IMG/VR virus record: IMGVR_UViG_3300005534_000013
Location: 2,387 to 66,386 of that record
Length of the DNA stretch: 64,000 nt
Direction: 5' to 3' (one strand)
Origin: a virus
Below the pieces are notes generated by a model that was given only the letters and a program-made list of their open reading frames with translations, was not told where the DNA came from and did no database searches. Positions 1 through 64,000 of the stretch are shown one piece after another; within the stretch, counting starts at the first letter, position 1, and every line of letters begins with the position of its first letter. The position numbers were made by a program, and so were the translations under genes.

Positions 1-52
1 GAACCGGGGGCGGCTCGGCACACAAATGACCGCCCCGAACAACTGGAGAAGA

Positions 53-316
53 TCGTTGGACCAGCAGAGCCATCTTTAAAAGCTAAGACCAAAGCCGGAC
101 CCGCGAATAAGGGACCTCCACGTAACGCCACGGGTATACGGTCTCATGCAGCAGGAAATCTACAACCCGCTTCGCTCAGCATATGAGAACGCGAAAGCTG
201 CAATGCGCGTCGCCTCAATGACAGATGAGCAAATCGAAGCTGCGCACTTCCACGAAACGCGAGTGATCGTTCATTTCGAAGATCACGATGATGAGTGACT
301 CGTTGGACCAGCAGAG
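53..316 (+). repeat. 17-bp direct repeat TCGTTGGACCAGCAGAG (53-69 and 300-316)
   Basis: Exact match read from the sequence; the two copies bracket a 50-codon ORF. Confidence 0.85.
146..298 (+). CDS. small hypothetical protein (50 aa, MQQEIYNPLRSAYENAKAAMRVASMTDEQIEAAHFHETRVIVHFEDHDDE)
   Basis: ATG146..TGA298 translated by hand; shorter than the ORFs in the supplied track. Confidence 0.45.
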   Translation: MQQEIYNPLRSAYENAKAAMRVASMTDEQIEAAHFHETRVIVHFEDHDDE

Positions 317-460
317 AGTTTCTGAGCGCTGGCGGGCGGCCTGGGACATGGCGTTTCCTGCGCTCGCCGGCCAGGGAGACGCCCACATTCTAGCCGCCCT
401 CTTAAGGATCGAACATTTGATGCTCAGGCAGCCGCTTGCAGAGAAAACTCGTTACCGCCC

Positions 461-694
461 ATGACCCCAATTCAACAACGCCTCCGAGGCGGTGGAGCGA
501 TGAAGGCTGCCGGCGATCTCGGTCAGGCGATGCGGCCCATGTGGCCGCGGGAAACCCCGCACCGCGAGACCCGGGTCCTGATCCTCCTGGAGATCGGGCG
601 CCTGAAGTCGTTCAACCGCCCGGCCTACGCGGGCAAGATCGAGAGCCTTCAGGCCACGCTCGACTGGCTGGCCGAGCACGGAGAAAGCCGATGA
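461..694 (+). CDS. hypothetical protein
   Basis: ORF with ATGA overlap into the next gene; start uncertain (ATG461 or ATG500). Confidence 0.5.
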   Translation: MTPIQQRLRGGGAMKAAGDLGQAMRPMWPRETPHRETRVLILLEIGRLKSFNRPAYAGKIESLQATLDWLAEHGESR

Positions 695-981
695 CCGAGA
701 GAACCTGCCGCTACTGCGGCTGCGTCGAGGCGCGGGTCTGCGTCTTCTTCAACCATAGCGGAGACGCGGTGCCGTGTTGGTGGATCGCCGAAGACGTGTG
801 CTCGAACCCCGTATGCGACGCGGCGCTCAACGAGAAGCTGGTCGAGCGGGTCGCACACGATCACCTCGAGGGCATCCAGCCTAAGGCGCTGGCAATCGTC
901 CAACAGGTTGCGCGGATTATCGGAGGGCATGAGATCGTCGACGACGGCGCGGAAGACGCCGTGTGCATGGATCACGACTGA
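691..981 (+). CDS. Cys-rich (Zn-finger-like) hypothetical protein
   Basis: CRYCGC...C...CWW...CSNPVC; GGAG upstream; coupled to neighbours. Confidence 0.65.
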   Translation: MTERTCRYCGCVEARVCVFFNHSGDAVPCWWIAEDVCSNPVCDAALNEKLVERVAHDHLEGIQPKALAIVQQVARIIGGHEIVDDGAEDAVCMDHD

Positions 982-1214
982 TGGCTGAGCATGAGGAGCC
1001 CCCGCTGCGCCAAGTCCAATGCGGCCAATGCGGGGGCGAGGGACGTTGGTTCGTGCCGACGGGCTACGACCCTCGCGATGGAAGCCAGACCGGCTACGAG
1101 GCGATCTGCAGCGTGTGCAATGGGGACGGCTGGTACGTCGAGGAGGTTGCGCCCGACGAGGAAGACCTCATTGAGTGCTTCTTCGCCGACGACGGCGACT
1201 CGAGGCCGCTATGA
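981..1214 (+). CDS. DnaJ-type CxxCxGxG zinc-finger protein
   Basis: CGQCGGEG and CSVCNGDG motifs. Confidence 0.65.
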   Translation: MAEHEEPPLRQVQCGQCGGEGRWFVPTGYDPRDGSQTGYEAICSVCNGDGWYVEEVAPDEEDLIECFFADDGDSRPL

Positions 1215-1510
1215 AGGGCCCGAGGATCACCGAGGAGACGCTCAAGGCCCTGGGGGCGATCGCCCACTTGGGGGAGGCGACGCCGAAGCAGGTCCGGGAA
1301 AAGACCGGGCTCGCGAGCGGGACGGTGACCCCGATCCTCGCGCGCCTCGAGGCGGCGGGCTGGCTGGCGCGGCGCGAGGAGGCGGGGCACGCCAAGACTC
1401 TAGGGCGGCCGCTCCGGGTGTTCTATCGGATCGCGGACGAGGCCGGTGTCCGCGCGATGGGATCGCGGGTAGTGGGCGTGCTCATGGCCTTGATGGGAGA
1501 CCTGGGATGA
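1211..1510 (+). CDS. winged-helix (PadR/MarR-like) DNA-binding protein
   Basis: TGLASGTVTPILARLEAAGWL...GRPLRVFYRI. Confidence 0.75.
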   Translation: MKGPRITEETLKALGAIAHLGEATPKQVREKTGLASGTVTPILARLEAAGWLARREEAGHAKTLGRPLRVFYRIADEAGVRAMGSRVVGVLMALMGDLG

Positions 1511-1713
1511 AGATCCGAGACGGCGACGACCTGGCGGCCGCCCGCGCGCGCCTCGGGCTCAGCATCACCGAGCTCGCGGAACGCCTCCAGATGGAGGGCG
1601 AGCACGCTCCCCGGCATCTGCGCGAGATGGAGATGGGGACTCGGCGCATCGGCGGTCCGATCCGGGTCGCGGTCCAGGGTTTTCTGAAGGAGCTCGAGCG
1701 GGTCCATGGCTGA
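1507..1713 (+). CDS. XRE/Cro-like HTH protein
   Basis: LAAARARLGLSITELAERL...EMGTRRIGGP. Confidence 0.7.
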   Translation: MKIRDGDDLAAARARLGLSITELAERLQMEGEHAPRHLREMEMGTRRIGGPIRVAVQGFLKELERVHG

Positions 1714-2887
1714 CGAACCTCATACCTACGGGGCAATCCGCTCCACTCCCGATCCCCGCGATTGGAAGTACGCCGAGACCCACGGCGTCGTGGACGCGCG
1801 CAAGGTCGCGCTGCTCGCAGATCCTGCGCGGCTCGTCTCTGAGGTCGCTGCTCGATTGTGGCGGGCCGAAGGTTCGCAAGATCAGGCCAGCGCCGATCTC
1901 GCGAAGCTCTATGAGAAACTTGACGACGCAGCAACGCGCGTCGGGGTGTCGGACGATCCCCGGGTCGTCGCGGCGATGGGCCATCTCGATATCGCCCAAC
2001 ACGCCGCTGCGCAGGCTCAAGGTTCCCTGTGGCGCGCGCACGTCACCCTCGCAGCTTTCAACGAGGCGGCCTACCAGGTGGACCTCCGGCAAGCGCCAGG
2101 CTACGGCCACAAGCCCTCACCGCCTCCTCCGCCCCTTCCCCCGTCTCCGCCGCCTCCTGCGCCTCCAGCACCGCCTCCAGCGCCGCCCGCGCCCCCTTTG
2201 CCGCCGAGCCCGCCTCCGCCGCCGGTCACCGTCTTTCCGACGATTGATCTCAGTGCGCCGATCCTGCCGGTTCTGAACCAGGCTCAGCTCGGCGCCTGCA
2301 CGGCGCACGCGACGACCAAGGCCCGTCAGTTCATCGGCGGGGGTCCCTACTCGCGGCTCGACCTCTACTACAACGGCCGGGTGCTCGAGGGCACGGTCGG
2401 TTCTGACTCCGGTCTGCAGGTCAGGGACGCGCTCAAGGTGCTGGCCAACACCGGTGTGGGCCTCGAGACCGATTGGCCCTACGTGATCTCGCAGTTCACC
2501 ACGCCGCCGCCGGCGAAGGAAGTCAGCGAGGAGCCGGCCGGGCGGATCGTCACCTACTCGCTTCTCGAGACCCGTTCGGACTTCCTCACGTGCCTGCAGG
2601 CCGGCTATCCCTTCGTCCTCGGCCTCGATGTCTATTCGTCGTTCGAGTTCTGCGGCGGGAGCGGCGTCGTCACGATGCCGACCGGCAACGACCACCTCTA
2701 CTCGACGCACTGCGTGCTCTGCGTCGGATGCCTGATGATCGGCGGCGCGCCGTACTACCGCATCATGAACAGCTGGGGCTCGGGCTGGGGCGCCCATGGC
2801 TTTGGCTACCTGCCGGCCGCCTTTGTCGAGCACCTGAACAACCAGCCGGGGGGCTACGTCTGGGACTGCTACACGGTGCGGCGATAG
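1706..2887 (+). CDS. papain-family (C1A-like) cysteine peptidase with helical insert and poly-Pro linker
   Basis: NQAQLGAC (Q/C), THCVLCVG (H), IMNSWGSGWG (N); N-terminal PDPRDWKY motif. Confidence 0.85.
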   Translation: MADEPHTYGAIRSTPDPRDWKYAETHGVVDARKVALLADPARLVSEVAARLWRAEGSQDQASADLAKLYEKLDDAATRVGVSDDPRVVAAMGHLDIAQHAAAQAQGSLWRAHVTLAAFNEAAYQVDLRQAPGYGHKPSPPPPPLPPSPPPPAPPAPPPAPPAPPLPPSPPPPPVTVFPTIDLSAPILPVLNQAQLGACTAHATTKARQFIGGGPYSRLDLYYNGRVLEGTVGSDSGLQVRDALKVLANTGVGLETDWPYVISQFTTPPPAKEVSEEPAGRIVTYSLLETRSDFLTCLQAGYPFVLGLDVYSSFEFCGGSGVVTMPTGNDHLYSTHCVLCVGCLMIGGAPYYRIMNSWGSGWGAHGFGYLPAAFVEHLNNQPGGYVWDCYTVRR

Positions 2888-2983
2888 CGCTGTGTAGAAA
2901 GTCTTCACACTTTGATGTCATTATGCTAATTGAGAGTCGTCACTAGGCCCTCCGGGGCCGCCCACTTCGCGGGAGACAGCGAA
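2888..2983 (+). promoter_or_regulatory. AT-rich intergenic region, probable promoter
   Basis: TTCACACTTTGATGTCATTATGCTAAT is AT-rich against a high-GC background and precedes a coupled gene run. Confidence 0.4.
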
Positions 2984-3310
2984 ATGCGACTAATCCCTCT
3001 CAACCCTCGTTATTTCTTCGCGGTCAGCGTCGCGGGTGAACCCGCGATCTGGGAGCGCAATGGCTTCGACTGCGAGGTCCAGCGCGTCGCCATCGATCGG
3101 GCGCGCTGGCTCTGCGCTCACCACCGCGGCGAGGCGCTCTCGCTAAAGGAGGGCAACCCAGATGGCGCGGAGTACCATCGGGCGCGGTTCCTGGAGCTCC
3201 ATGAGGCGCTGGCGAAATGGCGCTCTCAGCGCTTTCCCCAGATCACACCCCCGGCCGGCGAAACGGATGATGAGCGGCTTGAGCGGCGCCGGCGGGCCGG
3301 CCACCAATGA
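2984..3310 (+). CDS. hypothetical protein
   Basis: GGGAG RBS before ATG2984; ATGA overlap with next gene. Confidence 0.6.
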   Translation: MRLIPLNPRYFFAVSVAGEPAIWERNGFDCEVQRVAIDRARWLCAHHRGEALSLKEGNPDGAEYHRARFLELHEALAKWRSQRFPQITPPAGETDDERLERRRRAGHQ

Positions 3311-3504
3311 CCATCCAGCGCAAGCGGCCGCTGGTCCGCAAGGATGGCGCAACGGCGCGAATCCGCCGTGACGGCGTCGAGGGCGTGAGCGCGATCGAGA
3401 TCGAACCCGGGCGCGGTGTTCCGAACAACTGGGATCGGGCGCTCTTTGAACGGTGGGCCGAGCGTAAGGCGCGGCGCCGCCAGGAGCAGAGGAGAGAAGC
3501 ATGA
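3307..3504 (+). CDS. hypothetical protein
   Basis: coupled ORF. Confidence 0.5.
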   Translation: MTIQRKRPLVRKDGATARIRRDGVEGVSAIEIEPGRGVPNNWDRALFERWAERKARRRQEQRREA

Positions 3505-3716
3505 CGACGCTCGATCCCAATGCCCCGACCTTCTACGTGAAAGCCGAGGTCTGGGGAGGCGTGACGGGCTACCGCTCGTCCTTCCTCAAGAAGGACGGGA
3601 AGACCCAGATGTTCGAGACCCGAGAGGGCGCCCAGGCGGCCGCGGACGAGGCGCGGGCCCGCACCCTCGGCGGCGGGGCGAACTTCGCCTACACGGTGGT
3701 CGAGGTGGCGCCATGA
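3501..3716 (+). CDS. hypothetical protein
   Basis: GAGGAG RBS; coupled ORF. Confidence 0.65.
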   Translation: MTTLDPNAPTFYVKAEVWGGVTGYRSSFLKKDGKTQMFETREGAQAAADEARARTLGGGANFAYTVVEVAP

Positions 3717-3835
3717 TCGGCTCGGTGATTGCAGGCATCTCGCTCCTGGTGCTGATCCTGGCCGCCATCGGGTGGCGCGCCTTCGACCGTTGGTCCCGCG
3801 CCCGCCGCCGGATCGCCCGCAGGCTGGCCCTCTGA
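3713..3835 (+). CDS. small membrane protein
   Basis: MIGSVIAGISLLVLILAAIGW followed by a basic tail. Confidence 0.55.
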   Translation: MIGSVIAGISLLVLILAAIGWRAFDRWSRARRRIARRLAL

Positions 3836-4347
3836 TGGGCGAGCGTCTTATCCACTACGCCGCCGCACCGATTACGGGACCGATCAAAGCGCGCAATGGC
3901 CTCCACGGGGCCTATAAGCGCGCCGGCTTCTGGGTTAGCGTCGCCGGTCCCTACGATTGGGAATGGTGGTGCAGGAGCGAGGACTGGAACACCGAGGCCC
4001 TCGCCTTCGCCCATGAGGTGACGCTCAAATCAAGCGCCTCGATTTTGCGCGTCGTCGGCGCCGCGGCGCTCGACGATTTCGATCGCGAGTGGTGCGCCAT
4101 CAAATTTCCGGATCATCCACTTATCGGCCGTGAGCCTGATTGGAACCGGTTGGCGCGCTCCTACGCGGGACTGATCATCGCGCCCTACGTCTGGGAACGC
4201 CGCCTCGGCCATGGCTTCTCCTGGTATTACGGCTGGGATTGCGCGAGCGGCGTGATCTGGGACCCAGCGGCGATCGCATCCGTACGCCTGCTCACTGAAA
4301 CAGAGCGCCCCGCGCCCTGGACCGATGCGGAAGAGGAGGTCGGCTGA
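3835..4347 (+). CDS. hypothetical phage protein (Trp-rich)
   Basis: GFWVSV...WEWWC...WYYGWDCASGVIWD; TGATG coupling at both ends. Confidence 0.7.
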   Translation: MGERLIHYAAAPITGPIKARNGLHGAYKRAGFWVSVAGPYDWEWWCRSEDWNTEALAFAHEVTLKSSASILRVVGAAALDDFDREWCAIKFPDHPLIGREPDWNRLARSYAGLIIAPYVWERRLGHGFSWYYGWDCASGVIWDPAAIASVRLLTETERPAPWTDAEEEVG

Positions 4348-4559
4348 TGGGCCCCTGGGAAACCATGATCCGCAGGCGCATCGCCGAGGCGATGATGGAC
4401 GCCGCCGCGTGCGGGCCCGGTCTACGTCACGTCCGCGAGCGCGACGCCGAGGCGCTTCGCAGAATCCTTCGGACCTGGGAAGCTACGACTACGGCGAAGG
4501 GCCGAGAAGCGGCCGAGCTCGGGCTTCCTACTGGGCCGTTCGATGGAGGAGTGGCATGA
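4347..4559 (+). CDS. hypothetical protein
   Basis: coupled ORF. Confidence 0.5.
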   Translation: MGPWETMIRRRIAEAMMDAAACGPGLRHVRERDAEALRRILRTWEATTTAKGREAAELGLPTGPFDGGVA

Positions 4560-4783
4560 GCGAGCAATGGCCGGTCGAGATCATCGCCATGCCGCCAGAT
4601 GTGCACGCGCGTCTGAAAGTCCAGGCACAGAACGCGGGCATTAGCTTCCACACATTCTGTGCCGATATTCTTGATCGTGCCGCGCGGAGTAATGTCGAGA
4701 CTATCTATGACCTTGTCTTGGACCAGGAGCGCGAATGGTATTGCGAAGCCTGTTGGGCCATCTGGCCGAGAGTCGCGCGATGA
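4556..4783 (+). CDS. possible ribbon-helix-helix protein
   Basis: MPPDVHARLKVQAQNAGISFHTFCADIL. Confidence 0.5.
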   Translation: MSEQWPVEIIAMPPDVHARLKVQAQNAGISFHTFCADILDRAARSNVETIYDLVLDQEREWYCEACWAIWPRVAR

Positions 4784-4916
4784 CCACACCTTCGGCTTGG
4801 AGAGGATCGAGCGTCCGCGGCGCTGGGAAGCCCAGCAGCGCGCCTCCTCTTGCGCTCCGAGTCCTCGGCGCTGCGTCCTTCGCGTTCGCCTTCGTGTGGC
4901 TTCTGTCCATCTGGAA

Positions 4917-5654
4917 ATGACCATGCCTCTGATCCGCGTGATCGATCTGGAGACGAACGGCATGGAGGCCAGCGACGCCGTGCTGGAGGCCGGCTGGTGC
5001 GATCTGATCCCCGAAGGCGACGCCTGGCTGATCGATGAGCCTGGTGGCCGTCTCTTCGGCCTGGATGGGCCCCTGAAGCCGGATGCGCGGGCAGTTCACC
5101 ACATCACTCCGGAAGAGATCGCCGGCCGTGCTCCGTTTTCCGCGCAGGCCTTGGCCAATGAGGCGACAGCCGCGGATGCGATCATTCTCTCGGCGCACGC
5201 CTGGCACTTCGAGGGCCAATGGCTGACGCCTGAGGTGCTCGGGCAGCTTCGCCCTCTCTGCACATGGAAGGCCGCGCTCCGCGTTTGGCCCGATGCGCCA
5301 AGCCACAGCAACGGCGCCCTGCGCTACTGGCTCGAAGATCAGGGCCTCATTACCCCGGCGCATCACCTCACGATGCCGCCACATCGGGCGACGCCTGATG
5401 CCTATGTGACGGCCCATCTCCTCCAGGCGCTTCTCGCCCATCAGACGGCCCGCCAGATGGTCGCCTGGACGAAAGAGCCGGCGCTCTACCCGCGGTGCCC
5501 GATCGGCGAAAAGCAGGGTTTCAAGGGCAAGCCCTGGTCAGAAGTCGACGGTGGCTTTCTCTACTGGATCACCCAGCAGGCCGGCATGGAGCCGGACATC
5601 AAATGGTGCGCCGGGCGCGAGCTCAATCGGCGGCAGGAAGTGTCGCCTCCATGA
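4917..5654 (+). CDS. DEDDh 3'-5' exonuclease (ExoX-like)
   Basis: VIDLETNG, AVHHIT, HRATPDAYVT; C-terminal KGKPWSEVD..FLYW domain. Confidence 0.85.
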   Translation: MTMPLIRVIDLETNGMEASDAVLEAGWCDLIPEGDAWLIDEPGGRLFGLDGPLKPDARAVHHITPEEIAGRAPFSAQALANEATAADAIILSAHAWHFEGQWLTPEVLGQLRPLCTWKAALRVWPDAPSHSNGALRYWLEDQGLITPAHHLTMPPHRATPDAYVTAHLLQALLAHQTARQMVAWTKEPALYPRCPIGEKQGFKGKPWSEVDGGFLYWITQQAGMEPDIKWCAGRELNRRQEVSPP

Positions 5655-5788
5655 TCTCCGCCGCCGACCAGGCCTACCGCCGCAGCGCGACCTATCGGCG
5701 TGCCCGCCGCCGGCGCATGTGGAACTGGATCATCTGGATAGGGCTCGCCATTCTGGCGATCGCCCTGGCCTTGGGGATAAGGCGATGA
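5651..5788 (+). CDS. small membrane protein
   Basis: basic stretch followed by one hydrophobic helix. Confidence 0.5.
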   Translation: MISAADQAYRRSATYRRARRRRMWNWIIWIGLAILAIALALGIRR

Positions 5789-5979
5789 AAGAGCCGACGT
5801 CGATCATGCATCTGCCCGTGCCCGAGCTCGGTGATCCTCGTGCTCAGATGTTCGACAACGGCCGCCAGGTCTCGCCCTGGTGGATCGCCAGACATCGCGA
5901 TGGATCACCGTTCTGGCGGCGCTGGGTCAGGACCGCCGACGGCTGGGACTATGAGGATCGGGAGCCCTGGGAATGGTGA
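5785..5979 (+). CDS. hypothetical protein
   Basis: coupled ORF MKEPTSIM... Confidence 0.5.
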   Translation: MKEPTSIMHLPVPELGDPRAQMFDNGRQVSPWWIARHRDGSPFWRRWVRTADGWDYEDREPWEW

Positions 5980-6719
5980 ACTACCGCCACCGCCCCACCG
6001 CCCTCGGCGATCCCTGCCCCTGGCTCCTCACCCTCACGCCCGAGCAGCGCCAGGCCGAGGGGCCTCGGACCGACTGCTGCCAGTACGGGGGGTGCGTCGA
6101 CCGTTGCTACCGCAAGGGCTGGATGGACCGCGAGAAGGCGCGCAAGCGCCGGCAGACCGGCCCCCGCGCCTTCCCGATGCCGAGCGGCGGCAACCGGGGA
6201 AAGTTCGGCTACTGCCGCTGGTGCGGCGGGATGCTGCTCAAGCCCGACGCGACCCAGAACAAGAAGCGGGGCTGGCACGACGGCCGGGGCAACGAGCCCC
6301 ATTGCCTCTACGAGTTCTATCTCCACACCCGGGCGGAGCAGCAGCGGGCCTTCGTCGTCGACCGCGACGGCGAGAAGTGCTGGGACTGCGGCGAAGCGCC
6401 GATGCACTGGCGCCGCGGCGGGGTGATCCACGGCTGGGGCACGGGGCCCTATATCGAGGTCACGTGGTGCTCGGCCCTGGAGCTCGAGCACGAGATTCCC
6501 CTCTGGCTCATCGCCCACAAGCCGGACGACGAGCGCCGGCGCTTTTTTGGCCCCGAGAACCTGAGACTGAGGTGTGCACGATGTCATGGAGCAAAGACCG
6601 CCCTCGAGGCGGCCGATCGAGCAAAAGGAAACCGCCTCAGAAACGGCGGCAAAAAGTTACGCGGCCGGAGGATGCAGGGCCGGCCGTTCCAGAAAGGCCA
6701 CCGGCCCCTCCGGGGATAG
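5973..6719 (+). CDS. HNH endonuclease-like protein
   Basis: RDGEKCWDCG...ELEHEIPL...ENLRLRCARCHGAKT. Confidence 0.75.
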   Translation: MVNYRHRPTALGDPCPWLLTLTPEQRQAEGPRTDCCQYGGCVDRCYRKGWMDREKARKRRQTGPRAFPMPSGGNRGKFGYCRWCGGMLLKPDATQNKKRGWHDGRGNEPHCLYEFYLHTRAEQQRAFVVDRDGEKCWDCGEAPMHWRRGGVIHGWGTGPYIEVTWCSALELEHEIPLWLIAHKPDDERRRFFGPENLRLRCARCHGAKTALEAADRAKGNRLRNGGKKLRGRRMQGRPFQKGHRPLRG

Positions 6720-6829
6720 TCCAGCGGATCAAGGGGATCCAGGTCGGGTTCGGCCAGCCGCCGAAGCCCGGCTCGATGTTGATCGCGAAGCCCTATAAGC
6801 GTCCACAGCGCTGACCACCGGCGCCTCAG

Positions 6830-6858
6830 ATTTGGGTCGAATCTGACCCAAATTTGGG
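6830..6858. repeat. overlapping inverted repeats (ATTTGGGTC-N6-GACCCAAAT plus palindrome CCCAAATTTGGG)
   Basis: read directly; intergenic, upstream of the packaging genes. Confidence 0.6.
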
Positions 6859-7069
6859 CTAGAGATGACCTCGCGGGGGTGGAGCCCGTGTCCGCCGATG
6901 CGTGACCAGCCCCGCCAATACCATCCCGATCAGACGGTGCTCGACGTCCTGCGCTGTAGCGACGGGCCGGCGGCTATCGCTATCGGGTGTGAACGCGGCG
7001 TCAGCGCAGGCATGGCCCTGAAATGGTGGTATAGACGCGAGTGGCGCGCGATCAGAATCGCCGCCGAGC

Positions 7070-7321
7070 ATGGACTGCCCCGCAATGTCCCAGGTGATCG
7101 TCTCCTACCGCTGCGCCTGCATGATCGAAGAAGCGACCCTGACGGTCCGCGAGCGCGGTCCCCGCGAGGACATCGTTGACTGGATGGAGGGCGCCGTGCA
7201 GATCGCGCTGACCGATGATCATCGTTCTCGCTCACCCCGATGCCGGAACGAGGCCATGGACTACGCGAAGATTTTCTACGACCAAGATCGCCGCATCGGC
7301 GACGCTTCGAGGCGGTCATGA
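7070..7321 (+). CDS. hypothetical protein
   Basis: ORF coupled to next gene; start may be ATG7085. Confidence 0.5.
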   Translation: MDCPAMSQVIVSYRCACMIEEATLTVRERGPREDIVDWMEGAVQIALTDDHRSRSPRCRNEAMDYAKIFYDQDRRIGDASRRS

Positions 7322-7497
7322 AGAAAGTCAACAGGCGCTGGGCCTGGTGGGCCGAGGATGAGGACGACGCAACCCCGCCCACTCAGCCGATCATGCTCGA
7401 CGAGCCCCAGCCTCCGAGGTGGTCCGGCCTCTACAATCACAGGGGCGAGAAACTCTACATAGCCCCGGAGCCTTTCGGGTTTCGGCGGACGAGATAG
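7318..7497 (+). CDS. hypothetical protein
   Basis: MKKVNRRW...WSGLYNHRGEKLY. Confidence 0.5.
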   Translation: MKKVNRRWAWWAEDEDDATPPTQPIMLDEPQPPRWSGLYNHRGEKLYIAPEPFGFRRTR

Positions 7498-7502
7498 CCA
7501 AG

Positions 7503-8048
7503 GTGGCACGGGCTCCCAAACCGCTCCCAAAAGAGATTCTGCCGACTGGGCTTGACCTAGAGAAACTTGGCATTCCCCGAGATGTCGTCGCTCGGGGGCG
7601 CCCAAGCAGCTATGAACCCGAATTTTGCCGTGAGGTCATCGATCTCGGGATGCAGGGCAAGAGCCGGACCTACATGGCCGCGTACATTGGAATCGATCGT
7701 GTGACCATCGCGGCTTGGGAGGCGGCGCATCCAGACTTTGCCCTCGCGATGAGTCGTGCCCTCAGTCTCTCACAAGCATGGTGGGAAGACGCCGGACAGA
7801 AGGGGATGCGGACCGCGCCCTTCAATTCTCACGCTTGGTCACGCTCGATCTCAGCTCGCTTCTCCGATGAGTGGCGGGAAAAAAGCTCTACCGAGTTGAC
7901 GGGCAAGGACGGCGGCGCCATCCCGGTGCGCTTCGAGAGCCTCACCAATGCCCAACTCGCAAGTTTCCTTGGACGTCTCAGTTCTGAAATCGATCAGGGC
8001 GAGGGCGCAGGCGGAACTGGATCGGAGACGCCGCAAGTCGATCGATGA
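7503..8048 (+). CDS. terS: terminase small subunit
   Basis: GRPSSYEPEFC...WEAAHPDF...ELTGKDGGAI; directly upstream of TerL; start uncertain. Confidence 0.8.
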   Translation: MARAPKPLPKEILPTGLDLEKLGIPRDVVARGRPSSYEPEFCREVIDLGMQGKSRTYMAAYIGIDRVTIAAWEAAHPDFALAMSRALSLSQAWWEDAGQKGMRTAPFNSHAWSRSISARFSDEWREKSSTELTGKDGGAIPVRFESLTNAQLASFLGRLSSEIDQGEGAGGTGSETPQVDR

Positions 8049-9573
8049 GCTGCTGGTCTACGAGACCGATCCCGTCGGCTTCGTAGAGAACTGGCTCTAC
8101 GGCTTCCTCTGGTCCAAGCAGCGCGCGATCTGCGAGAGCGTGGCGAAGAACCGCCAGACCGCGGTCCCGAGTTCGCACGATACTGGCAAGAGCCTCGTGG
8201 CCGCGATGATCGCCTGCTGGTGGATCGCCTGCCATGAGCCCGGCGAGGCCTTTGTCGTCACCCTCGCGCCCACGGCGGCCCAGGTCGACGCGATCCTCTG
8301 GCGCGAGATGAACCGCATCCACAAGCAGGGGCGCCTGCCTGGCCGGATGATGACCCGGATGTGGCGGCTCGATGATGGCGAACTTGTGGGCTTCGGGCGC
8401 TCGCCGGCCGATACCGATCCGACCGCGGCGCAGGGCATCCACGCCAAGTACGTACTCTGCATTTTAGACGAAGCGTGCGGAATCGCGAAAATGATCTGGG
8501 ACGCGGTCTCGTCCCTCGTGGCGAACGACTACAGCCGCATCCTCGCGATCGGGAACCCCGACGATCCCTCGACCGAGTTCGAGGCCGTGTGCCGGCCGGG
8601 TTCAGGCTGGAATGTGATTCCGATCTCGGCCTTCGATTCGCCGAACTTCACCGATGAGGAGGTGCCGGACTTCCTCCGCCCGCTCCTCGTGGGCAAGACC
8701 TGGGTCGAGGAGCGCAAGCGTAAGTGGGGGGAGGAGAGCCCGCTCTATCTCGCCAAGGTGCTGGGCCGCTTCCCAGATCAGGCAGCTGACGGACTCATTC
8801 CCTTGGGGGCGATCACGGCCGCGGTGACGCGCCGGCTCTTACCGGGACCCGAGAACGAACTCGGCGTCGACATCGCCAGGTACGGGGAGGATTCGACTGT
8901 CGTCTACCATCGCCTCGGCCCCGTGGCGCGCCGGGTCCGCAAATTCGGCAAGCGGAGCACCATGGTCACCGTGGGCGAGATCATCGACGTGCTGCGCGAG
9001 ACCGGCGCCAAGGTGGTGCGGATCGATGACACCGGCGTCGGGGGCGGCGTCACCGACCGCCTCGAGGAGTTGCAGGCGGGCAAGGACACCTCGGAGGGCG
9101 GCCTCGCGGCCAAGCGCCTCCTCTACGGCGTCGACATCGTGGCGGTGAACGTCGGCGAGCGCCCGACCGTCATGCCCCCGCCCTCCGCCACCCGCGGCAG
9201 TCCCGGCAAGCAGCCCGAGCGCCGCTTCACCGAGACCGAGCGCTACGTCCGTCTCAAGGATCAGCTCAACTGGGCTCTGCGCGAGCGCTTCATCGCCGGC
9301 GACATCGACCTCGTGGGCCCGGAAGAGGACCAGGATCAATCCGACGACATCCAGGCCCAGGCGGCCGATATCAAATACTCCCTCACCTCGACGGGCCAGA
9401 TCCAGATCGAGAGCAAGGACGAGATCAAGAAGCGCGGCCGGCCATCGCCAGACGACTGGGATGCCCTGGTGCTCTGCTTCGCGACCGCGACGCGGAAGAA
9501 GCGCTTGGCGATCGACCCGTCCATCCTGCAGCAGTCCCGGATGATCCCGGCGCGCCGCGGATATGGACGCTAG
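7948..9573 (+). CDS. terL: terminase large subunit
   Basis: Walker A HDTGKS, Walker B ILDEA, IGNP, nuclease GVDIARYGED and SPDDWDAL. Confidence 0.92.
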   Translation: MPNSQVSLDVSVLKSIRARAQAELDRRRRKSIDELLVYETDPVGFVENWLYGFLWSKQRAICESVAKNRQTAVPSSHDTGKSLVAAMIACWWIACHEPGEAFVVTLAPTAAQVDAILWREMNRIHKQGRLPGRMMTRMWRLDDGELVGFGRSPADTDPTAAQGIHAKYVLCILDEACGIAKMIWDAVSSLVANDYSRILAIGNPDDPSTEFEAVCRPGSGWNVIPISAFDSPNFTDEEVPDFLRPLLVGKTWVEERKRKWGEESPLYLAKVLGRFPDQAADGLIPLGAITAAVTRRLLPGPENELGVDIARYGEDSTVVYHRLGPVARRVRKFGKRSTMVTVGEIIDVLRETGAKVVRIDDTGVGGGVTDRLEELQAGKDTSEGGLAAKRLLYGVDIVAVNVGERPTVMPPPSATRGSPGKQPERRFTETERYVRLKDQLNWALRERFIAGDIDLVGPEEDQDQSDDIQAQAADIKYSLTSTGQIQIESKDEIKKRGRPSPDDWDALVLCFATATRKKRLAIDPSILQQSRMIPARRGYGR

Positions 9574-9877
9574 GCCATGGGTCTGCGACGCTCGCGGGCG
9601 CGAGTCGTGGGGCCGGGCGGAGATGAGCAGGATGCGCGATCTGAAATTGGCGTTCTCGGTGCATGAGCTCCTGAAGCCCGAAGACGAGACCCGCGCTGAC
9701 CTCTTCGGTCGGCATGAGACCCACTTCCGGCTGACCGGCAATCCGAAGATGGACCGGGAGATCATCGACGCCGTGGGCCTGATCGTCGCCCGCTGGCTCT
9801 GCATCCAACTGGGCGTGCCTTCGCGGGCCGAAGCCGCAAAGGCTCAGTTGGCCGAACTGGGCCTCGTGGCCGAATGA
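9563..9877 (+). CDS. hypothetical protein
   Basis: ORF between terL and portal; start may be ATG9623. Confidence 0.5.
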   Translation: MDARPWVCDARGRESWGRAEMSRMRDLKLAFSVHELLKPEDETRADLFGRHETHFRLTGNPKMDREIIDAVGLIVARWLCIQLGVPSRAEAAKAQLAELGLVAE

Positions 9878-11673
9878 CCAAGGCCGAGCGCAAAGCCGCG
9901 CGGAAGGTCCGCAAGACCGAGGCCCGGGCCCGCCGCGAGGCGCTGAAGCCGGCGCCCGCGGTCTCGATCCTCCAGGGCGGCAAGAAGGGGATGCAGATCC
10001 CCGCCGGGACGCTGGCCCGCAGTCGGATCAAGGCCGGGATGGTGACGGCGGAGCAGTTCCTCGCCGTCCCGCGGCCGCCGCCGGGCGTGTTGCCCGATGG
10101 CTTGAAGAACAAGGCCAACCCCGTGCTCGCGATGGACGAGCAGGCCGAGGAGATGTCGGTCTGGGCCGCGGGGACCTGGGCCTCGGGGTGGTTCGATGGC
10201 CCGCTCTTCAAGGGGTATCCGGCCCTCTCGCTCTTCGCCGCGCTGCCCGAGTATCGCCGCATGGCCGAGGTGCTCGCGACCGAATGCACGCGGCGCTGGA
10301 TCAGGATCGGGGCCGCAGACTCGAACGACAAGGCGAAGCTCGAGAAGGTCACGAAGCTGGAGACCGAGCTCAAGCGCCTCGATCTCCGCGGCGCGATGCG
10401 GCGCCTGATCGAGCAGGACGCCTTCTTCGGCGTTGCGCACCTCTACCTCGATGTCGGCACTGATCCCGATGACCGCGACGAGCTCGCGCAGTCGATCGGC
10501 AACGGGCGCAATGAGGCCACGCGGACCAAGTTCCAGGGCAAGACCGACTTCCTCCGCGGCCTCAAGCCTATCGAGGCCGTGTGGTGCTACCCCTCGAAGT
10601 ACAACGCCACCAACCCGCTGCGCGATGATTGGTACAAGCCCCAGACCTGGTTCTGCCAAGGCAAGGAGATCCACTCGACGCGGCTCATGACCTTCGTGGG
10701 CCGCGAGGTCCCGGACCTCCTCAAGCCCGCCTATATGTTCGGGGGCATCAGCCTCTCGCAGCTCATGCAGCCTTATGTCGACCGCTGGATCTCGGTGGTG
10801 GATTCGGTTGCCCGCCTGTTGCTCTCGTTCTCGACCTCGGGAATCGCGACCAATCTCGAAACCATCCTGAAGCCCGAGGCAGACTCGCAGGGCATCTTCG
10901 ACCGCGTTGAACTCTTCAACAACATGCGGAACAACTTTGGCGCCATGCTCCTCGACAAGGACACCGAGGAGTTCTTCCAGTTCAACACGCCGCTTTCAGA
11001 ACTCAAGGACCTGATCACCAAATATCAGGAGTTCCAATGCTCCATCAGTGGCGAGCCGGTCGTGAAGTTGCTTGGCATACAGCCCGCTGGGCTCAATGCC
11101 TCGTCGCAGGGTGAGATCACTTCTTGGCTCGATTGGTGCGAGGCCTTTCGGGAGAAGTTCTGCGCCGCCCCGCTGACGACGATCATCGACTTCGCCCAAC
11201 TGAGCCTCTTCGGCGAGATCGACCCCGACATCACCTGGACGTGGGAATCGCTCCGCAGCCTCGATCCCAAGGAGGAGACGGAGCGCCGCAAGGTCCAGGC
11301 CGAGATGGATGCGGTCTACATCGAGGACGGGGTCTTCCTCCCGCAGGAGATCCGCATGGGCCTCCTGGCCGATCCGGAGAGCCCCTACTACGGACTCGAG
11401 GAGCTGACGCCCGACATGCCCGAGGGGCCCGAGGGTGGGGGCGTGGTCGATCCGGACATGGCCGAGGAGTTCCCGCAGCTGGAGGCTCCGCCGGCGGGCG
11501 CGGGCGGGGCGCTGAGCGAACTCGGTGGGGTGCGCATCGACCCGCAGGCGCGGCGGGCGGCGGGCGGCGCGCCAGACCGGGATGGCCCGCGCCGGCCAGA
11601 TGGCGAGGACCCCCGGACCGCGAGGCGCGCGCCGCGTGAGAGCCGCCAGCGCCAGCGGGAGCCGGCCGAATGA
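9874..11673 (+). CDS. portal protein (DUF1073-type)
   Basis: position after terL; IHSTRL, YMFGGISL, PVVKLLGIQPAGLNASSQGE motifs. Confidence 0.85.
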   Translation: MTKAERKAARKVRKTEARARREALKPAPAVSILQGGKKGMQIPAGTLARSRIKAGMVTAEQFLAVPRPPPGVLPDGLKNKANPVLAMDEQAEEMSVWAAGTWASGWFDGPLFKGYPALSLFAALPEYRRMAEVLATECTRRWIRIGAADSNDKAKLEKVTKLETELKRLDLRGAMRRLIEQDAFFGVAHLYLDVGTDPDDRDELAQSIGNGRNEATRTKFQGKTDFLRGLKPIEAVWCYPSKYNATNPLRDDWYKPQTWFCQGKEIHSTRLMTFVGREVPDLLKPAYMFGGISLSQLMQPYVDRWISVVDSVARLLLSFSTSGIATNLETILKPEADSQGIFDRVELFNNMRNNFGAMLLDKDTEEFFQFNTPLSELKDLITKYQEFQCSISGEPVVKLLGIQPAGLNASSQGEITSWLDWCEAFREKFCAAPLTTIIDFAQLSLFGEIDPDITWTWESLRSLDPKEETERRKVQAEMDAVYIEDGVFLPQEIRMGLLADPESPYYGLEELTPDMPEGPEGGGVVDPDMAEEFPQLEAPPAGAGGALSELGGVRIDPQARRAAGGAPDRDGPRRPDGEDPRTARRAPRESRQRQREPAE

Positions 11674-11999
11674 AAATCCTCAGTCCGGTCCTCGGGCAGT
11701 TCGCCAACGGTGAGTATGCCTGGTGGTGCCCTGGGTGCCGCCATGCGCATCACGTCCCGACCGGCGGAGGCCCGCATCCGATCTGGCAGTTCAACGGCAA
11801 CGTCGACCGGCCCTCGTTCACGCCCAGCGTGCGACATTTCCTTCCGGCCGATGAGCATGGGCCCGAAGGCACCTTCTGCCACTACATCATCACCGACGGG
11901 CAGATCGGCTTCTGCGGCGACTGCACGCACGCGCTGAATGGTCAGACGGTGCCGATGGTCCCCCTGGCCGATCACCAGGACTATGGGTGGCCAGACTGA
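11670..11999 (+). CDS. Cys/His metal-binding protein (DUF6527-like)
   Basis: WCPGC..H...WQFNGNVDRPSFTPS...CHYIITDGQIGFCGDCTH. Confidence 0.7.
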   Translation: MKILSPVLGQFANGEYAWWCPGCRHAHHVPTGGGPHPIWQFNGNVDRPSFTPSVRHFLPADEHGPEGTFCHYIITDGQIGFCGDCTHALNGQTVPMVPLADHQDYGWPD

Positions 12000-12183
12000 T
12001 GACCGCGCAGCCCCTGCAGCCTTGCAAGGATCACGATCCGAGCCGCCGAGTCGCGGGTGATGGGTCTTGTCTGAGGTGCGGCGCCGAAACGGGCGAACGT
12101 TGCCGGGAGAATGGCGCGCGCGGCGGCACTGGGTGGGGTGAACCCTTCGGCGCTGGGCCGCCCGATTATCCGAAGCGGGCGGG

Positions 12184-13188
12184 GTGGTGATGGCCCTCGT
12201 CCGCACCCCCGAGGAGCTTCGCATCGCCGATCTGGAAGCCGAGTTGACGCGCACCCAGTACGCGCTGGCCACGGTGCGCGGCCGGGCGAAGAAGGCCCAC
12301 CAGGTCGACGGCGAGCGGATCACCGAGCTTGAGGGCCAGCTGAAGCTCGCCCAGGACGCCAAGCCCAAGCCGGCCAAGCCGGGGCGCCCGGCCAAGCTGC
12401 GGCCCGTGCAGCCCAACGCCGGGCTCGAGGCGTGGCTACGGAAGCGTCTGGAACGCGAACTCGCCTCCATGGACCGCTCGATCCGCTGGTGGGTGCGCGC
12501 GGCCTACCGGAAGCATCTGGAAAGGATCGAGATCGCGCAGGACGCGGCGCCGGCCGATCTCCTGCAGCGCGTCCTCGCGGCGCTGCGGCGGCGCTGGGGG
12601 CGGCGCTTCGACGCCCTGGGGGAGGAGATCGCGGAGCGCTTCGCCAAGCGGGCGGGCGACCAGACCGACGCGGCCATGACCGCGGCGCTCCGGGCCGCCG
12701 GGATTCGCGTGAAGTTCCAGGCCAGTCAGGCCCAGCAGGATCAGCTCGCGGCCGCGATCCAGCAGAATGTCTCCCTGATCAGGAGCATCCCCGAGCAATA
12801 TCTGACAAGCGTCGAGGGCGCGGTGATGCGCTCCGTGCAGGCCGGCCGGGACCTGGGCGCCCTGACCTCCGAGCTGCGCGCCGCCTATGGGGTGAGCTAT
12901 CGGCGCGCGGCCTTCATAGCTCGCGACCAAAATGCGAAAGCCACCGCCTTCCTGACCCGCACCCGCCAGGTCGAGCTCGGGATCCAGACCGCCCAGTGGG
13001 TCCACTCAGGCGCCGGCAAGGAGCCGCGGCCGAGCCACGTCAAGGCCGGCCGGGACCGGATCGTTTACAACGTGGCCGAAGGCTGGCTTGATCCCGCCCT
13101 CGGCAAACGAATCTGGCCGGGCACGGAGCCGAACTGCCGATGCACCAGCCGGAGCATCATCGCCGAACCGATGGAGGAGGCTGCATGA
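12184..13188 (+). CDS. minor head protein (MuF/SPP1 gp7 family)
   Basis: RAAFIARDQ, WVHS..PRPSH, PGTEPNCRC. Confidence 0.88.
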   Translation: MVMALVRTPEELRIADLEAELTRTQYALATVRGRAKKAHQVDGERITELEGQLKLAQDAKPKPAKPGRPAKLRPVQPNAGLEAWLRKRLERELASMDRSIRWWVRAAYRKHLERIEIAQDAAPADLLQRVLAALRRRWGRRFDALGEEIAERFAKRAGDQTDAAMTAALRAAGIRVKFQASQAQQDQLAAAIQQNVSLIRSIPEQYLTSVEGAVMRSVQAGRDLGALTSELRAAYGVSYRRAAFIARDQNAKATAFLTRTRQVELGIQTAQWVHSGAGKEPRPSHVKAGRDRIVYNVAEGWLDPALGKRIWPGTEPNCRCTSRSIIAEPMEEAA

Positions 13189-13697
13189 GGTGGTTTCGTG
13201 GGGGCGCGATCGCCCTCCTGGCGTCGCTCGCCGTAGCCCTTCCCGCCCAAGCGGTCACACCGCCGGCGACCTGGAACCCCAGCCAGGGCGTGCTCACCGC
13301 CTGTTACGACAACACCGGCGCGCTCACGAGCTGCGCGGGCGGGGGTGGAGGGAGTGGGAATCCATCAGCCCCCGTCTCCACCAGCTCCCTCGCGACCTCC
13401 AAGGTCATCACCGCGAGCGCCAATAAGGCGCTGGTGAGCTTCGAGGTCAACGCCGATGTTACGCTCGCGGGAGCGGCCTGGTGGGTGTTGGTCCTCAACG
13501 CCACCTCGGATCCCGGGAATGGCGCGGTGGTGCCAGTGAAGTGTTACGGCGTGCCTTCTGGAACGTCACAGGTGGGCGGGACCTTCGGCTCCACCGGGGT
13601 GACGTTCTCGACCGGCATCACCATTGTCGTCTCGACCACCGGCTGCTTCACCGAGACGCAATCGGCGCACGCCTTCATTTCGGGTGATTTCCAATGA
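13185..13697 (+). CDS. signal-peptide-bearing beta-rich protein
   Basis: MRWFR + hydrophobic core + AQA cleavage site; GAGGAGG RBS; poly-Gly; 4 Cys. Confidence 0.8.
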   Translation: MRWFRGGAIALLASLAVALPAQAVTPPATWNPSQGVLTACYDNTGALTSCAGGGGGSGNPSAPVSTSSLATSKVITASANKALVSFEVNADVTLAGAAWWVLVLNATSDPGNGAVVPVKCYGVPSGTSQVGGTFGSTGVTFSTGITIVVSTTGCFTETQSAHAFISGDFQ

Positions 13698-14767
13698 TGC
13701 GCTGGATCGCACTGGCGCTCGCGCTGCTCGCCGGACCGGCGCTGGCCCAGCAAACGGGCGGCGGTGGTGGTGGCGCGACGACTTTCGCAAATCCGACAGC
13801 CGTGGTCGGCGCGAGCGCGGTCAATGGGTCGGCGACCACCGCCATGCGCTCCGACGCCGCGCCCCCTATCGATCTGACGTTCTCGCCGACATGGACTGGA
13901 GCCCATACCTGGGCGCTCGGAACGATCACCACGAACATCAAGGCCATCAACATAACCGGCACGTTCAACAATGCCGCCACCACGTTCGACGCGCCGCTGT
14001 TTATGAACATCACAAACACAGCTTCGCACGGCGGCACGCTTCTGGCTGATCTCCAAGTCGGTAGCAATTCTGTGTTCAGCGTGGATTTCAACGGAAATTT
14101 GTTATTCGGTGGAGCATTAAGGACCGGGAGTGTTGGGGCTGTAAGCGCTGGCGGTAATGTCTTTGCTGGATTGGACGATAATACCAGGGGACAAATTCTT
14201 TTCGGGACCGCTTCAGATGCGCGTCTCCTTCGTCGGGGTGCAAATAGCATCCAATTAGGCGCATCAGACGCGGCGACGGCGGTCGCGCAGACCTTCGGCG
14301 TTCAGGGCGTTGTGGCGGGCACCTCGAACACCGCTGGCGCGGACTTCACCATCGCGGGGTCACAGGGCACGGGCACCGGCCTTGGCGGTAAGTTGGTCTT
14401 CCAGACAGCGCCGGCTGGGACCACCGGAACGGCGCAGAACGCCGAACAGGCGGTCCTCTCCTTGGACGCCAACTCGCATGCGAAGTTCTCCAGCGCGGCC
14501 ATCCCGACCATCGGCACCTGTGGGACCGGCTCTCCGACGATCACGGCCGGCTCGACGGATGTGGCCGGCGAGGCCACCATCGGCACGACGGCTACCGCCT
14601 GCACGATCAGCTTCAAGATCGCCTATGCGGCTGCGCCCTTCTGTGTGGTCACGGACAAGACGAACCTCTCGCACCTGACGTCCTATACGATCTCAACGGC
14701 GGCTATCGTCCTCACCATGACCTCGAACTCTGGGGACGTGATCGAATACGTCTGCTCCGGGGCTTAG
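13694..14767 (+). CDS. signal-peptide-bearing fibre-like protein
   Basis: MMRWIALALALLAGPALA|QQTGGGGGG; Thr/Gly beta-rich; C-terminal domain with 4 Cys. Confidence 0.8.
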   Translation: MMRWIALALALLAGPALAQQTGGGGGGATTFANPTAVVGASAVNGSATTAMRSDAAPPIDLTFSPTWTGAHTWALGTITTNIKAINITGTFNNAATTFDAPLFMNITNTASHGGTLLADLQVGSNSVFSVDFNGNLLFGGALRTGSVGAVSAGGNVFAGLDDNTRGQILFGTASDARLLRRGANSIQLGASDAATAVAQTFGVQGVVAGTSNTAGADFTIAGSQGTGTGLGGKLVFQTAPAGTTGTAQNAEQAVLSLDANSHAKFSSAAIPTIGTCGTGSPTITAGSTDVAGEATIGTTATACTISFKIAYAAAPFCVVTDKTNLSHLTSYTISTAAIVLTMTSNSGDVIEYVCSGA

Positions 14768-14775
14768 GATCGCCC

Positions 14776-16380
14776 ATGTTCTTTCGATCTGCCCTCGGCG
14801 TCTGTCTTGCCTTCCTACTCGCCGTTGGCGCGAACGCTCAGGCTGTAGGCGGTGGAGGTGGCGGTGTTGGCACGTCTGTCTTCCCGACCATCGTGGACAA
14901 CGTGGCGGCGCTTCGGACCACGAACCTCACCGGCAAGGGCAACGACATCACGCTCACCTCCTACTACACGGGAGGACTCACGGGCGGCGGACCGCTCCAG
15001 CTTGTTGGTTCCGACACCACCAGCACTGACAACGGCTGCACGATCTTTGTCGATAGCGCCGGCAACCGCTGGTACCGCCAGATCGGGCCGGCGGGCCTCG
15101 GCGTCGATCAGTGTGGCGCTAAGGGCGATGGGACAACCGACGACACCACCAAGGTTCAGGCGGCGATCAATCTCGCCTGCGCCAATCCAAATACCGCCGC
15201 CTTCCCGATCACCATCCCGCCCAGCTTCACGCTCGGGATCACCGCCGCTCTGAGTTTCAAGGGTTGCTACAGCCTGGTATTCGGCGGCACTACCGGCGTA
15301 AGCTCATCGACCCATACGCCGCAGATCAAGTGGATCGGCACCGCCGGCGCTGGGCCGATGCTTTCAGTCAATCAGACGGATACCGGGACCTTTCACCACT
15401 TCGTCCTTAGCGATCATGTCGCGACCCCTGTTGATGTGGTGATCGAAGACACCGAAACCGGGTCGATTACGACCACGAACACCACCAATCAATTCGATGA
15501 CATCTACATTGCCGGTCCTATAACGGCTGACGGCAACTTTGTCGGTATTCGGATTGGCCAGGGAGATGTTGTCGGAAACGCCGACATCGGCCGCTTCGAT
15601 AAGATCACCATCAACTGCGGTGGCGCTGCTCCGACCACCAATACGTCCAACGGAGTTGGCTTCCGCTTTGTCTCATCCTCCGCCGAACCTTTCGTTGATC
15701 GCATTACCAACTACACGATCGTTGGATGCAGCAGGGGCATAGACGTCGAAGGTCAGATCAGCGTCCTCGTGATGGACGGTGGGAACAATACCGTCAACTA
15801 CACCGACCTCTACGTGACTGGCGGTGAGAATATACTCTTCGAGAACCTGAGGAGCGAGAATGCGATAGGGCCGCCGGTGGACATTGAGGGCGGGAACAAT
15901 GTTACTCTGTTCAACGACACTCTCGCCGGGGTGTGCGCGACCTGCACGGGGATCGTCGACAACATCCAGGGCAACGGCGAGCTCATCATCGACACGGTGA
16001 ATGTCGAGGGCTCGTCGGGCTTCACCTTTATGACCAACGCGGCGGGTGGCAGCACCCAGACGACCATCCGCAACTCGCAGTTCCCGACCGGCGGTTGCCC
16101 GACTTTTGGGGGCTGGGCCGGCACCATCGTCTCGACCAACAATTACCCCAACAGCGGCTCCAAGTGCGCGAACACGATGTCGAACACGTCGTTCACGGTG
16201 GGGAGCTGGATCGTTGCTCAGCTCCCGAGCGGTACCGACGTCCACACCGGCGAGATCGCCCTCGTAACGGACGCCAACGCCAGCTGCTCGGCCGGCACGG
16301 TCCCGACCGGGGGCGGGACGCACAAGTGCTTCGTCGGCTATGGGGGCACGAGCTGGACCGAGAACGGGAGCGGGAATTGA
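14776..16380 (+). CDS. signal-peptide-bearing tailspike-like beta-helix protein (pectate-lyase-3-like start motif)
   Basis: signal peptide ending ANAQA, then GGGGGG; VDNVAALR..YY..GGG N-domain; GAKGDGTTDDT..QAAI. Confidence 0.82.
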   Translation: MFFRSALGVCLAFLLAVGANAQAVGGGGGGVGTSVFPTIVDNVAALRTTNLTGKGNDITLTSYYTGGLTGGGPLQLVGSDTTSTDNGCTIFVDSAGNRWYRQIGPAGLGVDQCGAKGDGTTDDTTKVQAAINLACANPNTAAFPITIPPSFTLGITAALSFKGCYSLVFGGTTGVSSSTHTPQIKWIGTAGAGPMLSVNQTDTGTFHHFVLSDHVATPVDVVIEDTETGSITTTNTTNQFDDIYIAGPITADGNFVGIRIGQGDVVGNADIGRFDKITINCGGAAPTTNTSNGVGFRFVSSSAEPFVDRITNYTIVGCSRGIDVEGQISVLVMDGGNNTVNYTDLYVTGGENILFENLRSENAIGPPVDIEGGNNVTLFNDTLAGVCATCTGIVDNIQGNGELIIDTVNVEGSSGFTFMTNAAGGSTQTTIRNSQFPTGGCPTFGGWAGTIVSTNNYPNSGSKCANTMSNTSFTVGSWIVAQLPSGTDVHTGEIALVTDANASCSAGTVPTGGGTHKCFVGYGGTSWTENGSGN

Positions 16381-16454
16381 CCCCGCTTCAACTGCCGGCG
16401 CAAACGCGATAGCGTCGCCGGGACCGACTCACATCGCAAGGCGGGGGAAACCGA

Positions 16455-17351
16455 ATGCCAGGCATGAGCGACTACCTCGCCGAGGCCGCCACCAACCTTA
16501 TGAGCGGCCAGGCCGCGGCGCCGGCGCTTGGCAACCGATTCCTCGCTCTCTTCACCGCGATGCCGACCAGCGACGCCGGGACGGGTGGGACCGAGGTCTC
16601 GGGCGGCGGCTATGCCCGGGTTCAGGTCGCGGGCTCCGCGGCCACGAACGGGACCACGGCGAGCGGCAACGCGACCCTGCACTTCGCCGCCACGCCCGCC
16701 TGGATCGTCGCCGGGATGACGGTCAACGACACCACCGCGGCCGTGGTCCCGGCCGGGACCACGGTGCTCTCGACCACCGGCACCACTGTCGTGATGTCTC
16801 AGAACGCCACGGGGGGCGGCGTCGGGAGCGGCGACACGATCGTCTTCTCCGCCTGGCCGGCCTCTTCGGCCTCGTCCGGGACCGAGCCCAGCGTCACCCC
16901 CGTCACCGCCACCAACGGCGCGGTGATCACGTTCGCGCAGGCGAGCGCTTCCTGGGGCACGGTGATCGGCTTCGGGATTTACGACGCGGTGACGGCGGGC
17001 AACCTCCTCGGCCTCGACTACCTGGGGAACTTCTCCTGGCTCCCGTGCTCGATCTCCGCCGCCTCGCCGGGCGTCATCACGACGCACGCCCATGGCTACT
17101 CGGCGGCCGACCCCGTGGTCTTCACCTCCAAATATGGGGGCACGACCCCGACGTTCAGCCAGTCGAACCTCACCGGCGTTCTCGTCGTCGTGAGCCCCGC
17201 GACCGACACCTTCACGGTGACGAACGGCGGCACTGCGGTCAACACCTCGGGCACCGGCGACATGATGGTGCGGAAGATCGTCCAGCAGTCGATCCCGATC
17301 AACGTCACGGCCTCCTTCGCCGCGAGCACGCTGACGCTCAACGTCGCGTAG
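16455..17351 (+). CDS. putative filament/fibre structural subunit with two inserted beta domains
   Basis: MSDYL...ALFTA.P...TEVSGGGYARV...WGTVIGFGIYDAVTAGNLL core; ISAASPGVITTHAHG insert. Confidence 0.7.
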   Translation: MPGMSDYLAEAATNLMSGQAAAPALGNRFLALFTAMPTSDAGTGGTEVSGGGYARVQVAGSAATNGTTASGNATLHFAATPAWIVAGMTVNDTTAAVVPAGTTVLSTTGTTVVMSQNATGGGVGSGDTIVFSAWPASSASSGTEPSVTPVTATNGAVITFAQASASWGTVIGFGIYDAVTAGNLLGLDYLGNFSWLPCSISAASPGVITTHAHGYSAADPVVFTSKYGGTTPTFSQSNLTGVLVVVSPATDTFTVTNGGTAVNTSGTGDMMVRKIVQQSIPINVTASFAASTLTLNVA

Positions 17352-17371
17352 AGGCGGGAGGGCCAGATCCC

Positions 17372-18250
17372 GTGTCCTTCGTCATCGGCGACCGCGTTCA
17401 GGACACCGCGAGCGCGGTCTCGGGCACGACCGTCACCCTGAACAACAGCCCGCCCGCCGGCGGCTATCAGTCGTTCAACTCCGGGATCGGGGACGGAAAC
17501 TCGACCTTCTACTGCATCCTCGATGGGACGCACTGGGAGGTGAGCTACGGGGCGTACACGAACTCCGGCGCGACCCTGGCCCGCGCTGCGACCCCGATCA
17601 GCTCCTCGAACGGCGGCTCCCAGGTCGTCACCTTCTCGGGGACGATCAATGTGTTCTGCGTCGACCCCTCGGTCTATCTCACCGCGGCGTTCAGCGGCCG
17701 GGCGAGCGGGCGCGTCTACACGAACAATCTCGGGGCCTTTAGCGCAGGGAACACACGGGCCCTCGCCACCGGAACAGTCTGGTACATGCCGGTCTTCATC
17801 GGCCAGCCGTTCTCCAGCGTCGTCCTGCACTTCAATCTGGCGAGCGCCTTCGCGGGCACATCGACCGTCGACATCGGTCTCTACTCGAATCTCAATGGCG
17901 CGCCGAACGCCCGACTGGGTCAGCAGACCGGGATCAACACCGGCACCGGGGGGAGCACCGGCGATAACGCGACCTCGACCATCACCCCGAGCGCGCCGCA
18001 GCCACCGGGCTGGTACTGGCTCGCGATCGTCTCCCACACGAACGGTCCGACGCTCGTCTATTGCAACGATAACTCGTCGATCACCTCTTTCGGAGCGGTG
18101 ATCAACATGGGTCAGAGCTCGACAGCCGATGGGAACCAGCCGAGTGGTTGGCAGCAGACCAGCGCCACCCTGCCTAGCACCGCCGGTTCGCTCAGCGCGA
18201 TCGGAGGTAGCGGCGCTTGCCCAGCCCTCGGCGTAGTGGCGACACTCTGA
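17372..18250 (+). CDS. putative fibre tip / receptor-binding protein
   Basis: GTG start after GGGAGGG; DRVQDT...WEVSYG...SSSNGG..V.F..VFC N-domain; beta-sandwich-like C-terminus. Confidence 0.7.
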   Translation: MSFVIGDRVQDTASAVSGTTVTLNNSPPAGGYQSFNSGIGDGNSTFYCILDGTHWEVSYGAYTNSGATLARAATPISSSNGGSQVVTFSGTINVFCVDPSVYLTAAFSGRASGRVYTNNLGAFSAGNTRALATGTVWYMPVFIGQPFSSVVLHFNLASAFAGTSTVDIGLYSNLNGAPNARLGQQTGINTGTGGSTGDNATSTITPSAPQPPGWYWLAIVSHTNGPTLVYCNDNSSITSFGAVINMGQSSTADGNQPSGWQQTSATLPSTAGSLSAIGGSGACPALGVVATL

Positions 18251-18756
18251 TGGGCCAGCGAAGCGTCATCCACCTCGCGGACGCGAATGGCGTCTCGACC
18301 GGCGAAGTCGAGATCATCGACACCCGGACGCTGGCCGACGCGCAGGGCGAGGCGCTGGCCCGCCTCGCGTCCCTCTTCATGGTCACCGATGGGGGGATGG
18401 CGGGCTCTCTGATCGATGCCGGGCTCACGATCACGATCGAGGGCTCGACGAAGCTCTACCAGATCGACGACGCCTCGCGGGCCAACATCGCGGGCAAGGC
18501 CACCCAGGCCGCGCTCTCGCTCATCGCGGGGACGAACATCAACTGGCCGCCGAACTCCGTCTGGATCACCGCCGACAACTCCACCCAGGCGCTCAGCGCC
18601 GCTGATATGGTGCTCCTCGGGGTCACGGTCGCGAACTACGGGACCGCCCTGGTGATCAACGCGCGGGCTCTGAAGGACGAGATCCTGGCCCTCACCGCGG
18701 TCGCGGACTGCGATGGGTTCGACGTCACCCAGGGCTGGCCGAGCTCGTCTCTCTGA
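18250..18756 (+). CDS. DUF4376-like fibre assembly protein
   Basis: YQIDDASRANI...WITADNS...ALKDEI...W. Confidence 0.7.
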   Translation: MGQRSVIHLADANGVSTGEVEIIDTRTLADAQGEALARLASLFMVTDGGMAGSLIDAGLTITIEGSTKLYQIDDASRANIAGKATQAALSLIAGTNINWPPNSVWITADNSTQALSAADMVLLGVTVANYGTALVINARALKDEILALTAVADCDGFDVTQGWPSSSL

Positions 18757-19730
18757 TGCCGGCCTTCTCGCCAGTCTCGGGCGCGCCGGTCTCCTCCCTC
18801 GGCGGCGGCACGGTGCTCCTCCACGCGACCTTGCTCAGCACCGCGCAGCTCCGAGGCTCGGCTACTGGCGCCGCGGCCTTGGCCGGGACGGTGCGGAGCG
18901 CCACGCGGCTCCGGGGAGCGGCCACTGGGGCCGTCCCGCTGGCCGCGCAGCTCTTGGCGCTGATGCGCGGGACCGCCGCCTCGTCGGGTGTCGTGCCCCT
19001 CCAGGGGACATTGCGGGCGCGGGCCGCTGCGGCGGCGGGGTTCCTCGCGACCGCGGTGATGGTCGGGCGCCTGGCCGGCGGGGCGACGTTGCGCGCCTCT
19101 GCGACGCTGGCCGGCGCGCTGAGCGGACGGCTCGCGAGCGCCTCGAGTCTCCGGGCCAACCCCCGGGGCGTCGTCTCTCTGGCTGGAACCCTGGTCGCCC
19201 AGGGGACTTCCCGGGGAGCCCTGACGGGGCGCGCGGCGATGACCGCCCGCCTCCTCGGCGCGGCGCGGATCACGGCCGGGATCTCGCGCAACGATCGCGT
19301 CCAGCTGACCGCTACCCTCATGGCCGCAGCGCGGATGCGGCCCGGGATCGCGCTCACGGCGCCGCTGAGCGCCACCCTGCGGGCCCAGGCGACGGCGCGC
19401 GGGGCCCTGACCCCGACGGCGAACCTCTCGGGCCGGCTCCTGAGCGGCACGCGCCTCCAGGGCGTCTCGGGCCAGGTCGCGGCCCTGCAGGGCCAGCTTC
19501 TCGCCCGCGCCCAGGCCAAGGCCTCGATGGCCGGCTCGGCGGCGCTCCGGGGGCAGCTGACCAGCGGCGCCCAGGGCCGAGCCGGAGGCCCCCTCGTGCA
19601 CTTGGCGTTGGCCGCCACGCTGCTCGCGGCCGCGCGGATGCTCGGCGCGCTCAACTTCCCGCTCCGCTTGCGCGGTAAGGTCACGGTGAGCGATACGATC
19701 TCGGCCAAGGTGATGGTGAGCGACGAATGA
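18756..19730 (+). CDS. Ala/Gly/Arg-rich protein with ~20-aa repeats
   Basis: about 14 degenerate 20-residue repeats; TGATG coupling. Confidence 0.7.
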   Translation: MPAFSPVSGAPVSSLGGGTVLLHATLLSTAQLRGSATGAAALAGTVRSATRLRGAATGAVPLAAQLLALMRGTAASSGVVPLQGTLRARAAAAAGFLATAVMVGRLAGGATLRASATLAGALSGRLASASSLRANPRGVVSLAGTLVAQGTSRGALTGRAAMTARLLGAARITAGISRNDRVQLTATLMAAARMRPGIALTAPLSATLRAQATARGALTPTANLSGRLLSGTRLQGVSGQVAALQGQLLARAQAKASMAGSAALRGQLTSGAQGRAGGPLVHLALAATLLAAARMLGALNFPLRLRGKVTVSDTISAKVMVSDE

Positions 19731-20026
19731 GCAACACCTACGAGATCGACACCCTCGTCCAGCTGACCTCGAACTTCACCCTCGGGGACGGGGTGACGCC
19801 GATCGACCCCACGACGGTCACGCTCTACATCAAGGACCCGGGGGACAACGAGACCGTGGTGCCGGGCGATCTCCTGACCCACGTGAGCACCGGGGTGTTC
19901 GGCTACGACGTGAACGTCAACGTCTCGGGCTGGTGGACGTACAAGTTCCAGGGAGCGGGGAACATCGAGGTCACGAGCCCCGACACCCGGTTCCTCGTCA
20001 ACGCCTCGATCCTGATCCCGGGCTAG
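19727..20026 (+). CDS. small Ig-like beta protein
   Basis: IDPTTVTLYIKDP...STGVFGYD...SGWWTYKFQG. Confidence 0.65.
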   Translation: MSNTYEIDTLVQLTSNFTLGDGVTPIDPTTVTLYIKDPGDNETVVPGDLLTHVSTGVFGYDVNVNVSGWWTYKFQGAGNIEVTSPDTRFLVNASILIPG

Positions 20027-20035
20027 GAGGCCGTC

Positions 20036-21271
20036 GTGCCGCTCAAAGAGGGTTCGAGCCAGGAGACGATCAGCGCCAACATCGCGACCGAAATCCGCGC
20101 GGGCAAGGACCCCAAGCAGGCGGCAGCGATCGCCTACAGTGAAGCCGGGAAGAGCAAGGACGCGGGCGTTGCGCTCGACGATCAGGAAGAGACCGACGTA
20201 CACGACGCGGCGGGGATCATCTTCCGGGCGCCGGATGGCAAGGTCTTGTTCCTGCGGCGCGACAGCCAGGCGAACAACCCCGGGCAGTGGGATTGGCCCG
20301 GCGGCCACCTCCAGGCGGGCGAGACGCTGCTCGACGGCGCGATCCGCGAGGCCCACGAGGAGACCGGCTACCTCGCGGATCCCGAGGAGGTGACCCCGGT
20401 CTCCCGCGCGATCGTGAACGACGTCGACTTCTCGACCTTCATCTGCCCGGTCGACAAGAAATTCACGCCCGACATCGGCCGCGACGAGGACGGGCACCGG
20501 GAGCACGACGACTGGCGATGGGCCGATCCCCGGGACCCGCCCGATCCCCTCCACGAGGGCGTCGAGGAGGTGCTGAGCAACAAGCTCGTCGACGAGATCA
20601 ACGAGGCGACGCCGGAGGCCGAACCGGTCTTCAGCGAGGATGGGTGGGCGGTGCTCCTGGCCGCGCTCGAGCAGGACGACGTGCTGGCGCTCGATCAGGA
20701 GACGGTGCGGAGCTACGACGCCGACGGGCGTCTCCACGTGAGCCTGACCCCGATCACCAAGGCGAATATCTGCCCCTATGTCGGCAAGGAGATTCCCAAC
20801 TGGGAGAAGCTTGGGCTCAAGCCCGAGAAGGTCTACCGCCTGCTCCGCGCGCCCGAGGAGATCGAGAAGGCGGCCGCGACCTCGAACGGGGTCCCGCTCC
20901 TCGCGGTCCACAAGGCCACGAGCGCCGACCGGCACCCGAGCAGCCTCGTGATCGGCGCCGTGGGGAACGATGCGGTCTGGCAGGCCCCCTACCTCTTCAA
21001 CAGCCTCGTGATCTGGCCCGCCGAGGCGATCGAGGGCATCGAGAGCGGGGAGAAGGTCGAGCTGTCGAGTTCCTACCGCTACGACGCCGACATGAGTCCC
21101 GGGACCTTCGAGGGCCGGCCCTACGATGGCGTGATGCGGAACCTGGTCTTCAACCACGTCGCGCAGGTCGAGGCCGGGCGCGCGGGACCCGATGTCGCGG
21201 TGGCTGATTCGCTCCGTCCTGAGGTCAAGTGGGCGCTCGTCGAGCAGGCCCTGCAGTCGTTCTACGCCTAG
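20036..21271 (+). CDS. NUDIX hydrolase fused to DUF2213 (putative prohead protease)
   Basis: Nudix box GGHLQAGETLLDGAIREAHEETG; DUF2213 motifs ITKANICPY, ELSSSYRY, NHVAQVEAGRAG. Confidence 0.85.
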   Translation: MPLKEGSSQETISANIATEIRAGKDPKQAAAIAYSEAGKSKDAGVALDDQEETDVHDAAGIIFRAPDGKVLFLRRDSQANNPGQWDWPGGHLQAGETLLDGAIREAHEETGYLADPEEVTPVSRAIVNDVDFSTFICPVDKKFTPDIGRDEDGHREHDDWRWADPRDPPDPLHEGVEEVLSNKLVDEINEATPEAEPVFSEDGWAVLLAALEQDDVLALDQETVRSYDADGRLHVSLTPITKANICPYVGKEIPNWEKLGLKPEKVYRLLRAPEEIEKAAATSNGVPLLAVHKATSADRHPSSLVIGAVGNDAVWQAPYLFNSLVIWPAEAIEGIESGEKVELSSSYRYDADMSPGTFEGRPYDGVMRNLVFNHVAQVEAGRAGPDVAVADSLRPEVKWALVEQALQSFYA

Positions 21272-21362
21272 ATGTTGCCCTGCGGAGCGCTCCCGACCCC
21301 TACTATTGGCGCCGCGGTGGACTCGTGTGTTATTTAGGGCGAAGCCCCGGGGAGGGCTGTGA

Positions 21363-22454
21363 ATGAATCCGCTTCAGGCGGCGTTGCGACAGAAGTACGG
21401 GACACCCGAGAAGGCCCTCGAGGCCCTCGGCCTCCCCGTGACACTTCTCGCCGCCGACGAGGCCGGCGCCCATCCCGACCCCGCCCAGAGGAGATCTCCG
21501 AAAATGGCTAAGCTGTCCGCGACTGCGCTCCGCGTCCACGCGGCCCTGCAAGCTCTTCTGGCGCCGAAGCTCGCGGCCGATGCGAAGCTCGATCTCGTGC
21601 CGGCGGTCCAGGGGGTGACGAAGAAGAATCTCCACTCCGCGACTACGCGGGCGCAGATCTGGGCCAGGGCCAAGCAGTGCGCGAAGGACCAGCTCGCGAT
21701 GGACGAGGCGGGCCCCGATGACGTCGCGATGCGGATCCTCGACATGATCGATCGCGAAGCGCCGGCCGAGGAGCCGGAAGCTGGGCCCGCGGGCCCGGCG
21801 CCCGATGAGGGCACGGTGACCGATCCCAACGCCGCCGTGCCGGCGGCCGCCGCCGCGAAACCCGCCGAGGAAGACCCCCGCGCCGCCAAGCCGGACGCTG
21901 AGCCCGAAGGGGTGCATGAAGGCGAGCCGGATCCCGAGAAGCTCAAGATGCTGGCCGAGAAGCTGGGCGGCGACGCCGAGCTCGCGAAGGCCTGCTACGA
22001 CATCTGCCTCGGCGGGGCCAAGGACGAGGGGCCGGCGGCCGAGGCCGAGGAACCCCGGACCGAGACGGCGGTCGACAGGAACAAAGCCAAGGACGAGGAG
22101 GCCCCGATGCTCAAGCCAGCGATGGACGCGGCGATCAAGACTGCGGTCACGCAGGCGAAGGAAGACATGCGCGCCGAGGCGAGGTCCGCCCAGGAAGCGC
22201 GGTCGTTCGTCCGCCCCTGGGTGGGCGAGGTCGCGCCCGCGTTCGACACCGCCGAGGAAATCCTCAAGGCGACGCTCGAGTCCCTGGGGGTGAAGACCAA
22301 GGGGGTCCACCCCAGCGCCTACCGGGCGATTCTCGAGAACGTCCCGCGTCCCGGCGCGTCGAAGCGCCTCGCGATGGACAGTGAGCCGAAGCGCGGCGGC
22401 AGCGACATCGCGAAGCGCTTCCCCCACGCGGCCCGCATTCAGGTTCTCGGCTAA
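21363..22454 (+). CDS. capsid scaffolding protein
   Basis: acidic, Ala/Pro-rich; between protease and capsid genes; possible second start near 21503. Confidence 0.7.
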   Translation: MNPLQAALRQKYGTPEKALEALGLPVTLLAADEAGAHPDPAQRRSPKMAKLSATALRVHAALQALLAPKLAADAKLDLVPAVQGVTKKNLHSATTRAQIWARAKQCAKDQLAMDEAGPDDVAMRILDMIDREAPAEEPEAGPAGPAPDEGTVTDPNAAVPAAAAAKPAEEDPRAAKPDAEPEGVHEGEPDPEKLKMLAEKLGGDAELAKACYDICLGGAKDEGPAAEAEEPRTETAVDRNKAKDEEAPMLKPAMDAAIKTAVTQAKEDMRAEARSAQEARSFVRPWVGEVAPAFDTAEEILKATLESLGVKTKGVHPSAYRAILENVPRPGASKRLAMDSEPKRGGSDIAKRFPHAARIQVLG

Positions 22455-22491
22455 GGCCGGCCCCCCTCCCTCCTGCTGAAGGATCACATCC

Positions 22492-23463
22492 ATGACTGCG
22501 CCGCGTCAGAGCGTCGTTAACACCCAGCCGGGCATCGGCGTCGAGGGCGACTTCGCCTCCGCGAACCCGCGCTTCACCGCCGACTTCGGCCCCGGGGGCG
22601 CCGTGGCGGGCGTCGGGGGCGCGCGTATCGGGCGCTTCTGCTGGTCCGCTCCTCCGCAGGACGCAGACGGGACCAATGCCTGGGTGAGCAACATCGGAGG
22701 CTCCGGCCCGGTGACGGGCTTCATCGGCCGCGAGCAGCAAGCGCTCATCACCGAGTACCTCCAGGACGCCGGGATGGTGATCCCGCAGGGCTTCGAGACC
22801 ACGGTCTACATGGGCGGGGACTTCTTCGTCGTGAACGCCGGCACGGGCCCCGCGACCCCTGGGCTCAAGGCCTACGCGAACTTCGCCGACGGCTCCGTGA
22901 CCTTCGCCGCCACCGGGACGGTGACCGCCGGGGGCACCTCCACGGCCTCGACGATCGCGGCCCAGACGTTCTCGACCACCGGCTCGATCCTCAACGACGT
23001 CCTCACGGTCACGGCCGTGGGCTCGGGCACGATCCAACCGGGGTCTGTCATCTCCGGCACGTCGATCATCACCGGCACCACCGTCGCGTCCCAGATCACT
23101 CCGCTGCTGGCCGGCGAGGCGCTGGGCGGGATCGGGCGCTACCTGCTCTCGACCCCGCAGCCCCAGATCGCCTCCGAGACGATCACGGGCACCTGGGGCC
23201 TCCTCACTGTCGGGGGCACCGTGGTCGCGGGCTACGCGATCGGCGGCGTCCTCACGGGCGCGACCGGGACGATCACCGCCAACGCGACGAACGGCGTCAG
23301 CCTCACGGGCACGGGAGGCGCCGGGACCTACGCGACCCAGACCCAGACGGTGGGCTCCGGTGCGATCAACGTCTCGGCCGTGAACGTCGAGACCAAGTGG
23401 TTCGCCCGCTCCTATGCCGCGCCCGGTGCGCTGGTGAAAATCAGCAACCATCCGCTCGGCTAA
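22492..23463 (+). CDS. head decoration / minor capsid protein
   Basis: GVEGDFASANP, GFIGREQQALIT, GDFFV, VETKW motifs; directly upstream of the major capsid gene. Confidence 0.75.
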   Translation: MTAPRQSVVNTQPGIGVEGDFASANPRFTADFGPGGAVAGVGGARIGRFCWSAPPQDADGTNAWVSNIGGSGPVTGFIGREQQALITEYLQDAGMVIPQGFETTVYMGGDFFVVNAGTGPATPGLKAYANFADGSVTFAATGTVTAGGTSTASTIAAQTFSTTGSILNDVLTVTAVGSGTIQPGSVISGTSIITGTTVASQITPLLAGEALGGIGRYLLSTPQPQIASETITGTWGLLTVGGTVVAGYAIGGVLTGATGTITANATNGVSLTGTGGAGTYATQTQTVGSGAINVSAVNVETKWFARSYAAPGALVKISNHPLG

Positions 23464-23504
23464 GGCCCCCGCCCCTCCAGCTCTAGAAGAAGGCACCTGC
23501 CATC

Positions 23505-24650
23505 ATGTCGAAGAAGAACAAGAGGGGCGGCTCCCTGCGGTCCCTTTCCCCGGCCCAGGCCCGGACGCGGTTCGCCGAGGACCGGTCGTTCTACGAGGCG
23601 CGCGGGGTCATCTTCCCGGCCGCGAGCTCGTATCTCCCGGAGGCGTATCGGAACGACTACGGGCTCGCGATGGACGCCTATCCCGGCGCCCCGCAGGCGC
23701 TGATCCAGACCGATCCCAACTCCGCGGTGCCCGCGCTCCTGACCACGTACATCGACCCCGACGTCTACGAGGTCCTCTTCGCGCCCAACGCCGCAGCGGA
23801 AATCTTCGGCGAGGTCCGGAAGGGCGACTGGCTGATGGACACGGCCCTCTTCCCGATCGCCGAGCACGCGGGCGAGGTGTCGAGCTACGGTGACCGCTCG
23901 AACAACGGCCGCGCGACCGCGAACACCAACTGGGCGAACTACCAGAGCTACCTCTGGCAGACGATCATGGAGTACGGGGAGCGGGAGCTGGAGCGGGCCG
24001 GCCTCGCGCGGCTCAACTGGGTCTCGGAGCTGAACAAGTCGGCGGCGACGCTGATGGATAAGTTCCACAACCTCACCTACTTCTTCGGCGTCACGGGCCT
24101 GCAGAACTACGGCCTGCTCAACGACCCCCTGCTCGCGGCCCCGCTCACGCCGGCGACCAAGGCGGCGGGCGGCGTCACCTGGTTCACCAGCGGGGGTGCG
24201 CCGAACGCGACCGCGAACGAGGTCTACAACGACATCGTGGCGATCTTCCAAGCGCTCGTGACCGCGAACGCGGGCAACGTCGACCGCAAGACCAAGATGA
24301 CCCTGGGCGTGAGCCCGCAGTCGTCCGTCGCGCTCACGTTCACGAACAGCTTCAACGTCAACGTCGAAGACCTGCTGAAGAAGAATTTCCCCGACCTCGA
24401 GGTCAAGACCGCCGTCCAGTACGGGGCCCAGACGGCCTCGAATCCGCAGGGCAACGCGGCCGGGAACCTGGTCCAGCTGCTCGCCGAGTCGGTGCAGGGC
24501 CAGGACGTGGGCTTCTGCGCCTTCAACGAGAAGATGCGGGCGCACAAGATCATCTTCGACCTGTCGAGCTATCGGCAGAAGGTGACCGGGGGGTCCTGGG
24601 GAGCGGTCATCCGCTACCCAGTCGGCATCTCGTCCATGGTGGGGGTCTAA
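23505..24650 (+). CDS. major capsid protein (DUF2184-type)
   Basis: KGDW, YGERELERAG, YGLLNDP, WGAVIRYP. Confidence 0.88.
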   Translation: MSKKNKRGGSLRSLSPAQARTRFAEDRSFYEARGVIFPAASSYLPEAYRNDYGLAMDAYPGAPQALIQTDPNSAVPALLTTYIDPDVYEVLFAPNAAAEIFGEVRKGDWLMDTALFPIAEHAGEVSSYGDRSNNGRATANTNWANYQSYLWQTIMEYGERELERAGLARLNWVSELNKSAATLMDKFHNLTYFFGVTGLQNYGLLNDPLLAAPLTPATKAAGGVTWFTSGGAPNATANEVYNDIVAIFQALVTANAGNVDRKTKMTLGVSPQSSVALTFTNSFNVNVEDLLKKNFPDLEVKTAVQYGAQTASNPQGNAAGNLVQLLAESVQGQDVGFCAFNEKMRAHKIIFDLSSYRQKVTGGSWGAVIRYPVGISSMVGV

Positions 24651-24730
24651 CCCGCCGCTTGATGCTGAAATCCCGGCCTCCTTCCCTCATTGGGGGCCGG
24701 GCATTGAGCACCAAGACCAGGAGAAGTCCC

Positions 24731-25249
24731 GTGGCCGAAGCCACCGAAACCCAAGCCCCCGCGACCCGCCAGGTGATCCAGCGCGCCTCCGCAAAGCCGC
24801 AGAGCGCCGGCGACAAGGTGACGGTCTACTGCAAGATGCCGAATGGCCTGCGCCTGCGGGTCTTCCGCATGGTCGAGCAGCGCGAGCCGGTGCTCGGCGG
24901 CGGGACCCGGGAGTTCCACATGGCCGAGCCCGAGGGTCCGGAGGTCGTCGTCTGGGGCAACCGCTTCCGCCTCGGCGACCCCATGACCCATCGGATCATC
25001 GGCGACTACGGGCTCACGGAGGGCGTGGACAAGGACTTCTGGGACGCGTGGCTGGAGGCCAACAAGGAGCAGCCCTACGTGGTCAACGGCCTGATCTTCG
25101 CGGCCGGGAAGCGGGAATATGGGGAGGCGGAGGCCGAGGATCGGCGCGACACCTGGTCGGGCCTCGGGCCCCTGCTCAAGGACGACGATCCCCGCGCGCC
25201 CCGCGCGAGCGCCAATCTGACCGGCGTGAAGGACTACGAGTCTGCCTGA
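24731..25249 (+). CDS. virion-associated hypothetical protein
   Basis: VYCKMPNGL...YGLTEGVDKDFWDAWL...VNGLIFA; AGGAG RBS. Confidence 0.7.
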   Translation: MAEATETQAPATRQVIQRASAKPQSAGDKVTVYCKMPNGLRLRVFRMVEQREPVLGGGTREFHMAEPEGPEVVVWGNRFRLGDPMTHRIIGDYGLTEGVDKDFWDAWLEANKEQPYVVNGLIFAAGKREYGEAEAEDRRDTWSGLGPLLKDDDPRAPRASANLTGVKDYESA

Positions 25250-25722
25250 TGGGCGTCCAGGTCACGTTCTCCTATGAGGCGTGGGCCGCCCAATATCCCT
25301 CGCTGGCGCCGTACATCGATGAGATCAAGGCCACGGCGTGCTTCAACATGGCGACGCTCTACCAGGCCAACGATGGGTCTGGGCCGATCAACGACCCTGT
25401 TCTCGCGCTCCAGCTCCTCAACCTCCTGAGCGCGCATGTCGCGGTCCTGACCTATCCCACCACCGGCCCGACCGCGACGCCCGATCCGGCCTCGCCCCTG
25501 GTCGGCCGGGTCTCGAACGCCGCCGAGGGATCGGTCAACGTCACGGCGCAGAACGACTACCCGCCCGGGACGCCGCAGTGGTATCAGCAGACGGTCTGGG
25601 GCTCGGCCTGGTGGGCGGCGACCAGCCAGTTCAGGACGATGCGCTATCTGCCGCCGAGGCGGCGCACGGGTCCCTGGGGGCCCTTCGGTTTTCTCGGCCC
25701 GAACTTGCTCGGTCGAGGTTGA
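25249..25722 (+). CDS. head-tail adaptor (DUF4054-like)
   Basis: LLSAH...VGRVSNAAEGSVNV...WYQQTVWG. Confidence 0.8.
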   Translation: MGVQVTFSYEAWAAQYPSLAPYIDEIKATACFNMATLYQANDGSGPINDPVLALQLLNLLSAHVAVLTYPTTGPTATPDPASPLVGRVSNAAEGSVNVTAQNDYPPGTPQWYQQTVWGSAWWAATSQFRTMRYLPPRRRTGPWGPFGFLGPNLLGRG

Positions 25723-25740
25723 ACTTCAGAGGAGGCCCCG

Positions 25741-26421
25741 ATGGGCAAAACGACCGTCTTCACCCCGCTGGGCGACATCCCGCTCCCGATCGGCCCCGCG
25801 TCGTTCGACCCCACTGTGGGCTCGATCCTCACCAAAACGACCTTGATCGCGCCCCTGCCGGCCGACCTCGTGAGCGTCGTCGGCGCCGTGACGCCGAGCA
25901 ACGTCGCCCTCACGATCGCCGCGCAGCCGCCTCATTCGCGCAAGCTTCAGATTCGGGTCGTCGTCGGGACCACGACCACGACCGCGATCACCGCCGGGAA
26001 CCTCGCGCTCGTGGGGTTTGACCAGGATGGCAACGCGATCTCGGAGAACATCAGCCTCGTCGCGAACGCGAGCAAGACGGTGGTCTCGGCCCACGCCTTC
26101 TCGTCCCTCACCTCCGCGACCGTCTCGGCCTACGCCGCGAACGGCAGCGGCACCGGGAACACGGTCGGGATCGGGGGGAGCAACGACTTCGGGATCCCGA
26201 CGGCCAGGGGGACGATCTCGAATTTCGCGCTCGTGAAGGCCATCAAGATCATCACGACCTGGACCCCCGGCACGCCCGCGTGGTCCCGGGCGCCGACGGA
26301 TGACAACGCCGCCGGGGCTGCGGTCGACCCCGTGGCGAGGACCGTGAATCCCACCACGGCGCCTGGCGTCGCGGGGATCAACGACTACGAGCTCACGGTC
26401 TCGTACAACCTCGCGGCCTAG
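25741..26421 (+). CDS. putative structural protein (beta-rich)
   Basis: GAGGAGG RBS; lies in the neck region. Confidence 0.65.
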   Translation: MGKTTVFTPLGDIPLPIGPASFDPTVGSILTKTTLIAPLPADLVSVVGAVTPSNVALTIAAQPPHSRKLQIRVVVGTTTTTAITAGNLALVGFDQDGNAISENISLVANASKTVVSAHAFSSLTSATVSAYAANGSGTGNTVGIGGSNDFGIPTARGTISNFALVKAIKIITTWTPGTPAWSRAPTDDNAAGAAVDPVARTVNPTTAPGVAGINDYELTVSYNLAA

Positions 26422-26427
26422 AACCCG

Positions 26428-26877
26428 ATGGCCGCCATGGAGATCAGGGGCGGCGACGAGCTCGCGCGCCGGCTCGCCGAGATGGCCTCGAAGCTCTCGA
26501 CCGCCGCGGAGCTCCGCGTGGGCTTCCTCGAGGGTGCGACGTACCCCGATGGGACCCCGGTCGCGCTCGTCGCGGCCGCGCACAACTGGGGGGCGCCGTC
26601 GGTCGGGCTCCCGCCCCGGCCGTTCTTCTCCCGGATGGTGGACCAGAACGAATCGGGCTGGCCCGACCTGATCGCCGAGGGGCTGAAGCGCTCCAGCGGT
26701 GACGCCAAGGGGGCGCTGGAGTTCGCCGGCCGGATCATGGTCGAGCAGCTCCAGGGGAGCATCCTCGCCGGCGGATTCGCGCCCCTGAAGCCTGAGACGA
26801 TCCGTCGCAAGGGGTTTTCGACAGAGCTTATAGATACCGCCCACATGCTCAACTCGATCGCCTCGGAGGTGCTCTGA
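26428..26877 (+). CDS. neck / tail-completion protein
   Basis: LRVGFLEGATYPDG...PPRPFF...LIDTAHMLNSI. Confidence 0.75.
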   Translation: MAAMEIRGGDELARRLAEMASKLSTAAELRVGFLEGATYPDGTPVALVAAAHNWGAPSVGLPPRPFFSRMVDQNESGWPDLIAEGLKRSSGDAKGALEFAGRIMVEQLQGSILAGGFAPLKPETIRRKGFSTELIDTAHMLNSIASEVL

Positions 26878-27032
26878 TGGGCTACACCCCCGTTTGCGCG
26901 ACCGGTCGCAGGCGTCAGCGGCGGAAGTGGTTCGGTCTATGGGGTCCGATGATCTGGGAGCGTGAGGTCCAGCAGTGCATCGGCGGCAGCTACAGTTCCC
27001 CGGTCTACGCCCGCTGGTGGGAGAGGGTCTGA
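26877..27032 (+). CDS. small hypothetical protein (51 aa)
   Basis: ATG26877..TGA27032 fills the gap between neck genes. Confidence 0.4.
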   Translation: MGYTPVCATGRRRQRRKWFGLWGPMIWEREVQQCIGGSYSSPVYARWWERV

Positions 27033-27033
27033 G

Positions 27034-27669
27034 GTGGCGCTCCGGAACCTCCACGCGATCGCGAACCGCTACATCGCCGGCGCCGTGAGCCCCAACTTCC
27101 TCGGCAACTGGCTCTCCAGCCAGGGGTACGCGCAGATCGGCGATGCGGCGTTCACGGGCGCGATCGCGGGCACGACCCTCACGGTGTCGGCGGTCGCGAG
27201 CGGTGCGCTCGCGGTGGGCTCGCTCCTGACGGATCAGACCAGCGCCCTCGAGTCCGCGACGGTCATCGAGGCCCTGGGGAGTGGGACCGGGGGCGTGGGA
27301 ACCTATGTGGTCGCGCCGGCCCAGACCGTGGGGTCCGAGCCCATGGCGGCGAACGGCCCGGGGAAGCGCCAGCAGACCTACCGGACGTTCGCCGATCGCC
27401 CGATGCAGGTCCAGGCGCTCTCGGCCGAGGATTTCGGGCTGGTCGACCGCCTCAACATAGCCGAGACCGTGCGCGGGGTCTGGATGAATGGCCAGGTTCA
27501 AGGAGTCCAACGCCCAGATATTCGCGGCGGCGATATTCTGCAAATTCCCACGGGACTGAGTGGGAACGCATACGATACTTGGTTGGTGAAGGCCGTATTA
27601 GAAGGCTGGGACGCGGATGGCTGGTGTCATGTCGCAGTTGTGTTGCAAATGCCGACGCAAAGCCAATGA
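27034..27669 (+). CDS. head-tail connector / closure protein with inserted Thr/Gly module
   Basis: NLHAIA...QVQALS..D...GGDIL...WLVKAVLEGW. Confidence 0.72.
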   Translation: MALRNLHAIANRYIAGAVSPNFLGNWLSSQGYAQIGDAAFTGAIAGTTLTVSAVASGALAVGSLLTDQTSALESATVIEALGSGTGGVGTYVVAPAQTVGSEPMAANGPGKRQQTYRTFADRPMQVQALSAEDFGLVDRLNIAETVRGVWMNGQVQGVQRPDIRGGDILQIPTGLSGNAYDTWLVKAVLEGWDADGWCHVAVVLQMPTQSQ

Positions 27670-28250
27670 AGACCTGCACCAAATGTAAGACCTCTCGCCA
27701 CTTGTCCGACTTTCGCAAGGACCGGAAGCGCAAGGACGGCCTTCAGTGCTGGTGCGACTTCTGTCTGAGCGCCTATCGGATTCAAACGCAGGGCCGACAC
27801 CGGCTCTACTGCGCTGAATATTACGCCGCCCATGGCGAGGAGATGCGGGAGAGCAATAAGCGGAGGCGACGATCCGACCCGGCCCGGGCGCGCGCGTTGG
27901 ATGCTCCAAGGAACGAGAAGCGCAAAGAGCAGCGCGCCCAGGCCCGCAAGGTCCGAGCCGAGATGATGAAGGCCAGGTCCAAGGCTCAGCGGGTTGCGAA
28001 GTGCCGTCTCCGCGCCGCGCGGAAAAAGAGGGCGATCCCGGCCTGGGCTGATCAGGCGGAGATCTTGCGCCATTACGAGGCCGCGCAGCGCCTGACGGCC
28101 GAGACCGGCATCCCGCATCACGTGGATCACGTCGTGCCGCTATCCTCGCCTCTCGTGTGCGGGCTGCATTGGCATAGGAACCTCGCGGTCGTCCCTAAGT
28201 GGGCAAACCTGATGAAGGGCAATCGTCACTGGCCGGACATGCCGCAATGA
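27666..28250 (+). CDS. HNH homing endonuclease
   Basis: CTKC..CDFC N-terminus; HHVDHVVPL..VCGLHWHRNL..NLMKGN. Confidence 0.85.
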   Translation: MKTCTKCKTSRHLSDFRKDRKRKDGLQCWCDFCLSAYRIQTQGRHRLYCAEYYAAHGEEMRESNKRRRRSDPARARALDAPRNEKRKEQRAQARKVRAEMMKARSKAQRVAKCRLRAARKKRAIPAWADQAEILRHYEAAQRLTAETGIPHHVDHVVPLSSPLVCGLHWHRNLAVVPKWANLMKGNRHWPDMPQ

Positions 28251-28432
28251 ACGATTCCGCACCCTTTTCGCACCCAAATCGAGTCGGGACGCCGGCGGAA
28301 CTCTGCTGGGCCTGCGATGGCGCGGGGACGGTGGCGGATCGCCAGTGGCCCTCGGGCCGCGACATCTGCCCGACCTGCTTCGGGCGTCGGGTGATCGCCC
28401 AGGCGCCGGCGCGCCAGCAGGAGGCGGCCTGA
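28247..28432 (+). CDS. small zinc-finger protein
   Basis: CWACDGAG..CPTCFG; coupled on both sides. Confidence 0.5.
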   Translation: MNDSAPFSHPNRVGTPAELCWACDGAGTVADRQWPSGRDICPTCFGRRVIAQAPARQQEAA

Positions 28433-28977
28433 TGCCCCTGCCCTCCGGGCCCACCCCTGCCCCGACGCGCGAGCAGCTCCTCACGCTGCTCCGGGGCTTC
28501 CTCGTCACCGTGCTCCCGACCGGGGTCGAGGTCGTGATCGGTCAGGCGAACCGCGTTCCCGAACCCAGCGGGCCCGATTACGTGGTCCTGACGTCCGTGG
28601 GGCTCCGGCGCCTCGCGACGACGGTCGACACCTGGGACATGGGCGATCCCGCGCCCTCGACGCTTGAGCACGAGCAGGACGTCGCGATCCGGGTTCAGAT
28701 GGACGTCCACGGCCCGAACTCGACCGACAACGTGAACATCATCACGACGCTGCTCCGCTCGGACTATGGGGTCGAGTTCTTCGGCAACAGCGGAATGTCG
28801 CCCTTGACCTGCGATGATGGTAATCAGATCCCCTTCACTTCGGGGGAGAGGCAGTTCGAGGATCGCTGGGTGGTCGAGGCCCTGTTCCAGATGAACGTGG
28901 TAGTGGCGACGACTCAGCAGTTTGCCGATAGGCTCAATCCCGAGCTCGTGAACGTCGACACCCTCTATCCACCTTGA
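28432..28977 (+). CDS. tail terminator / neck protein
   Basis: GQANRVPEP...QMDVHG...QFEDRW; precedes the sheath gene. Confidence 0.75.
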   Translation: MPLPSGPTPAPTREQLLTLLRGFLVTVLPTGVEVVIGQANRVPEPSGPDYVVLTSVGLRRLATTVDTWDMGDPAPSTLEHEQDVAIRVQMDVHGPNSTDNVNIITTLLRSDYGVEFFGNSGMSPLTCDDGNQIPFTSGERQFEDRWVVEALFQMNVVVATTQQFADRLNPELVNVDTLYPP

Positions 28978-28987
28978 GGACGCCTAG

Positions 28988-30910
28988 ATGACCCTCGCAA
29001 TCCCGGCCTCGCAGATCGTCGCCGTCAACCCGGGCGTCGTCGGCGCCGGCGGCTCGGCGCTCGATCTCAACGGGCTGATGCTCACGACCTCGACCCGGGT
29101 CCCGGTCGGGACCGTGCTCTCGTTCCCGACCCAGCTCTCGGTCGCGGCGTTCTTTGGCGCCAACTCGACCGAGGCCGCGCTGGCGCTGATCTACTTCAAC
29201 GGCTTCGATAACTCGGCCGTGAAGCCGGGCGCGCTCCTCTTCGCCCAGTACCCCTGGGCGGCGCCGGTCGCGCCCTATGTCCGGGGTGGGAACATCGCCG
29301 CCGCCCTGTCGCTCGCGCAGCTCCAGGCCCTGGCGCCTGGCACGCTCACGGTCGTGCTCAACGGCCTCTCGCATGTCTCGGGCACGATCAACCTCTCGGG
29401 CGCGACCAGCTTCTCCAACGCCGCGTCGCTGATCCAGACCGCCCTCGGGGCCAACGACGCGACCTTCACGGGCTCGATCGCGGCCAGCACCGCGAGCGTC
29501 ACGGGCTCGATCGCGGGCAATGTCCTCACGGTGACCAACGTCTCGTCCGGCGTCCTCGTGGTGGGCGGGATCCTGTCCGGGACCGGGGTGACGGCCGGCA
29601 CGCAGATTCAGGCGCAGCTCGGCGGCACGACCGGCGGGATCGGGACCTACCAGGTCTCCGCCTCTCAGACCGTGAGCTCGACCACGATCTCCGAGACCTA
29701 TGGGACCCTCACCGTCTCCGCGATCTCGGCCGGCGCGGTGGCGCTGGGCCAGGTGCTCGCCGGCGCCGGGATCACGGCCAACACGAGCGTGACCGCGCTC
29801 GGGACCGGGACCGGGGGCACGGGCACGTACATCGTGAGCCCGACCCAAACGGTCGGCTCCGAGGCGATGACCTCGGGCGCCGCGCTCGTGACCTTCGACT
29901 CGGTCTCCGGGGCCTTCATCATCACCGGGGGAACCCCGGGCCTCGTGGGGACGATCGCGTTCCCCAGCGGCGCGATGGCGACCTCGCTCCTCCTCACCCA
30001 GGCGACGGGGGCCGTGCTCTCCCAGGGGGCGGCGCTCGCGACCCCGGCGGCGTTTATGAACGCGATCGTGGCCCAGACCCAGAACTGGGCGACGTTCTTC
30101 ACCACGTTCGACCCCGTGGCGGCGGACAAGGTGGCGTTCGCGACCTGGGTGAACGGCCAGCAGACCCAGTACCTCTATTCCGAGTGGGCCCAGGACGTCG
30201 CGAACACCCTCCCGAACCCCAACACCGGCACGTCGCAGATCATCGCCGGGGGCTTCTCGGGCACGGCGCCGATCTACGGTCCCCTCCAGGGCGCCTCGAA
30301 CGCGGCGCTGCTCGCGGGCTTCGTCGCCTCGATCGACTTCCAGCAGACGAACGGCCGGACCACGATGGCGTTCCAGTCGCAGAGCGGCTTCAGCCCCGAG
30401 GTCACCAACGCGACGATCGCCTCCCAGCTGATCGCCAACGGGCTGAACTTCTACGGCTCCTACTCGACCGCGAACGACAACTTCAATTTCGTCTACCCGG
30501 GCTCGGTCACCGGCCCGTTCAAGTGGCTCGACAGCTACGTGAACGCGATCTGGCTCAAGAACCAGCTCCAGCTCGCGCTGATGACGCTGCTCACGAGCGT
30601 GCCCTCGATCCCCTACAACAGCGCGGGATACGACCTAATCGAGGCCGCGTGCGCGGACCCGATCAACGCGGCGGTGAACTTCGGCGCCATTCGGGCCGGG
30701 GTCCCGCTCTCGGCCCTCCAGGTCGCGGAGGTGAACAACGCCGCCGGGGCGCAGATTTCCGACGTCCTGCAGAACCGCGGCTGGTACCTCCAGGTCTTGC
30801 CCGCGACCGCCCAGGTGAGGGTGGCGCGGCAATCGCCGCCCATCACCCTCTGGTACATGGACGGGCAATCGGTGCAGCAGATCACCCTCCAGTCGCTCGA
30901 GGTCCAATAG
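28988..30910 (+). CDS. tail sheath protein (DUF3383-type)
   Basis: IPASQIVAVNPGV, YFNGFDNS, QNWATF, WLDSYVN, IPYN, LWYMDG. Confidence 0.88.
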   Translation: MTLAIPASQIVAVNPGVVGAGGSALDLNGLMLTTSTRVPVGTVLSFPTQLSVAAFFGANSTEAALALIYFNGFDNSAVKPGALLFAQYPWAAPVAPYVRGGNIAAALSLAQLQALAPGTLTVVLNGLSHVSGTINLSGATSFSNAASLIQTALGANDATFTGSIAASTASVTGSIAGNVLTVTNVSSGVLVVGGILSGTGVTAGTQIQAQLGGTTGGIGTYQVSASQTVSSTTISETYGTLTVSAISAGAVALGQVLAGAGITANTSVTALGTGTGGTGTYIVSPTQTVGSEAMTSGAALVTFDSVSGAFIITGGTPGLVGTIAFPSGAMATSLLLTQATGAVLSQGAALATPAAFMNAIVAQTQNWATFFTTFDPVAADKVAFATWVNGQQTQYLYSEWAQDVANTLPNPNTGTSQIIAGGFSGTAPIYGPLQGASNAALLAGFVASIDFQQTNGRTTMAFQSQSGFSPEVTNATIASQLIANGLNFYGSYSTANDNFNFVYPGSVTGPFKWLDSYVNAIWLKNQLQLALMTLLTSVPSIPYNSAGYDLIEAACADPINAAVNFGAIRAGVPLSALQVAEVNNAAGAQISDVLQNRGWYLQVLPATAQVRVARQSPPITLWYMDGQSVQQITLQSLEVQ

Positions 30911-31345
30911 ATGCCCCGCACGCTGACGGCGGCCGACGCCGTAATCATCCTCAACGCGCCGGACGTCTTCTCGGCCCCGCAGCAGCTCCAGGGCTTCGCG
31001 ACCGACGACGTCTTCTCCGTCAACTCGCTCGACATCGCCGAGACGATGATGGGGGTCGACGGCAAGCTCAGCGGCGGCTACGTCCCCGTGCCGATCGACC
31101 AGACCTTCATGCTCCAGGCCGACAGCGACTCGATCGACTTCTTCGAGGCGATCTATGCCGCCGCGGTCCAGCAGCGGACGATCTTCTACCTCAGCGGCCG
31201 CACGGTGCTCCGGAGCACTGAGAAGCGCTACGTGATGACCCGGGGGCTGATGGTCGGCTACACTCCGATGCCGAACGCCAAGAAGGTCCTGCAGCCGCGT
31301 CCGTTCATCATCCGCTGGGAAAGCGTCTCGCCCAGCCCCGTCTAG
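30911..31345 (+). CDS. tail tube protein
   Basis: LQGFATDD...MGVDGKLSGG...LQADS; follows the sheath gene. Confidence 0.8.
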   Translation: MPRTLTAADAVIILNAPDVFSAPQQLQGFATDDVFSVNSLDIAETMMGVDGKLSGGYVPVPIDQTFMLQADSDSIDFFEAIYAAAVQQRTIFYLSGRTVLRSTEKRYVMTRGLMVGYTPMPNAKKVLQPRPFIIRWESVSPSPV

Positions 31346-31353
31346 GAGGGCCG

Positions 31354-31833
31354 ATGGGCCGCCGCACCACCGTCGTGACGATCACCGCCGAGGGCCGGGA
31401 CAAGGGGCGGGAGTACCTGGTCACCGAGATGCCGGCCTCGAAGGCCGAGCGCTGGGCCGCGCGCGCCCTCACCGCCGTCGGGAAGTCCGGCGCCCAGATC
31501 CCCGAGGACGTCGCGAACCTCGGGATGGCGGGCCTCTCGAGCATCGGGGTCCGGGCGATCCTCGGCGTGCAGTTCTCCGAGGCCGAGCCCCTGATGGACG
31601 AGATGATGGGGTGTGTGCAGAGGAAGATGGACTCTGGCGTCGTCCGTGATCTGATCGAGGACGACATCGAGGAAGTGGCGACGCGCGTGCAGTTGCGCGG
31701 GGAGGTGCTGGCCCTCCACATGGGTTTTTCGCTGGCCGACGCTCTGTCGAGACTCCGCTCGCTTGGGCCGTCGGCGGAGGAACCGGCGGAGATTTCATCG
31801 GCTACCCCAACCTCCCCGCAACCATCGGAATAG
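31354..31833 (+). CDS. tail assembly chaperone (gpG-like)
   Basis: GRDKG...EMPASKAERWA...DIEEVAT; between tube and tape measure. Confidence 0.8.
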   Translation: MGRRTTVVTITAEGRDKGREYLVTEMPASKAERWAARALTAVGKSGAQIPEDVANLGMAGLSSIGVRAILGVQFSEAEPLMDEMMGCVQRKMDSGVVRDLIEDDIEEVATRVQLRGEVLALHMGFSLADALSRLRSLGPSAEEPAEISSATPTSPQPSE

Positions 31834-31970
31834 TCGTCAGCGCGCGGCTCGCGACCCTGCACGAGCTTGATACGGTCTATGGCGTCGAAGACCTCCACGA
31901 TATGCTCGAGATTGCGGCGGTCGAGGCGGTGAATCGCCGGATCGCGGAGGCAGGGGAGGGCGAGCCGTGA
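31722..31970 (+). CDS. -1 frameshift extension of the chaperone (gpGT-like)
   Basis: slippery G GGT TTT at 31722-31728; -1 frame open to TGA31970, which overlaps the tape measure start. Confidence 0.75.
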   Translation, partial: GFFAGRRSVETPLAWAVGGGTGGDFIGYPNLPATIGIVVSARLATLHELDTVYGVEDLHDMLEIAAVEAVNRRIAEAGEGEP

Positions 31971-33661
31971 ACGTGATCGACGCCTTCTTCGTGACGGTCG
32001 GCCTCGATCCCTCGGGGATGCGGAAGGGCACGACCGAGGTCGCGTCCATGCAGAAGGGGATGCGCGAGGACGCGATCCGGACCCGCAAGGAGATGGAGGC
32101 CTCGGCGAAGCGGATCGGGGAGGGCTTCGACCGTCTGGCGAAGGGCGCGATCGCCCTGGGTCTCGCGCTCCTGGGCGCGCGGTCGATCGAACAGTTCATC
32201 CGCGCGACGATCGATCTCGACGCCTCGACGGGCCGGCTCGCCAAGACCCTCGGGATGTCGACCGAGGAAGTTTCGGCCTGGGAGGGGGCGATCCGCCAGA
32301 TGGGCGGGTCGAACCAGGACGCGATCGGATCCCTCCAGTCGCTCGTCACGGCGTTCGAGCAAATTCAGCTCACCGGCCAGTCGCCCCTGATCCCCTACCT
32401 GCAGCTGCTCGGCGTGACGCTCGCGGACCTCAAGAACCCGACCGAGACGCTGCTCCACCTCGCGGACCGCTTCAGCGCCATGGACCCCCGCCAGGCCTTC
32501 GCGCTCGGGACCGGGATGGGCCTCTCGCCGGCGATGATTAACCTCTTGATAAAGGGCCGGGCCGCGACACTCGACTACCTCGAGGCGGCGCGGAAGGCCT
32601 ACTCGATCCACCAGGCGGACGCCGAGGCGGCCCAGCAGGCGCAGAGGTCGCTCTCCCTGCTCGGCGACACCTATAGCCGGCTCGGGAACAATCTCCTCAA
32701 CACGGTCCTCCCCTATGCGATCCGCTTCACCGACTGGCTGACCCGGGTCGCTCAGCAGAGCACCCCGACGGGCGTCGCGGTCGACCACCTCGCGACGGCG
32801 TTCAAGAACCTCTTCGATGCGGTGAACGACCTGGCGGGCGGGAACCTGATCGGCGGGACCCTGAAGCTGATCGGCGACACGACCTCGTACATGATCGAGG
32901 CCCTGGCCCACATCATCAACTCGATGGCCGACGTCTTGAGGGGGGACCTCGGGGGCGCGGGGAGAGAACTCGCGGCCGCCGCGGTGGCGTTCGGAAACGA
33001 GATGCGGAGCTTCTACCACGACGCCGGGTTCAAGGGCTGGACCGATCCCCGGACCTCGCCGAACCAGGTATTCTCGGCGCCCGGTGCGCCAGCGGCCGCC
33101 GGCGCCGGTGGCCCAGGCGCCCCCGACACCTTCAGGGGCCATGCGACGACCGCGCGCGGAGGGGCCATCGGCGGCCTGATCGAGTCGTTCTTTCGTCTCC
33201 ATGGCTTCTCGGCCGCCAGCGCCCGGGGGATCGCGGCCGGGGTGGCGGCCGAGGGCGGGGGCGCGGGGTCAAAGAACCCGTTCTCGAGCGCGTTTGGGAT
33301 CGGGCAGTGGCTGACAAGTCGCCAGAAGGACTTCGCCCGCATCTTCGGCCACGACATCCATGGCTCTAGCCTAGACGAGCAGCTCCGGTTCATGCTCTGG
33401 GAGCTGACCCACAGCGAGCGGAGTAAGGGCGAGCGGATCCGCGGCGCGGGCTCGGCCGAGGCCGCGATGGTGACCTACCTCCGCGACTTCATGCGCCCGG
33501 GCGCCGGCCTGGCGGGCGACCTCAAGCGCGGGGCCAAGTATCTCGGGGCGACGATCCACATCGACCAGCTTACGGTCAACACCAAGGCGACGGACGCCAA
33601 GGGGATCGCGCGCGACATCCACGCCGAGCTCGCGACCCAGGCGAACCGGGGGCTCTTCTGA
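31967..33661 (+). CDS. tape measure protein with C-terminal tail-lysozyme-like domain
   Basis: helical Ala-rich body; GIAAGVAAE...AFGIGQW...LDEQLRFMLWEL. Confidence 0.85.
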   Translation: MNVIDAFFVTVGLDPSGMRKGTTEVASMQKGMREDAIRTRKEMEASAKRIGEGFDRLAKGAIALGLALLGARSIEQFIRATIDLDASTGRLAKTLGMSTEEVSAWEGAIRQMGGSNQDAIGSLQSLVTAFEQIQLTGQSPLIPYLQLLGVTLADLKNPTETLLHLADRFSAMDPRQAFALGTGMGLSPAMINLLIKGRAATLDYLEAARKAYSIHQADAEAAQQAQRSLSLLGDTYSRLGNNLLNTVLPYAIRFTDWLTRVAQQSTPTGVAVDHLATAFKNLFDAVNDLAGGNLIGGTLKLIGDTTSYMIEALAHIINSMADVLRGDLGGAGRELAAAAVAFGNEMRSFYHDAGFKGWTDPRTSPNQVFSAPGAPAAAGAGGPGAPDTFRGHATTARGGAIGGLIESFFRLHGFSAASARGIAAGVAAEGGGAGSKNPFSSAFGIGQWLTSRQKDFARIFGHDIHGSSLDEQLRFMLWELTHSERSKGERIRGAGSAEAAMVTYLRDFMRPGAGLAGDLKRGAKYLGATIHIDQLTVNTKATDAKGIARDIHAELATQANRGLF

Positions 33662-34338
33662 TGCCGATGTATCCCCAGGTCCCGGTCGCGCCCGGCGTCC
33701 CGCCGGTGTTCCGCAACTCGACGAACAACAGCCTTGGATCCCCCACGCCGCTCACCAGCGACGGGCCCAATGTCGCGTCGCCGCCCGACGCCGCGCCCCA
33801 GTGGGGCATCTTCGACTCCGGGGGCTCGGCGGTGATCGAGCCCGATTCCGTGATCTCGGCCGAGCGGATGCGCGAGTTCCGGGTCTCGGACTTCCCGATC
33901 GAGGCCGGGGGCTTCGCCTCCTACAACAAGGTCGCGACGCCGTTCAGGGGCGAGTTCCGGATGGTCAAGGGCGGGCAGGAGGGCGACCGGACCGCCTTCC
34001 TCAAGAAGCTCGACGCCCTGGTGGAGTCGCTCGATCTCTTGACGATGGTGACGCCGGAAATCTCCTACGACAACGTGAACGTCACCCACTACGAGTATCG
34101 GCGCACGAGCGAGAACGGGGTCCAGCTGATCGCGGCCGACATCCGGGTGGAGGAGATCAGGCAGGCGGCGTCCGCGGCCTTCTCCAACACCCAGGACCCC
34201 AGCTCCCAGGACGCGCAGAGCAACGGCGCCGTCCAACCCGTGACGCCCGACACGGCCCAGACCTCGGCCGCGCAGAGCGATCTCACGACCTCCCCGGGCG
34301 TCAATGACGCGGCGCTGGCGCCGGAGCCGCCCATCTGA
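33661..34338 (+). CDS. baseplate / tube-initiator (Dit-like) protein
   Basis: SDFPIEAGGFASYNKV..P; position. Confidence 0.72.
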   Translation: MPMYPQVPVAPGVPPVFRNSTNNSLGSPTPLTSDGPNVASPPDAAPQWGIFDSGGSAVIEPDSVISAERMREFRVSDFPIEAGGFASYNKVATPFRGEFRMVKGGQEGDRTAFLKKLDALVESLDLLTMVTPEISYDNVNVTHYEYRRTSENGVQLIAADIRVEEIRQAASAAFSNTQDPSSQDAQSNGAVQPVTPDTAQTSAAQSDLTTSPGVNDAALAPEPPI

Positions 34339-34664
34339 TGCTGATCGTTCCCCTCCAGGCCGTGCCGTCGCAGACGCTCAACATCGTGCTCGCCAACCAG
34401 GCGTGCACGATCGACGTGCTCCTGAAGTCCACCGGCCTCTTCGTCGACCTCTCGGTCAACTCCGCGCTCATCATCGGGGGCGTGGTGGCGCTGAACGCGG
34501 TCCGGATCGTCCGGGACAGCTACCTGAGCTTCATCGGCGACCTGATCTTCGTCGACATCCAGCCGGACCCCGTGACCGGGCCCGCCGATCCCCTCTACAC
34601 CGGTCTCGGGAGCCGCTGGCTGCTCTTCTACCTCGACGCCGGCGAGCTGAGCGGCGACGTCTGA
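34338..34664 (+). CDS. baseplate protein
   Basis: PLQAVPSQT...FIGDLIFVD...YTGLGSRW. Confidence 0.7.
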   Translation: MLIVPLQAVPSQTLNIVLANQACTIDVLLKSTGLFVDLSVNSALIIGGVVALNAVRIVRDSYLSFIGDLIFVDIQPDPVTGPADPLYTGLGSRWLLFYLDAGELSGDV

Positions 34665-35551
34665 TGGCCTACGCGAAGCGCAAGATCGACCTGGAGTTCC
34701 GCCTCGGGAAGGGCTCGTTCGGCGGCAGCGGCTTCAACACCGTGAAGGCGACGGGGCTCAGGGTCACGGCCGCGATCGAGAAGGCGGGCGCGATCGGGAT
34801 GCACACGCTCAATGCCCGCGTCTATGGCCTCGATCAGTCGATCGCCAACTCGATCTCGACCCTCGGGAAGGTCCTGACGGCGGGGCGGAACAATCTCGTC
34901 AGTGTCTCGGCCGGCGACGATCAGTCCGGGATGTCCGTCGTCTTCCTCGGGACGATCGACACCGCGTGGTCGGACTACACCGGCGCCCCCGACGCCGCGG
35001 TGGTGATCCGGGCCCACACGGGGCTCTTCGACGCCCTCCGGCCCCTCCCGGCGGTGAGCTTCCAGGGCTCGGCCGACGTCGCGACGATCATGTCCGGGAT
35101 CGCGCAGCAGATGGGCTACACGTTCGAGAACAGCGGGGTGAGCGTCCAGCTCTCCAACCCCTACTTTCCCGGCACGGGGCGCGACCAGGCCTACGCGGCC
35201 GCGCGCGCCGCCGACATCAACATCGCGATGGACGACCAGCCGGGCGGTACCCTCACGCTCGCGATCTGGCCCAAGGACGGGGCGCGGGGCGGGGTCGCGC
35301 CGCTGGTCTCGCCCGACACCGGGATGGTCAACTACCCGACCTGGGTCGAGAACGGGGTCATCGTGAAGACGCTCTACAATCCGAGTCTCATGGCCGGGGG
35401 CAAGGTGAACATCAAATCCGCGATCCCGAACGCCAATGGGACGTGGCAGATTTTCAATCTCCGCCACGACCTCGAGAGCGAGATCCCGGAAGGCGAGTGG
35501 TTCACGACTGCGAGCTGCAACGTCCTGGGGCATCAGCAACTTGCCACCTGA
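34664..35551 (+). CDS. baseplate hub protein
   Basis: ARVYGL...AGD...GMVNYP...HDLES. Confidence 0.75.
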   Translation: MAYAKRKIDLEFRLGKGSFGGSGFNTVKATGLRVTAAIEKAGAIGMHTLNARVYGLDQSIANSISTLGKVLTAGRNNLVSVSAGDDQSGMSVVFLGTIDTAWSDYTGAPDAAVVIRAHTGLFDALRPLPAVSFQGSADVATIMSGIAQQMGYTFENSGVSVQLSNPYFPGTGRDQAYAAARAADINIAMDDQPGGTLTLAIWPKDGARGGVAPLVSPDTGMVNYPTWVENGVIVKTLYNPSLMAGGKVNIKSAIPNANGTWQIFNLRHDLESEIPEGEWFTTASCNVLGHQQLAT

Positions 35552-36179
35552 GAGCCAGGACTACATCGGCGCCATGGCGCCGGCCGATGGGGGCTCGGCC
35601 TTCAACGCGATGTCGTTCATCGCCCGCCAGGTGCTGGGCCAGGTCTGGAGCGCGACGATCGTCAAGGTCACGGCCGTCCATGGGGGCGGGCTCTCGACCC
35701 CGCCGACGGTCGACGTCCAGCCTCTCGTGAATCAGATCGACGGCCAGGGAAACTCGACCCCCCATGGGACGATCTTCGGTCTCCCCTGTTGCCGCCTGCA
35801 GGGCGGGCTGAGCTCGGTAGTCCTGGACCCCGTGGTGGGCGACCTCGGCCTGGCGGTCTTCGCCGACCACGACATCTCCAGCGTGGTGAAGAACAGCGCG
35901 CAGGCGAACCCGGGCTCGAGGCGTCGCTTCGACCCCGCCGATGGCCTCTATGTCTGCACGCTCCTGGGCCAAGCGCCCACGACCTACGTGCAGTTCGGCG
36001 CCAGCGGGGCGATCAACATCGTCGGGGTCGGGACCGTGACCGTCCAGGCGCCCCACGTGACCGTGACCTCGAACGATGTGAACCTCGGGGCCACCGGCGG
36101 CGCGGCGGTGGCGCGGGTGGGCGATTCAGTGTCAGGTGGCGTCATCACGACCGGCTCGTCCAAGGTGAAGAGCGCATGA
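35541..36179 (+). CDS. baseplate central spike (gp138/gpV-like)
   Basis: VDVQPLV...RLQGG...DPVVGDLG..FADHDIS...RRFDPADG; start uncertain (TTG35541). Confidence 0.78.
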   Translation: MPPESQDYIGAMAPADGGSAFNAMSFIARQVLGQVWSATIVKVTAVHGGGLSTPPTVDVQPLVNQIDGQGNSTPHGTIFGLPCCRLQGGLSSVVLDPVVGDLGLAVFADHDISSVVKNSAQANPGSRRRFDPADGLYVCTLLGQAPTTYVQFGASGAINIVGVGTVTVQAPHVTVTSNDVNLGATGGAAVARVGDSVSGGVITTGSSKVKSA

Positions 36180-36526
36180 ACACCCTGCTTCTCGACACCA
36201 CCGCCTGGGACCTCACGAGCGACCTCGACGGCAACATCGCGATGGCGACGAACCCCTATGCGATCGCCCAGGACGTGGCCTCGGCGCTGCGGCTCTTCAA
36301 GGGCGAGTGCTTCTTCGACACCACCCGGGGCGTCCCGTATTTCAACCAGATCCTCGGCCGCGCGCCGCCGCTCGCGTTCCTCAAGGCCAAGTTCGTCACA
36401 GCCGCGATGACGGTCCCCGAGGTGGTGAACGCGATCGCGTTCGTGGCCTCGATCATCGGCCGCAAGGTCACGGGCCAGGTCCAGGTCACGACCTCGGCCG
36501 GCGTCACCTTCCCGGTGGGGTTCTGA
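36176..36526 (+). CDS. baseplate wedge (gp25-like) protein
   Basis: TLLLD..WDL...[21 protein letters not shown]. Confidence 0.75.
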
Positions 36527-36527
36527 G

Positions 36528-37973
36528 ATGCCGACGAACGTCCCGGCCCCGACCTTCGGCCCCACGGGTTTCGTCGTTCCGCCCGATAGCGCGATCCTCG
36601 CCGGGGTCTCGGCCGACATCAATGCGGCGTTCGGGGGCAACCTCAACCTCGCGCCCGAGACACCCCAGGGCCAGCTCGCGGCCAGCTTCACCGCGGTGAT
36701 CTCGGACTGCTACGCGAACTTCCTCCTCTACACGCAGCTCGTCGACCCCGCGTTCTCCTCCGGCCGGATGCAGGACGCGATCGCGCGCATCTACTTCCTC
36801 ACCCGTCTCCCGGCCCAGGCGACTGCGGTGACTTGCACGTGCGTGGGGCTCCAGAACACCGTCATCCCCACGGGGGCGCTCGCCCAGGCGCAGGACGGGA
36901 ACATCTACTCGTGCACCGGCGGGGGGACGATCCCCGTCGGGGGCTCGATCAGCCTGCAGTTCGCCTGCGTGACCAGCGGGCCGATTCCCTGCCCGGCCAA
37001 CACCCTGACCTCGATCTATCGCGCGATCCCGGGGTGGGACACGATCAACAACCCCAGCGCCGGCGTCGTGGGCTCGAACGTCGAGACCCGGGCGGCCTTC
37101 GAGTTGCGCCGCGAGCAGACCGTCGAGGCAAACTCGGTGACGATGATCGGCTCGATCATCGGCGCGGTCGCGCAGGTCCCGGGCGTCCTCGATTACTACG
37201 GGTATGACAACGCCACGGCGGCTCCGGTGACGATTCAGGGCCAGACGATCGCCGCGAACTCGATCTACATCTGCGTCGCCGGCGGCGTCGCCCTCGCGGT
37301 CGCGCAGGCGATCCTCTCGAAGAAGGGGCCGGGTTGCGCCTATACGGGCTCGACCACCGTCACGGCGTTCGACTCCAATCCCCTCTTCTCGGCGCCGATC
37401 GCCTATTCGGTGAGCTTCCAGATCCCGACCACGCTCGACATCGTGTTCGCGGTCTCGATCAAGAATTCCTCCGCAGTGCCCTCGAACGCCGTGGCGCTGA
37501 TCCAGGGCGCGATCGCGAACACCTTCGCGGGCATCTCGGCCGACCTCGATGACGTCGCGACCCTGAGCACCAAGGCCAGGATCGGCGCGACCCTCTACGC
37601 CTCCGACTACATGCCGAACATCGCGGCCCTGGGGGCGTGGGCCAGGGTGATCTCCATCGGGATCGGGTCGAAGAACACCACCGCGGCGGTCGTCACGGGC
37701 TCGATCGCCGCCACCACGATGACGGTGACCGCGGTCACGTCCGGCACTCTCGCGGTCGGTCAGCAGGTCAGCGGCACGGGAGTGTCGCCCGGGACCTTCA
37801 TCACCGCCCTGGGGACCGGGACGGGCGGGACCGGGACCTATACGGTGGGGATTTCGCAGACCGTGGGCTCCGAGACCCTGACGGCGGTCGCGCCGAGCCT
37901 CACCAACCTCACGGTCAACATCAACCAGATCCCCTCCTACACGCCGGCGAACACGGTCGTGACCTTTGTCTGA
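36528..37973 (+). CDS. baseplate J-like protein
   Basis: ETPQGQL...[12 protein letters not shown]...[10 protein letters not shown]. Confidence 0.85.
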
Positions 37974-38542
37974 TGCAGAACGTCGCCCAGACCGTCATCA
38001 GCCAGTACGCGGAATCGCCGATCATCAACGCGCTGATCGCGGACATGAACGCCTGGGTCGACCCCCAGGCGGACCTCACGGCGTTCTACAACGACATCTG
38101 GAACATCAACACCGCGCAGGGCTACGGGCTCGACGTCTGGGGCCGGATCCTCGGCGTCACCCGGGTGGTCCAGATCCCCACCGCCGGCTTGGTCTTCGGC
38201 TTCCAGCAGCAGGTGGCGGGCGGGGACATCGACACCTTCGGGTTCGCGAACTTCGCCGGCTCGGGCGCCAACCAGAACTACTCGCTCTCCGACGCCCAGT
38301 TCCGCCTCCTGCTCCTCGCCAAGGCGGCGACGAACATCAGCTCGGGCTCGATCCCCGCGATCAACGCGATCCTCCTCGCCCTCTTCCCCGGCCGGGGTGA
38401 CGTCTACGTGACCGACGGGGAGAACATGACGATGACCTACCACTTCACCTTCAGCCTTTCGATTGTGGAGCTGGCGATCATCGGGCAGTCTGGCGTCCTG
38501 CCGAAGCCGGTAGGAGTCGCGGCCTCAGTCGTGCATCCGTAG
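37973..38542 (+). CDS. baseplate wedge protein (DUF2612-like)
   Basis: ISQYAESP...TAQGYGLDVWGRILGV...LPKPVGV. Confidence 0.82.
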   Translation: MQNVAQTVISQYAESPIINALIADMNAWVDPQADLTAFYNDIWNINTAQGYGLDVWGRILGVTRVVQIPTAGLVFGFQQQVAGGDIDTFGFANFAGSGANQNYSLSDAQFRLLLLAKAATNISSGSIPAINAILLALFPGRGDVYVTDGENMTMTYHFTFSLSIVELAIIGQSGVLPKPVGVAASVVHP

Positions 38543-38550
38543 GAAGAACC

Positions 38551-39486
38551 GTGCTCGCATCCTCGATCCCCGTCAAAACCTCCGAACCCTGGGCCGCCGG
38601 CGCGGGCGGGGGTTTCATCCGCACGGTCCCGATCCCTTCGCAGATTGGGATCACGCCTGGCGCCGCCTCGTGGACCGACGGCTTCCCGCCCCTGCTCTTC
38701 ACCTCGGTGACGGCGGGCGGCCAGGCGGTCGACGGCCGGGACATGAATGGGGTGCTGAACGAGATCAGCCTCTGGCTCCAGTGGGAGCAGGCCGGCGGGG
38801 GCGTGCCCCTCTACGACAGCGCGTTCTCGACCGCGATCGGGGGCTATCCGAGCGGCGCAGTCCTGCGCTCGACCACCGCGGGCAAGTTCTGGGTCTCGAC
38901 GGCGGACAACAACACGAACAACCCCGACGTGACGCCGACCAACTGGACGGCCGTTGGGGTCGGGATGACGGTCGGGGGCGATCTCACCGGCACGCTCCCC
39001 AATCCCACGATCGCCGCCGGCGCGGTGACGGGGACCAAGACCGCCAACGCCACGATCACGAACGCCAATCTCGCCAACATGGCGGCCGCGACCCTGAAGG
39101 GGAACAACACCGGGGGCTCGGGTCCGCCCTTGGACCTCAGCGTCGCCCAGGCGCTCGCGATGCTGGGGCTGACGTTCGTCGGCTCCCTGACGTCGCCGGG
39201 CTACATCTCGCTCTTCGGCCTCATCCTCCAATGGGGCACGACGCCGCCGATTTCGCAGAACGGTGGCACGTATTCTTTGAGCTTCCCGACGGCGTTCCCG
39301 ACCTCGTGCCTCTGGGCCGGCGTCGCGAGCAACATCAATCCCACGGGCGGGATCAGCACTGCGTTCGACGCGTGGCCCCAGACGGTGAGCAAATCCACCA
39401 CCGGGATGTCGGTCATCCAGCAGTCGACGAACGCCAACGCGGACGGCCAGACCTACGCGGTCAACTGGCTCGCGATCGGATACTGA
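38551..39486 (+). CDS. tail fibre protein
   Basis: ASWTDGFPP...DMNGVL...IGGYP.GA; C-terminal GLILQWG...FPTAFP...WLAIGY. Confidence 0.82.
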   Translation: MLASSIPVKTSEPWAAGAGGGFIRTVPIPSQIGITPGAASWTDGFPPLLFTSVTAGGQAVDGRDMNGVLNEISLWLQWEQAGGGVPLYDSAFSTAIGGYPSGAVLRSTTAGKFWVSTADNNTNNPDVTPTNWTAVGVGMTVGGDLTGTLPNPTIAAGAVTGTKTANATITNANLANMAAATLKGNNTGGSGPPLDLSVAQALAMLGLTFVGSLTSPGYISLFGLILQWGTTPPISQNGGTYSLSFPTAFPTSCLWAGVASNINPTGGISTAFDAWPQTVSKSTTGMSVIQQSTNANADGQTYAVNWLAIGY

Positions 39487-39487
39487 G

Positions 39488-39790
39488 ATGATCTATTGGT
39501 CTCCCCGCACCGGCGGCTTCTACCACGACGAGGTGCACGGCCCGAAGTTCTCGAACATCTGGGTCGAGGTCGAGCCCGGGGTTCCGGCGACCGAGGACGA
39601 ACCCGAGGTCCCGCCGGTCTTTGAGTTACGTCCGATCCTGGTCACACCGAGCACGATCCCCGATGATGCGGTGCAGATCACCGAAGCGCAGTGGATGGCG
39701 CGCCTGCGGGCCGAGATCGACGATGAGGCCTGGGAGACGCTGGTCAGCGAAATCCAGTCCAAGGAGGAGAAAGCCGATGCCGATCATTGA
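39488..39790 (+). CDS. putative tail fibre assembly protein
   Basis: YWSPRTGGFY..EVHG...IPDDAVQIT; follows the fibre gene. Confidence 0.65.
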   Translation: MIYWSPRTGGFYHDEVHGPKFSNIWVEVEPGVPATEDEPEVPPVFELRPILVTPSTIPDDAVQITEAQWMARLRAEIDDEAWETLVSEIQSKEEKADADH

Positions 39791-40025
39791 TCCGAACTTC
39801 CCGGCGCCGACGAGCGAGGAGGACGTGATCGCGTTGCTGGCGATCGGCGGCGTCGAGTGCATCAAGCCCTCGATGGAGTGGCTGGAGGCTAATCACCCCG
39901 AGTGGGCTCACACGTTGAAGCGCATCCATCGGGAACTCGAAGATGCCGGCTACGCTTTGCAAGAACTGCTGGGACAACCGGAGGGGAAGTTCGGGGCGGG
40001 GGGCGGAGGAAAGCCAACGTGGTAG
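39777..40025 (+). CDS. hypothetical protein
   Basis: GGAGGAG RBS; MPIIDPNF... Confidence 0.55.
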   Translation: MPIIDPNFPAPTSEEDVIALLAIGGVECIKPSMEWLEANHPEWAHTLKRIHRELEDAGYALQELLGQPEGKFGAGGGGKPTW

Positions 40026-40027
40026 CC

Positions 40028-40516
40028 ATGGACATTCTCACCGATCCCCTCTTCGCGATGGTCTTCTATGGCTCGTGCGTGCTGATCGCATTCGGTCTCG
40101 CCTGGGCGAGCTCCAATGCCGCCTTGGCGCGGCTCGGGTTCATCGCGGGCGCGCACTGGATCGTCTACGAGGGCCTCTTGCTGAGCGGCTGGGACAACCC
40201 GGTCCTGATCGTCGCGATGTCATCGGCCGCCGCGGCGCTGAGTGCGTGGCTGGGCTGGGGGGCGCGATATGTCGCAGTCGCGACCGCGGCGCTCTGGATC
40301 GCCGCCGCCCTCATCGCGACGGCGTTTTTCTATTACGGGGCGCAGAAATCGATGACGTGCTACCTTCTGTTGAATGCGACCTTCATGGGAAGGATGTTCG
40401 TTCTTGGGGGCGCCGGGATCGGTGAACTGGCTGGCTGGGATGGGCATCTGCTCCATGGCCATTCTGTCCGCGGTCATGGCCATGCGGGAACTCCTCCGCC
40501 TCGTTCGCGAACGTAG
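40028..40516 (+). CDS. multi-pass membrane protein
   Basis: 4-5 hydrophobic segments. Confidence 0.65.
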   Translation: MDILTDPLFAMVFYGSCVLIAFGLAWASSNAALARLGFIAGAHWIVYEGLLLSGWDNPVLIVAMSSAAAALSAWLGWGARYVAVATAALWIAAALIATAFFYYGAQKSMTCYLLLNATFMGRMFVLGGAGIGELAGWDGHLLHGHSVRGHGHAGTPPPRSRT

Positions 40517-40530
40517 GGAAGAGCGCAGAA

Positions 40531-40818
40531 GTGGGCGCACCCGCATCCCCCGCATCAGGCGTTAGCCGCCTGTCGCTGTTCTTCGCCGCGCTCACCGCGG
40601 CGGCGGTGCTCGGCGGCCCGGTGATCGGCCTGATCCTCAAGGTCAACACCATCGACGATCGCCAGCAGGCGAATCTCTTGCGCATCGAGAAGCTGGAGAC
40701 TCGCCAGTATCAGGCCGATGGCGAGGCTATGGCGCGCATAACGGCGGACGCGGATCAGAGCCGACGCATCTCGATCCTCGAGCACGCGATGTGCCAGCAC
40801 GACCGCTCCTTCTGCTGA
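40531..40818 (+). CDS. N-terminal TM + coiled-coil protein (lysis region)
   Basis: hydrophobic N-terminus, heptad-like body, C-terminal Cys pair. Confidence 0.55.
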   Translation: MGAPASPASGVSRLSLFFAALTAAAVLGGPVIGLILKVNTIDDRQQANLLRIEKLETRQYQADGEAMARITADADQSRRISILEHAMCQHDRSFC

Positions 40819-40833
40819 GAGCCGGGGGGTGAC

Positions 40834-41205
40834 GTGGCCGAAAGCGAATGGACCCTTGCCACGCTGAAAGAGCATTTGGTCGCTCTACGGGCCGACGATC
40901 AGCGCGCCATTCAGATGGCGCTGGACGCCGCAGAGAGGGCGGTCGCGAAGGCGGAAATCGCGACAGAGCGCCGACTTGAAGGGCTGAATGAGCTCCGGGG
41001 ATTGCTCAGCGACCAGCAGGCCAAGTTCGCGACGTCGGAAGTCATCGACGCCAAGTTCAGCGCCTTCGAGGCCCGGCTGCGATTGGTCGAGGGGGCGAAC
41101 TCCGCCGCCGTGGGTCGGTCCGGTCTTTCGACTTCGCTACTCGTTGTCATGGCCAGCGGAGTCGCGGGGACCATCGGCGCACTGATCGGGCATTTCGTGA
41201 AGTGA
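40834..41205 (+). CDS. coiled-coil protein with C-terminal TM (lysis region)
   Basis: AAERAVAKAEIATERRLEGLNELRG; hydrophobic C-terminus. Confidence 0.65.
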   Translation: MAESEWTLATLKEHLVALRADDQRAIQMALDAAERAVAKAEIATERRLEGLNELRGLLSDQQAKFATSEVIDAKFSAFEARLRLVEGANSAAVGRSGLSTSLLVVMASGVAGTIGALIGHFVK

Positions 41206-41273
41206 GCATGGCGCTCGGATGGGCCGCACACCTGAAGTCGTGCTAGATGGGGGCCCCGCAAGGAGATTCTCCG

Positions 41274-41447
41274 ATGATCCTGATCCTCTTCACGCTCTTG
41301 GTCCTCCTCGGCTTCATCTTCCGCTTTGCCGCGACCTTCCCGGTGCCGGCGATCATCATCCGCTTGGCCTGGGGCTGCTGGCTCGGCGCGGCGATCCTCT
41401 GGGCGTTCACGAGCAGCGGCCTCCACGTCGCGGCACACGGAGCCTGA
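41274..41447 (+). CDS. small two-TM membrane protein
   Basis: AAGGAG RBS; hydrophobic. Confidence 0.55.
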   Translation: MILILFTLLVLLGFIFRFAATFPVPAIIIRLAWGCWLGAAILWAFTSSGLHVAAHGA

Positions 41448-41449
41448 CG

Positions 41450-41617
41450 ATGCTTCTCCTGATCATCGTTCTGCTCCTCCTCTTCGGCATCGGCGGCGGC
41501 TATTGGGGCCAACAGCGGGGCTACTACGGCGGCGGAGGGTTCGGGGGGATCGTCGGGCTGGTTCTGCTCGTCATCGTCCTCCCGTGGCTATTCGGCGGCC
41601 ACCTAGGGCGCTTGTAG
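41450..41617 (+). CDS. small Gly-rich membrane protein (DUF3309-like)
   Basis: MLLLIIVLLLLFGIGGGYWG...GGIVGLVLLVIV. Confidence 0.65.
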   Translation: MLLLIIVLLLLFGIGGGYWGQQRGYYGGGGFGGIVGLVLLVIVLPWLFGGHLGRL

Positions 41618-41621
41618 TCGG

Positions 41622-42005
41622 ATGGCCGATACGCCCGGGCCGCCGAACCCCGAACCCGGCACCGCCTCGCGGACGAGCGTCGCGGCGATCGTGACCTACT
41701 GCCTGCTCGGGACCTGGGCCCTAATGGTCTTCGGCCTCTTCACGCTCGTGTGGTTCCAGGTCGCGATCGACAGCACCCAGATGGCGCTCATCGGCGCGGT
41801 GTTCGGGACCGAGCAGACGCTGCTCGTGGCTGCGGTGACCTTCTGGGTCGGGAGCACCCAGGGGGCGAAGGCGCTTGGGGATGCGATGGCGCAGAGCGCC
41901 GCCAAGGCGCAGGGCGTGGTCGCGGCCGTGGCGGCGTCTAAACCCGGTGTCGTCGCTCCAGAGGCCGAGGTCGATCCTTTCAAGATCAAGGAGCCGGGAT
42001 CATGA
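41622..42005 (+). CDS. putative holin
   Basis: two TM helices then FWVGSTQG; overlaps endolysin start. Confidence 0.6.
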   Translation: MADTPGPPNPEPGTASRTSVAAIVTYCLLGTWALMVFGLFTLVWFQVAIDSTQMALIGAVFGTEQTLLVAAVTFWVGSTQGAKALGDAMAQSAAKAQGVVAAVAASKPGVVAPEAEVDPFKIKEPGS

Positions 42006-42709
42006 GCGGGTTCGCGGGTTTCGACGTCTCGGCCTATCCGGGCGATGACGTCATGAAGGCGCTGAAGGCGAAGTCCAACTTCAGCTGGTGTGGATTTTAC
42101 CTCGGTCCGGCGCCGAGCCACGGCGAGAGCGACTGGATGAGCAAGCGGACCACGCTCCGCAAACAAGGCTGGGGTCTGGCGCCCGTCTACGTGGGCTCGC
42201 AGACCGGCGGTCCGGGTGTGCACGACGACAGCGGGATGCAGGGGCAGCTCGACGGCCGCCAGTGCGCTTTCCTCATGGGCGCGGCCGGCCTCGCGCCGGG
42301 TCGCGTGGTCTTCATTGATCTCGAGAACGGCCTGCCGATGACGTCGCCCGAGACCGCCTATCTCGAGGGCTGGGCCGAGAATGTCGTCGCGGCCGGGTAC
42401 GCCGTGGGCGTCTACTGCTCCCACACGATGGCGCCGGCGGTCGCGGGAGGGATCCGCGCGGTGGCAGCGAAGGCCCAAGCGGCCGAGCGTGCTCTGCTCC
42501 TGGATGCCGAGGGCAAGCCGCGGCTCTGGTGCTGGAAGATCCCGCACAACCCCTTCGGGCCGCCCTACAGCACCGATGCGCCCGCGGGCTGCGGATACCC
42601 GGACGCCGTGGCCTGGCAGCACGATCAGAACGTCGAGGTTACCATCGGGGGCTTCACCGTGGTCGTGGATCTCAACACCTCGCTGACCCACGATCCGAGC
42701 GATCCCTGA
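42002..42709 (+). CDS. endolysin, DUF1906/GH25-like glycoside hydrolase
   Basis: GFDVSAYP, GFYL, PVYVG, VFIDLE, GVYC, AWQ, VDLN. Confidence 0.8.
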   Translation: MSGFAGFDVSAYPGDDVMKALKAKSNFSWCGFYLGPAPSHGESDWMSKRTTLRKQGWGLAPVYVGSQTGGPGVHDDSGMQGQLDGRQCAFLMGAAGLAPGRVVFIDLENGLPMTSPETAYLEGWAENVVAAGYAVGVYCSHTMAPAVAGGIRAVAAKAQAAERALLLDAEGKPRLWCWKIPHNPFGPPYSTDAPAGCGYPDAVAWQHDQNVEVTIGGFTVVVDLNTSLTHDPSDP

Positions 42710-42822
42710 CGACTCGGTCTAGCGTCGGCCTTGGCGGCAATCCCGCCGCCGAGATGCGAAGGCGATCGCCATAGGGCTCACCCGCGAGGGAACACCGCAG
42801 AACGTGAATCGTGAATTGCCTG

Positions 42823-42857
42823 AAGCGGCGGAGCCCCTCCCGAGCCCCGCCGCTTTT
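42823..42857 (+). terminator. intrinsic terminator after the late operon
   Basis: AAGCGGCGG...CCGCCGCTTTT stem with short U tract. Confidence 0.65.
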
Positions 42858-42898
42858 GCGTTCGGGCGCCCTGGCCGACTCGGCTCAGCCTCGGCGGC

Positions 42899-43159
42899 GT
42901 GGCGGAAATCTTCCTGCATCTTGAGATCGAGACCGACCTCCTCGACGACGCGATCGCCGAGCTCGTGCGTATCCACCAGGCGCTCGCATATCGCCACGGT
43001 GACGCCTTCCGAGCGCTGGATCGGCGCATCGAAGAGATCGCGGAGGGCGGACTGCCAGAGGCTCCGATGCTCGAATCCCTCGGCGGCGGACGCTTCGTCG
43101 CGATCCCGCCGGCGGCGCTACTGGCGCTTATCGCCGAAGCGGTGATCCTCGGTGTCTAA
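42899..43159 (+). CDS. hypothetical protein
   Basis: 86-aa ORF. Confidence 0.45.
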   Translation: MAEIFLHLEIETDLLDDAIAELVRIHQALAYRHGDAFRALDRRIEEIAEGGLPEAPMLESLGGGRFVAIPPAALLALIAEAVILGV

Positions 43160-43521
43160 AAGGCATTTTGCCCGGGCACATAGGCCCGCGGACCCGCGGC
43201 GCGCGGTCGTCCCGCGCAGGCGATCTGGGCGAGCTCACCCACGACAGAGCGCGGCGGCGCATCGAAGACGTCTTCCGGATCATCGAAGTCTGAGAAGTGG
43301 CCTCGGCAATCGAAGAAGAGGTGACGCGGCGGCGACAAGTCCCCGACGATCACAAACGCCGCGACTGCGCCGCTCTGCAGCGGCTCGAGGTCGCCGGTAT
43401 CGATCTTGAACATCTCGCCGGTGGCCGAGGTGATGCCGCGCCACACGGGACGGATGGGCGAGGCGCCCGCGGTCGGAATCCCGACCACGGCGGCAAAAGC
43501 CGCAATCAAGAACAGGCGCAT
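43156..43521 (-). CDS. secreted hypothetical protein
   Basis: signal peptide MRLFLIAAFAAVVGIPTAGA; 2 Cys. Confidence 0.6.
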   Translation of the reverse strand: MRLFLIAAFAAVVGIPTAGASPIRPVWRGITSATGEMFKIDTGDLEPLQSGAVAAFVIVGDLSPPRHLFFDCRGHFSDFDDPEDVFDAPPRSVVGELAQIACAGRPRAAGPRAYVPGQNAF

Positions 43522-43527
43522 GGAAAC

Positions 43528-43818
43528 CTAGTGGAGGAAGGTCGCGCTCGGCGCCGGCGGTTCGGTGGCTGTCGGGGCTGGCGCCGGCGTAGGCGCTGGG
43601 GCGGGCGCGGGAGGAACGAACCTGCCGGGGCAATCGACCGAGCCCTGGGCCTGGGCGCCAGTGGCGAGCACCTGGCCACCGACAGCGAAATTCAAAGTCA
43701 AATGACAATTATCCCTCTGCGTGAGGGTCGTCATCAGATGATCGAAGTTGTTCGTCCCCGTGGTCGAGCAGGCCCCGAGGCCGAGAAGAAGTGTCGCGAG
43801 CAGCGCGGCGCGGATCAT
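43528..43818 (-). CDS. lipoprotein with Pro-rich tail
   Basis: lipobox LGAC after MIRAALLATLLLG. Confidence 0.7.
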   Translation of the reverse strand: MIRAALLATLLLGLGACSTTGTNNFDHLMTTLTQRDNCHLTLNFAVGGQVLATGAQAQGSVDCPGRFVPPAPAPAPTPAPAPTATEPPAPSATFLH

Positions 43819-43971
43819 GGGTTTTGCCCCTTGGGCTGACTTCACGACACCGTGCGCCCGCTCGCCGTCTCCGTCTAGCGAAAATCTACAATGCGGCGCT
43901 CTAGCGCGCTTGCAACGGTCACGATAGCGCGCACATGCTGGGCGAGTTCACTCCAGCATCTGAGTCTCGCC

Positions 43972-45357
43972 ATGGTCTTAGCCCCGTCGCCCCGGGTCGC
44001 GTTCGCCACGACCTGCCGCGGCCGCCGCGCTCATCTCGAAGAAACTCTACCCAGGAACCTTCAGGACAACCCCAACGCCCGGTTCGTGCTGGTCGACTAC
44101 GGGAGCGAGGACGGGCTGGCGGACTACGTCGTCGAACGCCACCGGGGCGACATCGAGTCGGGCCAGCTGGGCTACTACCGCACCGAGGCCCCGTACTTCC
44201 GCATGGCCCATGCGAAGAACATGGCGCATCGGATCGCGATCTGCGAAGGCGGGGATATCCTCGTGAACCTCGACGCCGACAACTTCACCGGCCCGGGCTT
44301 CGCCTCCTATCTGGTGGACAAGTTCCAGGAGGCCGACGCCGAGGGCGAGGCGATCTTCATGCGCGCTCGGGAGTCCCACACGGGGCCCGGGCCCGGCGCG
44401 GAGGAGCGGATGCCATGGGGATGCGGCGGCCGGATCGCGGTGACGCGGCAGGCTTTCCTGCAGGCCGGGGGCTATGATGAGGCGTTCGTTCACTGGAGTC
44501 CGGATGACAAGGACTTCTGCCAGCGCCTCCAGCGCCTCGGCTGGTCCCGCTGGGGCATCCGGCGCGAGTTCCTCCGCTCGGTGCCCCATGGGGACGAGGT
44601 GCGGTTCGCGAGCCAGGTCCCCGGCGCTCCGCAGTCCATGGGCGATACTGGCGCCGCCTTCACCCTGCGCGGCCGCGAGCAGATGACGGTCGCGAACTGG
44701 GGGCAGATCGGTCTCGGGGAGGTCCGGGGTCTGGCGGGTGAGCCGGTGGAGATCGGCCCCGTGCCCACGCGGGTCTTCGGCCTGGGGATGCAGAAGACGG
44801 CCACGACCTCGCTCGCTGCGGCGCTGCGGATCCTGGGCTTCGACTGCGCGCACTGGGAGTCGCCCCAGTGGGCCCGCTACATCGTCAATCAGTTCGGCTG
44901 GGGCCGGCGTTCCCCGACCCTGGAGGCCTACTACTGCGCCGTCGACTTGCCCGTGCCGGTGTTCTTCCGCGAGCTCGACCGCGCCTATCCGGGCTCGAAG
45001 TTCATTCTCACGATCCGCGATGAGATCGAGTGGCTGCGCTCGGCTCGTCAGCACTGGGAGCGCTTCTATCACCGCGACTGGGAGTTCGACGGCTACTCCC
45101 ACGAGATGCACGAGCGCATGTACGGGCAGCGGGAGTTCGACGCCCTGGTGTTCCTGGAGCGCTACCGTCGGCACAATGCCGAGGTCAGGGAGTGGTTCTC
45201 GTGGCGGCCGAACGATCTGCTCGTGATGGATATGAGCGCCGGCGCGGGCTGGCCAGAACTCGCTGGCTTCCTCGGGACGCCGATCCCCTCGGCGCCCTAT
45301 CCGCGGGAGTTCGCGACGCCGAGGGCGCGCCGGGAGCCGGGCTGCTATCCGGAATAG
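43972..45357 (+). CDS. GT-A glycosyltransferase fused to sulfotransferase-family domain
   Basis: LVDYGSEDG, NLDAD, GGYDE..W..DDKD (GT2/GT7C-like); VFGLGMQKTATTSL, YPGSKFILTIRD..WLRS, GWPEL..FLG (sulfotransferase-like). Confidence 0.82.
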   Translation: MVLAPSPRVAFATTCRGRRAHLEETLPRNLQDNPNARFVLVDYGSEDGLADYVVERHRGDIESGQLGYYRTEAPYFRMAHAKNMAHRIAICEGGDILVNLDADNFTGPGFASYLVDKFQEADAEGEAIFMRARESHTGPGPGAEERMPWGCGGRIAVTRQAFLQAGGYDEAFVHWSPDDKDFCQRLQRLGWSRWGIRREFLRSVPHGDEVRFASQVPGAPQSMGDTGAAFTLRGREQMTVANWGQIGLGEVRGLAGEPVEIGPVPTRVFGLGMQKTATTSLAAALRILGFDCAHWESPQWARYIVNQFGWGRRSPTLEAYYCAVDLPVPVFFRELDRAYPGSKFILTIRDEIEWLRSARQHWERFYHRDWEFDGYSHEMHERMYGQREFDALVFLERYRRHNAEVREWFSWRPNDLLVMDMSAGAGWPELAGFLGTPIPSAPYPREFATPRARREPGCYPE

Positions 45358-45360
45358 ACA

Positions 45361-45385
45361 AGGCCCCAGGTCATCCCTGGGGCCT
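45361..45385. terminator. hairpin between convergent operons
   Basis: perfect 10-bp stem AGGCCCCAGG-TCATC-CCTGGGGCCT; no clear U tract. Confidence 0.6.
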
Positions 45386-45427
45386 CCGTCTTATCGTGCC
45401 GACGTCTGGGTCGATTCTGATCTGGCC

Positions 45428-46204
45428 TCACCCACCTTCCTTGATCGCCTGCATGGCCGCTTCGAGTTCTGCGAGGCTGAGGCCGCCGGGCGTAGTGCCG
45501 CGCTTCTCGACCCAATCAGGGTCGATCATCGCGTAGGCCTCGTCGCAAAAATGGGCGAAGAAAGGCCACGTCATCCGGTAGGTCTGGCCCCAGGAGATCA
45601 GGTGCAGGCCCTCGGCCTGGTAGCCCGCCAGGGCGACGCAGTGGCCGCCGATGATCGTGTTGTCGCCAGCCGGGTTCAAGTCCCAGACCTGCGGCGGCCC
45701 GGAGTTCATCAGGTAGGCGGGGACGTTGAAGCCGATGTAGCAGACCCCGCACTCGGCGATCACGCGGCGGATGTCATCGAGCCTTGAGACGTCGATCTCG
45801 ACGTAGGCCGCGAGCTTGTGGCGATGTTGGGCCTGCTGGCCCACCGGCGCGCCGTTCTTGACCAAGTAGGCGAGGACCGTTTGGAGGACACTGCCCTGGT
45901 CGGTGTTCGGATCATTCGGGTTGTAGCCGGAGGAGAGCTCGTAGAGCTTCACGACGTCGAGGTCCGGGACCGTCCAGATCGGGGGCTTGGCGTTCTCGCT
46001 CCAGACCTGGAGGGCGTGATAGTACGCCGCCTCGACGCAATCGCCGATCGAATCGTTCTGGAACATGTGGAGGTCCACCGGCAGCGTCTTGGTCCAGTCG
46101 ACCGCGTCGGGCGGCGGCGGAAGCGCCTTCTCGCGGGTGAGCCAGGTGAACGACGGGATTCTGTTGTCAAAGGCGCGGGGGCGCCGACCGAGTTTGAAGG
46201 GCAT
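45428..46204 (-). CDS. second papain-like cysteine peptidase
   Basis: NDSIGDCVEAA, GGHCVALAGY, ISWG. Confidence 0.75.
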   Translation of the reverse strand: MPFKLGRRPRAFDNRIPSFTWLTREKALPPPPDAVDWTKTLPVDLHMFQNDSIGDCVEAAYYHALQVWSENAKPPIWTVPDLDVVKLYELSSGYNPNDPNTDQGSVLQTVLAYLVKNGAPVGQQAQHRHKLAAYVEIDVSRLDDIRRVIAECGVCYIGFNVPAYLMNSGPPQVWDLNPAGDNTIIGGHCVALAGYQAEGLHLISWGQTYRMTWPFFAHFCDEAYAMIDPDWVEKRGTTPGGLSLAELEAAMQAIKEGG

Positions 46205-46546
46205 CTAGGTCTCCTGGGTTTCGGCCGGGGAACTCTCGGCCTTGGGGGAAGAGGGACTGACGGTCAGGGCGCCGGCGAAGATGCAGTCGATCTTCTCAGC
46301 GAGGTAGGCGAGCTGATAGCCCGGAATCGGTAGCGGCGCACCCGTGTGGACGTTCATATAGAAGGGATCGATCCCCGCCTTTTGAAGCGAACGGCAGATG
46401 TTCAGGTGCTCCTTCATGACCCCGCACCATTCCACGAAGGCGTGGAACTCGCCGCCGCAGCCATTGCGAAACAAGTCCCAGTAGAACCGGCTGACGCAAT
46501 CATCGAGCCGGTCGATCAGCGGACGTTCGGTCGTTTCAGTGGACAT
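46205..46546 (-). CDS. hypothetical protein
   Basis: coupled ORF in the leftward operon. Confidence 0.6.
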   Translation of the reverse strand: MSTETTERPLIDRLDDCVSRFYWDLFRNGCGGEFHAFVEWCGVMKEHLNICRSLQKAGIDPFYMNVHTGAPLPIPGYQLAYLAEKIDCIFAGALTVSPSSPKAESSPAETQET

Positions 46547-47315
46547 AGGGTCGTTCCCTGATCTGAAGGTCTGCCGGGATTTCTCCCCGCTCGGTCATCT
46601 GCTTGAGGTGAAACCAGCCGCCCTGGTGGCGCGTCGCGTCGCGGAGGTTTCGCGCCCAGGCGGGGTCCATGAACCGCGCCCGATGGTGGCCTTGCGAGGT
46701 CTCGCCGCCGCAGAGCACCCAGGAGATTCCGGTTGAGCCCGGCGGACCGATCCAAGGTCCGATCAGGTCGGCGATGTCCTCAAGGAGCGGTTCGCAGGAG
46801 GCGAAGAGCAGGGGGACCCGGAGCCGGTGGCCGGCCTCTAGGAGGGCGAAGGCATTGGTCAAGACGCGTTCCCGGTCCTCCATCGTGGCGCCGAGCCAGG
46901 CGTTCGGCGGCCAGGGGCCGGCGGCCTCGGTCATCTTGATCGCGTTCTGCGGCCGCTTGGTGAGGAAGAGCCAGATCAGATGCGGCGTCGCCCGCGCCCT
47001 GGTGAAGAGCTGCGCGCGCCACTCCGGGTCGACCTGGTTATCGAAAACGTCGCCGAGGCTGAGCGAGAATACGAAGGGTCGCGTGCCGTTCGCGGCTGCC
47101 TTGCGGTCCCACGTGTGGGGCTTCTGCCGGTTGGCCACCGAGGTCAGGACTCGGGTCCCGGCGCCCGCGCCTTTCTCGCCCCAGATCACCCGGCCGAAGC
47201 GATCCGCGACCAGGACCGCGGCATAGCAGCCGTCGCACGCCGGTGAGAGGCGCTGACAGCCCAACCACTCATTGTGCGTGTGGTCGCACCAGCTGATGCG
47301 CGAGTTCTCAGCCAT
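46536..47315 (-). CDS. DUF5131 (phage Gp37/Gp68) protein
   Basis: ISWCDHT.N.W.GC..SPACDGCYA, LTKRPQN, SCEPLL, WVLCGGE. Confidence 0.85.
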   Translation of the reverse strand: MAENSRISWCDHTHNEWLGCQRLSPACDGCYAAVLVADRFGRVIWGEKGAGAGTRVLTSVANRQKPHTWDRKAAANGTRPFVFSLSLGDVFDNQVDPEWRAQLFTRARATPHLIWLFLTKRPQNAIKMTEAAGPWPPNAWLGATMEDRERVLTNAFALLEAGHRLRVPLLFASCEPLLEDIADLIGPWIGPPGSTGISWVLCGGETSQGHHRARFMDPAWARNLRDATRHQGGWFHLKQMTERGEIPADLQIRERPYVH

Positions 47316-47497
47316 GGATCTTCTCCCGGGCGATCTGCACTTGGCCCATCAGCCATTTGAAGATGCGGCCGCCACCTGCGTAGTCTTTCGGAACGATCTT
47401 GATCTCGCCGTTGGGCTTGAGACAAAGCATAGCCTCGCCGAGATCGGTGCAAGGTGCCGGGACGTCACGCGGTGGCACGCCTGGGGTATCGCCGTCG

Positions 47498-47827
47498 TCA
47501 GCCGTGCCCCAACTCCTTCTCAATGCCCTTCCTGGCCCGCGTCAGAACTTCCTGCAGTTCGAGCCCGTGAAAGATCACGAAGCCGACCGGCGTGTGGGGA
47601 TAGACCTGTACGGAGACCAGACGGTTCTCGCGGATACACGTCTCTCTTATCTCGGCCGACCCAAACTCGTCGGGATCGTAGGTATAGCTGTAGCCCTTAT
47701 TTGGCCGAATCTCTTCCTCGACTGTCGTGTAGCAGTGTCGATGCTCGTTGCAGCTGACGCTCACGCTGAGAGCGTGTTCGTAGAGCCACTGGAGATCGGC
47801 GGCGATGGTCTCTTTCTGGTCAGCCAT
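47498..47827 (-). CDS. hypothetical protein
   Basis: ORF in the leftward operon. Confidence 0.55.
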   Translation of the reverse strand: MADQKETIAADLQWLYEHALSVSVSCNEHRHCYTTVEEEIRPNKGYSYTYDPDEFGSAEIRETCIRENRLVSVQVYPHTPVGFVIFHGLELQEVLTRARKGIEKELGHG

Positions 47828-47830
47828 GGG

Positions 47831-48052
47831 TCACCGTTCGTATCCTCGTTCCATCGAGATCATGTTTTCGCGCATCGCGCGGAGTCGCTGAAGGGAGGCG
47901 GCGAGCGACGCTGCGGCGATGAGGTCAGACCAGGGATTGGCCGGCGGCCCGACGCAGAGCTTCACGAACGCGCCGTGCCAGGCTGACCACGCCTCGGCCT
48001 TCACCGCCTCGATGCAGGTCACGAGATCGGTCTCCGAGAGGTTGTTAACCAT
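47831..48052 (-). CDS. hypothetical protein
   Basis: ORF in the leftward operon. Confidence 0.5.
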   Translation of the reverse strand: MVNNLSETDLVTCIEAVKAEAWSAWHGAFVKLCVGPPANPWSDLIAAASLAASLQRLRAMRENMISMERGYER

Positions 48053-49769
48053 GGATCACCCAGTCCTGGAGTGCGACGACCCCCGGGCCCGAGCGCTCGA
48101 TGAGTTCGAGGCGTGATAGCTCGCTCAGCCGGTCCCGGATATTCGAACTGTCGGTCGACCAGCCGCAGGCCTCGGCCAGCTGGTCCCGGTGCGTGGGCTC
48201 TGGCCGGCCCAGCATGACGTCGAAGAGCTTCTGCTGCGGCCCCGTGAGAACGCGGCGCACCCCCTCGGTGAGCGTGAGCGAGCGCTCCGGCGCCGGCGCT
48301 TCCGCGCGCCCCTCGTCGGTGAGCCGGTAGTGGCCGGGCTTCGGATAGACGATCATTCCCGCGCGGGCGAGTTCGCTCGCCCGATCGCGCACGTTCGAGC
48401 TGTTGGGCGACCACCCGGCGATGAACGAGACCTGGGCCCGCGAGGGTTCGGGTTTGCCCATCATCTCCCACCAGGCGATCGCGCCCAGGAGTTTGCGCTG
48501 CGGACTCGTGACGGTGCGGTCTTCGCCATTTGCCGCCGCCGTGGCGGCGGGCTGGGGCGCTGGGGCCGGCGCCGGGATCGCCGGTGCAGCGGGAGCCGCC
48601 GGCGCCCGTGGGGCTTCTACGGCCTTCTCTCGGCTTCGCTCCGGATGGATGCCTCCGCTGGTGCGGATGCTGTCGATCGCTTGCTCGACGCGCGCGAGCA
48701 TAGCGTCTCCTCCCTCAGTTCGTCCCGCGTCCCTTCCGGCCGTGAACCCCGCATCGTAGCCCTCGGCGGCCGCCCGCTCGATGAGCTTTCGATCGGGCGG
48801 TGGCGCGGCGACGGCGCGCTTATTGAGCTCGGCCTGCAGGCGGGCGACCTCGGCCCGGAGCGCCTTCGGATCGTTGGCCTTCACCTCGGCGTCGACGACG
48901 GCAAGGCGATCGCGCAGCCGGCCGAGATCGAGGGGCTGGAGTTGGCGGTCCGCGAGTTCCTCCCCGCGCTTCGGTGCCCGGCTGGAGTCGAAGGTCCGCT
49001 TGAGCGGGAATTGCGCGCGCTGGAGGACGTTGTGGCCCGGGATCCAGACCACCCCCTCGCCGATCGCGAGCTGGGGCAGGGCATCGGTGAGTTCCGCCCG
49101 CTGCTCGGCCGTCATCTGGCCCTTGAGCCAGGCGTCGACCGCGGCCCGGTCCTGGGGCGACATGGCCCGCATCGCGATCAGCCCGGCCATCATCGACATC
49201 ACGGACTTGTCGATCACCGCCGGCCGCTGGGTGATGAGCCAGGGGACGAAGCCCTTGACCCGCCCGCGCCGCACGATGTTCTCGACCATGCCCTTGAGGG
49301 CCATCGAGCTCCCCTCTTTGTCGAGCACGATCTGGGGTGCCCAGAGATCGGCCTCGTCGAGGATCAGGTGGAAGAGCGAGCCGGCGCTGCGTCGGTAGAG
49401 GGCGTTGAGGAAGGCGAGCATGAACCGGCGCTCGGCCGCGCCGCTCGAGAAGCCCCCGAGGCTGATGATGCAACTCTCGGCCGTGCCCGAGACGGTCTCG
49501 CCGATCAGGGCGCCGGAGTGCTCGGTCAGCGGCAGATCGCCGTGCGCGCCGCCGAGGATCGGGAGGTCAAAGCCCGAAGCCCGCTCGCCGTCGGCCGAGA
49601 GCCTCAGTCCCCACCAGACGTCGAGGGGGTCGACGATCACGCAGCGGGCGTCGGCGGCCAGCAGGCGCTCGACCGCGCCCATCGCGGTGTAGGTCTTGCC
49701 CGCGCCCGAAGTCCCGACGATCCCCAGGCGGTCGTCGAGCGCGTCGCTGGGGATCGGGTAGGGGTCCAT
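48045..49769 (-). CDS. HerA/FtsK-superfamily (DUF87-like) ATPase with C-terminal tandem winged helices
   Basis: GTSGAGKT, VDP, LDEAD, RRGRVKG, ITQRPA. Confidence 0.85.
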   Translation of the reverse strand: MDPYPIPSDALDDRLGIVGTSGAGKTYTAMGAVERLLAADARCVIVDPLDVWWGLRLSADGERASGFDLPILGGAHGDLPLTEHSGALIGETVSGTAESCIISLGGFSSGAAERRFMLAFLNALYRRSAGSLFHLILDEADLWAPQIVLDKEGSSMALKGMVENIVRRGRVKGFVPWLITQRPAVIDKSVMSMMAGLIAMRAMSPQDRAAVDAWLKGQMTAEQRAELTDALPQLAIGEGVVWIPGHNVLQRAQFPLKRTFDSSRAPKRGEELADRQLQPLDLGRLRDRLAVVDAEVKANDPKALRAEVARLQAELNKRAVAAPPPDRKLIERAAAEGYDAGFTAGRDAGRTEGGDAMLARVEQAIDSIRTSGGIHPERSREKAVEAPRAPAAPAAPAIPAPAPAPQPAATAAANGEDRTVTSPQRKLLGAIAWWEMMGKPEPSRAQVSFIAGWSPNSSNVRDRASELARAGMIVYPKPGHYRLTDEGRAEAPAPERSLTLTEGVRRVLTGPQQKLFDVMLGRPEPTHRDQLAEACGWSTDSSNIRDRLSELSRLELIERSGPGVVALQDWVIHG

Positions 49770-49948
49770 CAGGACGCGTCCGCAGCCTGGGCGGCGGCCC
49801 AGTCGGCAATAAGTTGGCGATATTCATCGCCCTCATGCCAGAAGATCACATCAGCCAGACGATCTAGGTCCTCCAACTTCGGGTGAGGATCCAGCACGGT
49901 ATCGAAGCCGGTGCCCTGTAAACGGCACTTGGCGAGAATCCTGCTCAT
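49769..49948 (-). CDS. hypothetical protein
   Basis: coupled ORF MSRILAKC... Confidence 0.45.
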   Translation of the reverse strand: MSRILAKCRLQGTGFDTVLDPHPKLEDLDRLADVIFWHEGDEYRQLIADWAAAQAADAS

Positions 49949-50418
49949 CAAGCCATCTCCGGGATCCTGGCCGTGAACCATCCCTGATAGCCCGGGGCCT
50001 CGATCGGCGTGCGGAACTCCTGCGGGTCGGCGAAGCGCCAAGCCCAGCGGCCCTCTTCCCAGTAGCCGCAGACCTCGTCGTCGACGTGGGCGGGGAGGAC
50101 GAGCGGTTCTCCGTGGCCGTTCATCGCCATGAGGGTGCAGTCCTCGATCAGCACCGTGCCGATGAAGGCCCCGAAGGGCACGTCGCGGGCGAAGCTGGGG
50201 CCGAGGTGCTCGATGCAGCGCTCGCGGAGGAGCGGATGGAGCTTCGCCTCGACGATCGGCTGGCGGGTCGCGTGGATGAGGATCCGCTGGCCGAGATACT
50301 TCGGCGGGACCGGGCGGTTGCGGGTCTCGTGGACCTTCACCGCTTGGCCGTCGGCGCGCTTGGCGAAGAGGAGGCTGGCCCAGGGTTGCCAGAGCGAGAT
50401 GGCGGGGAACTCGGTCAT
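49948..50418 (-). CDS. ASCH-domain protein
   Basis: ISLWQPWASL...KVHETR...ILIHA...GYQGWF. Confidence 0.82.
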   Translation of the reverse strand: MTEFPAISLWQPWASLLFAKRADGQAVKVHETRNRPVPPKYLGQRILIHATRQPIVEAKLHPLLRERCIEHLGPSFARDVPFGAFIGTVLIEDCTLMAMNGHGEPLVLPAHVDDEVCGYWEEGRWAWRFADPQEFRTPIEAPGYQGWFTARIPEMA

Positions 50419-50642
50419 CAGCCGCTGCTCCCCGGGAAGATCAGCCCAGCGGTGACGAGGGCCTGGCGCACCTTCTCGCGCCACGCCTTGTAGGAGTCTT
50501 CCCAGCTGCTCACGCTCACGTTGGCGTTGCTCTTCCAGAAGTCCTCCAGAAGTGCGAGCGCGCCCTCGCAGCGCCCGTGCGCGATCAGGCGGTCGGCCAG
50601 GGGGTCTTCTGGGGGGAGGAGTTGGAGTCGTTCGCCGCTCAT
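50418..50642 (-). CDS. hypothetical protein
   Basis: coupled ORF MSGERLQ... Confidence 0.5.
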   Translation of the reverse strand: MSGERLQLLPPEDPLADRLIAHGRCEGALALLEDFWKSNANVSVSSWEDSYKAWREKVRQALVTAGLIFPGSSG

Positions 50643-51349
50643 GCCTGCTGTTCCTCCACGTGTTCGACGCTGGCGCCGTAGCGTTGCTCCTGGTCGACCC
50701 AGGCCCAGAGGCGCTGGTAGGTTTCCTTGTCGAGCAACTGGCGCGCCGCCTGGATGAAAAGGCGCTCCCGGACCGCCTCCTGTCGACGCAACTCCGCGGC
50801 CTTGGCCGCTCTGGCGAGCTCGCCCCGGCGGTTCTGGATTTGCTGGCGCAGCATCTTGAGGTGTCGGATCAATCCCCCGGTCTTGGCGAGGAAGCCCTCG
50901 TCGCGGTCGCCCGCTGGGAGGGCGATCTCGTCGTCCCGGTTGTCCGACACGGCATGGAGGTGGGCGCTGATGTGCGCGAACGCCGCATCCGCGTCCTCGA
51001 CGGTTTTGAGCGCGCGGAAGTCGATCTCTGGGCGCTGCTCCAGGCAGGCGTTCGTCCGCGCGTCGTTCTCGTTGGGCGATCGCTGCGGCGCCGCGTTGCG
51101 CGGCAGGGCGGAGCGGACCTCCCATTCGCGACGCTTGACCAAGCGGAGAGCGAAGCGGTGGCGGCCGAGCGCGCCCCTGGCCCGGGCCTGCCACTCCTCG
51201 TCGTCCCTGAACTCCAGGTCGGTCTCGATCTTCGTGATCGCCAACTCGATCGCCTCCGCGACGTCCTTGAGGGCGTCGAGGTCGGAGATGAGGGCGAGCT
51301 GGCGCCTGTTCTGGAGGGCGAGCCGGCTGTGGGTTTGGGCGTCTTCCAT
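50639..51349 (-). CDS. helical hypothetical protein
   Basis: MEDAQTH...; charged, helical composition. Confidence 0.6.
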   Translation of the reverse strand: MEDAQTHSRLALQNRRQLALISDLDALKDVAEAIELAITKIETDLEFRDDEEWQARARGALGRHRFALRLVKRREWEVRSALPRNAAPQRSPNENDARTNACLEQRPEIDFRALKTVEDADAAFAHISAHLHAVSDNRDDEIALPAGDRDEGFLAKTGGLIRHLKMLRQQIQNRRGELARAAKAAELRRQEAVRERLFIQAARQLLDKETYQRLWAWVDQEQRYGASVEHVEEQQA

Positions 51350-51353
51350 CAGA

Positions 51354-51596
51354 TCACGGCAGGAACATCCGCAGCGGCCAGAAGCGCGCGGGCTGGGCCT
51401 TGGGGCACTCGCGCAGCTCCCGGCCGAAGCGTTCGTGGACCTCGGCCGGGAAGCTCTCGTGCACTGCGACCCGGGTGATGAAGCAGTCCACAGCCACGCC
51501 CTGGTCATCGAAGCCCTGCCAGAGCCGGGCTGGGACCTCGCGCCCGTCGATCTCCAGCGAGACGAGTTGCGAGGTCGGTTCGATCGTGAGCTTCAT
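51354..51596 (-). CDS. hypothetical protein
   Basis: VPARLWQG...GV.V.CFITRVAV. Confidence 0.6.
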   Translation of the reverse strand: MKLTIEPTSQLVSLEIDGREVPARLWQGFDDQGVAVDCFITRVAVHESFPAEVHERFGRELRECPKAQPARFWPLRMFLP

Positions 51597-51598
51597 CG

Positions 51599-53239
51599 TC
51601 AGTCCTCCGCCGTCCGGTTGGTCTCCTCGACCACCGCGTCCTTCTCAGTCGAGGGGAGGGCGTTGTATTCCCCGGACGCGGCCCGCATGATCTTTCGGAA
51701 GGCCGGCCGGACCTCGCCCCGCGCGCCCTCGTCGCCCGCGAGGGTCCGGTCCACCACCTCGTTGAGCCAGAGGCGGTAGAACTCGACGTCGCCCTCGGGG
51801 ATCGGCCACTCGTTCTTCCTCACGTGATTGAGCGCCAGCACCATCGCCTGCCGTTGCAGGTCCAGCGGCGCGCCGGCCATCGCGGGCGTGCGGCGGAAGG
51901 CGCTCGTGAGCCCCTTGAGCGTCGGCCAGTCGCCGGTGTTCGTCACCTGGTCCGCGAAGGCATTGAAGGGCGCGGGGTCGATCTCAGGAGACTCCTGGAC
52001 CTCGCCCGTCTCGGGATCGTGGGCCGGCTCCGGCGCCTTGCGGTCACCCGGGAAGTCCACGACCTTGCCCTGTGCGGCCGCCTGCGCGGCATCGTTGGCC
52101 TGATCTGCGCGCTGGCGCTCCTGCGCCAAGTCATCCTTCCCGCCATCGCCGGACGGCTTCTCGGGCTCTTTCGGGCCAGAGGTCTCCGCCGGCGAAGCCC
52201 CAGACGCAGCGGTGGCAGAGTCCGACGTAGGCTTGGCGGTCTCCGCAGTGGGGGCAGCTTTGCTCGCCGGCGGCGGGGGAGGGGATTTGGGCGACTCCTT
52301 GGCCGGTTTATCGTCGGTTTTCCGACGGTTATCCGCAGCTCCCGTCGGCGGCGGCGCCTGCTTGCCGAACGCCTCGCTAAGCCCGCGCTCGTCGACCACC
52401 GGCTGCTTGAGCGCGATCAGCTCCTCGATCGTCGCCTCCCCGTCCCGGATCGCGGTCAGGAGCGCGGCGGCGTCGAAGAGTTGGTCGATCCCGATGTCCG
52501 CCTCGCCCTTCACGCCCAGCATGGCGAAGATTTCCGCCGGGGTGATGTTCTCCTCCGCCGCCTTGGCGAACATGGCCTTGCGCCGCTCCGGGAGCGTCTT
52601 GGCGTCGCCCTTCGCGGCCGCGAGCGCCGCTCGGTAGCCGCGGTTCCAGATCCCGCGCGGCACGCCGGCGTAGATCGCGTTCCGGATCGCCTTCGAGGCG
52701 GCGGCGTTCCCCAGGGTGGTGATGAGGTGGCCGGGGAACTTCCGGCCGTTCGCGCCCAGGATCGAGACCCGGACGGACTTCGCCCAGGCGACGTTGGACT
52801 CGAGGTCGTGGAAGATGCCCGTGGCCTCGATCTCGGTCTCGGTCTGGTCGGTCACCCGCGAAGCGACGCGGCCGTTGCCCCACGCCTGCATGACGATCTC
52901 GGCGAAGCGGATGCTCGGGCCCTCGATGTAGCCGTCGACCCACTCCTCCTTGCCAGTCTGGGGGTTCTTCTTCTTCTCCCGTTGGGGCTTGCGGAAAAAG
53001 CAGCTCGTCGCCGTCTCGACGTCGAGGGTCGCGAAGCTCTCGATCTGCCGCTGCACCGTGGTGATGGAGCGCCGGTACTTATGGGCGGTCGCGATCTGGA
53101 CGTCGATCTCGGCCCTGGTCAGCCCCCCGATCACGCTCGTGTCGATCGGGGTGATCTCCTGCCGCATCTCCTCGCGTGTCCGCACCTCGCCTTCCAGCGG
53201 GGCCGCATCCCTGGGATCACCGCCTTGGTCGTCAGCCAT
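51599..53239 (-). CDS. putative single-strand annealing / recombination protein
   Basis: EIDVQIATAH..R...IEGPSIRFAE...WGN core plus long disordered tail with DPETGEV; near an exonuclease; function inferred from context. Confidence 0.55.
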   Translation of the reverse strand: MADDQGGDPRDAAPLEGEVRTREEMRQEITPIDTSVIGGLTRAEIDVQIATAHKYRRSITTVQRQIESFATLDVETATSCFFRKPQREKKKNPQTGKEEWVDGYIEGPSIRFAEIVMQAWGNGRVASRVTDQTETEIEATGIFHDLESNVAWAKSVRVSILGANGRKFPGHLITTLGNAAASKAIRNAIYAGVPRGIWNRGYRAALAAAKGDAKTLPERRKAMFAKAAEENITPAEIFAMLGVKGEADIGIDQLFDAAALLTAIRDGEATIEELIALKQPVVDERGLSEAFGKQAPPPTGAADNRRKTDDKPAKESPKSPPPPPASKAAPTAETAKPTSDSATAASGASPAETSGPKEPEKPSGDGGKDDLAQERQRADQANDAAQAAAQGKVVDFPGDRKAPEPAHDPETGEVQESPEIDPAPFNAFADQVTNTGDWPTLKGLTSAFRRTPAMAGAPLDLQRQAMVLALNHVRKNEWPIPEGDVEFYRLWLNEVVDRTLAGDEGARGEVRPAFRKIMRAASGEYNALPSTEKDAVVEETNRTAED

Positions 53240-53621
53240 CGTGTTTTCCTTCTTGTGCCCGCGCGGTCTCGCGCCGGCTGATCTCTGCATCCATGGCCAA
53301 GATCGTAAAGGCCAGGAGACCACCGCAACGCTCGCGCTTGAGCTTGTCGCGCGCGTTGTGAAGGTGGCCGTTCGGCATCTCGGCTATGCGTTGCGGGCGG
53401 CGTTTCGTGCCGATGTAGAAAATCTTCGCGAAGGCGATCTGATCATCAAATGATCCGCCTTCGCCGCTGGGCACGAGGCCGTCCATGATTTTCGCGAGAC
53501 CCGACGTATCGGCGAGCATCTGGGCCATGATCGCCTCACGGGTCTCGGTCGTGAGGGGTTGGCCCACGAAGCCGTCGAGAATCTCGTTGATCCTCTTCTC
53601 CAAGAGATCGCGGGCGGTCAT
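53232..53621 (-). CDS. hypothetical protein
   Basis: coupled ORF. Confidence 0.55.
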   Translation of the reverse strand: MTARDLLEKRINEILDGFVGQPLTTETREAIMAQMLADTSGLAKIMDGLVPSGEGGSFDDQIAFAKIFYIGTKRRPQRIAEMPNGHLHNARDKLKRERCGGLLAFTILAMDAEISRRETARAQEGKHDG

Positions 53622-53839
53622 GCGTCGCTCCGCTCTGGGTGTCCGCTTTCGCGGATGTCCTTTGCGAGCACCTCGAAAAACCCCCAGACGTAATCCAGCG
53701 GCTCGTTCGCGACGAAACCTGAGACGTCGATCCTGGCTTGGTGATCTGGCCGACCGCCCTTGCAGGTGATCGTGCCGATGACGTCGCCGGCCTTGTCGAC
53801 GATCTCGACCTCGACCGTATATCCTCCGATCTCAGCCAT
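53618..53839 (-). CDS. hypothetical protein
   Basis: coupled ORF. Confidence 0.5.
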   Translation of the reverse strand: MAEIGGYTVEVEIVDKAGDVIGTITCKGGRPDHQARIDVSGFVANEPLDYVWGFFEVLAKDIRESGHPERSDA

Positions 53840-54767
53840 CGCGCTCGCTCACGTAGTGGCCCGGCCGGGTGGCCGAAGTCTTTGTTTCCGGGGTCTCTAG
53901 ATATTCTACGCCGGGAATTTCCCCTCGGTTAGGGTCTTTGCACCAACGGCCGAGCGCGCGGTCGATCAGGGGCTGGTCCATGTAGGAGTTCAGAGGGCCC
54001 ATGCTCTGCATCAGCTTCGGCATCGAGACGATCCGGAAACCCGGGACCATGACCACGCGCGCGTTGCCCCCGCCGCCCGCCGCCTTGCCGAGCCGGCCTG
54101 GGTTTTCCGCCCGCTTCTCCGCCCGCTCCTCCGCCATCGCGGCCATGCGGTGAGAGGTGTCGGCCGTCTCCCGGGCTTTCGCGGCCGCCGCCTCCGCCGC
54201 GGCCGCCTCGCGCAGCCGGCGCTCTGCCGCGGCGGCTTCGATCTCGCTCTTCCGCGCTGCGGCCCTGACCTCCTCCTCCTGACGCCGGCGAGCCTCGGCG
54301 GCGGCCTGTTCGGCGCGCCTGGCCTCCTGGGCCTCGGCCTCCCGCCGTTGGGCCGCTTCGCGCGCCGCCGCCGCCCTGGCGCGGGCTTCGGCTTCCTCGC
54401 GGGCTAGCTTGGCCTGGAGGTAGGGGGTCGAGCGCTGCTCGATCTCCTTCGCCTTGGCGAGGAGCCGGGCCTTGAAGCGCCCGAACCAGCCGTCGATCTG
54501 CTTCTCGCGTTCCAGGTAGGGCGCCTTGGTCTCGACGCGGCTCGCCTCGACGTCGCGGGCGACGTCGCGCGCCTGGGTGACCCAGCGGGTGATCGCCGCC
54601 GCGTCCTCGTCCGACTGGACCTCGTGGGGCAGCTTCCCGCTCTTGAGCTCCAGGTCCATTTCGAGATCGAGCAGGCCCTCGTTCTGCGCCTCGAGGCGCT
54701 CCTCGAACTCGTTCGCCGGCGGCTGATTGCCTCCGATCTCGGCGCGGGGATTGTGCTCGTCCGTCAT
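53832..54767 (-). CDS. coiled-coil protein of the recombination module
   Basis: IGGNQPP N-terminus, R..KAPYL...IDGWF, long E/A/R coiled coil, IPGVE. Confidence 0.65.
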   Translation of the reverse strand: MTDEHNPRAEIGGNQPPANEFEERLEAQNEGLLDLEMDLELKSGKLPHEVQSDEDAAAITRWVTQARDVARDVEASRVETKAPYLEREKQIDGWFGRFKARLLAKAKEIEQRSTPYLQAKLAREEAEARARAAAAREAAQRREAEAQEARRAEQAAAEARRRQEEEVRAAARKSEIEAAAAERRLREAAAAEAAAAKARETADTSHRMAAMAEERAEKRAENPGRLGKAAGGGGNARVVMVPGFRIVSMPKLMQSMGPLNSYMDQPLIDRALGRWCKDPNRGEIPGVEYLETPETKTSATRPGHYVSERDG

Positions 54768-55006
54768 GTCCCTGGCTCCTCGTCGGTCGCCTTCCGGATG
54801 CTCTCGATCACGATGTCGGTATCGCGGCGTACGTGGGTGATCACCCGATCGGCCCCGAGGCTCTTCGCCGCTTCGACGACCGCGAGCGCATAGGCGGTCG
54901 AGAGCAGGGCGCAGAGGTCGGCGAAATTGCCCCCACGTTCGTCGACGAGGGTTTTCACCTGTTCGAGGAGCTCCATCGCGTCCCTGGGTGTGACCTTTGG
55001 GCTCAT
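54764..55006 (-). CDS. hypothetical protein
   Basis: coupled ORF. Confidence 0.5.
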   Translation of the reverse strand: MSPKVTPRDAMELLEQVKTLVDERGGNFADLCALLSTAYALAVVEAAKSLGADRVITHVRRDTDIVIESIRKATDEEPGT

Positions 55007-56211
55007 GGGGCGCCCGCCTCTTCCTTCTCATAGGCGCCCGCCTCGGCCGGCGCGTCGGTGTCGAAAGCATAGGCGGGGATGAAGACGCGCGGCAGCGTAG
55101 CCCCACCCCGGCCCGGGCGTTCGTTCGTGTAGTGGAGGCGCTCGACCCGGCCCCAGGGCTCGTCGAGCCCGTAGGCCGCGACCGCATGGCGGTAGAGCCG
55201 GATCGCGTTGTCGAGCTTCGCCTGGCCGGCGTTGTGGAGATCCGACCATTGGTCGTCCCAGATCGGCATGAAGACCGGCGCAGTCCCGCGCACGGAGTCG
55301 GGCTTCTCGTACACGCACCAGAGCCAGTCCCAGGTCGGGTTCTCCTCGACCAGCCGCTCCAGGTAGCGGCGCTGTTCCAGGGTGCCGCCGAAGAGCTTGC
55401 CGGCCCGGATGAGGTCGTAGGCCATCGCGCGGCCGATGTCGTAGTCGGCGCGCTGGATAGACCAGCGGCGCTTCGCCATCACGTCCCCCGCCTCCCACTC
55501 CAGCGGCCGGCCCGCCCAGGCGCCGAGAGACTTGAGGTCCATCGTAACCCCGGGGAAGAGGCGGTCGAAGCGCCAGCGCCGGCGCACGCCGTTGATCGTC
55601 GCGAAGACCGAGACCTCGGCCAGCGGCGGGTGGTCCTCGTTATCCGCGAGCAGGCGCCGAACCTCCTCGTTGTCGTTCCGGTCCGGGGAGATCGCCATCT
55701 CGCGGAGGAAGCGGAGCTCGTAGTCCTCGGTCGCGTCGATGCGCTCGCGTTCGCCCGCCTGCGCGGCGAACTCCTCCATGATGTTGTGCCAGCACGGGAC
55801 CTCGGGCGCCATATCGAGCATCAGTCCCGCCCACCCTGCTTTGTCGAGCCGGCCCTTAGGCGGGACGACGAACCCGGCCTCGCCGAGCGCCTCCCGCATC
55901 TCGTCGATCGTGTCGACGAGCCCCTCGTAGTCCTGGCGCGCGGGCTCGATCGCAAAGGTGCGCTCGTAGGCCTCGACGCCCTCGAGGACGATGACGTGGA
56001 GCGCCGAGCCGTAGAGCTGGGCCTTCGTGGACTTGGGCACTCGGCGCCGGCGGTTGAAGTGGCTAGACCACCACCACCCGAGTCCTCGCTGATCGAGCTT
56101 GATCCAGTCGGAACTGCCCATGGCGCGCTGGCCGAAATAGCGCAGGTGACTGAGCCCGAGATAGACTCCGTCCGGCAGATCCTGGTCCCAGGTGAACACG
56201 ATGTCGGCCAC
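55003..56211 (-). CDS. PD-(D/E)xK exonuclease (RecE/ExoVIII-like)
   Basis: DGVY..L...GSS, GSALH..LEG, EVSVF...RFDRL...DLKS...YD. Confidence 0.72.
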   Translation of the reverse strand: MADIVFTWDQDLPDGVYLGLSHLRYFGQRAMGSSDWIKLDQRGLGWWWSSHFNRRRRVPKSTKAQLYGSALHVIVLEGVEAYERTFAIEPARQDYEGLVDTIDEMREALGEAGFVVPPKGRLDKAGWAGLMLDMAPEVPCWHNIMEEFAAQAGERERIDATEDYELRFLREMAISPDRNDNEEVRRLLADNEDHPPLAEVSVFATINGVRRRWRFDRLFPGVTMDLKSLGAWAGRPLEWEAGDVMAKRRWSIQRADYDIGRAMAYDLIRAGKLFGGTLEQRRYLERLVEENPTWDWLWCVYEKPDSVRGTAPVFMPIWDDQWSDLHNAGQAKLDNAIRLYRHAVAAYGLDEPWGRVERLHYTNERPGRGGATLPRVFIPAYAFDTDAPAEAGAYEKEEAGAP

Positions 56212-56212
56212 T

Positions 56213-56392
56213 TCAGGGGTCCCGGCGCGTGCGGCCGTTGCCGCACCAGGCCCCGAGGAAGACCGCCGGCGTTGCCATCACGGCCATCCAGACGCCCGGC
56301 GGCACGCCCAGGGGGACCGCGACCACGAGGGTTGCGGCGACCAGGCCCAGGGTGAAGATCACGCGGCCCTTGAGGCTGCGGGGCAGACCCAT
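56213..56392 (-). CDS. small membrane protein, first gene of the leftward operon
   Basis: GAAGGAAG RBS; two hydrophobic segments. Confidence 0.5.
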   Translation of the reverse strand: MGLPRSLKGRVIFTLGLVAATLVVAVPLGVPPGVWMAVMATPAVFLGAWCGNGRTRRDP

Positions 56393-56485
56393 TGTAGACT
56401 TCCTTCCGACCCGCCGATTTGGCCATGGTTCGGTCAGCTTTGCAAGTGGGTTGCCAATCCTGGCGAAGCACTCCAGCCTCCCCCT
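56393..56485. promoter_or_regulatory. divergent intergenic control region
   Basis: strand switch between the two early operons. Confidence 0.5.
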
Positions 56486-56692
56486 GTGCCGTTCATTCGA
56501 CCGCATCCCGACGTGGCGAACCTCGCCGACCGCGCCTTTCGCGCCGGCGTCCCGATCGCCCTCGTCCTGCAGCGCTCCGGGGTCTCCTGGTCGACCTGGC
56601 GGCGCTGGGTGCGGGGCACCGGGCACACGAGCACGAAGCTCGGCCAGCTCGAGGACACCCTCACCAAGATCATCGGAGAATCAGATGCCTAA
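56486..56692 (+). CDS. Cro-like HTH protein
   Basis: RSGVSWSTWRRWVRG; first rightward gene. Confidence 0.6.
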   Translation: MPFIRPHPDVANLADRAFRAGVPIALVLQRSGVSWSTWRRWVRGTGHTSTKLGQLEDTLTKIIGESDA

Positions 56693-57308
56693 GGACACCG
56701 TGGCCCCGGGCCACAACAGCAAGGCGCGCGAGGCCGATCTTCTCGCGCTCATGGCCGAGATGCGGCCAGGCCTCGATGCCGTCGAGGCCGCGAAGGCCCT
56801 CGTGAAGAAGGCCGAGCAGAGCTACGCGGTCATCCGCAACAAGGCCGAGGTCCTGGGCTTCACGCTCAAGACGCTCGACAAGGCCCTGAAGGCCGAGCGC
56901 CAGCCCACCGCCCGCCGCGAACAGCAGGCCCAGGCGGACGAGGAGTTCTTCATCTTCAAGACCCTCGGTCTCCCGGTCGCGGCCGCGCAGGGCCAGCTGG
57001 ACTTCGGGTCCGACGAAGAGCGCGACGAGGCCTATTGGGGCGACCAGGGCTATCAGGCCGGCATCCGCGGCGACATCGCGAAGCCGCCGGATCCCTGCCC
57101 GCCGCACCTCCACAAGGCCTGGTTGGATCGCCGGGCCGCCGGCGCCGAGTATAGCGCCTGGGGCAAGGCCGAGGCCGGGGGCAAGCCCGATCAGGGCAAG
57201 GGCACGACGATCGATGAAGCCCGGGCGGCCAAGGGTCAGAAGGACGCCGAGAAGGGCGCCCAGGACGGCGACGCGAAGGCAGGTGAGAAAGACCCGCTGC
57301 TGACGTAG
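56685..57308 (+). CDS. GapR/DUF2312-like N-domain plus RMF-like motif
   Basis: PGHNS...KAEVLGF..KTL...LG; DQGYQAGIRG...CP...W. Confidence 0.5.
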   Translation: MPKDTVAPGHNSKAREADLLALMAEMRPGLDAVEAAKALVKKAEQSYAVIRNKAEVLGFTLKTLDKALKAERQPTARREQQAQADEEFFIFKTLGLPVAAAQGQLDFGSDEERDEAYWGDQGYQAGIRGDIAKPPDPCPPHLHKAWLDRRAAGAEYSAWGKAEAGGKPDQGKGTTIDEARAAKGQKDAEKGAQDGDAKAGEKDPLLT

Positions 57309-57323
57309 CGAGCGGGAGCCGCG

Positions 57324-58070
57324 ATGACGTGGACGAAATTGCCCGTGGTGCCCCGGGCCGTTCGAGGGCGGGCGGTGGTGAGCGCGAAGCTGATCCGCCG
57401 TCCCGACGGGTCGGGGGTCTGCCAGTTCTCCCTCGCGCTCTCGCTCGTGACCGAGATGGGGCTCAAGCGCGGCTCGCCGGCCCGGGTCGACGTCTTTCAC
57501 GACGGCGGCCAGTGCGTGAAGTTCGAGTTCGGGCCGGACGGCGAGGCGCTCGGCTGGTGGATGCGGACCGCCATGATGCTGCGCGCGCCCGTGCCGCCCG
57601 GTGTTCCGCCAGGCCGGCCCAGTCAGCCGATGAGCGAATGCGTGATCGTCAAGGATGGGATCGGGCCCGGCACCGTGGTCTTTCGCTTGCCCTCGTCTTG
57701 GGGCGTCGCGGCCAAAGAGGAGATCACCACGAGCCCACAGCCCCGAGCGGAGGTGGCGCCGGCCTCGCCTCCGCGGCCTCCCCCTGCGCCGGCTCCTGAA
57801 CCGCGTCCATCACCTCCGCCTCCGCCCCCGCCTCCTCCGCCAGCTCCGCCAGCTCTGGCGCCTAAGCCGGCGATCGAGGACGGGCACGGCGATGGCGGGC
57901 TCGACATGGTGGAATATCTTCGACGCAAGGGCCACGCCGCGACCCGGCACCCCGGCGGGCTGTGGACGATGAACGGCGAGTCGATGACGCCGAAGAAGAT
58001 CCTCGACCTGGTGAACAAGTATCGGGACCGGACCGGCCTCCCGGCCCTCACGATGGCCGACGTCCGGTGA
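57324..58070 (+). CDS. hypothetical two-domain protein with poly-Pro linker
   Basis: 248-aa ORF coupled to the next gene. Confidence 0.6.
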   Translation: MTWTKLPVVPRAVRGRAVVSAKLIRRPDGSGVCQFSLALSLVTEMGLKRGSPARVDVFHDGGQCVKFEFGPDGEALGWWMRTAMMLRAPVPPGVPPGRPSQPMSECVIVKDGIGPGTVVFRLPSSWGVAAKEEITTSPQPRAEVAPASPPRPPPAPAPEPRPSPPPPPPPPPPAPPALAPKPAIEDGHGDGGLDMVEYLRRKGHAATRHPGGLWTMNGESMTPKKILDLVNKYRDRTGLPALTMADVR

Positions 58071-58633
58071 CGCTGGTGGGCTGGGACCTGGGGACGCACC
58101 GCTGCGGGTGGTGCGCGGGCGCGGGTGACACGGTTCCAGCCGCCGGGGCGTTCCGGCTCGTCCAGCGGGAGACCGCCGGCCAGCTCGGGGTCGAGTTCAA
58201 GAACCTCGTGCTGGCGCTGCATCGCCGCTTCCCCGCCGAGGCCTGGTGGATCGAGTCGCCCTTCCTCACCCCCCACGACGCCTTCGCGACCGTCTATCCG
58301 CTCTGCGGCCTCACCTTCCTGCTCCAGACCCTGGCCGAGACCCTGGGGGTTCGCTCGGAATTGATCCCGCAGGATGAAGTGAAGCTTGGCTGGGGCGGGC
58401 GAATCCGGCATCCACGCGGCCGGCGCCCGGCGGAGCGGACGCGGATGAACAAGGAGGCGGCGGTGCGGGCGGCGCTGGGCTGCGGGATCGTGCTCCCCGA
58501 GACCCAGGCGGGCGGCCGTTGGGACGCCGCCGATGGGGCCGGGGTCTGGAAGGCGGCCCTGGGCCGCGAGCGCTCGCCGCACTTCGCCCGGTGGGACGAG
58601 CTCGCGTCGCTATCGAGAGGGGGGATGCTGTGA
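58067..58633 (+). CDS. RuvC-like Holliday junction resolvase
   Basis: GWDLG..GW, IESP, VK..W.G, K, DAADG. Confidence 0.7.
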   Translation: MTLVGWDLGTHRCGWCAGAGDTVPAAGAFRLVQRETAGQLGVEFKNLVLALHRRFPAEAWWIESPFLTPHDAFATVYPLCGLTFLLQTLAETLGVRSELIPQDEVKLGWGGRIRHPRGRRPAERTRMNKEAAVRAALGCGIVLPETQAGGRWDAADGAGVWKAALGRERSPHFARWDELASLSRGGML

Positions 58634-58860
58634 ACATCCGGGTCAAACCCAAACGCCACGTCGAGCTGTCGGATCACCCGTGCAAGTGGCCGCAGGTTCG
58701 CTCGTCCGATCCGCCGAGCTGCGCGGCGCTGGCGGTCGAGGGGTATCCCTACTGCCACGACCACTGCATCCGCTCCTACCCCGCCTATGCGGAGCGGTTC
58801 GGGATCGCGGCGCCGAACTATGACTGGATCCGGATGCGCGACGGTCTCGTGTGCGAGTGA
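58630..58860 (+). CDS. GcrA C-terminal-domain-like protein
   Basis: ELSDHPCKWP...C......PYCHDH...Y. Confidence 0.65.
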   Translation: MNIRVKPKRHVELSDHPCKWPQVRSSDPPSCAALAVEGYPYCHDHCIRSYPAYAERFGIAAPNYDWIRMRDGLVCE

Positions 58861-59507
58861 CCCTGCCAGCCGGGCCGTTCGCTTGCGTGGTCGCGGATCC
58901 GCCGTGGAAGTTCATCAGCTGGTCGCGTCATCCGGCGCTGGTGATGAATGCCAGGTCGCCGGAAAAACACTACAGCGTGATGACGATGCCGGAGATCCTC
59001 GGCCTCCCGGTCCAAGACATCGTGGCCCCAGATTGCCACCTCTTCCTCTGGGCCACTGGGCCTTGCCTGCCGCACGCGCTGCGCGTCATGGGCGCCTGGG
59101 GGTTCGTCTACTCCGGCATGGGGTTCGTCTGGATCAAGCTGCGGAAGCGCGCCTGCGACGCTGACGCGGAGCGGATGGTAAGCTTGGCGGATTTGCCCTC
59201 GCTCCTCCACACCGGCCTCGGCCTCACCACCCGCAAGAATGCCGAGTTCGTTCTGCTAGGCCGGCGGGGCAAACCCCGGCGCCTGGCGGCCAACGTCCGG
59301 GAGGTGATCCTCGCGCCGCGCCGGGAGCACTCGCGCAAGCCCGACATCGCCTTCGAGGAGATCGTCCGCTACGCCCCCGGTCCCCGCCTGGAGATGTTCG
59401 CCCGGGAGAGCCGAGCGGGTTTCACCGCCTGGGGGAACGAGGCCGATCTTTTCGATCACGAATCTGTGGATGAAAACCCGCCCGGCGCCGCAAGCGCTAG
59501 GGCCTGA
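58851..59507 (+). CDS. MT-A70 family N6-adenine methyltransferase
   Basis: ADPPW, LFLWAT, WGF.Y...FVWIK, E..LLG, EHSRKP, EMFAR, WGNE. Confidence 0.88.
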   Translation: MRVTLPAGPFACVVADPPWKFISWSRHPALVMNARSPEKHYSVMTMPEILGLPVQDIVAPDCHLFLWATGPCLPHALRVMGAWGFVYSGMGFVWIKLRKRACDADAERMVSLADLPSLLHTGLGLTTRKNAEFVLLGRRGKPRRLAANVREVILAPRREHSRKPDIAFEEIVRYAPGPRLEMFARESRAGFTAWGNEADLFDHESVDENPPGAASARA

Positions 59508-59754
59508 GAAACTCTACCAAGGCCACCGGTAGATTCGGCCGCATCGGGATCCGGAGGGGTGTGGACAACCGGCCGGCCCGGGGCCTTGACAGGCGCTTGA
59601 CCGTCGCCGTGAGTCGGTCCCAGAAACGGCAGCGGCGGGGGGGTCGCAAGCCCCGCACCGCCGCACGATAGCCTCTGATTCTGAGGGAGGCAGGAGGCCA
59701 TCGCTTGAGGCTGAATCTATCCGCGCGCCATGACGTTTTCAAGAGCGCCGGCGC

Positions 59755-62184
59755 ATGTCGGTAGCGGAAGTCTACGTAGACCCCCGGGACCAACTGGACC
59801 CGCTCCCATCGAGCGTCGAGGCCGAGCAGGCGCTCCTCGGCGCCCTCCTCTACGAACCCCAGGCCCTGGACCTGATCGAGGTCGAGCTGCTACCGGGCCA
59901 CTTCTACGAGCCCTTCCACGGCCGGCTCTTCAAGGCCTTCGCCGAGACCTATCAGGCTGGTGACCAGCCAGATCCGACGCTTCTCGCCGAGGAGTTCCGG
60001 CGCGATCAGGCGTTCAACGATTTGGGCGGGCTCCGCTACCTCGCCGACTTGATCGATCGCGCGCCGCCGGCCGTCAAGGCGCCGGCCTATGCCGCCCACG
60101 TGGTCGATCTCCACAACAAGCGCCGCCTGATCGAGCTAGCGCTCGATCTCGCCGCGGCCGCGCGCCAGGGCGCGACCAAATCCACCGAGCTGCTCGACCG
60201 CATGGAGGCCGAGCTGATGACGGTGCGTCTCTCGGCCGTCGAGCCCGCGCCGCTGGTGACGGCTCGAAGCGCGGGGATTGCCACCCTCGATCAAGTCGAG
60301 GCCGAGGTGATGACGGGCCGGCCGAAGGGCGCCCAGACGGGCCTGACCTGCTTCGACCGGCTTGGCGGTTTGATCCCGACATGGCTGGTGGTGATCGGCG
60401 GTCGGACGAGCATGGGCAAGGCGCAACCGCTCGACGCGCAAGTTCTGCTCGCTGATGGTCGCTGGCGTCAGATGGGTGATTTGCGGCTTGGCGATAGTCT
60501 CGCGTCGATCGATGGGCGACCCTCTCGTGTGGGGGGCATATTTCCGCAAGGTCTTCGTGACGTTTTTCGGGTCAGGTTCTCCGATGGTCGCTCGACGGAA
60601 TGCTGTGCCGAACACCTTTGGCGCGTAGGCTCATCGCGCTGGGCAGATTCTCGCGTGATCTCGACGGCGCAGCTAAATGTGTTGCTCGCCCGCAAGCGCT
60701 ATCGCCGTCGCTTGTGGATCGCTCCGTTCAGCGGCGATTTCGGCGGATCGGAGGAGCTTCCAATTGAGCCGTGGGCTCTCGGCGCACTTTTGGGCGACGG
60801 CGAGCTTGGCAGGAGTGGTCTGCGCTTCTCGACGGCTGATACCGAGATGGTCGAGCGGATAGCCTTGGCCACCGGGACCGAGGCACGGGCGGCCGGCGGC
60901 TATGATTGGCGGCTTGTTGGACCCGGAGCCCGCAAGGGGGCCACGGTTGTTCTTCGGTCAGCACTGCGAGAACTAGGTCTCTGGGGATTGGATAGCGAAA
61001 ACAAATTCATCCCTGCCGTCTATCTGCGCGCCTCGAAGTCTTCTCGGCTCGCGCTGCTTCAAGGATTACTGGATACCGATGGCTGGGCCGAGACGTTCGG
61101 CGCTGTTCGTTTCGCGACATCCAGTCCACGACTTGCGCATGACGTGCAAGCGTTGGTCCGCTCACTCGGGGGCGTGTGTTCCCGAAGCTCCAAGCATCCC
61201 GTTTGGACAGCTGCGGATGGTCAGCCGCGTCCGGGGCTGCTCTCCTTCGTTCTCAGCATCAGGCTGGGGGAAATCCTCTTCTCGCTTGATCGCAAGTTGG
61301 AGCGCACCCGACACAGGCAACGTCCTCGGCGACTCACAATCATCGGTGTTGAGCATTCCCGCCTGGGAGCTACCCAGTGCATTGCGGTCACGCATCCGGC
61401 ACGCCTCTACATCACCGACGACTATATTCCGACGCACAACACGGCGGTCGCGCGCTCGGCCCTCTTCGGCGCGGCCGCCCGCAATCCCGGTGATCTCTTC
61501 GGGATGTTCTCGCTGGAGATGCCGACCCGCGCGCTGATGGAGCGGGCGATCTCAGCGTCGACGCGCGGCGAGTTCGATGCGATCGAGACCCACAAGCTCA
61601 CCCGGGCCAAGGTGCAGCTGACCGATCTCGCCCAGTTGCGTGGGCGCGCGCTGGAGATGCCGGAGAACCTGATGATCGACGACCGCCCGCACCTGTCGGT
61701 CCAGGAGATCCGCCGGGCCGTCTGGCGGCTCAAGGGGCGGGGGAACCTGCGCGCGATCGCGATCGACTACCTGCAGCTGATGCGGCGAGGCGACGGCAAG
61801 GGCCGGACCGACGCCGCCCTGATCGGCGACATCACCCAGGCGCTCAAGACCTTGGCGAAGGAGGCCCACATCTGCGTGGTGCTGCTCTCGCAGCTGAACC
61901 GCTCGCTGGAGAGCCGGGACAACAAGCGCCCGACGTTGGCCGACCTGCGCGAGTCGGGCTCGATCGAGCAGGACGCCGATGTGGTCCTCTTCCCCTATCG
62001 CGAGGCCTACTACCTGGAGCGTGCCGAGCCCGACAAGGGCACAACCAAGCACACCGAGTGGGAGACCCAGCTTGGCCTAGTGGAGCGGGATCTCGACGTC
62101 GCGATCGCGAAGAACCGCCAGGGCGCGATCGGCTCCGAGAAGCAGTTCTACGACCCCGCCTTCGACTTCATAAGGGATTGGTGA
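59755..62184 (+). CDS. dnaB: replicative DNA helicase DnaB with intein
   Basis: EAEQALLGALL, GRTSMGK/T, FSLEM, IDYLQL, LSQLNR, DLRESGSIEQDAD, KNRQG. Confidence 0.93.
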   Translation: MSVAEVYVDPRDQLDPLPSSVEAEQALLGALLYEPQALDLIEVELLPGHFYEPFHGRLFKAFAETYQAGDQPDPTLLAEEFRRDQAFNDLGGLRYLADLIDRAPPAVKAPAYAAHVVDLHNKRRLIELALDLAAAARQGATKSTELLDRMEAELMTVRLSAVEPAPLVTARSAGIATLDQVEAEVMTGRPKGAQTGLTCFDRLGGLIPTWLVVIGGRTSMGKAQPLDAQVLLADGRWRQMGDLRLGDSLASIDGRPSRVGGIFPQGLRDVFRVRFSDGRSTECCAEHLWRVGSSRWADSRVISTAQLNVLLARKRYRRRLWIAPFSGDFGGSEELPIEPWALGALLGDGELGRSGLRFSTADTEMVERIALATGTEARAAGGYDWRLVGPGARKGATVVLRSALRELGLWGLDSENKFIPAVYLRASKSSRLALLQGLLDTDGWAETFGAVRFATSSPRLAHDVQALVRSLGGVCSRSSKHPVWTAADGQPRPGLLSFVLSIRLGEILFSLDRKLERTRHRQRPRRLTIIGVEHSRLGATQCIAVTHPARLYITDDYIPTHNTAVARSALFGAAARNPGDLFGMFSLEMPTRALMERAISASTRGEFDAIETHKLTRAKVQLTDLAQLRGRALEMPENLMIDDRPHLSVQEIRRAVWRLKGRGNLRAIAIDYLQLMRRGDGKGRTDAALIGDITQALKTLAKEAHICVVLLSQLNRSLESRDNKRPTLADLRESGSIEQDADVVLFPYREAYYLERAEPDKGTTKHTEWETQLGLVERDLDVAIAKNRQGAIGSEKQFYDPAFDFIRDW
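60421..61440 (+). mobile_element. Ala-start intein (340 aa) with LAGLIDADG endonuclease, inserted in the DnaB Walker A motif
   Basis: GK|AQPLDA...EHLW...LGALLGDG...QGLLDTDG...QCIAV...THN|T. Confidence 0.9.
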
Positions 62185-63072
62185 ATGAGCGGTCGCTTGC
62201 CTTGGGCCAAGTTCTCCTGGGACGCCTGGGAGACCGATGACGAACTCTTCTCCTGCAGCATGGCCGCACAGGGCTTCTGGATGCGGCTCCTCTGCATCGC
62301 CTCCCGGCACGGCGGGTACGTGCTGTTGAGCGGCAAGCCCCCGACCTTCGGCCTGCTGGCGAAGAAAGTCGGCGCCGCGAGTGTGGAGGTGAAGGCCTGG
62401 TTCGATGAACTGAAGGCCGCCGGGGTCCTGAGCGTCACAGGCAAAGGCGTAATCTACAGCCGCCGGATGGTGAAAGCTGAGAAGATGAGCCAAAACGGCA
62501 AGCTCGGGGGTCCTGCTAAGCACCGGATTCGCAACGCGAAGCCAGATTTGGTGCAGCTAGATAAAGACTCAGAGAAAGAAGAAGAGTCCCCCCAACCCCC
62601 CAGGGGGCAACGGCCGGTCTCGGAAGAGGTCAAGGAAGCGGTGGCGATCTGGAACGCCATGGCGGAGCGCTGCGATCTCCCGCTGGCCAAGACGATCTCG
62701 GATGCCCGGCGGCGGGCGATCGAGAAGCGGCTGAAGGAGGGTTTCGGCCTCGTGGGCTGGAGGGAGGCGATCGCCGCCGTCGAGGCCTCGCGGCTCTGTC
62801 GCGGGCAGCGTCCGGGTCGGAACGGTGAGGCGCCGTGGAAGGCAGACCTGGATTTCGTCTGCCAGGCCAAGTCCTTCACACGGCTCCGTGAGGGTACCTA
62901 TGGACAGGATGCCAAGGCGGCGGTGATCCAGATCGAAGGTTGGTCGCCTTGGCCCGGCCGGATGAACCGCTGGGAGCGCAACATGGCCTGGGATGAGGAC
63001 GCATGGGGCCCGAAGCCCGGCCGGGATGGGTGCCAGGTCCCGCCCGAGTATCTGAGCGCCGAGAGTGCCTGA
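62185..63072 (+). CDS. replication initiator-like protein
   Basis: W.KF....W..D..L..CS.AAQGFW.RLL...G.IYSRRMV; WKADLDF...LREG.Y. Confidence 0.7.
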   Translation: MSGRLPWAKFSWDAWETDDELFSCSMAAQGFWMRLLCIASRHGGYVLLSGKPPTFGLLAKKVGAASVEVKAWFDELKAAGVLSVTGKGVIYSRRMVKAEKMSQNGKLGGPAKHRIRNAKPDLVQLDKDSEKEEESPQPPRGQRPVSEEVKEAVAIWNAMAERCDLPLAKTISDARRRAIEKRLKEGFGLVGWREAIAAVEASRLCRGQRPGRNGEAPWKADLDFVCQAKSFTRLREGTYGQDAKAAVIQIEGWSPWPGRMNRWERNMAWDEDAWGPKPGRDGCQVPPEYLSAESA

Positions 63073-63310
63073 TAACCCCGTGACCCGCTGCGTCGTCCCT
63101 GGGTGCGCGCACTGGACCCGTCGTTTCGCCGCCGGCTGGGAGTGGGTCTGCGGCACGCATTGGCGCCTCGTCGACTCGGAGCTGAAGGCGCTGCGGGTCC
63201 GGATCGGCCGGAAGTATGGGCGGCAGGGGCGGCGCTATTGGCGCTTCGAGAATCTGGTCTGGCGCCGGATGAAGCGCCAGGCGATCGAGCGCGCGGTAGG
63301 GATCGGATGA
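63065..63310 (+). CDS. small Cys/His protein
   Basis: CVVPGC...CGTHWRLV. Confidence 0.6.
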   Translation: MPDNPVTRCVVPGCAHWTRRFAAGWEWVCGTHWRLVDSELKALRVRIGRKYGRQGRRYWRFENLVWRRMKRQAIERAVGIG

Positions 63311-63510
63311 CCAAGCACAATCCCTGGGGGCCGGAGCGCGGGCCTGGCCGGCCGAAGCGGACCACGCCCTACACCGAGGTCACGTTTCGCCTGGACGAGT
63401 CCCAGGCGGTGGTCGCCCGCCAGCTGGCCAGCAAGCCCGGCTGGCCCGGCACGGTGAGCGGGGTCTGCCGCGTCATCGTCGAGCGCGACCTGGCGGGGCG
63501 CGGTGCCTGA
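63307..63510 (+). CDS. small putative DNA-binding protein
   Basis: GPGRPK followed by an RHH-like segment. Confidence 0.5.
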   Translation: MTKHNPWGPERGPGRPKRTTPYTEVTFRLDESQAVVARQLASKPGWPGTVSGVCRVIVERDLAGRGA

Positions 63511-63916
63511 CAGTCAGCGGACTCAGAAGCTGGTCGTGAGGCTGCGGGCCCGCGACGGTGATGGGTGCTTCTACTGCGGAACGGAGATGGAGTTCATCCG
63601 GCCGGCGCACGCGATAATCTGGTCGAGTCGCTGGCGCGCCACAGTCGAGCATCTGATCGACGTCTCGGTGGGCGGCACCAAACAGCCGAGCAACTGCGTC
63701 CTCGCCCACCGGAAGTGCAACAACGACCGGAGCCATATCAAGGATCTGGGGGAGAAGCTCCGAACGCGGGCGCCCGAGGCGCCGCCGATCCCGCCGGCCG
63801 TCCAATGGACGATCGACAACCCCGAGCTGGCGCGAACCCGCATGGTCACGCATCGGGAAGAGCTTGAACTACGACGGCGCCCGGGCAAGCTGACCGGCTC
63901 CCACCACTGGGTCTGA
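63503..63916 (+). CDS. HNH endonuclease
   Basis: RDGDGCFYCG...TVEHL...NCVLAHRKCN. Confidence 0.8.
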   Translation: MPDSQRTQKLVVRLRARDGDGCFYCGTEMEFIRPAHAIIWSSRWRATVEHLIDVSVGGTKQPSNCVLAHRKCNNDRSHIKDLGEKLRTRAPEAPPIPPAVQWTIDNPELARTRMVTHREELELRRRPGKLTGSHHWV

Positions 63917-64000
63917 TCAGCGGCAGCATGCGCGAGGCAGTTGTAGATTGTGTCGCACGGGCTTGTGTCGTGGTGGTTCCCCGGAGCGATCCCGGGGAAC

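Follow-up and report, generated by a model that had tools for sequence, protein, structure and literature searches.

A trio of putatively exported, cysteine-paired fibre- and tailspike-like proteins encoded between the MuF and prohead protease genes of a virus

Results

Gene order and translational starts

The window analysed here (64,000 nucleotides, positions 2,387 to 66,386 of IMG/VR record IMGVR_UViG_3300005534_000013) carries three consecutive plus-strand genes, ORF1, ORF2 and ORF3, immediately 3′ of a MuF-like head morphogenesis gene (Table 1). The ATG of ORF1 overlaps the MuF stop codon (ATGA) and is preceded by GGAGGAGG, a Shine-Dalgarno site; the stop codon of ORF1 and the ATG of ORF2 likewise share an ATGA, and AGGA lies upstream of the ORF3 start. 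Each of the starts used in the first-pass annotation thus has a Shine-Dalgarno site or an overlapping ATGA in its favour, and no in-frame start with a Shine-Dalgarno match was found past the hydrophobic segments of the three ORFs.

Table 1. Genes of the region from MuF to the prohead protease (positions in the window)
Feature	Position	Strand	Length	Remarks
MuF-like head morphogenesis gene	12184..13188	+		PF04233 and phrog_324 matches; upstream flank of the trio
ORF1	13185..13697	+	170 aa	
ORF2	13694..14767	+	357 aa	
ORF3	14776..16380	+	534 aa	
ORF4 (context)	16455..17351	+		relative of podophage GP4 fibre I gp80, PF23140 E 2.7e-20; no signal peptide; GC3 0.94
ORF5 (context)	17372..18250	+		fibre protein; no signal peptide; start codon GTG
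ORF6 and ORF7 (context)	18217..19730	+		no signal peptides; native-like GC3
Nudix domain fused to DUF2213 prohead protease	20036..21271	+		downstream flank of the variable gap

The trio had been described as lying inside the head module. This description needs to be amended, because the three genes stand between MuF and the prohead protease in a gap that also holds four signal-less fibre-like genes (ORF4 to ORF7, 16455-19730) and ORF8. ORF6 has DUF4376 and tail-fibre-type PHROG matches, and ORF7 encodes an Ala-rich protein of 324 aa. Nor does the trio behave as a part of the head module in other respects: it is absent from related phages, two of which (L002 and G001) have a single small ORF between MuF and the protease, and its codon usage is atypical, with GC3 values of 0.74-0.81 versus 0.85-0.98 for the surrounding genes. 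The site itself, the portal/MuF-protease junction, is elsewhere occupied by other cargo, as in prophage G216, where about 10 kb of it separates portal and protease; in G001, a signal-bearing gene of the ORF1 family is placed after the head-completion genes. Between 11500 and 20200, no promoter-like site was found, and terminator-like sites were no commoner than in shuffled sequences.

Signal peptides, cysteines and glycine runs

As the first-pass annotation had proposed, all three products begin with a predicted Sec-type signal peptide: residues 1-23 in ORF1 (MRWFRGGAIALLASLAVALPAQA, cut between AQA and V), 1-18 in ORF2 (MMRWIALALALLAGPALA, cut between ALA and Q) and 1-21 in ORF3 (MFFRSALGVCLAFLLAVGANA, cut between ANA and Q). 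Each passes a home-made rule, used in place of SignalP, that requires a Kyte-Doolittle value of 2.0 or higher across 10 residues, no D or E, small residues at −3 and −1, and at least one K or R ahead of the hydrophobic stretch. The rule, which like our gene calling is crude, was passed by 6 of the 74 ORFs called in the window and, within the structural module, by ORF1, ORF2 and ORF3 only; were the 6 placed randomly among the 74, three in a row would have a chance of about 0.02, for this window alone. No lipobox or membrane anchor was found in the three proteins.

Nearly all homologues of ORF1 keep the signal: 99 of 116 pass the rule, and the other 17, inspected by eye, mostly have over-long N-termini preceding the hydrophobic segment. 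The six closest relatives of ORF3 all carry a signal peptide (by eye), and the rule was passed by 21 of the 27 representatives hand-picked for alignment over its beta-helix body. In the ORF2 family, 31 of 119 members pass, the nearest full-length relatives among them. Judged by this conservation in homologues, the signal peptides of the three families are real.

The mature chains of ORF1 (C40, C50, C120 and C154) and ORF2 (C276, C303, C317 and C354) hold four cysteines each; in ORF3, one of the 13 (C10) falls within the signal peptide, and 12 remain in the mature chain. The even counts reported earlier (4, 4 and 12) are therefore confirmed, and the parity extends to signal-bearing homologues: an even, non-zero number of cysteines after residue 25 was found in 98/99 members for ORF1, 31/31 for ORF2 and 23/24 for the ORF3 body, the sole odd member of which has an over-long N-terminus. 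C120 and C154 are invariant in the ORF1 family. In contrast, 59 of 88 signal-less ORF2 relatives have 0-1 cysteine, and cysteine density in that family is 0.37 per 100 aa in signal-less members versus 1.27 in signal-bearing ones.

The glycine runs are also where they were said to be: G5 at residues 52-56 of ORF1, and G6 at residues 22-27 of ORF2 and 25-30 of ORF3, which in both proteins corresponds to mature positions +4 to +9. The suggestion that they serve as a hinge or docking tag finds no echo in the relatives, since a run of at least four glycines within the first 70 residues occurs in only 6 of the 31 signal-bearing relatives of ORF2 and 15 of the 99 of ORF1. Signal peptide and even cysteine number go together in homologues, and poly-Gly is not conserved.

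ORF1 and ORF2 are built of jelly-roll and fibre modules

ORF1 consists of the signal, a linker containing C40, C50 and G5, and a C-terminal domain (about residues 60-170, with C120 and C154) that is modelled as a jelly-roll with a pLDDT of 84. Matches of the model in BFVD are uncharacterised phage proteins, and those in the PDB are generic jelly-rolls only; the weak ones include phage cement and turret proteins, with Z values of about 6 that lie inside the noise range of the tool. The nearest Atlas clusters are 87-100% viral.

ORF2 has no match in Pfam, PHROG or NCBIfam. Its fibre-shaft region carries the conserved motif AGTSNTAG...GTGTG..G...FQTAPAG, followed by a C-terminal domain, roughly 90 aa long, that holds all four cysteines. 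Signal-less relatives open instead with classic fibre N-terminal domains, and residues 1 to about 105 of the neighbouring ORF5 are homologous to that domain (BLASTP of ORF5: 37% identity and E 2e-12 to the L054 fibre, E 5e-6 to P0047). In the ORF2 family, the signal peptide occupies the place of the fibre N-terminal domain. This replacement, with the domain itself found on ORF5, favours action off the virion. Peptidase_S74 is present in some signal-bearing ORF2 relatives and in a protein of contig L140. No characterised relative of ORF1 or ORF2 was found, and the term lectin-like, as we apply it to them, reflects fold class and context only.

ORF3 resembles tailspikes and an exopolysaccharide glycanase

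The start motif of beta-helix tailspikes noted in ORF3 is present (CGAKGDGTTDDTTKVQAAINLAC, residues 113-135), with a PF12708 match over residues 110-148 that stays below the cut-off (E 9e-4; 19.5 bits versus 27 bits). The N-terminal module (about residues 35-140) is common to phage PHROGs annotated as EPS depolymerase or tail fiber, matches to which cover residues 40-149. The body is modelled as a right-handed beta-helix with middling confidence (mean pLDDT 69, TM 0.3-0.5), and the protein has the short C-terminal motif LPSG..G.IALVTDA...GGG..KCFVGYGGTSW. A Foldseek search of the PDB with this model returned CBA120 TSP2 (E 2.8e-9), the K2-2 TSP and WceF (6tgf, E 2.6e-6).

In a tblastn search of a phage record collection, no relative of ORF1 or ORF3 was found. 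The four best genome matches of ORF3 are all from Acidobacteriota, and the best cellular relatives sit in Wzy-type exopolysaccharide loci of these bacteria: all three that we scanned lie among glycosyltransferase genes, two of them directly after a gene for a Wzy-like polymerase. Taken with the model, ORF3 is a putative tailspike-like beta-helix glycanase of the kind encoded in bacterial Wzy-type exopolysaccharide loci.

Signal-bearing clusters recur in viral contigs

Similar signal-bearing clusters come back in many viral contigs. At 64 viral loci, 26 of 92 immediate neighbours of ORF1-family genes passed the signal rule versus 45 of 781 other ORFs (Fisher P 5.5e-10), and runs of 3-7 signal-bearing genes were seen in L058, L117, L140, L145 and L146. 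In L147, an ORF1-like/ORF2-like pair is followed by a gene that is beta-helix-like by motif and whose start apparently lacks a signal peptide.

Discussion

The best explanation of ORF1-ORF3 is that they form an accessory cargo cassette rather than head parts. We put at about one half the probability that they are exported, disulfide-bonded proteins that act off the virion, a depolymerase with lectin-like partners, on the host surface polysaccharide. According to this proposal, the three genes would be expressed late, along with the head genes; the pre-proteins would cross the inner membrane via Sec and be cut at AxA by signal peptidase I, and disulfides would lock the mature chains in an oxidising compartment, as the sequences and family comparisons suggest. 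That this compartment is the periplasm presupposes a diderm host. ORF1, with its jelly-roll, and ORF2, with its shaft and four-Cys tip, would be sugar or surface binders made of phage-fibre modules. Together with ORF3, they may cut or cover the host's own capsule, EPS or O-antigen, reaching it from the periplasm and, once the cell has lysed, acting as stable proteins in free form. If so, the dying cell and its remains would neither trap progeny nor use them up, and the matrix that surrounds nearby cells might be loosened. The first-pass view of exported, oxidatively folded proteins of adhesin or depolymerase type is in keeping with the signals and even cysteine numbers of three families and with the beta-helix model of ORF3.

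One alternative is superinfection exclusion, in which exported fibre-like proteins mask the receptor used by the phage itself or by rivals, from within the cell or at its surface, and so block it without degradation, as the Llp lipoprotein of phage T5 reportedly does. Export signals do precede modules of receptor-binding type, no enzyme signature was seen in either ORF1 or ORF2, and in viral contigs, L148 and L162 among them, genes of the ORF1 family often have tail-fibre genes as neighbours. We nevertheless consider this unlikely: ORF3 is enzyme-like, expression of the trio from the late operon, with no promoter of its own, would come late for exclusion, and no lipobox or membrane anchor would keep the proteins at the envelope.

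Another scenario is that the proteins fold oxidatively outside the cytoplasm, encounter completed particles at lysis only, and then dock on the head or side fibres as additional adhesins or depolymerases. The trio is translationally coupled to head genes, adjoins the fibre genes ORF4-ORF7 and is made of fibre, tailspike and jelly-roll modules; viral contigs hold signal-bearing proteins with a tail-collar or S74 chaperone domain, and the cement and turret matches, noise-level as they are, point the same way. We think this distinctly unlikely, given that no virion-binding domain was recognised, that the signal replaces the fibre domain in the ORF2 family, that the glycine tag is not conserved, that in relatives of the phage the trio is missing or genes of this kind stand elsewhere, and that genes for baseplate, tail fibre and side fibre are present in this phage already. 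Among the papers listed in literature searches, no tailed-phage precedent for such periplasm-routed decoration was found, and we know of none. Lysis would free any soluble periplasmic protein. The gain from export could be folding alone, which would fit docking too; tight coupling to head genes is also compatible with a role in the virion.

It seems no less doubtful that the trio represents lysogenic-conversion morons, host-derived genes that remodel EPS to the advantage of a lysogen (for instance through biofilm dispersal or chain-length control) with no lytic role. The atypical GC3 and the EPS-locus relatives of ORF3 would fit, related capsid genes do occur in bacterial genomes (among 401 genomes sampled from a single class, the one to which a Sphingomonas MAG belongs, only 3 have such a gene, at 40-49% identity), and signal peptides are described for about 5% of prophage CAZymes (3261/64,678; PMC13507307). 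However, the 66-kb record, whose CheckV completeness is 100%, yielded no recombinase of the tyrosine or serine type; the region has no promoter-like site and only shuffle-level terminator-like sites; ATGA overlaps bind the trio to MuF; and the nearest Atlas clusters of ORF1 are 87-100% viral. Finally, mis-called starts or uncleaved anchors with even cysteine numbers by chance are highly improbable, because, even though the signals were judged by our own rule and the run of three has a P of about 0.02 within this one window, they are conserved at the protein level in hundreds of homologues from other contigs, cysteine parity is nearly without exception, and each start is supported by a Shine-Dalgarno site or by overlap with the preceding gene.

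Several known systems share features with the proposed cassette. Among exported phage proteins outside the virion, XepA of PBSX (PDB 6i56), the lipoprotein Llp of T5 and the endolysin Lys44 are, like the trio, phage-encoded and Sec-routed in the lytic cycle, but they belong to other families with other roles (lysis, exclusion) and include no trio of fibre, jelly-roll and beta-helix proteins. XepA matches the ORF1 fold with a Z of 5.3 at rank 33, inside the noise, and as an Atlas lead it is likewise below the bar. Lys44, from phage fOg44, carries a signal peptide (PMC6116005). Exported phage-borne glycan enzymes are on record in the prophage CAZymes with a SignalP signal cited above; that survey, as described, deals with annotated CAZy families in prophages, whereas ORF1-ORF3 match no curated family above threshold and are clustered in a late operon, within a record in which no integrase was found.

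The mosaic adhesive trimer (MAT) fibres of Bdellovibrio bacteriovorus are described as combining a signal peptide with a phage-like fibre and swappable tips (TNF-like, lectin, beta-sandwich, S74 chaperone); they are chromosomal predator proteins of about 1000 aa with a conserved domain of about 130 aa after the signal peptide (PMC10769870). A phage-like fibre build behind a signal peptide is common to both, and Peptidase_S74 is shared with some signal-bearing ORF2 relatives and with the L140 protein, but ORF1 and ORF2, which a phage encodes, are short and rich in Cys.

In fold, the ORF3 model is best matched by virion tailspike depolymerases (CBA120 TSP2, Klebsiella K2-2 TSP, Acinetobacter Fri1 gp49 and the Sf6 tailspike; E 2.8e-9 to 5e-6). 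Virion tailspikes lack a signal peptide and bind the particle through an N-terminal domain, whereas ORF3 has a signal directly ahead of its N-terminal module, 12 mature cysteines and a gene outside the tail module. WceF of Pantoea stewartii (PDB 6tgf) is described as a Tat-exported tailspike-like glycanase of the stewartan exopolysaccharide cluster, whose knockout leads to longer stewartan chains (PMC7949094). It differs from the putative glycanase ORF3 in its Tat rather than Sec-type signal, in sequence (13% identity in the structural alignment) and in its place in a bacterial exopolysaccharide cluster rather than a phage late operon. Nevertheless, both have a tailspike-type right-handed beta-helix and an N-terminal export signal, and WceF, like the closest cellular relatives of ORF3 with their Wzy-type loci, is encoded in a polysaccharide locus.

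Predicted signal peptides in three genes downstream of MuF

The three genes that follow the MuF gene (ORF1, ORF2 and ORF3, the trio) encode proteins whose N-termini run from basic residues through a hydrophobic core to predicted cleavage sites (AQA before V, ALA before Q and ANA before Q). We scored signal peptides with a home-made rule (a hydrophobic window, K/R ahead of it, no D/E, and small residues at −3/−1), which is crude and is not SignalP; gene calling was likewise our own and crude. All three proteins pass on the features of Sec and signal peptidase I substrates, namely the basic n-region, hydrophobic h-region and small −3/−1 residues. The ATG of ORF1 overlaps the MuF stop and is preceded by GGAGGAGG, the ATG of ORF2 overlaps the ORF1 stop, and AGGA precedes ORF3. 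No Shine-Dalgarno match was found at any in-frame ATG, GTG or TTG downstream of the hydrophobic segments in ORF1–3. Across the window, 6 of 74 crudely called ORFs pass the rule, with ORF1–3 the only ones within the structural module; the probability of three consecutive ORFs among the six was ~0.02 in a simulation on the window. As evidence for the signals, the homologue comparisons carry more weight than this run statistic. The rule, the starts and the homologues confirm the claim of the first-pass annotation that three successive genes after MuF bear signal peptides, and the G5–G6 runs and mature cysteine counts that it reported (4, 4 and 12 in ORF1, ORF2 and ORF3) are as stated.

Conservation of signals and cysteines in homologues

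Cysteines were counted after residue 25, an approximate boundary of the mature chain. A word-indexed search with ORF1 returned 117 proteins at E <= 0.001, one being ORF1 of the window itself with a longer N-terminus. Ninety-nine of the 116 homologues pass the signal rule, and most of the 17 that fail have, by eye, a hydrophobic segment after an over-long called N-terminus. An even, non-zero cysteine count was found in 98 of the 99 signal-bearing homologues, and an alignment of 38 sequences shows C120 and C154 to be invariant.

The ORF2 search returned 309 proteins at E <= 0.001, and the figures given here are for the best 120 of the 309 (119 homologues). The rule is passed by 31 of the 119, including the nearest full-length homologues (P0013, P0015, P0018, P0022 and P0037). 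In all 31 the cysteine count is even and non-zero (median 6; 1.27 Cys per 100 aa), and the four-Cys C-terminal domain is mostly kept, with 24 of the 31 aligning to its end. The remaining 88 mostly begin with familiar fibre N-termini (for example, MANLEVIALDTVTPQ..., MADIDLKTETPDTTLP... and MADTKISALT...) and have N-terminal overhangs and different C-termini; 59 of them contain 0–1 Cys, and the density is 0.37 Cys per 100 aa. The first ~105 residues of ORF5, a fibre-like neighbour of the trio without a signal peptide, are homologous to the N-terminal domain of the signal-less ORF2-family fibres (E 2e-12 and 5e-6). Because the homologues fall into these two classes and ORF5 shares the fibre domain, the N-terminal module of the ORF2 family is, as predicted from sequence, either a fibre domain or else a signal peptide. 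A virion fibre would have an N-terminal particle-attachment domain and no signal peptide; ORF2 has a signal peptide at its N-terminus, and the comparison supports its assignment as a protein that probably lacks the fibre N-terminal domain.

With ORF3, a word-indexed search found nine homologues; by eye, a signal peptide is present in all of the six closest (25–53% identity) and absent from the three weakest. An exhaustive search (E <= 0.001) found 1332 representatives, of which the best 150 were sorted by aligned range, with three short fragments left out. Within these best 150, 27 relatives, a class hand-picked from the aligned ranges, extend over the beta-helix body, and 120 share the N-terminal module only (approximately residues 35–140). 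The rule is passed by 21 of the 27 and by 25 of the 120; several of the six failing body relatives are visibly truncated sequences. The cysteine count is even in 23 of 24 signal-bearing body relatives, and the lone odd one has an over-long N-terminus with a Cys inside its signal peptide. C135, C164, C441 and C464 are invariant among six ORF3 relatives.

Even counts and cysteines conserved in pairs, as expected of disulfide-bonded extracytoplasmic proteins, are found in these families, and the results support the view that ORF1–3 carry conserved, predicted Sec-type signals together with putatively paired cysteines. Co-occurrence of signal peptide, poly-Gly and even Cys in homologues had been proposed: signals do go with even Cys counts, but poly-Gly is rare among the homologues, and its role as a conserved tag is rejected.

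Predicted folds and cellular relatives

The ORF1 model (mean pLDDT 84; >93 for residues 61–170) predicts a disordered linker followed by a jelly-roll beta-sandwich. In BFVD it matched many uncharacterised phage proteins, headed by U6C862 of Ralstonia phage RSK1 (E 7e-8), and the nearest ESM Atlas clusters are 87–100% viral. Matches in the PDB (Foldseek and VIA wide) were noise-level generic jelly-rolls only (E at least 0.017, Z at most 6.5), among them TNF/C1q, carbohydrate-binding modules, viral cement proteins, Ena subunits and XepA, and we dropped the naming of a PDB family for this reason. ORF1 and ORF2 had no matches in Pfam or PHROGs, NCBIfam gave none for ORF1 to ORF8, and the ORF1- and ORF2-family profiles gave chance-level rows only against PDB sequences. 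The two families have no solved relative.

The ORF3 model, built from a 12-sequence alignment, is a long beta-helix (mean pLDDT 69). Foldseek returned 78 PDB matches at E <= 0.001; phage tailspike depolymerases rank first (CBA120 TSP2, E 2.8e-9), and WceF (E 2.6e-6), RbmB and AlgE4 are among the others. Model and matches agree with a right-handed parallel beta-helix and bear out the tailspike type suggested in the first-pass annotation. The PF12708 gathering score was not reached (19.5 bits vs a cut-off of 27, over residues 110–148 only). D344 and E361 are nearly invariant and are candidate catalytic acidic residues. A short C-terminal motif (LP...G....VTD......GGG.....Y.DGTNW), at about residues 484–529 of ORF3, recurs at the C-termini of its relatives P0003, P0005 and P0006; it is reminiscent of one that terminates fibre proteins of alphaproteobacterial phages and GTAs.

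Among species-representative genomes, ORF3 matched 49 loci, four of them with long matches (E 2e-25 to 2e-31), all in Acidobacteriota MAGs. A Pfam scan covered the neighbourhood of three of these four. In two (L006 and L007), the ORF3-like gene lies directly 3′ of a Wzy-like polymerase gene, surrounded by genes for GT4 glycosyltransferases, methyltransferases and asparagine synthase; in the third (L004), it is flanked by methyltransferase, glycosyltransferase and transposase genes. These results support a predicted tailspike-like fold for ORF3 and apparent kinship with genes in polysaccharide loci.

The trio as cargo of the late operon

The virus record behind the window comprises 66,386 bases, of which the window is nearly all; it is 100% complete by CheckV and linear according to IMG/VR. 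Family scans identify a contractile-tailed phage.

Features of the window and the evidence for each
Feature	Coordinates	Strand	Basis
Large terminase	7948-9573		family scan
Portal	9874-11673		family scan
DUF6527 gene	11670-11999		family scan
MuF	12184-13188	+	family scan
ORF1	13185-13697	+	
ORF2	13694-14767	+	
ORF3	14776-16380	+	
ORF5	17372-18250		
ORF7	18756-19730	+	
Nudix domain fused to DUF2213 prohead protease	20036-21271	+	family scan
Scaffold	21363-22454		family scan
XM1-gp53-like minor capsid protein	22492-23463		family scan
Major capsid	23505-24650		family scan
Endonuclease VII / HNH-like gene, 10 Cys, between head-completion and tail genes	27579-28250	+	
DUF3383 sheath	28988-30910		family scan
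Tube	30911-31345		family scan
Baseplate J	36528-37973		family scan
gp53-like tail fibre	38551-39486		family scan

Tyrosine or serine recombinase families had no match across the whole record, a tRNA scan of the window found none, and a nucleotide search with 7948–22454 had no match in the phage record collection. Elsewhere in the window, a LAGLIDADG-type domain, intein-like in look, interrupts a DnaB-type helicase (59755–62184, +), and in an early-region gene (1706–2887, +) one domain is a cysteine protease of the papain family (PF00112, E 1.7e-9). Two minus-strand genes (43156–43521 and 43528–43845), one with a signal peptide and the other with a lipobox (LLGLGAC), adjoin a gene (43891–45357, +) that fuses a GT2 glycosyltransferase to a sulfotransferase; with these three genes the phage might also alter glycans on the host surface. 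ORF7 encodes 324 aa rich in Ala, Leu and Gly, has a gene GC of 0.77 and loose 33-nt repeat units, and had no family match in Pfam or PHROGs.

Third-position GC (GC3) is 0.81, 0.74 and 0.77 in ORF1, ORF2 and ORF3, 0.81–0.89 in the upstream terminase, portal, DUF6527 and MuF genes, and 0.85–0.98 downstream from ORF4 through the capsid genes. The trio is absent from two relatives: L002, a locus whose MuF is 65% identical, has a 91-aa ORF between MuF and the protease, with no likeness to ORF8 of the corresponding gap in the window, and the genome G001 (MuF 45% identical) has a 76-aa ORF there. In 401 sampled genomes of one class, 3 have a related capsid gene, and the portal-protease junction was mapped in two. 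The first has an 81-aa ORF at this junction; the second, a prophage (L203; G216:C1:1779000-1798900), has ~10 kb of low-GC3 small genes between portal and prohead protease (~5670–15260). Many of the latter appear to be mutual paralogues, with N-termini such as ...YYGGRTYVN... and ...FTERTHVNTLDDHN.... A scan of 11500–20200 for sigma-70-type consensus promoters found none, and terminator-like sites in the same interval numbered 4 vs 3.3 expected, no excess, with none flanking the trio. Short, chance-like pairs were the only flanking repeats around the cassette. From the GC3 values, the maps of the two relatives, the 401-genome sample and the promoter and terminator scan, we conclude that the portal/MuF-protease junction is a hot spot for cargo. 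The trio arrived there recently and is read along with the late genes, and these comparisons of sequence support its probable status as dispensable cargo of the late operon. Its earlier placement as part of the head module was not borne out by GC3 or by the MuF-protease junctions of relatives.

Behind its head-completion genes, where the window has the endonuclease VII / HNH-like gene, G001 encodes an ORF1-family protein of 589 aa with a signal peptide, and therefore the spot between head-completion and tail genes is a second cargo slot of the lineage. On its reversed map, G001 (L197, 104–3223) also has a Nudix-like stretch apparently fused to the portal; that of the window is fused to the DUF2213 protease.

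Recurrence of signal-bearing clusters in other viruses

A profile built from signal-bearing ORF2 relatives matched 79 viral loci; among their 79 matching ORFs, the rule is passed by 10 and, judged by eye, by two others. Signal-bearing, Cys-rich genes occur there in consecutive runs: L058 has three immediately 5′ of its lysis genes, L117 has six or seven ahead of terminase, and L053, L104, L122 and L124 have further runs. A second profile, from ORF1 relatives, matched 64 viral loci, and the matching ORF was called in 49, of which 25 pass the rule, or 37 if an internal Met start is allowed. Of the ORFs immediately next to these ORF1-family genes, 26 of 92 pass, against 45 of the 781 remaining ORFs (odds ratio 6.4, Fisher P 5.5e-10). 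About seven signal-bearing genes are consecutive in L140, and among their products are a homologue of ORF3, one protein whose start is twin-arginine-like and one with a Peptidase_S74 domain; four or five form each run in L145 and L146, and L147 repeats the order ORF1-like, ORF2-like. Within the L140 run, an 830-aa protein (10769–13261) begins MNRRAFLAGSSAIALMPTPAIAF, a twin-arginine (Tat) signal in look. The GC of loci with signal-bearing clusters is 0.42–0.66.

Pfam matched 3 of 33 mostly signal-bearing cluster proteins from other viral loci (S74, tail collar and DUF4183), the DUF4183 match being an 878-aa protein of L058 without a signal peptide. When ORF3 was searched alone against viral contigs, five pattern matches were obtained and none was confirmed. 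With tblastn against the phage record collection, ORF1 and ORF3 had no match, and ORF2 matched one metagenomic record only (33% identity).

Discussion

We favour, at a probability of roughly 0.5, the interpretation that the trio acts off the virion on the host's surface polysaccharide. ORF1–3 would be exported in a diderm host, cleaved and disulfide-bonded, would attack the surface polysaccharide of their own host from its periplasmic face and, after lysis, would be active as free proteins; the benefit might be release, anti-trapping or spread. Should these free enzymes destroy or mask the receptor from inside, a release and anti-trapping function would join the known phage repertoire, and such enzymes would be a source of naturally stable, secretable depolymerases.

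One could envision other roles for the same predicted proteins. Receptor masking or exclusion by ORF1–3 is unlikely. We also give little credence to docking of ORF1–3 on particles after lysis, which would be a new assembly route, or to the broader proposal that Sec-routed, Cys-rich fibre, jelly-roll and tailspike proteins of tailed phages of uncultured soil or water bacteria join the particle or each other after lysis; if true, the latter would be an extracellular, disulfide-dependent final step of virion assembly. A variant of this doubtful proposal is that ORF1-type jelly-rolls with a Cys-bearing linker polymerise into disulfide-linked fibres, by analogy with Bacillus Ena subunits, which form such fibres and to which ORF1 has a weak fold match (Z 5.8–6.2). 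Equally improbable is that ORF1–3 are morons of benefit to a lysogen: the atypical composition (GC3) and absence from close relatives (L002 and G001) expected of a moron were found, but its own promoter (of sigma-70-type consensus) and terminator were not, and ATGA overlaps tie the trio genes together. That the signal and cysteine observation is an artefact is very improbable in the face of the homologue counts.

Fibre, jelly-roll and tailspike modules are seen here in a second predicted guise, exported, Cys-paired and clustered, and such clusters recur across many uncultured phages. A signal peptide with an even Cys count is a simple, computable mark to separate virion from non-virion proteins annotated as 'tail fibre'.

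Phage fibres and tailspikes are regarded as cytoplasmic virion parts without signal peptides. A paper on phage DGR targets takes the absence of signal peptides as supporting phage origin (PMC6199706). Within the portions of the literature available, we found no description of Sec-exported fibre, jelly-roll and beta-helix clusters in tailed-phage late operons; signal-peptide endolysins (PMC6116005) and signal peptides in 5% of prophage CAZymes (PMC13507307) have been reported. [quoted passage not shown] WceF of Pantoea stewartii, encoded in the stewartan cluster, is described as a tailspike-like trimer that is exported by Tat and whose loss leads to longer polymer (PMC7949094), and the setting described for it is the same as that of the ORF3-like genes in the polysaccharide loci of Acidobacteriota.
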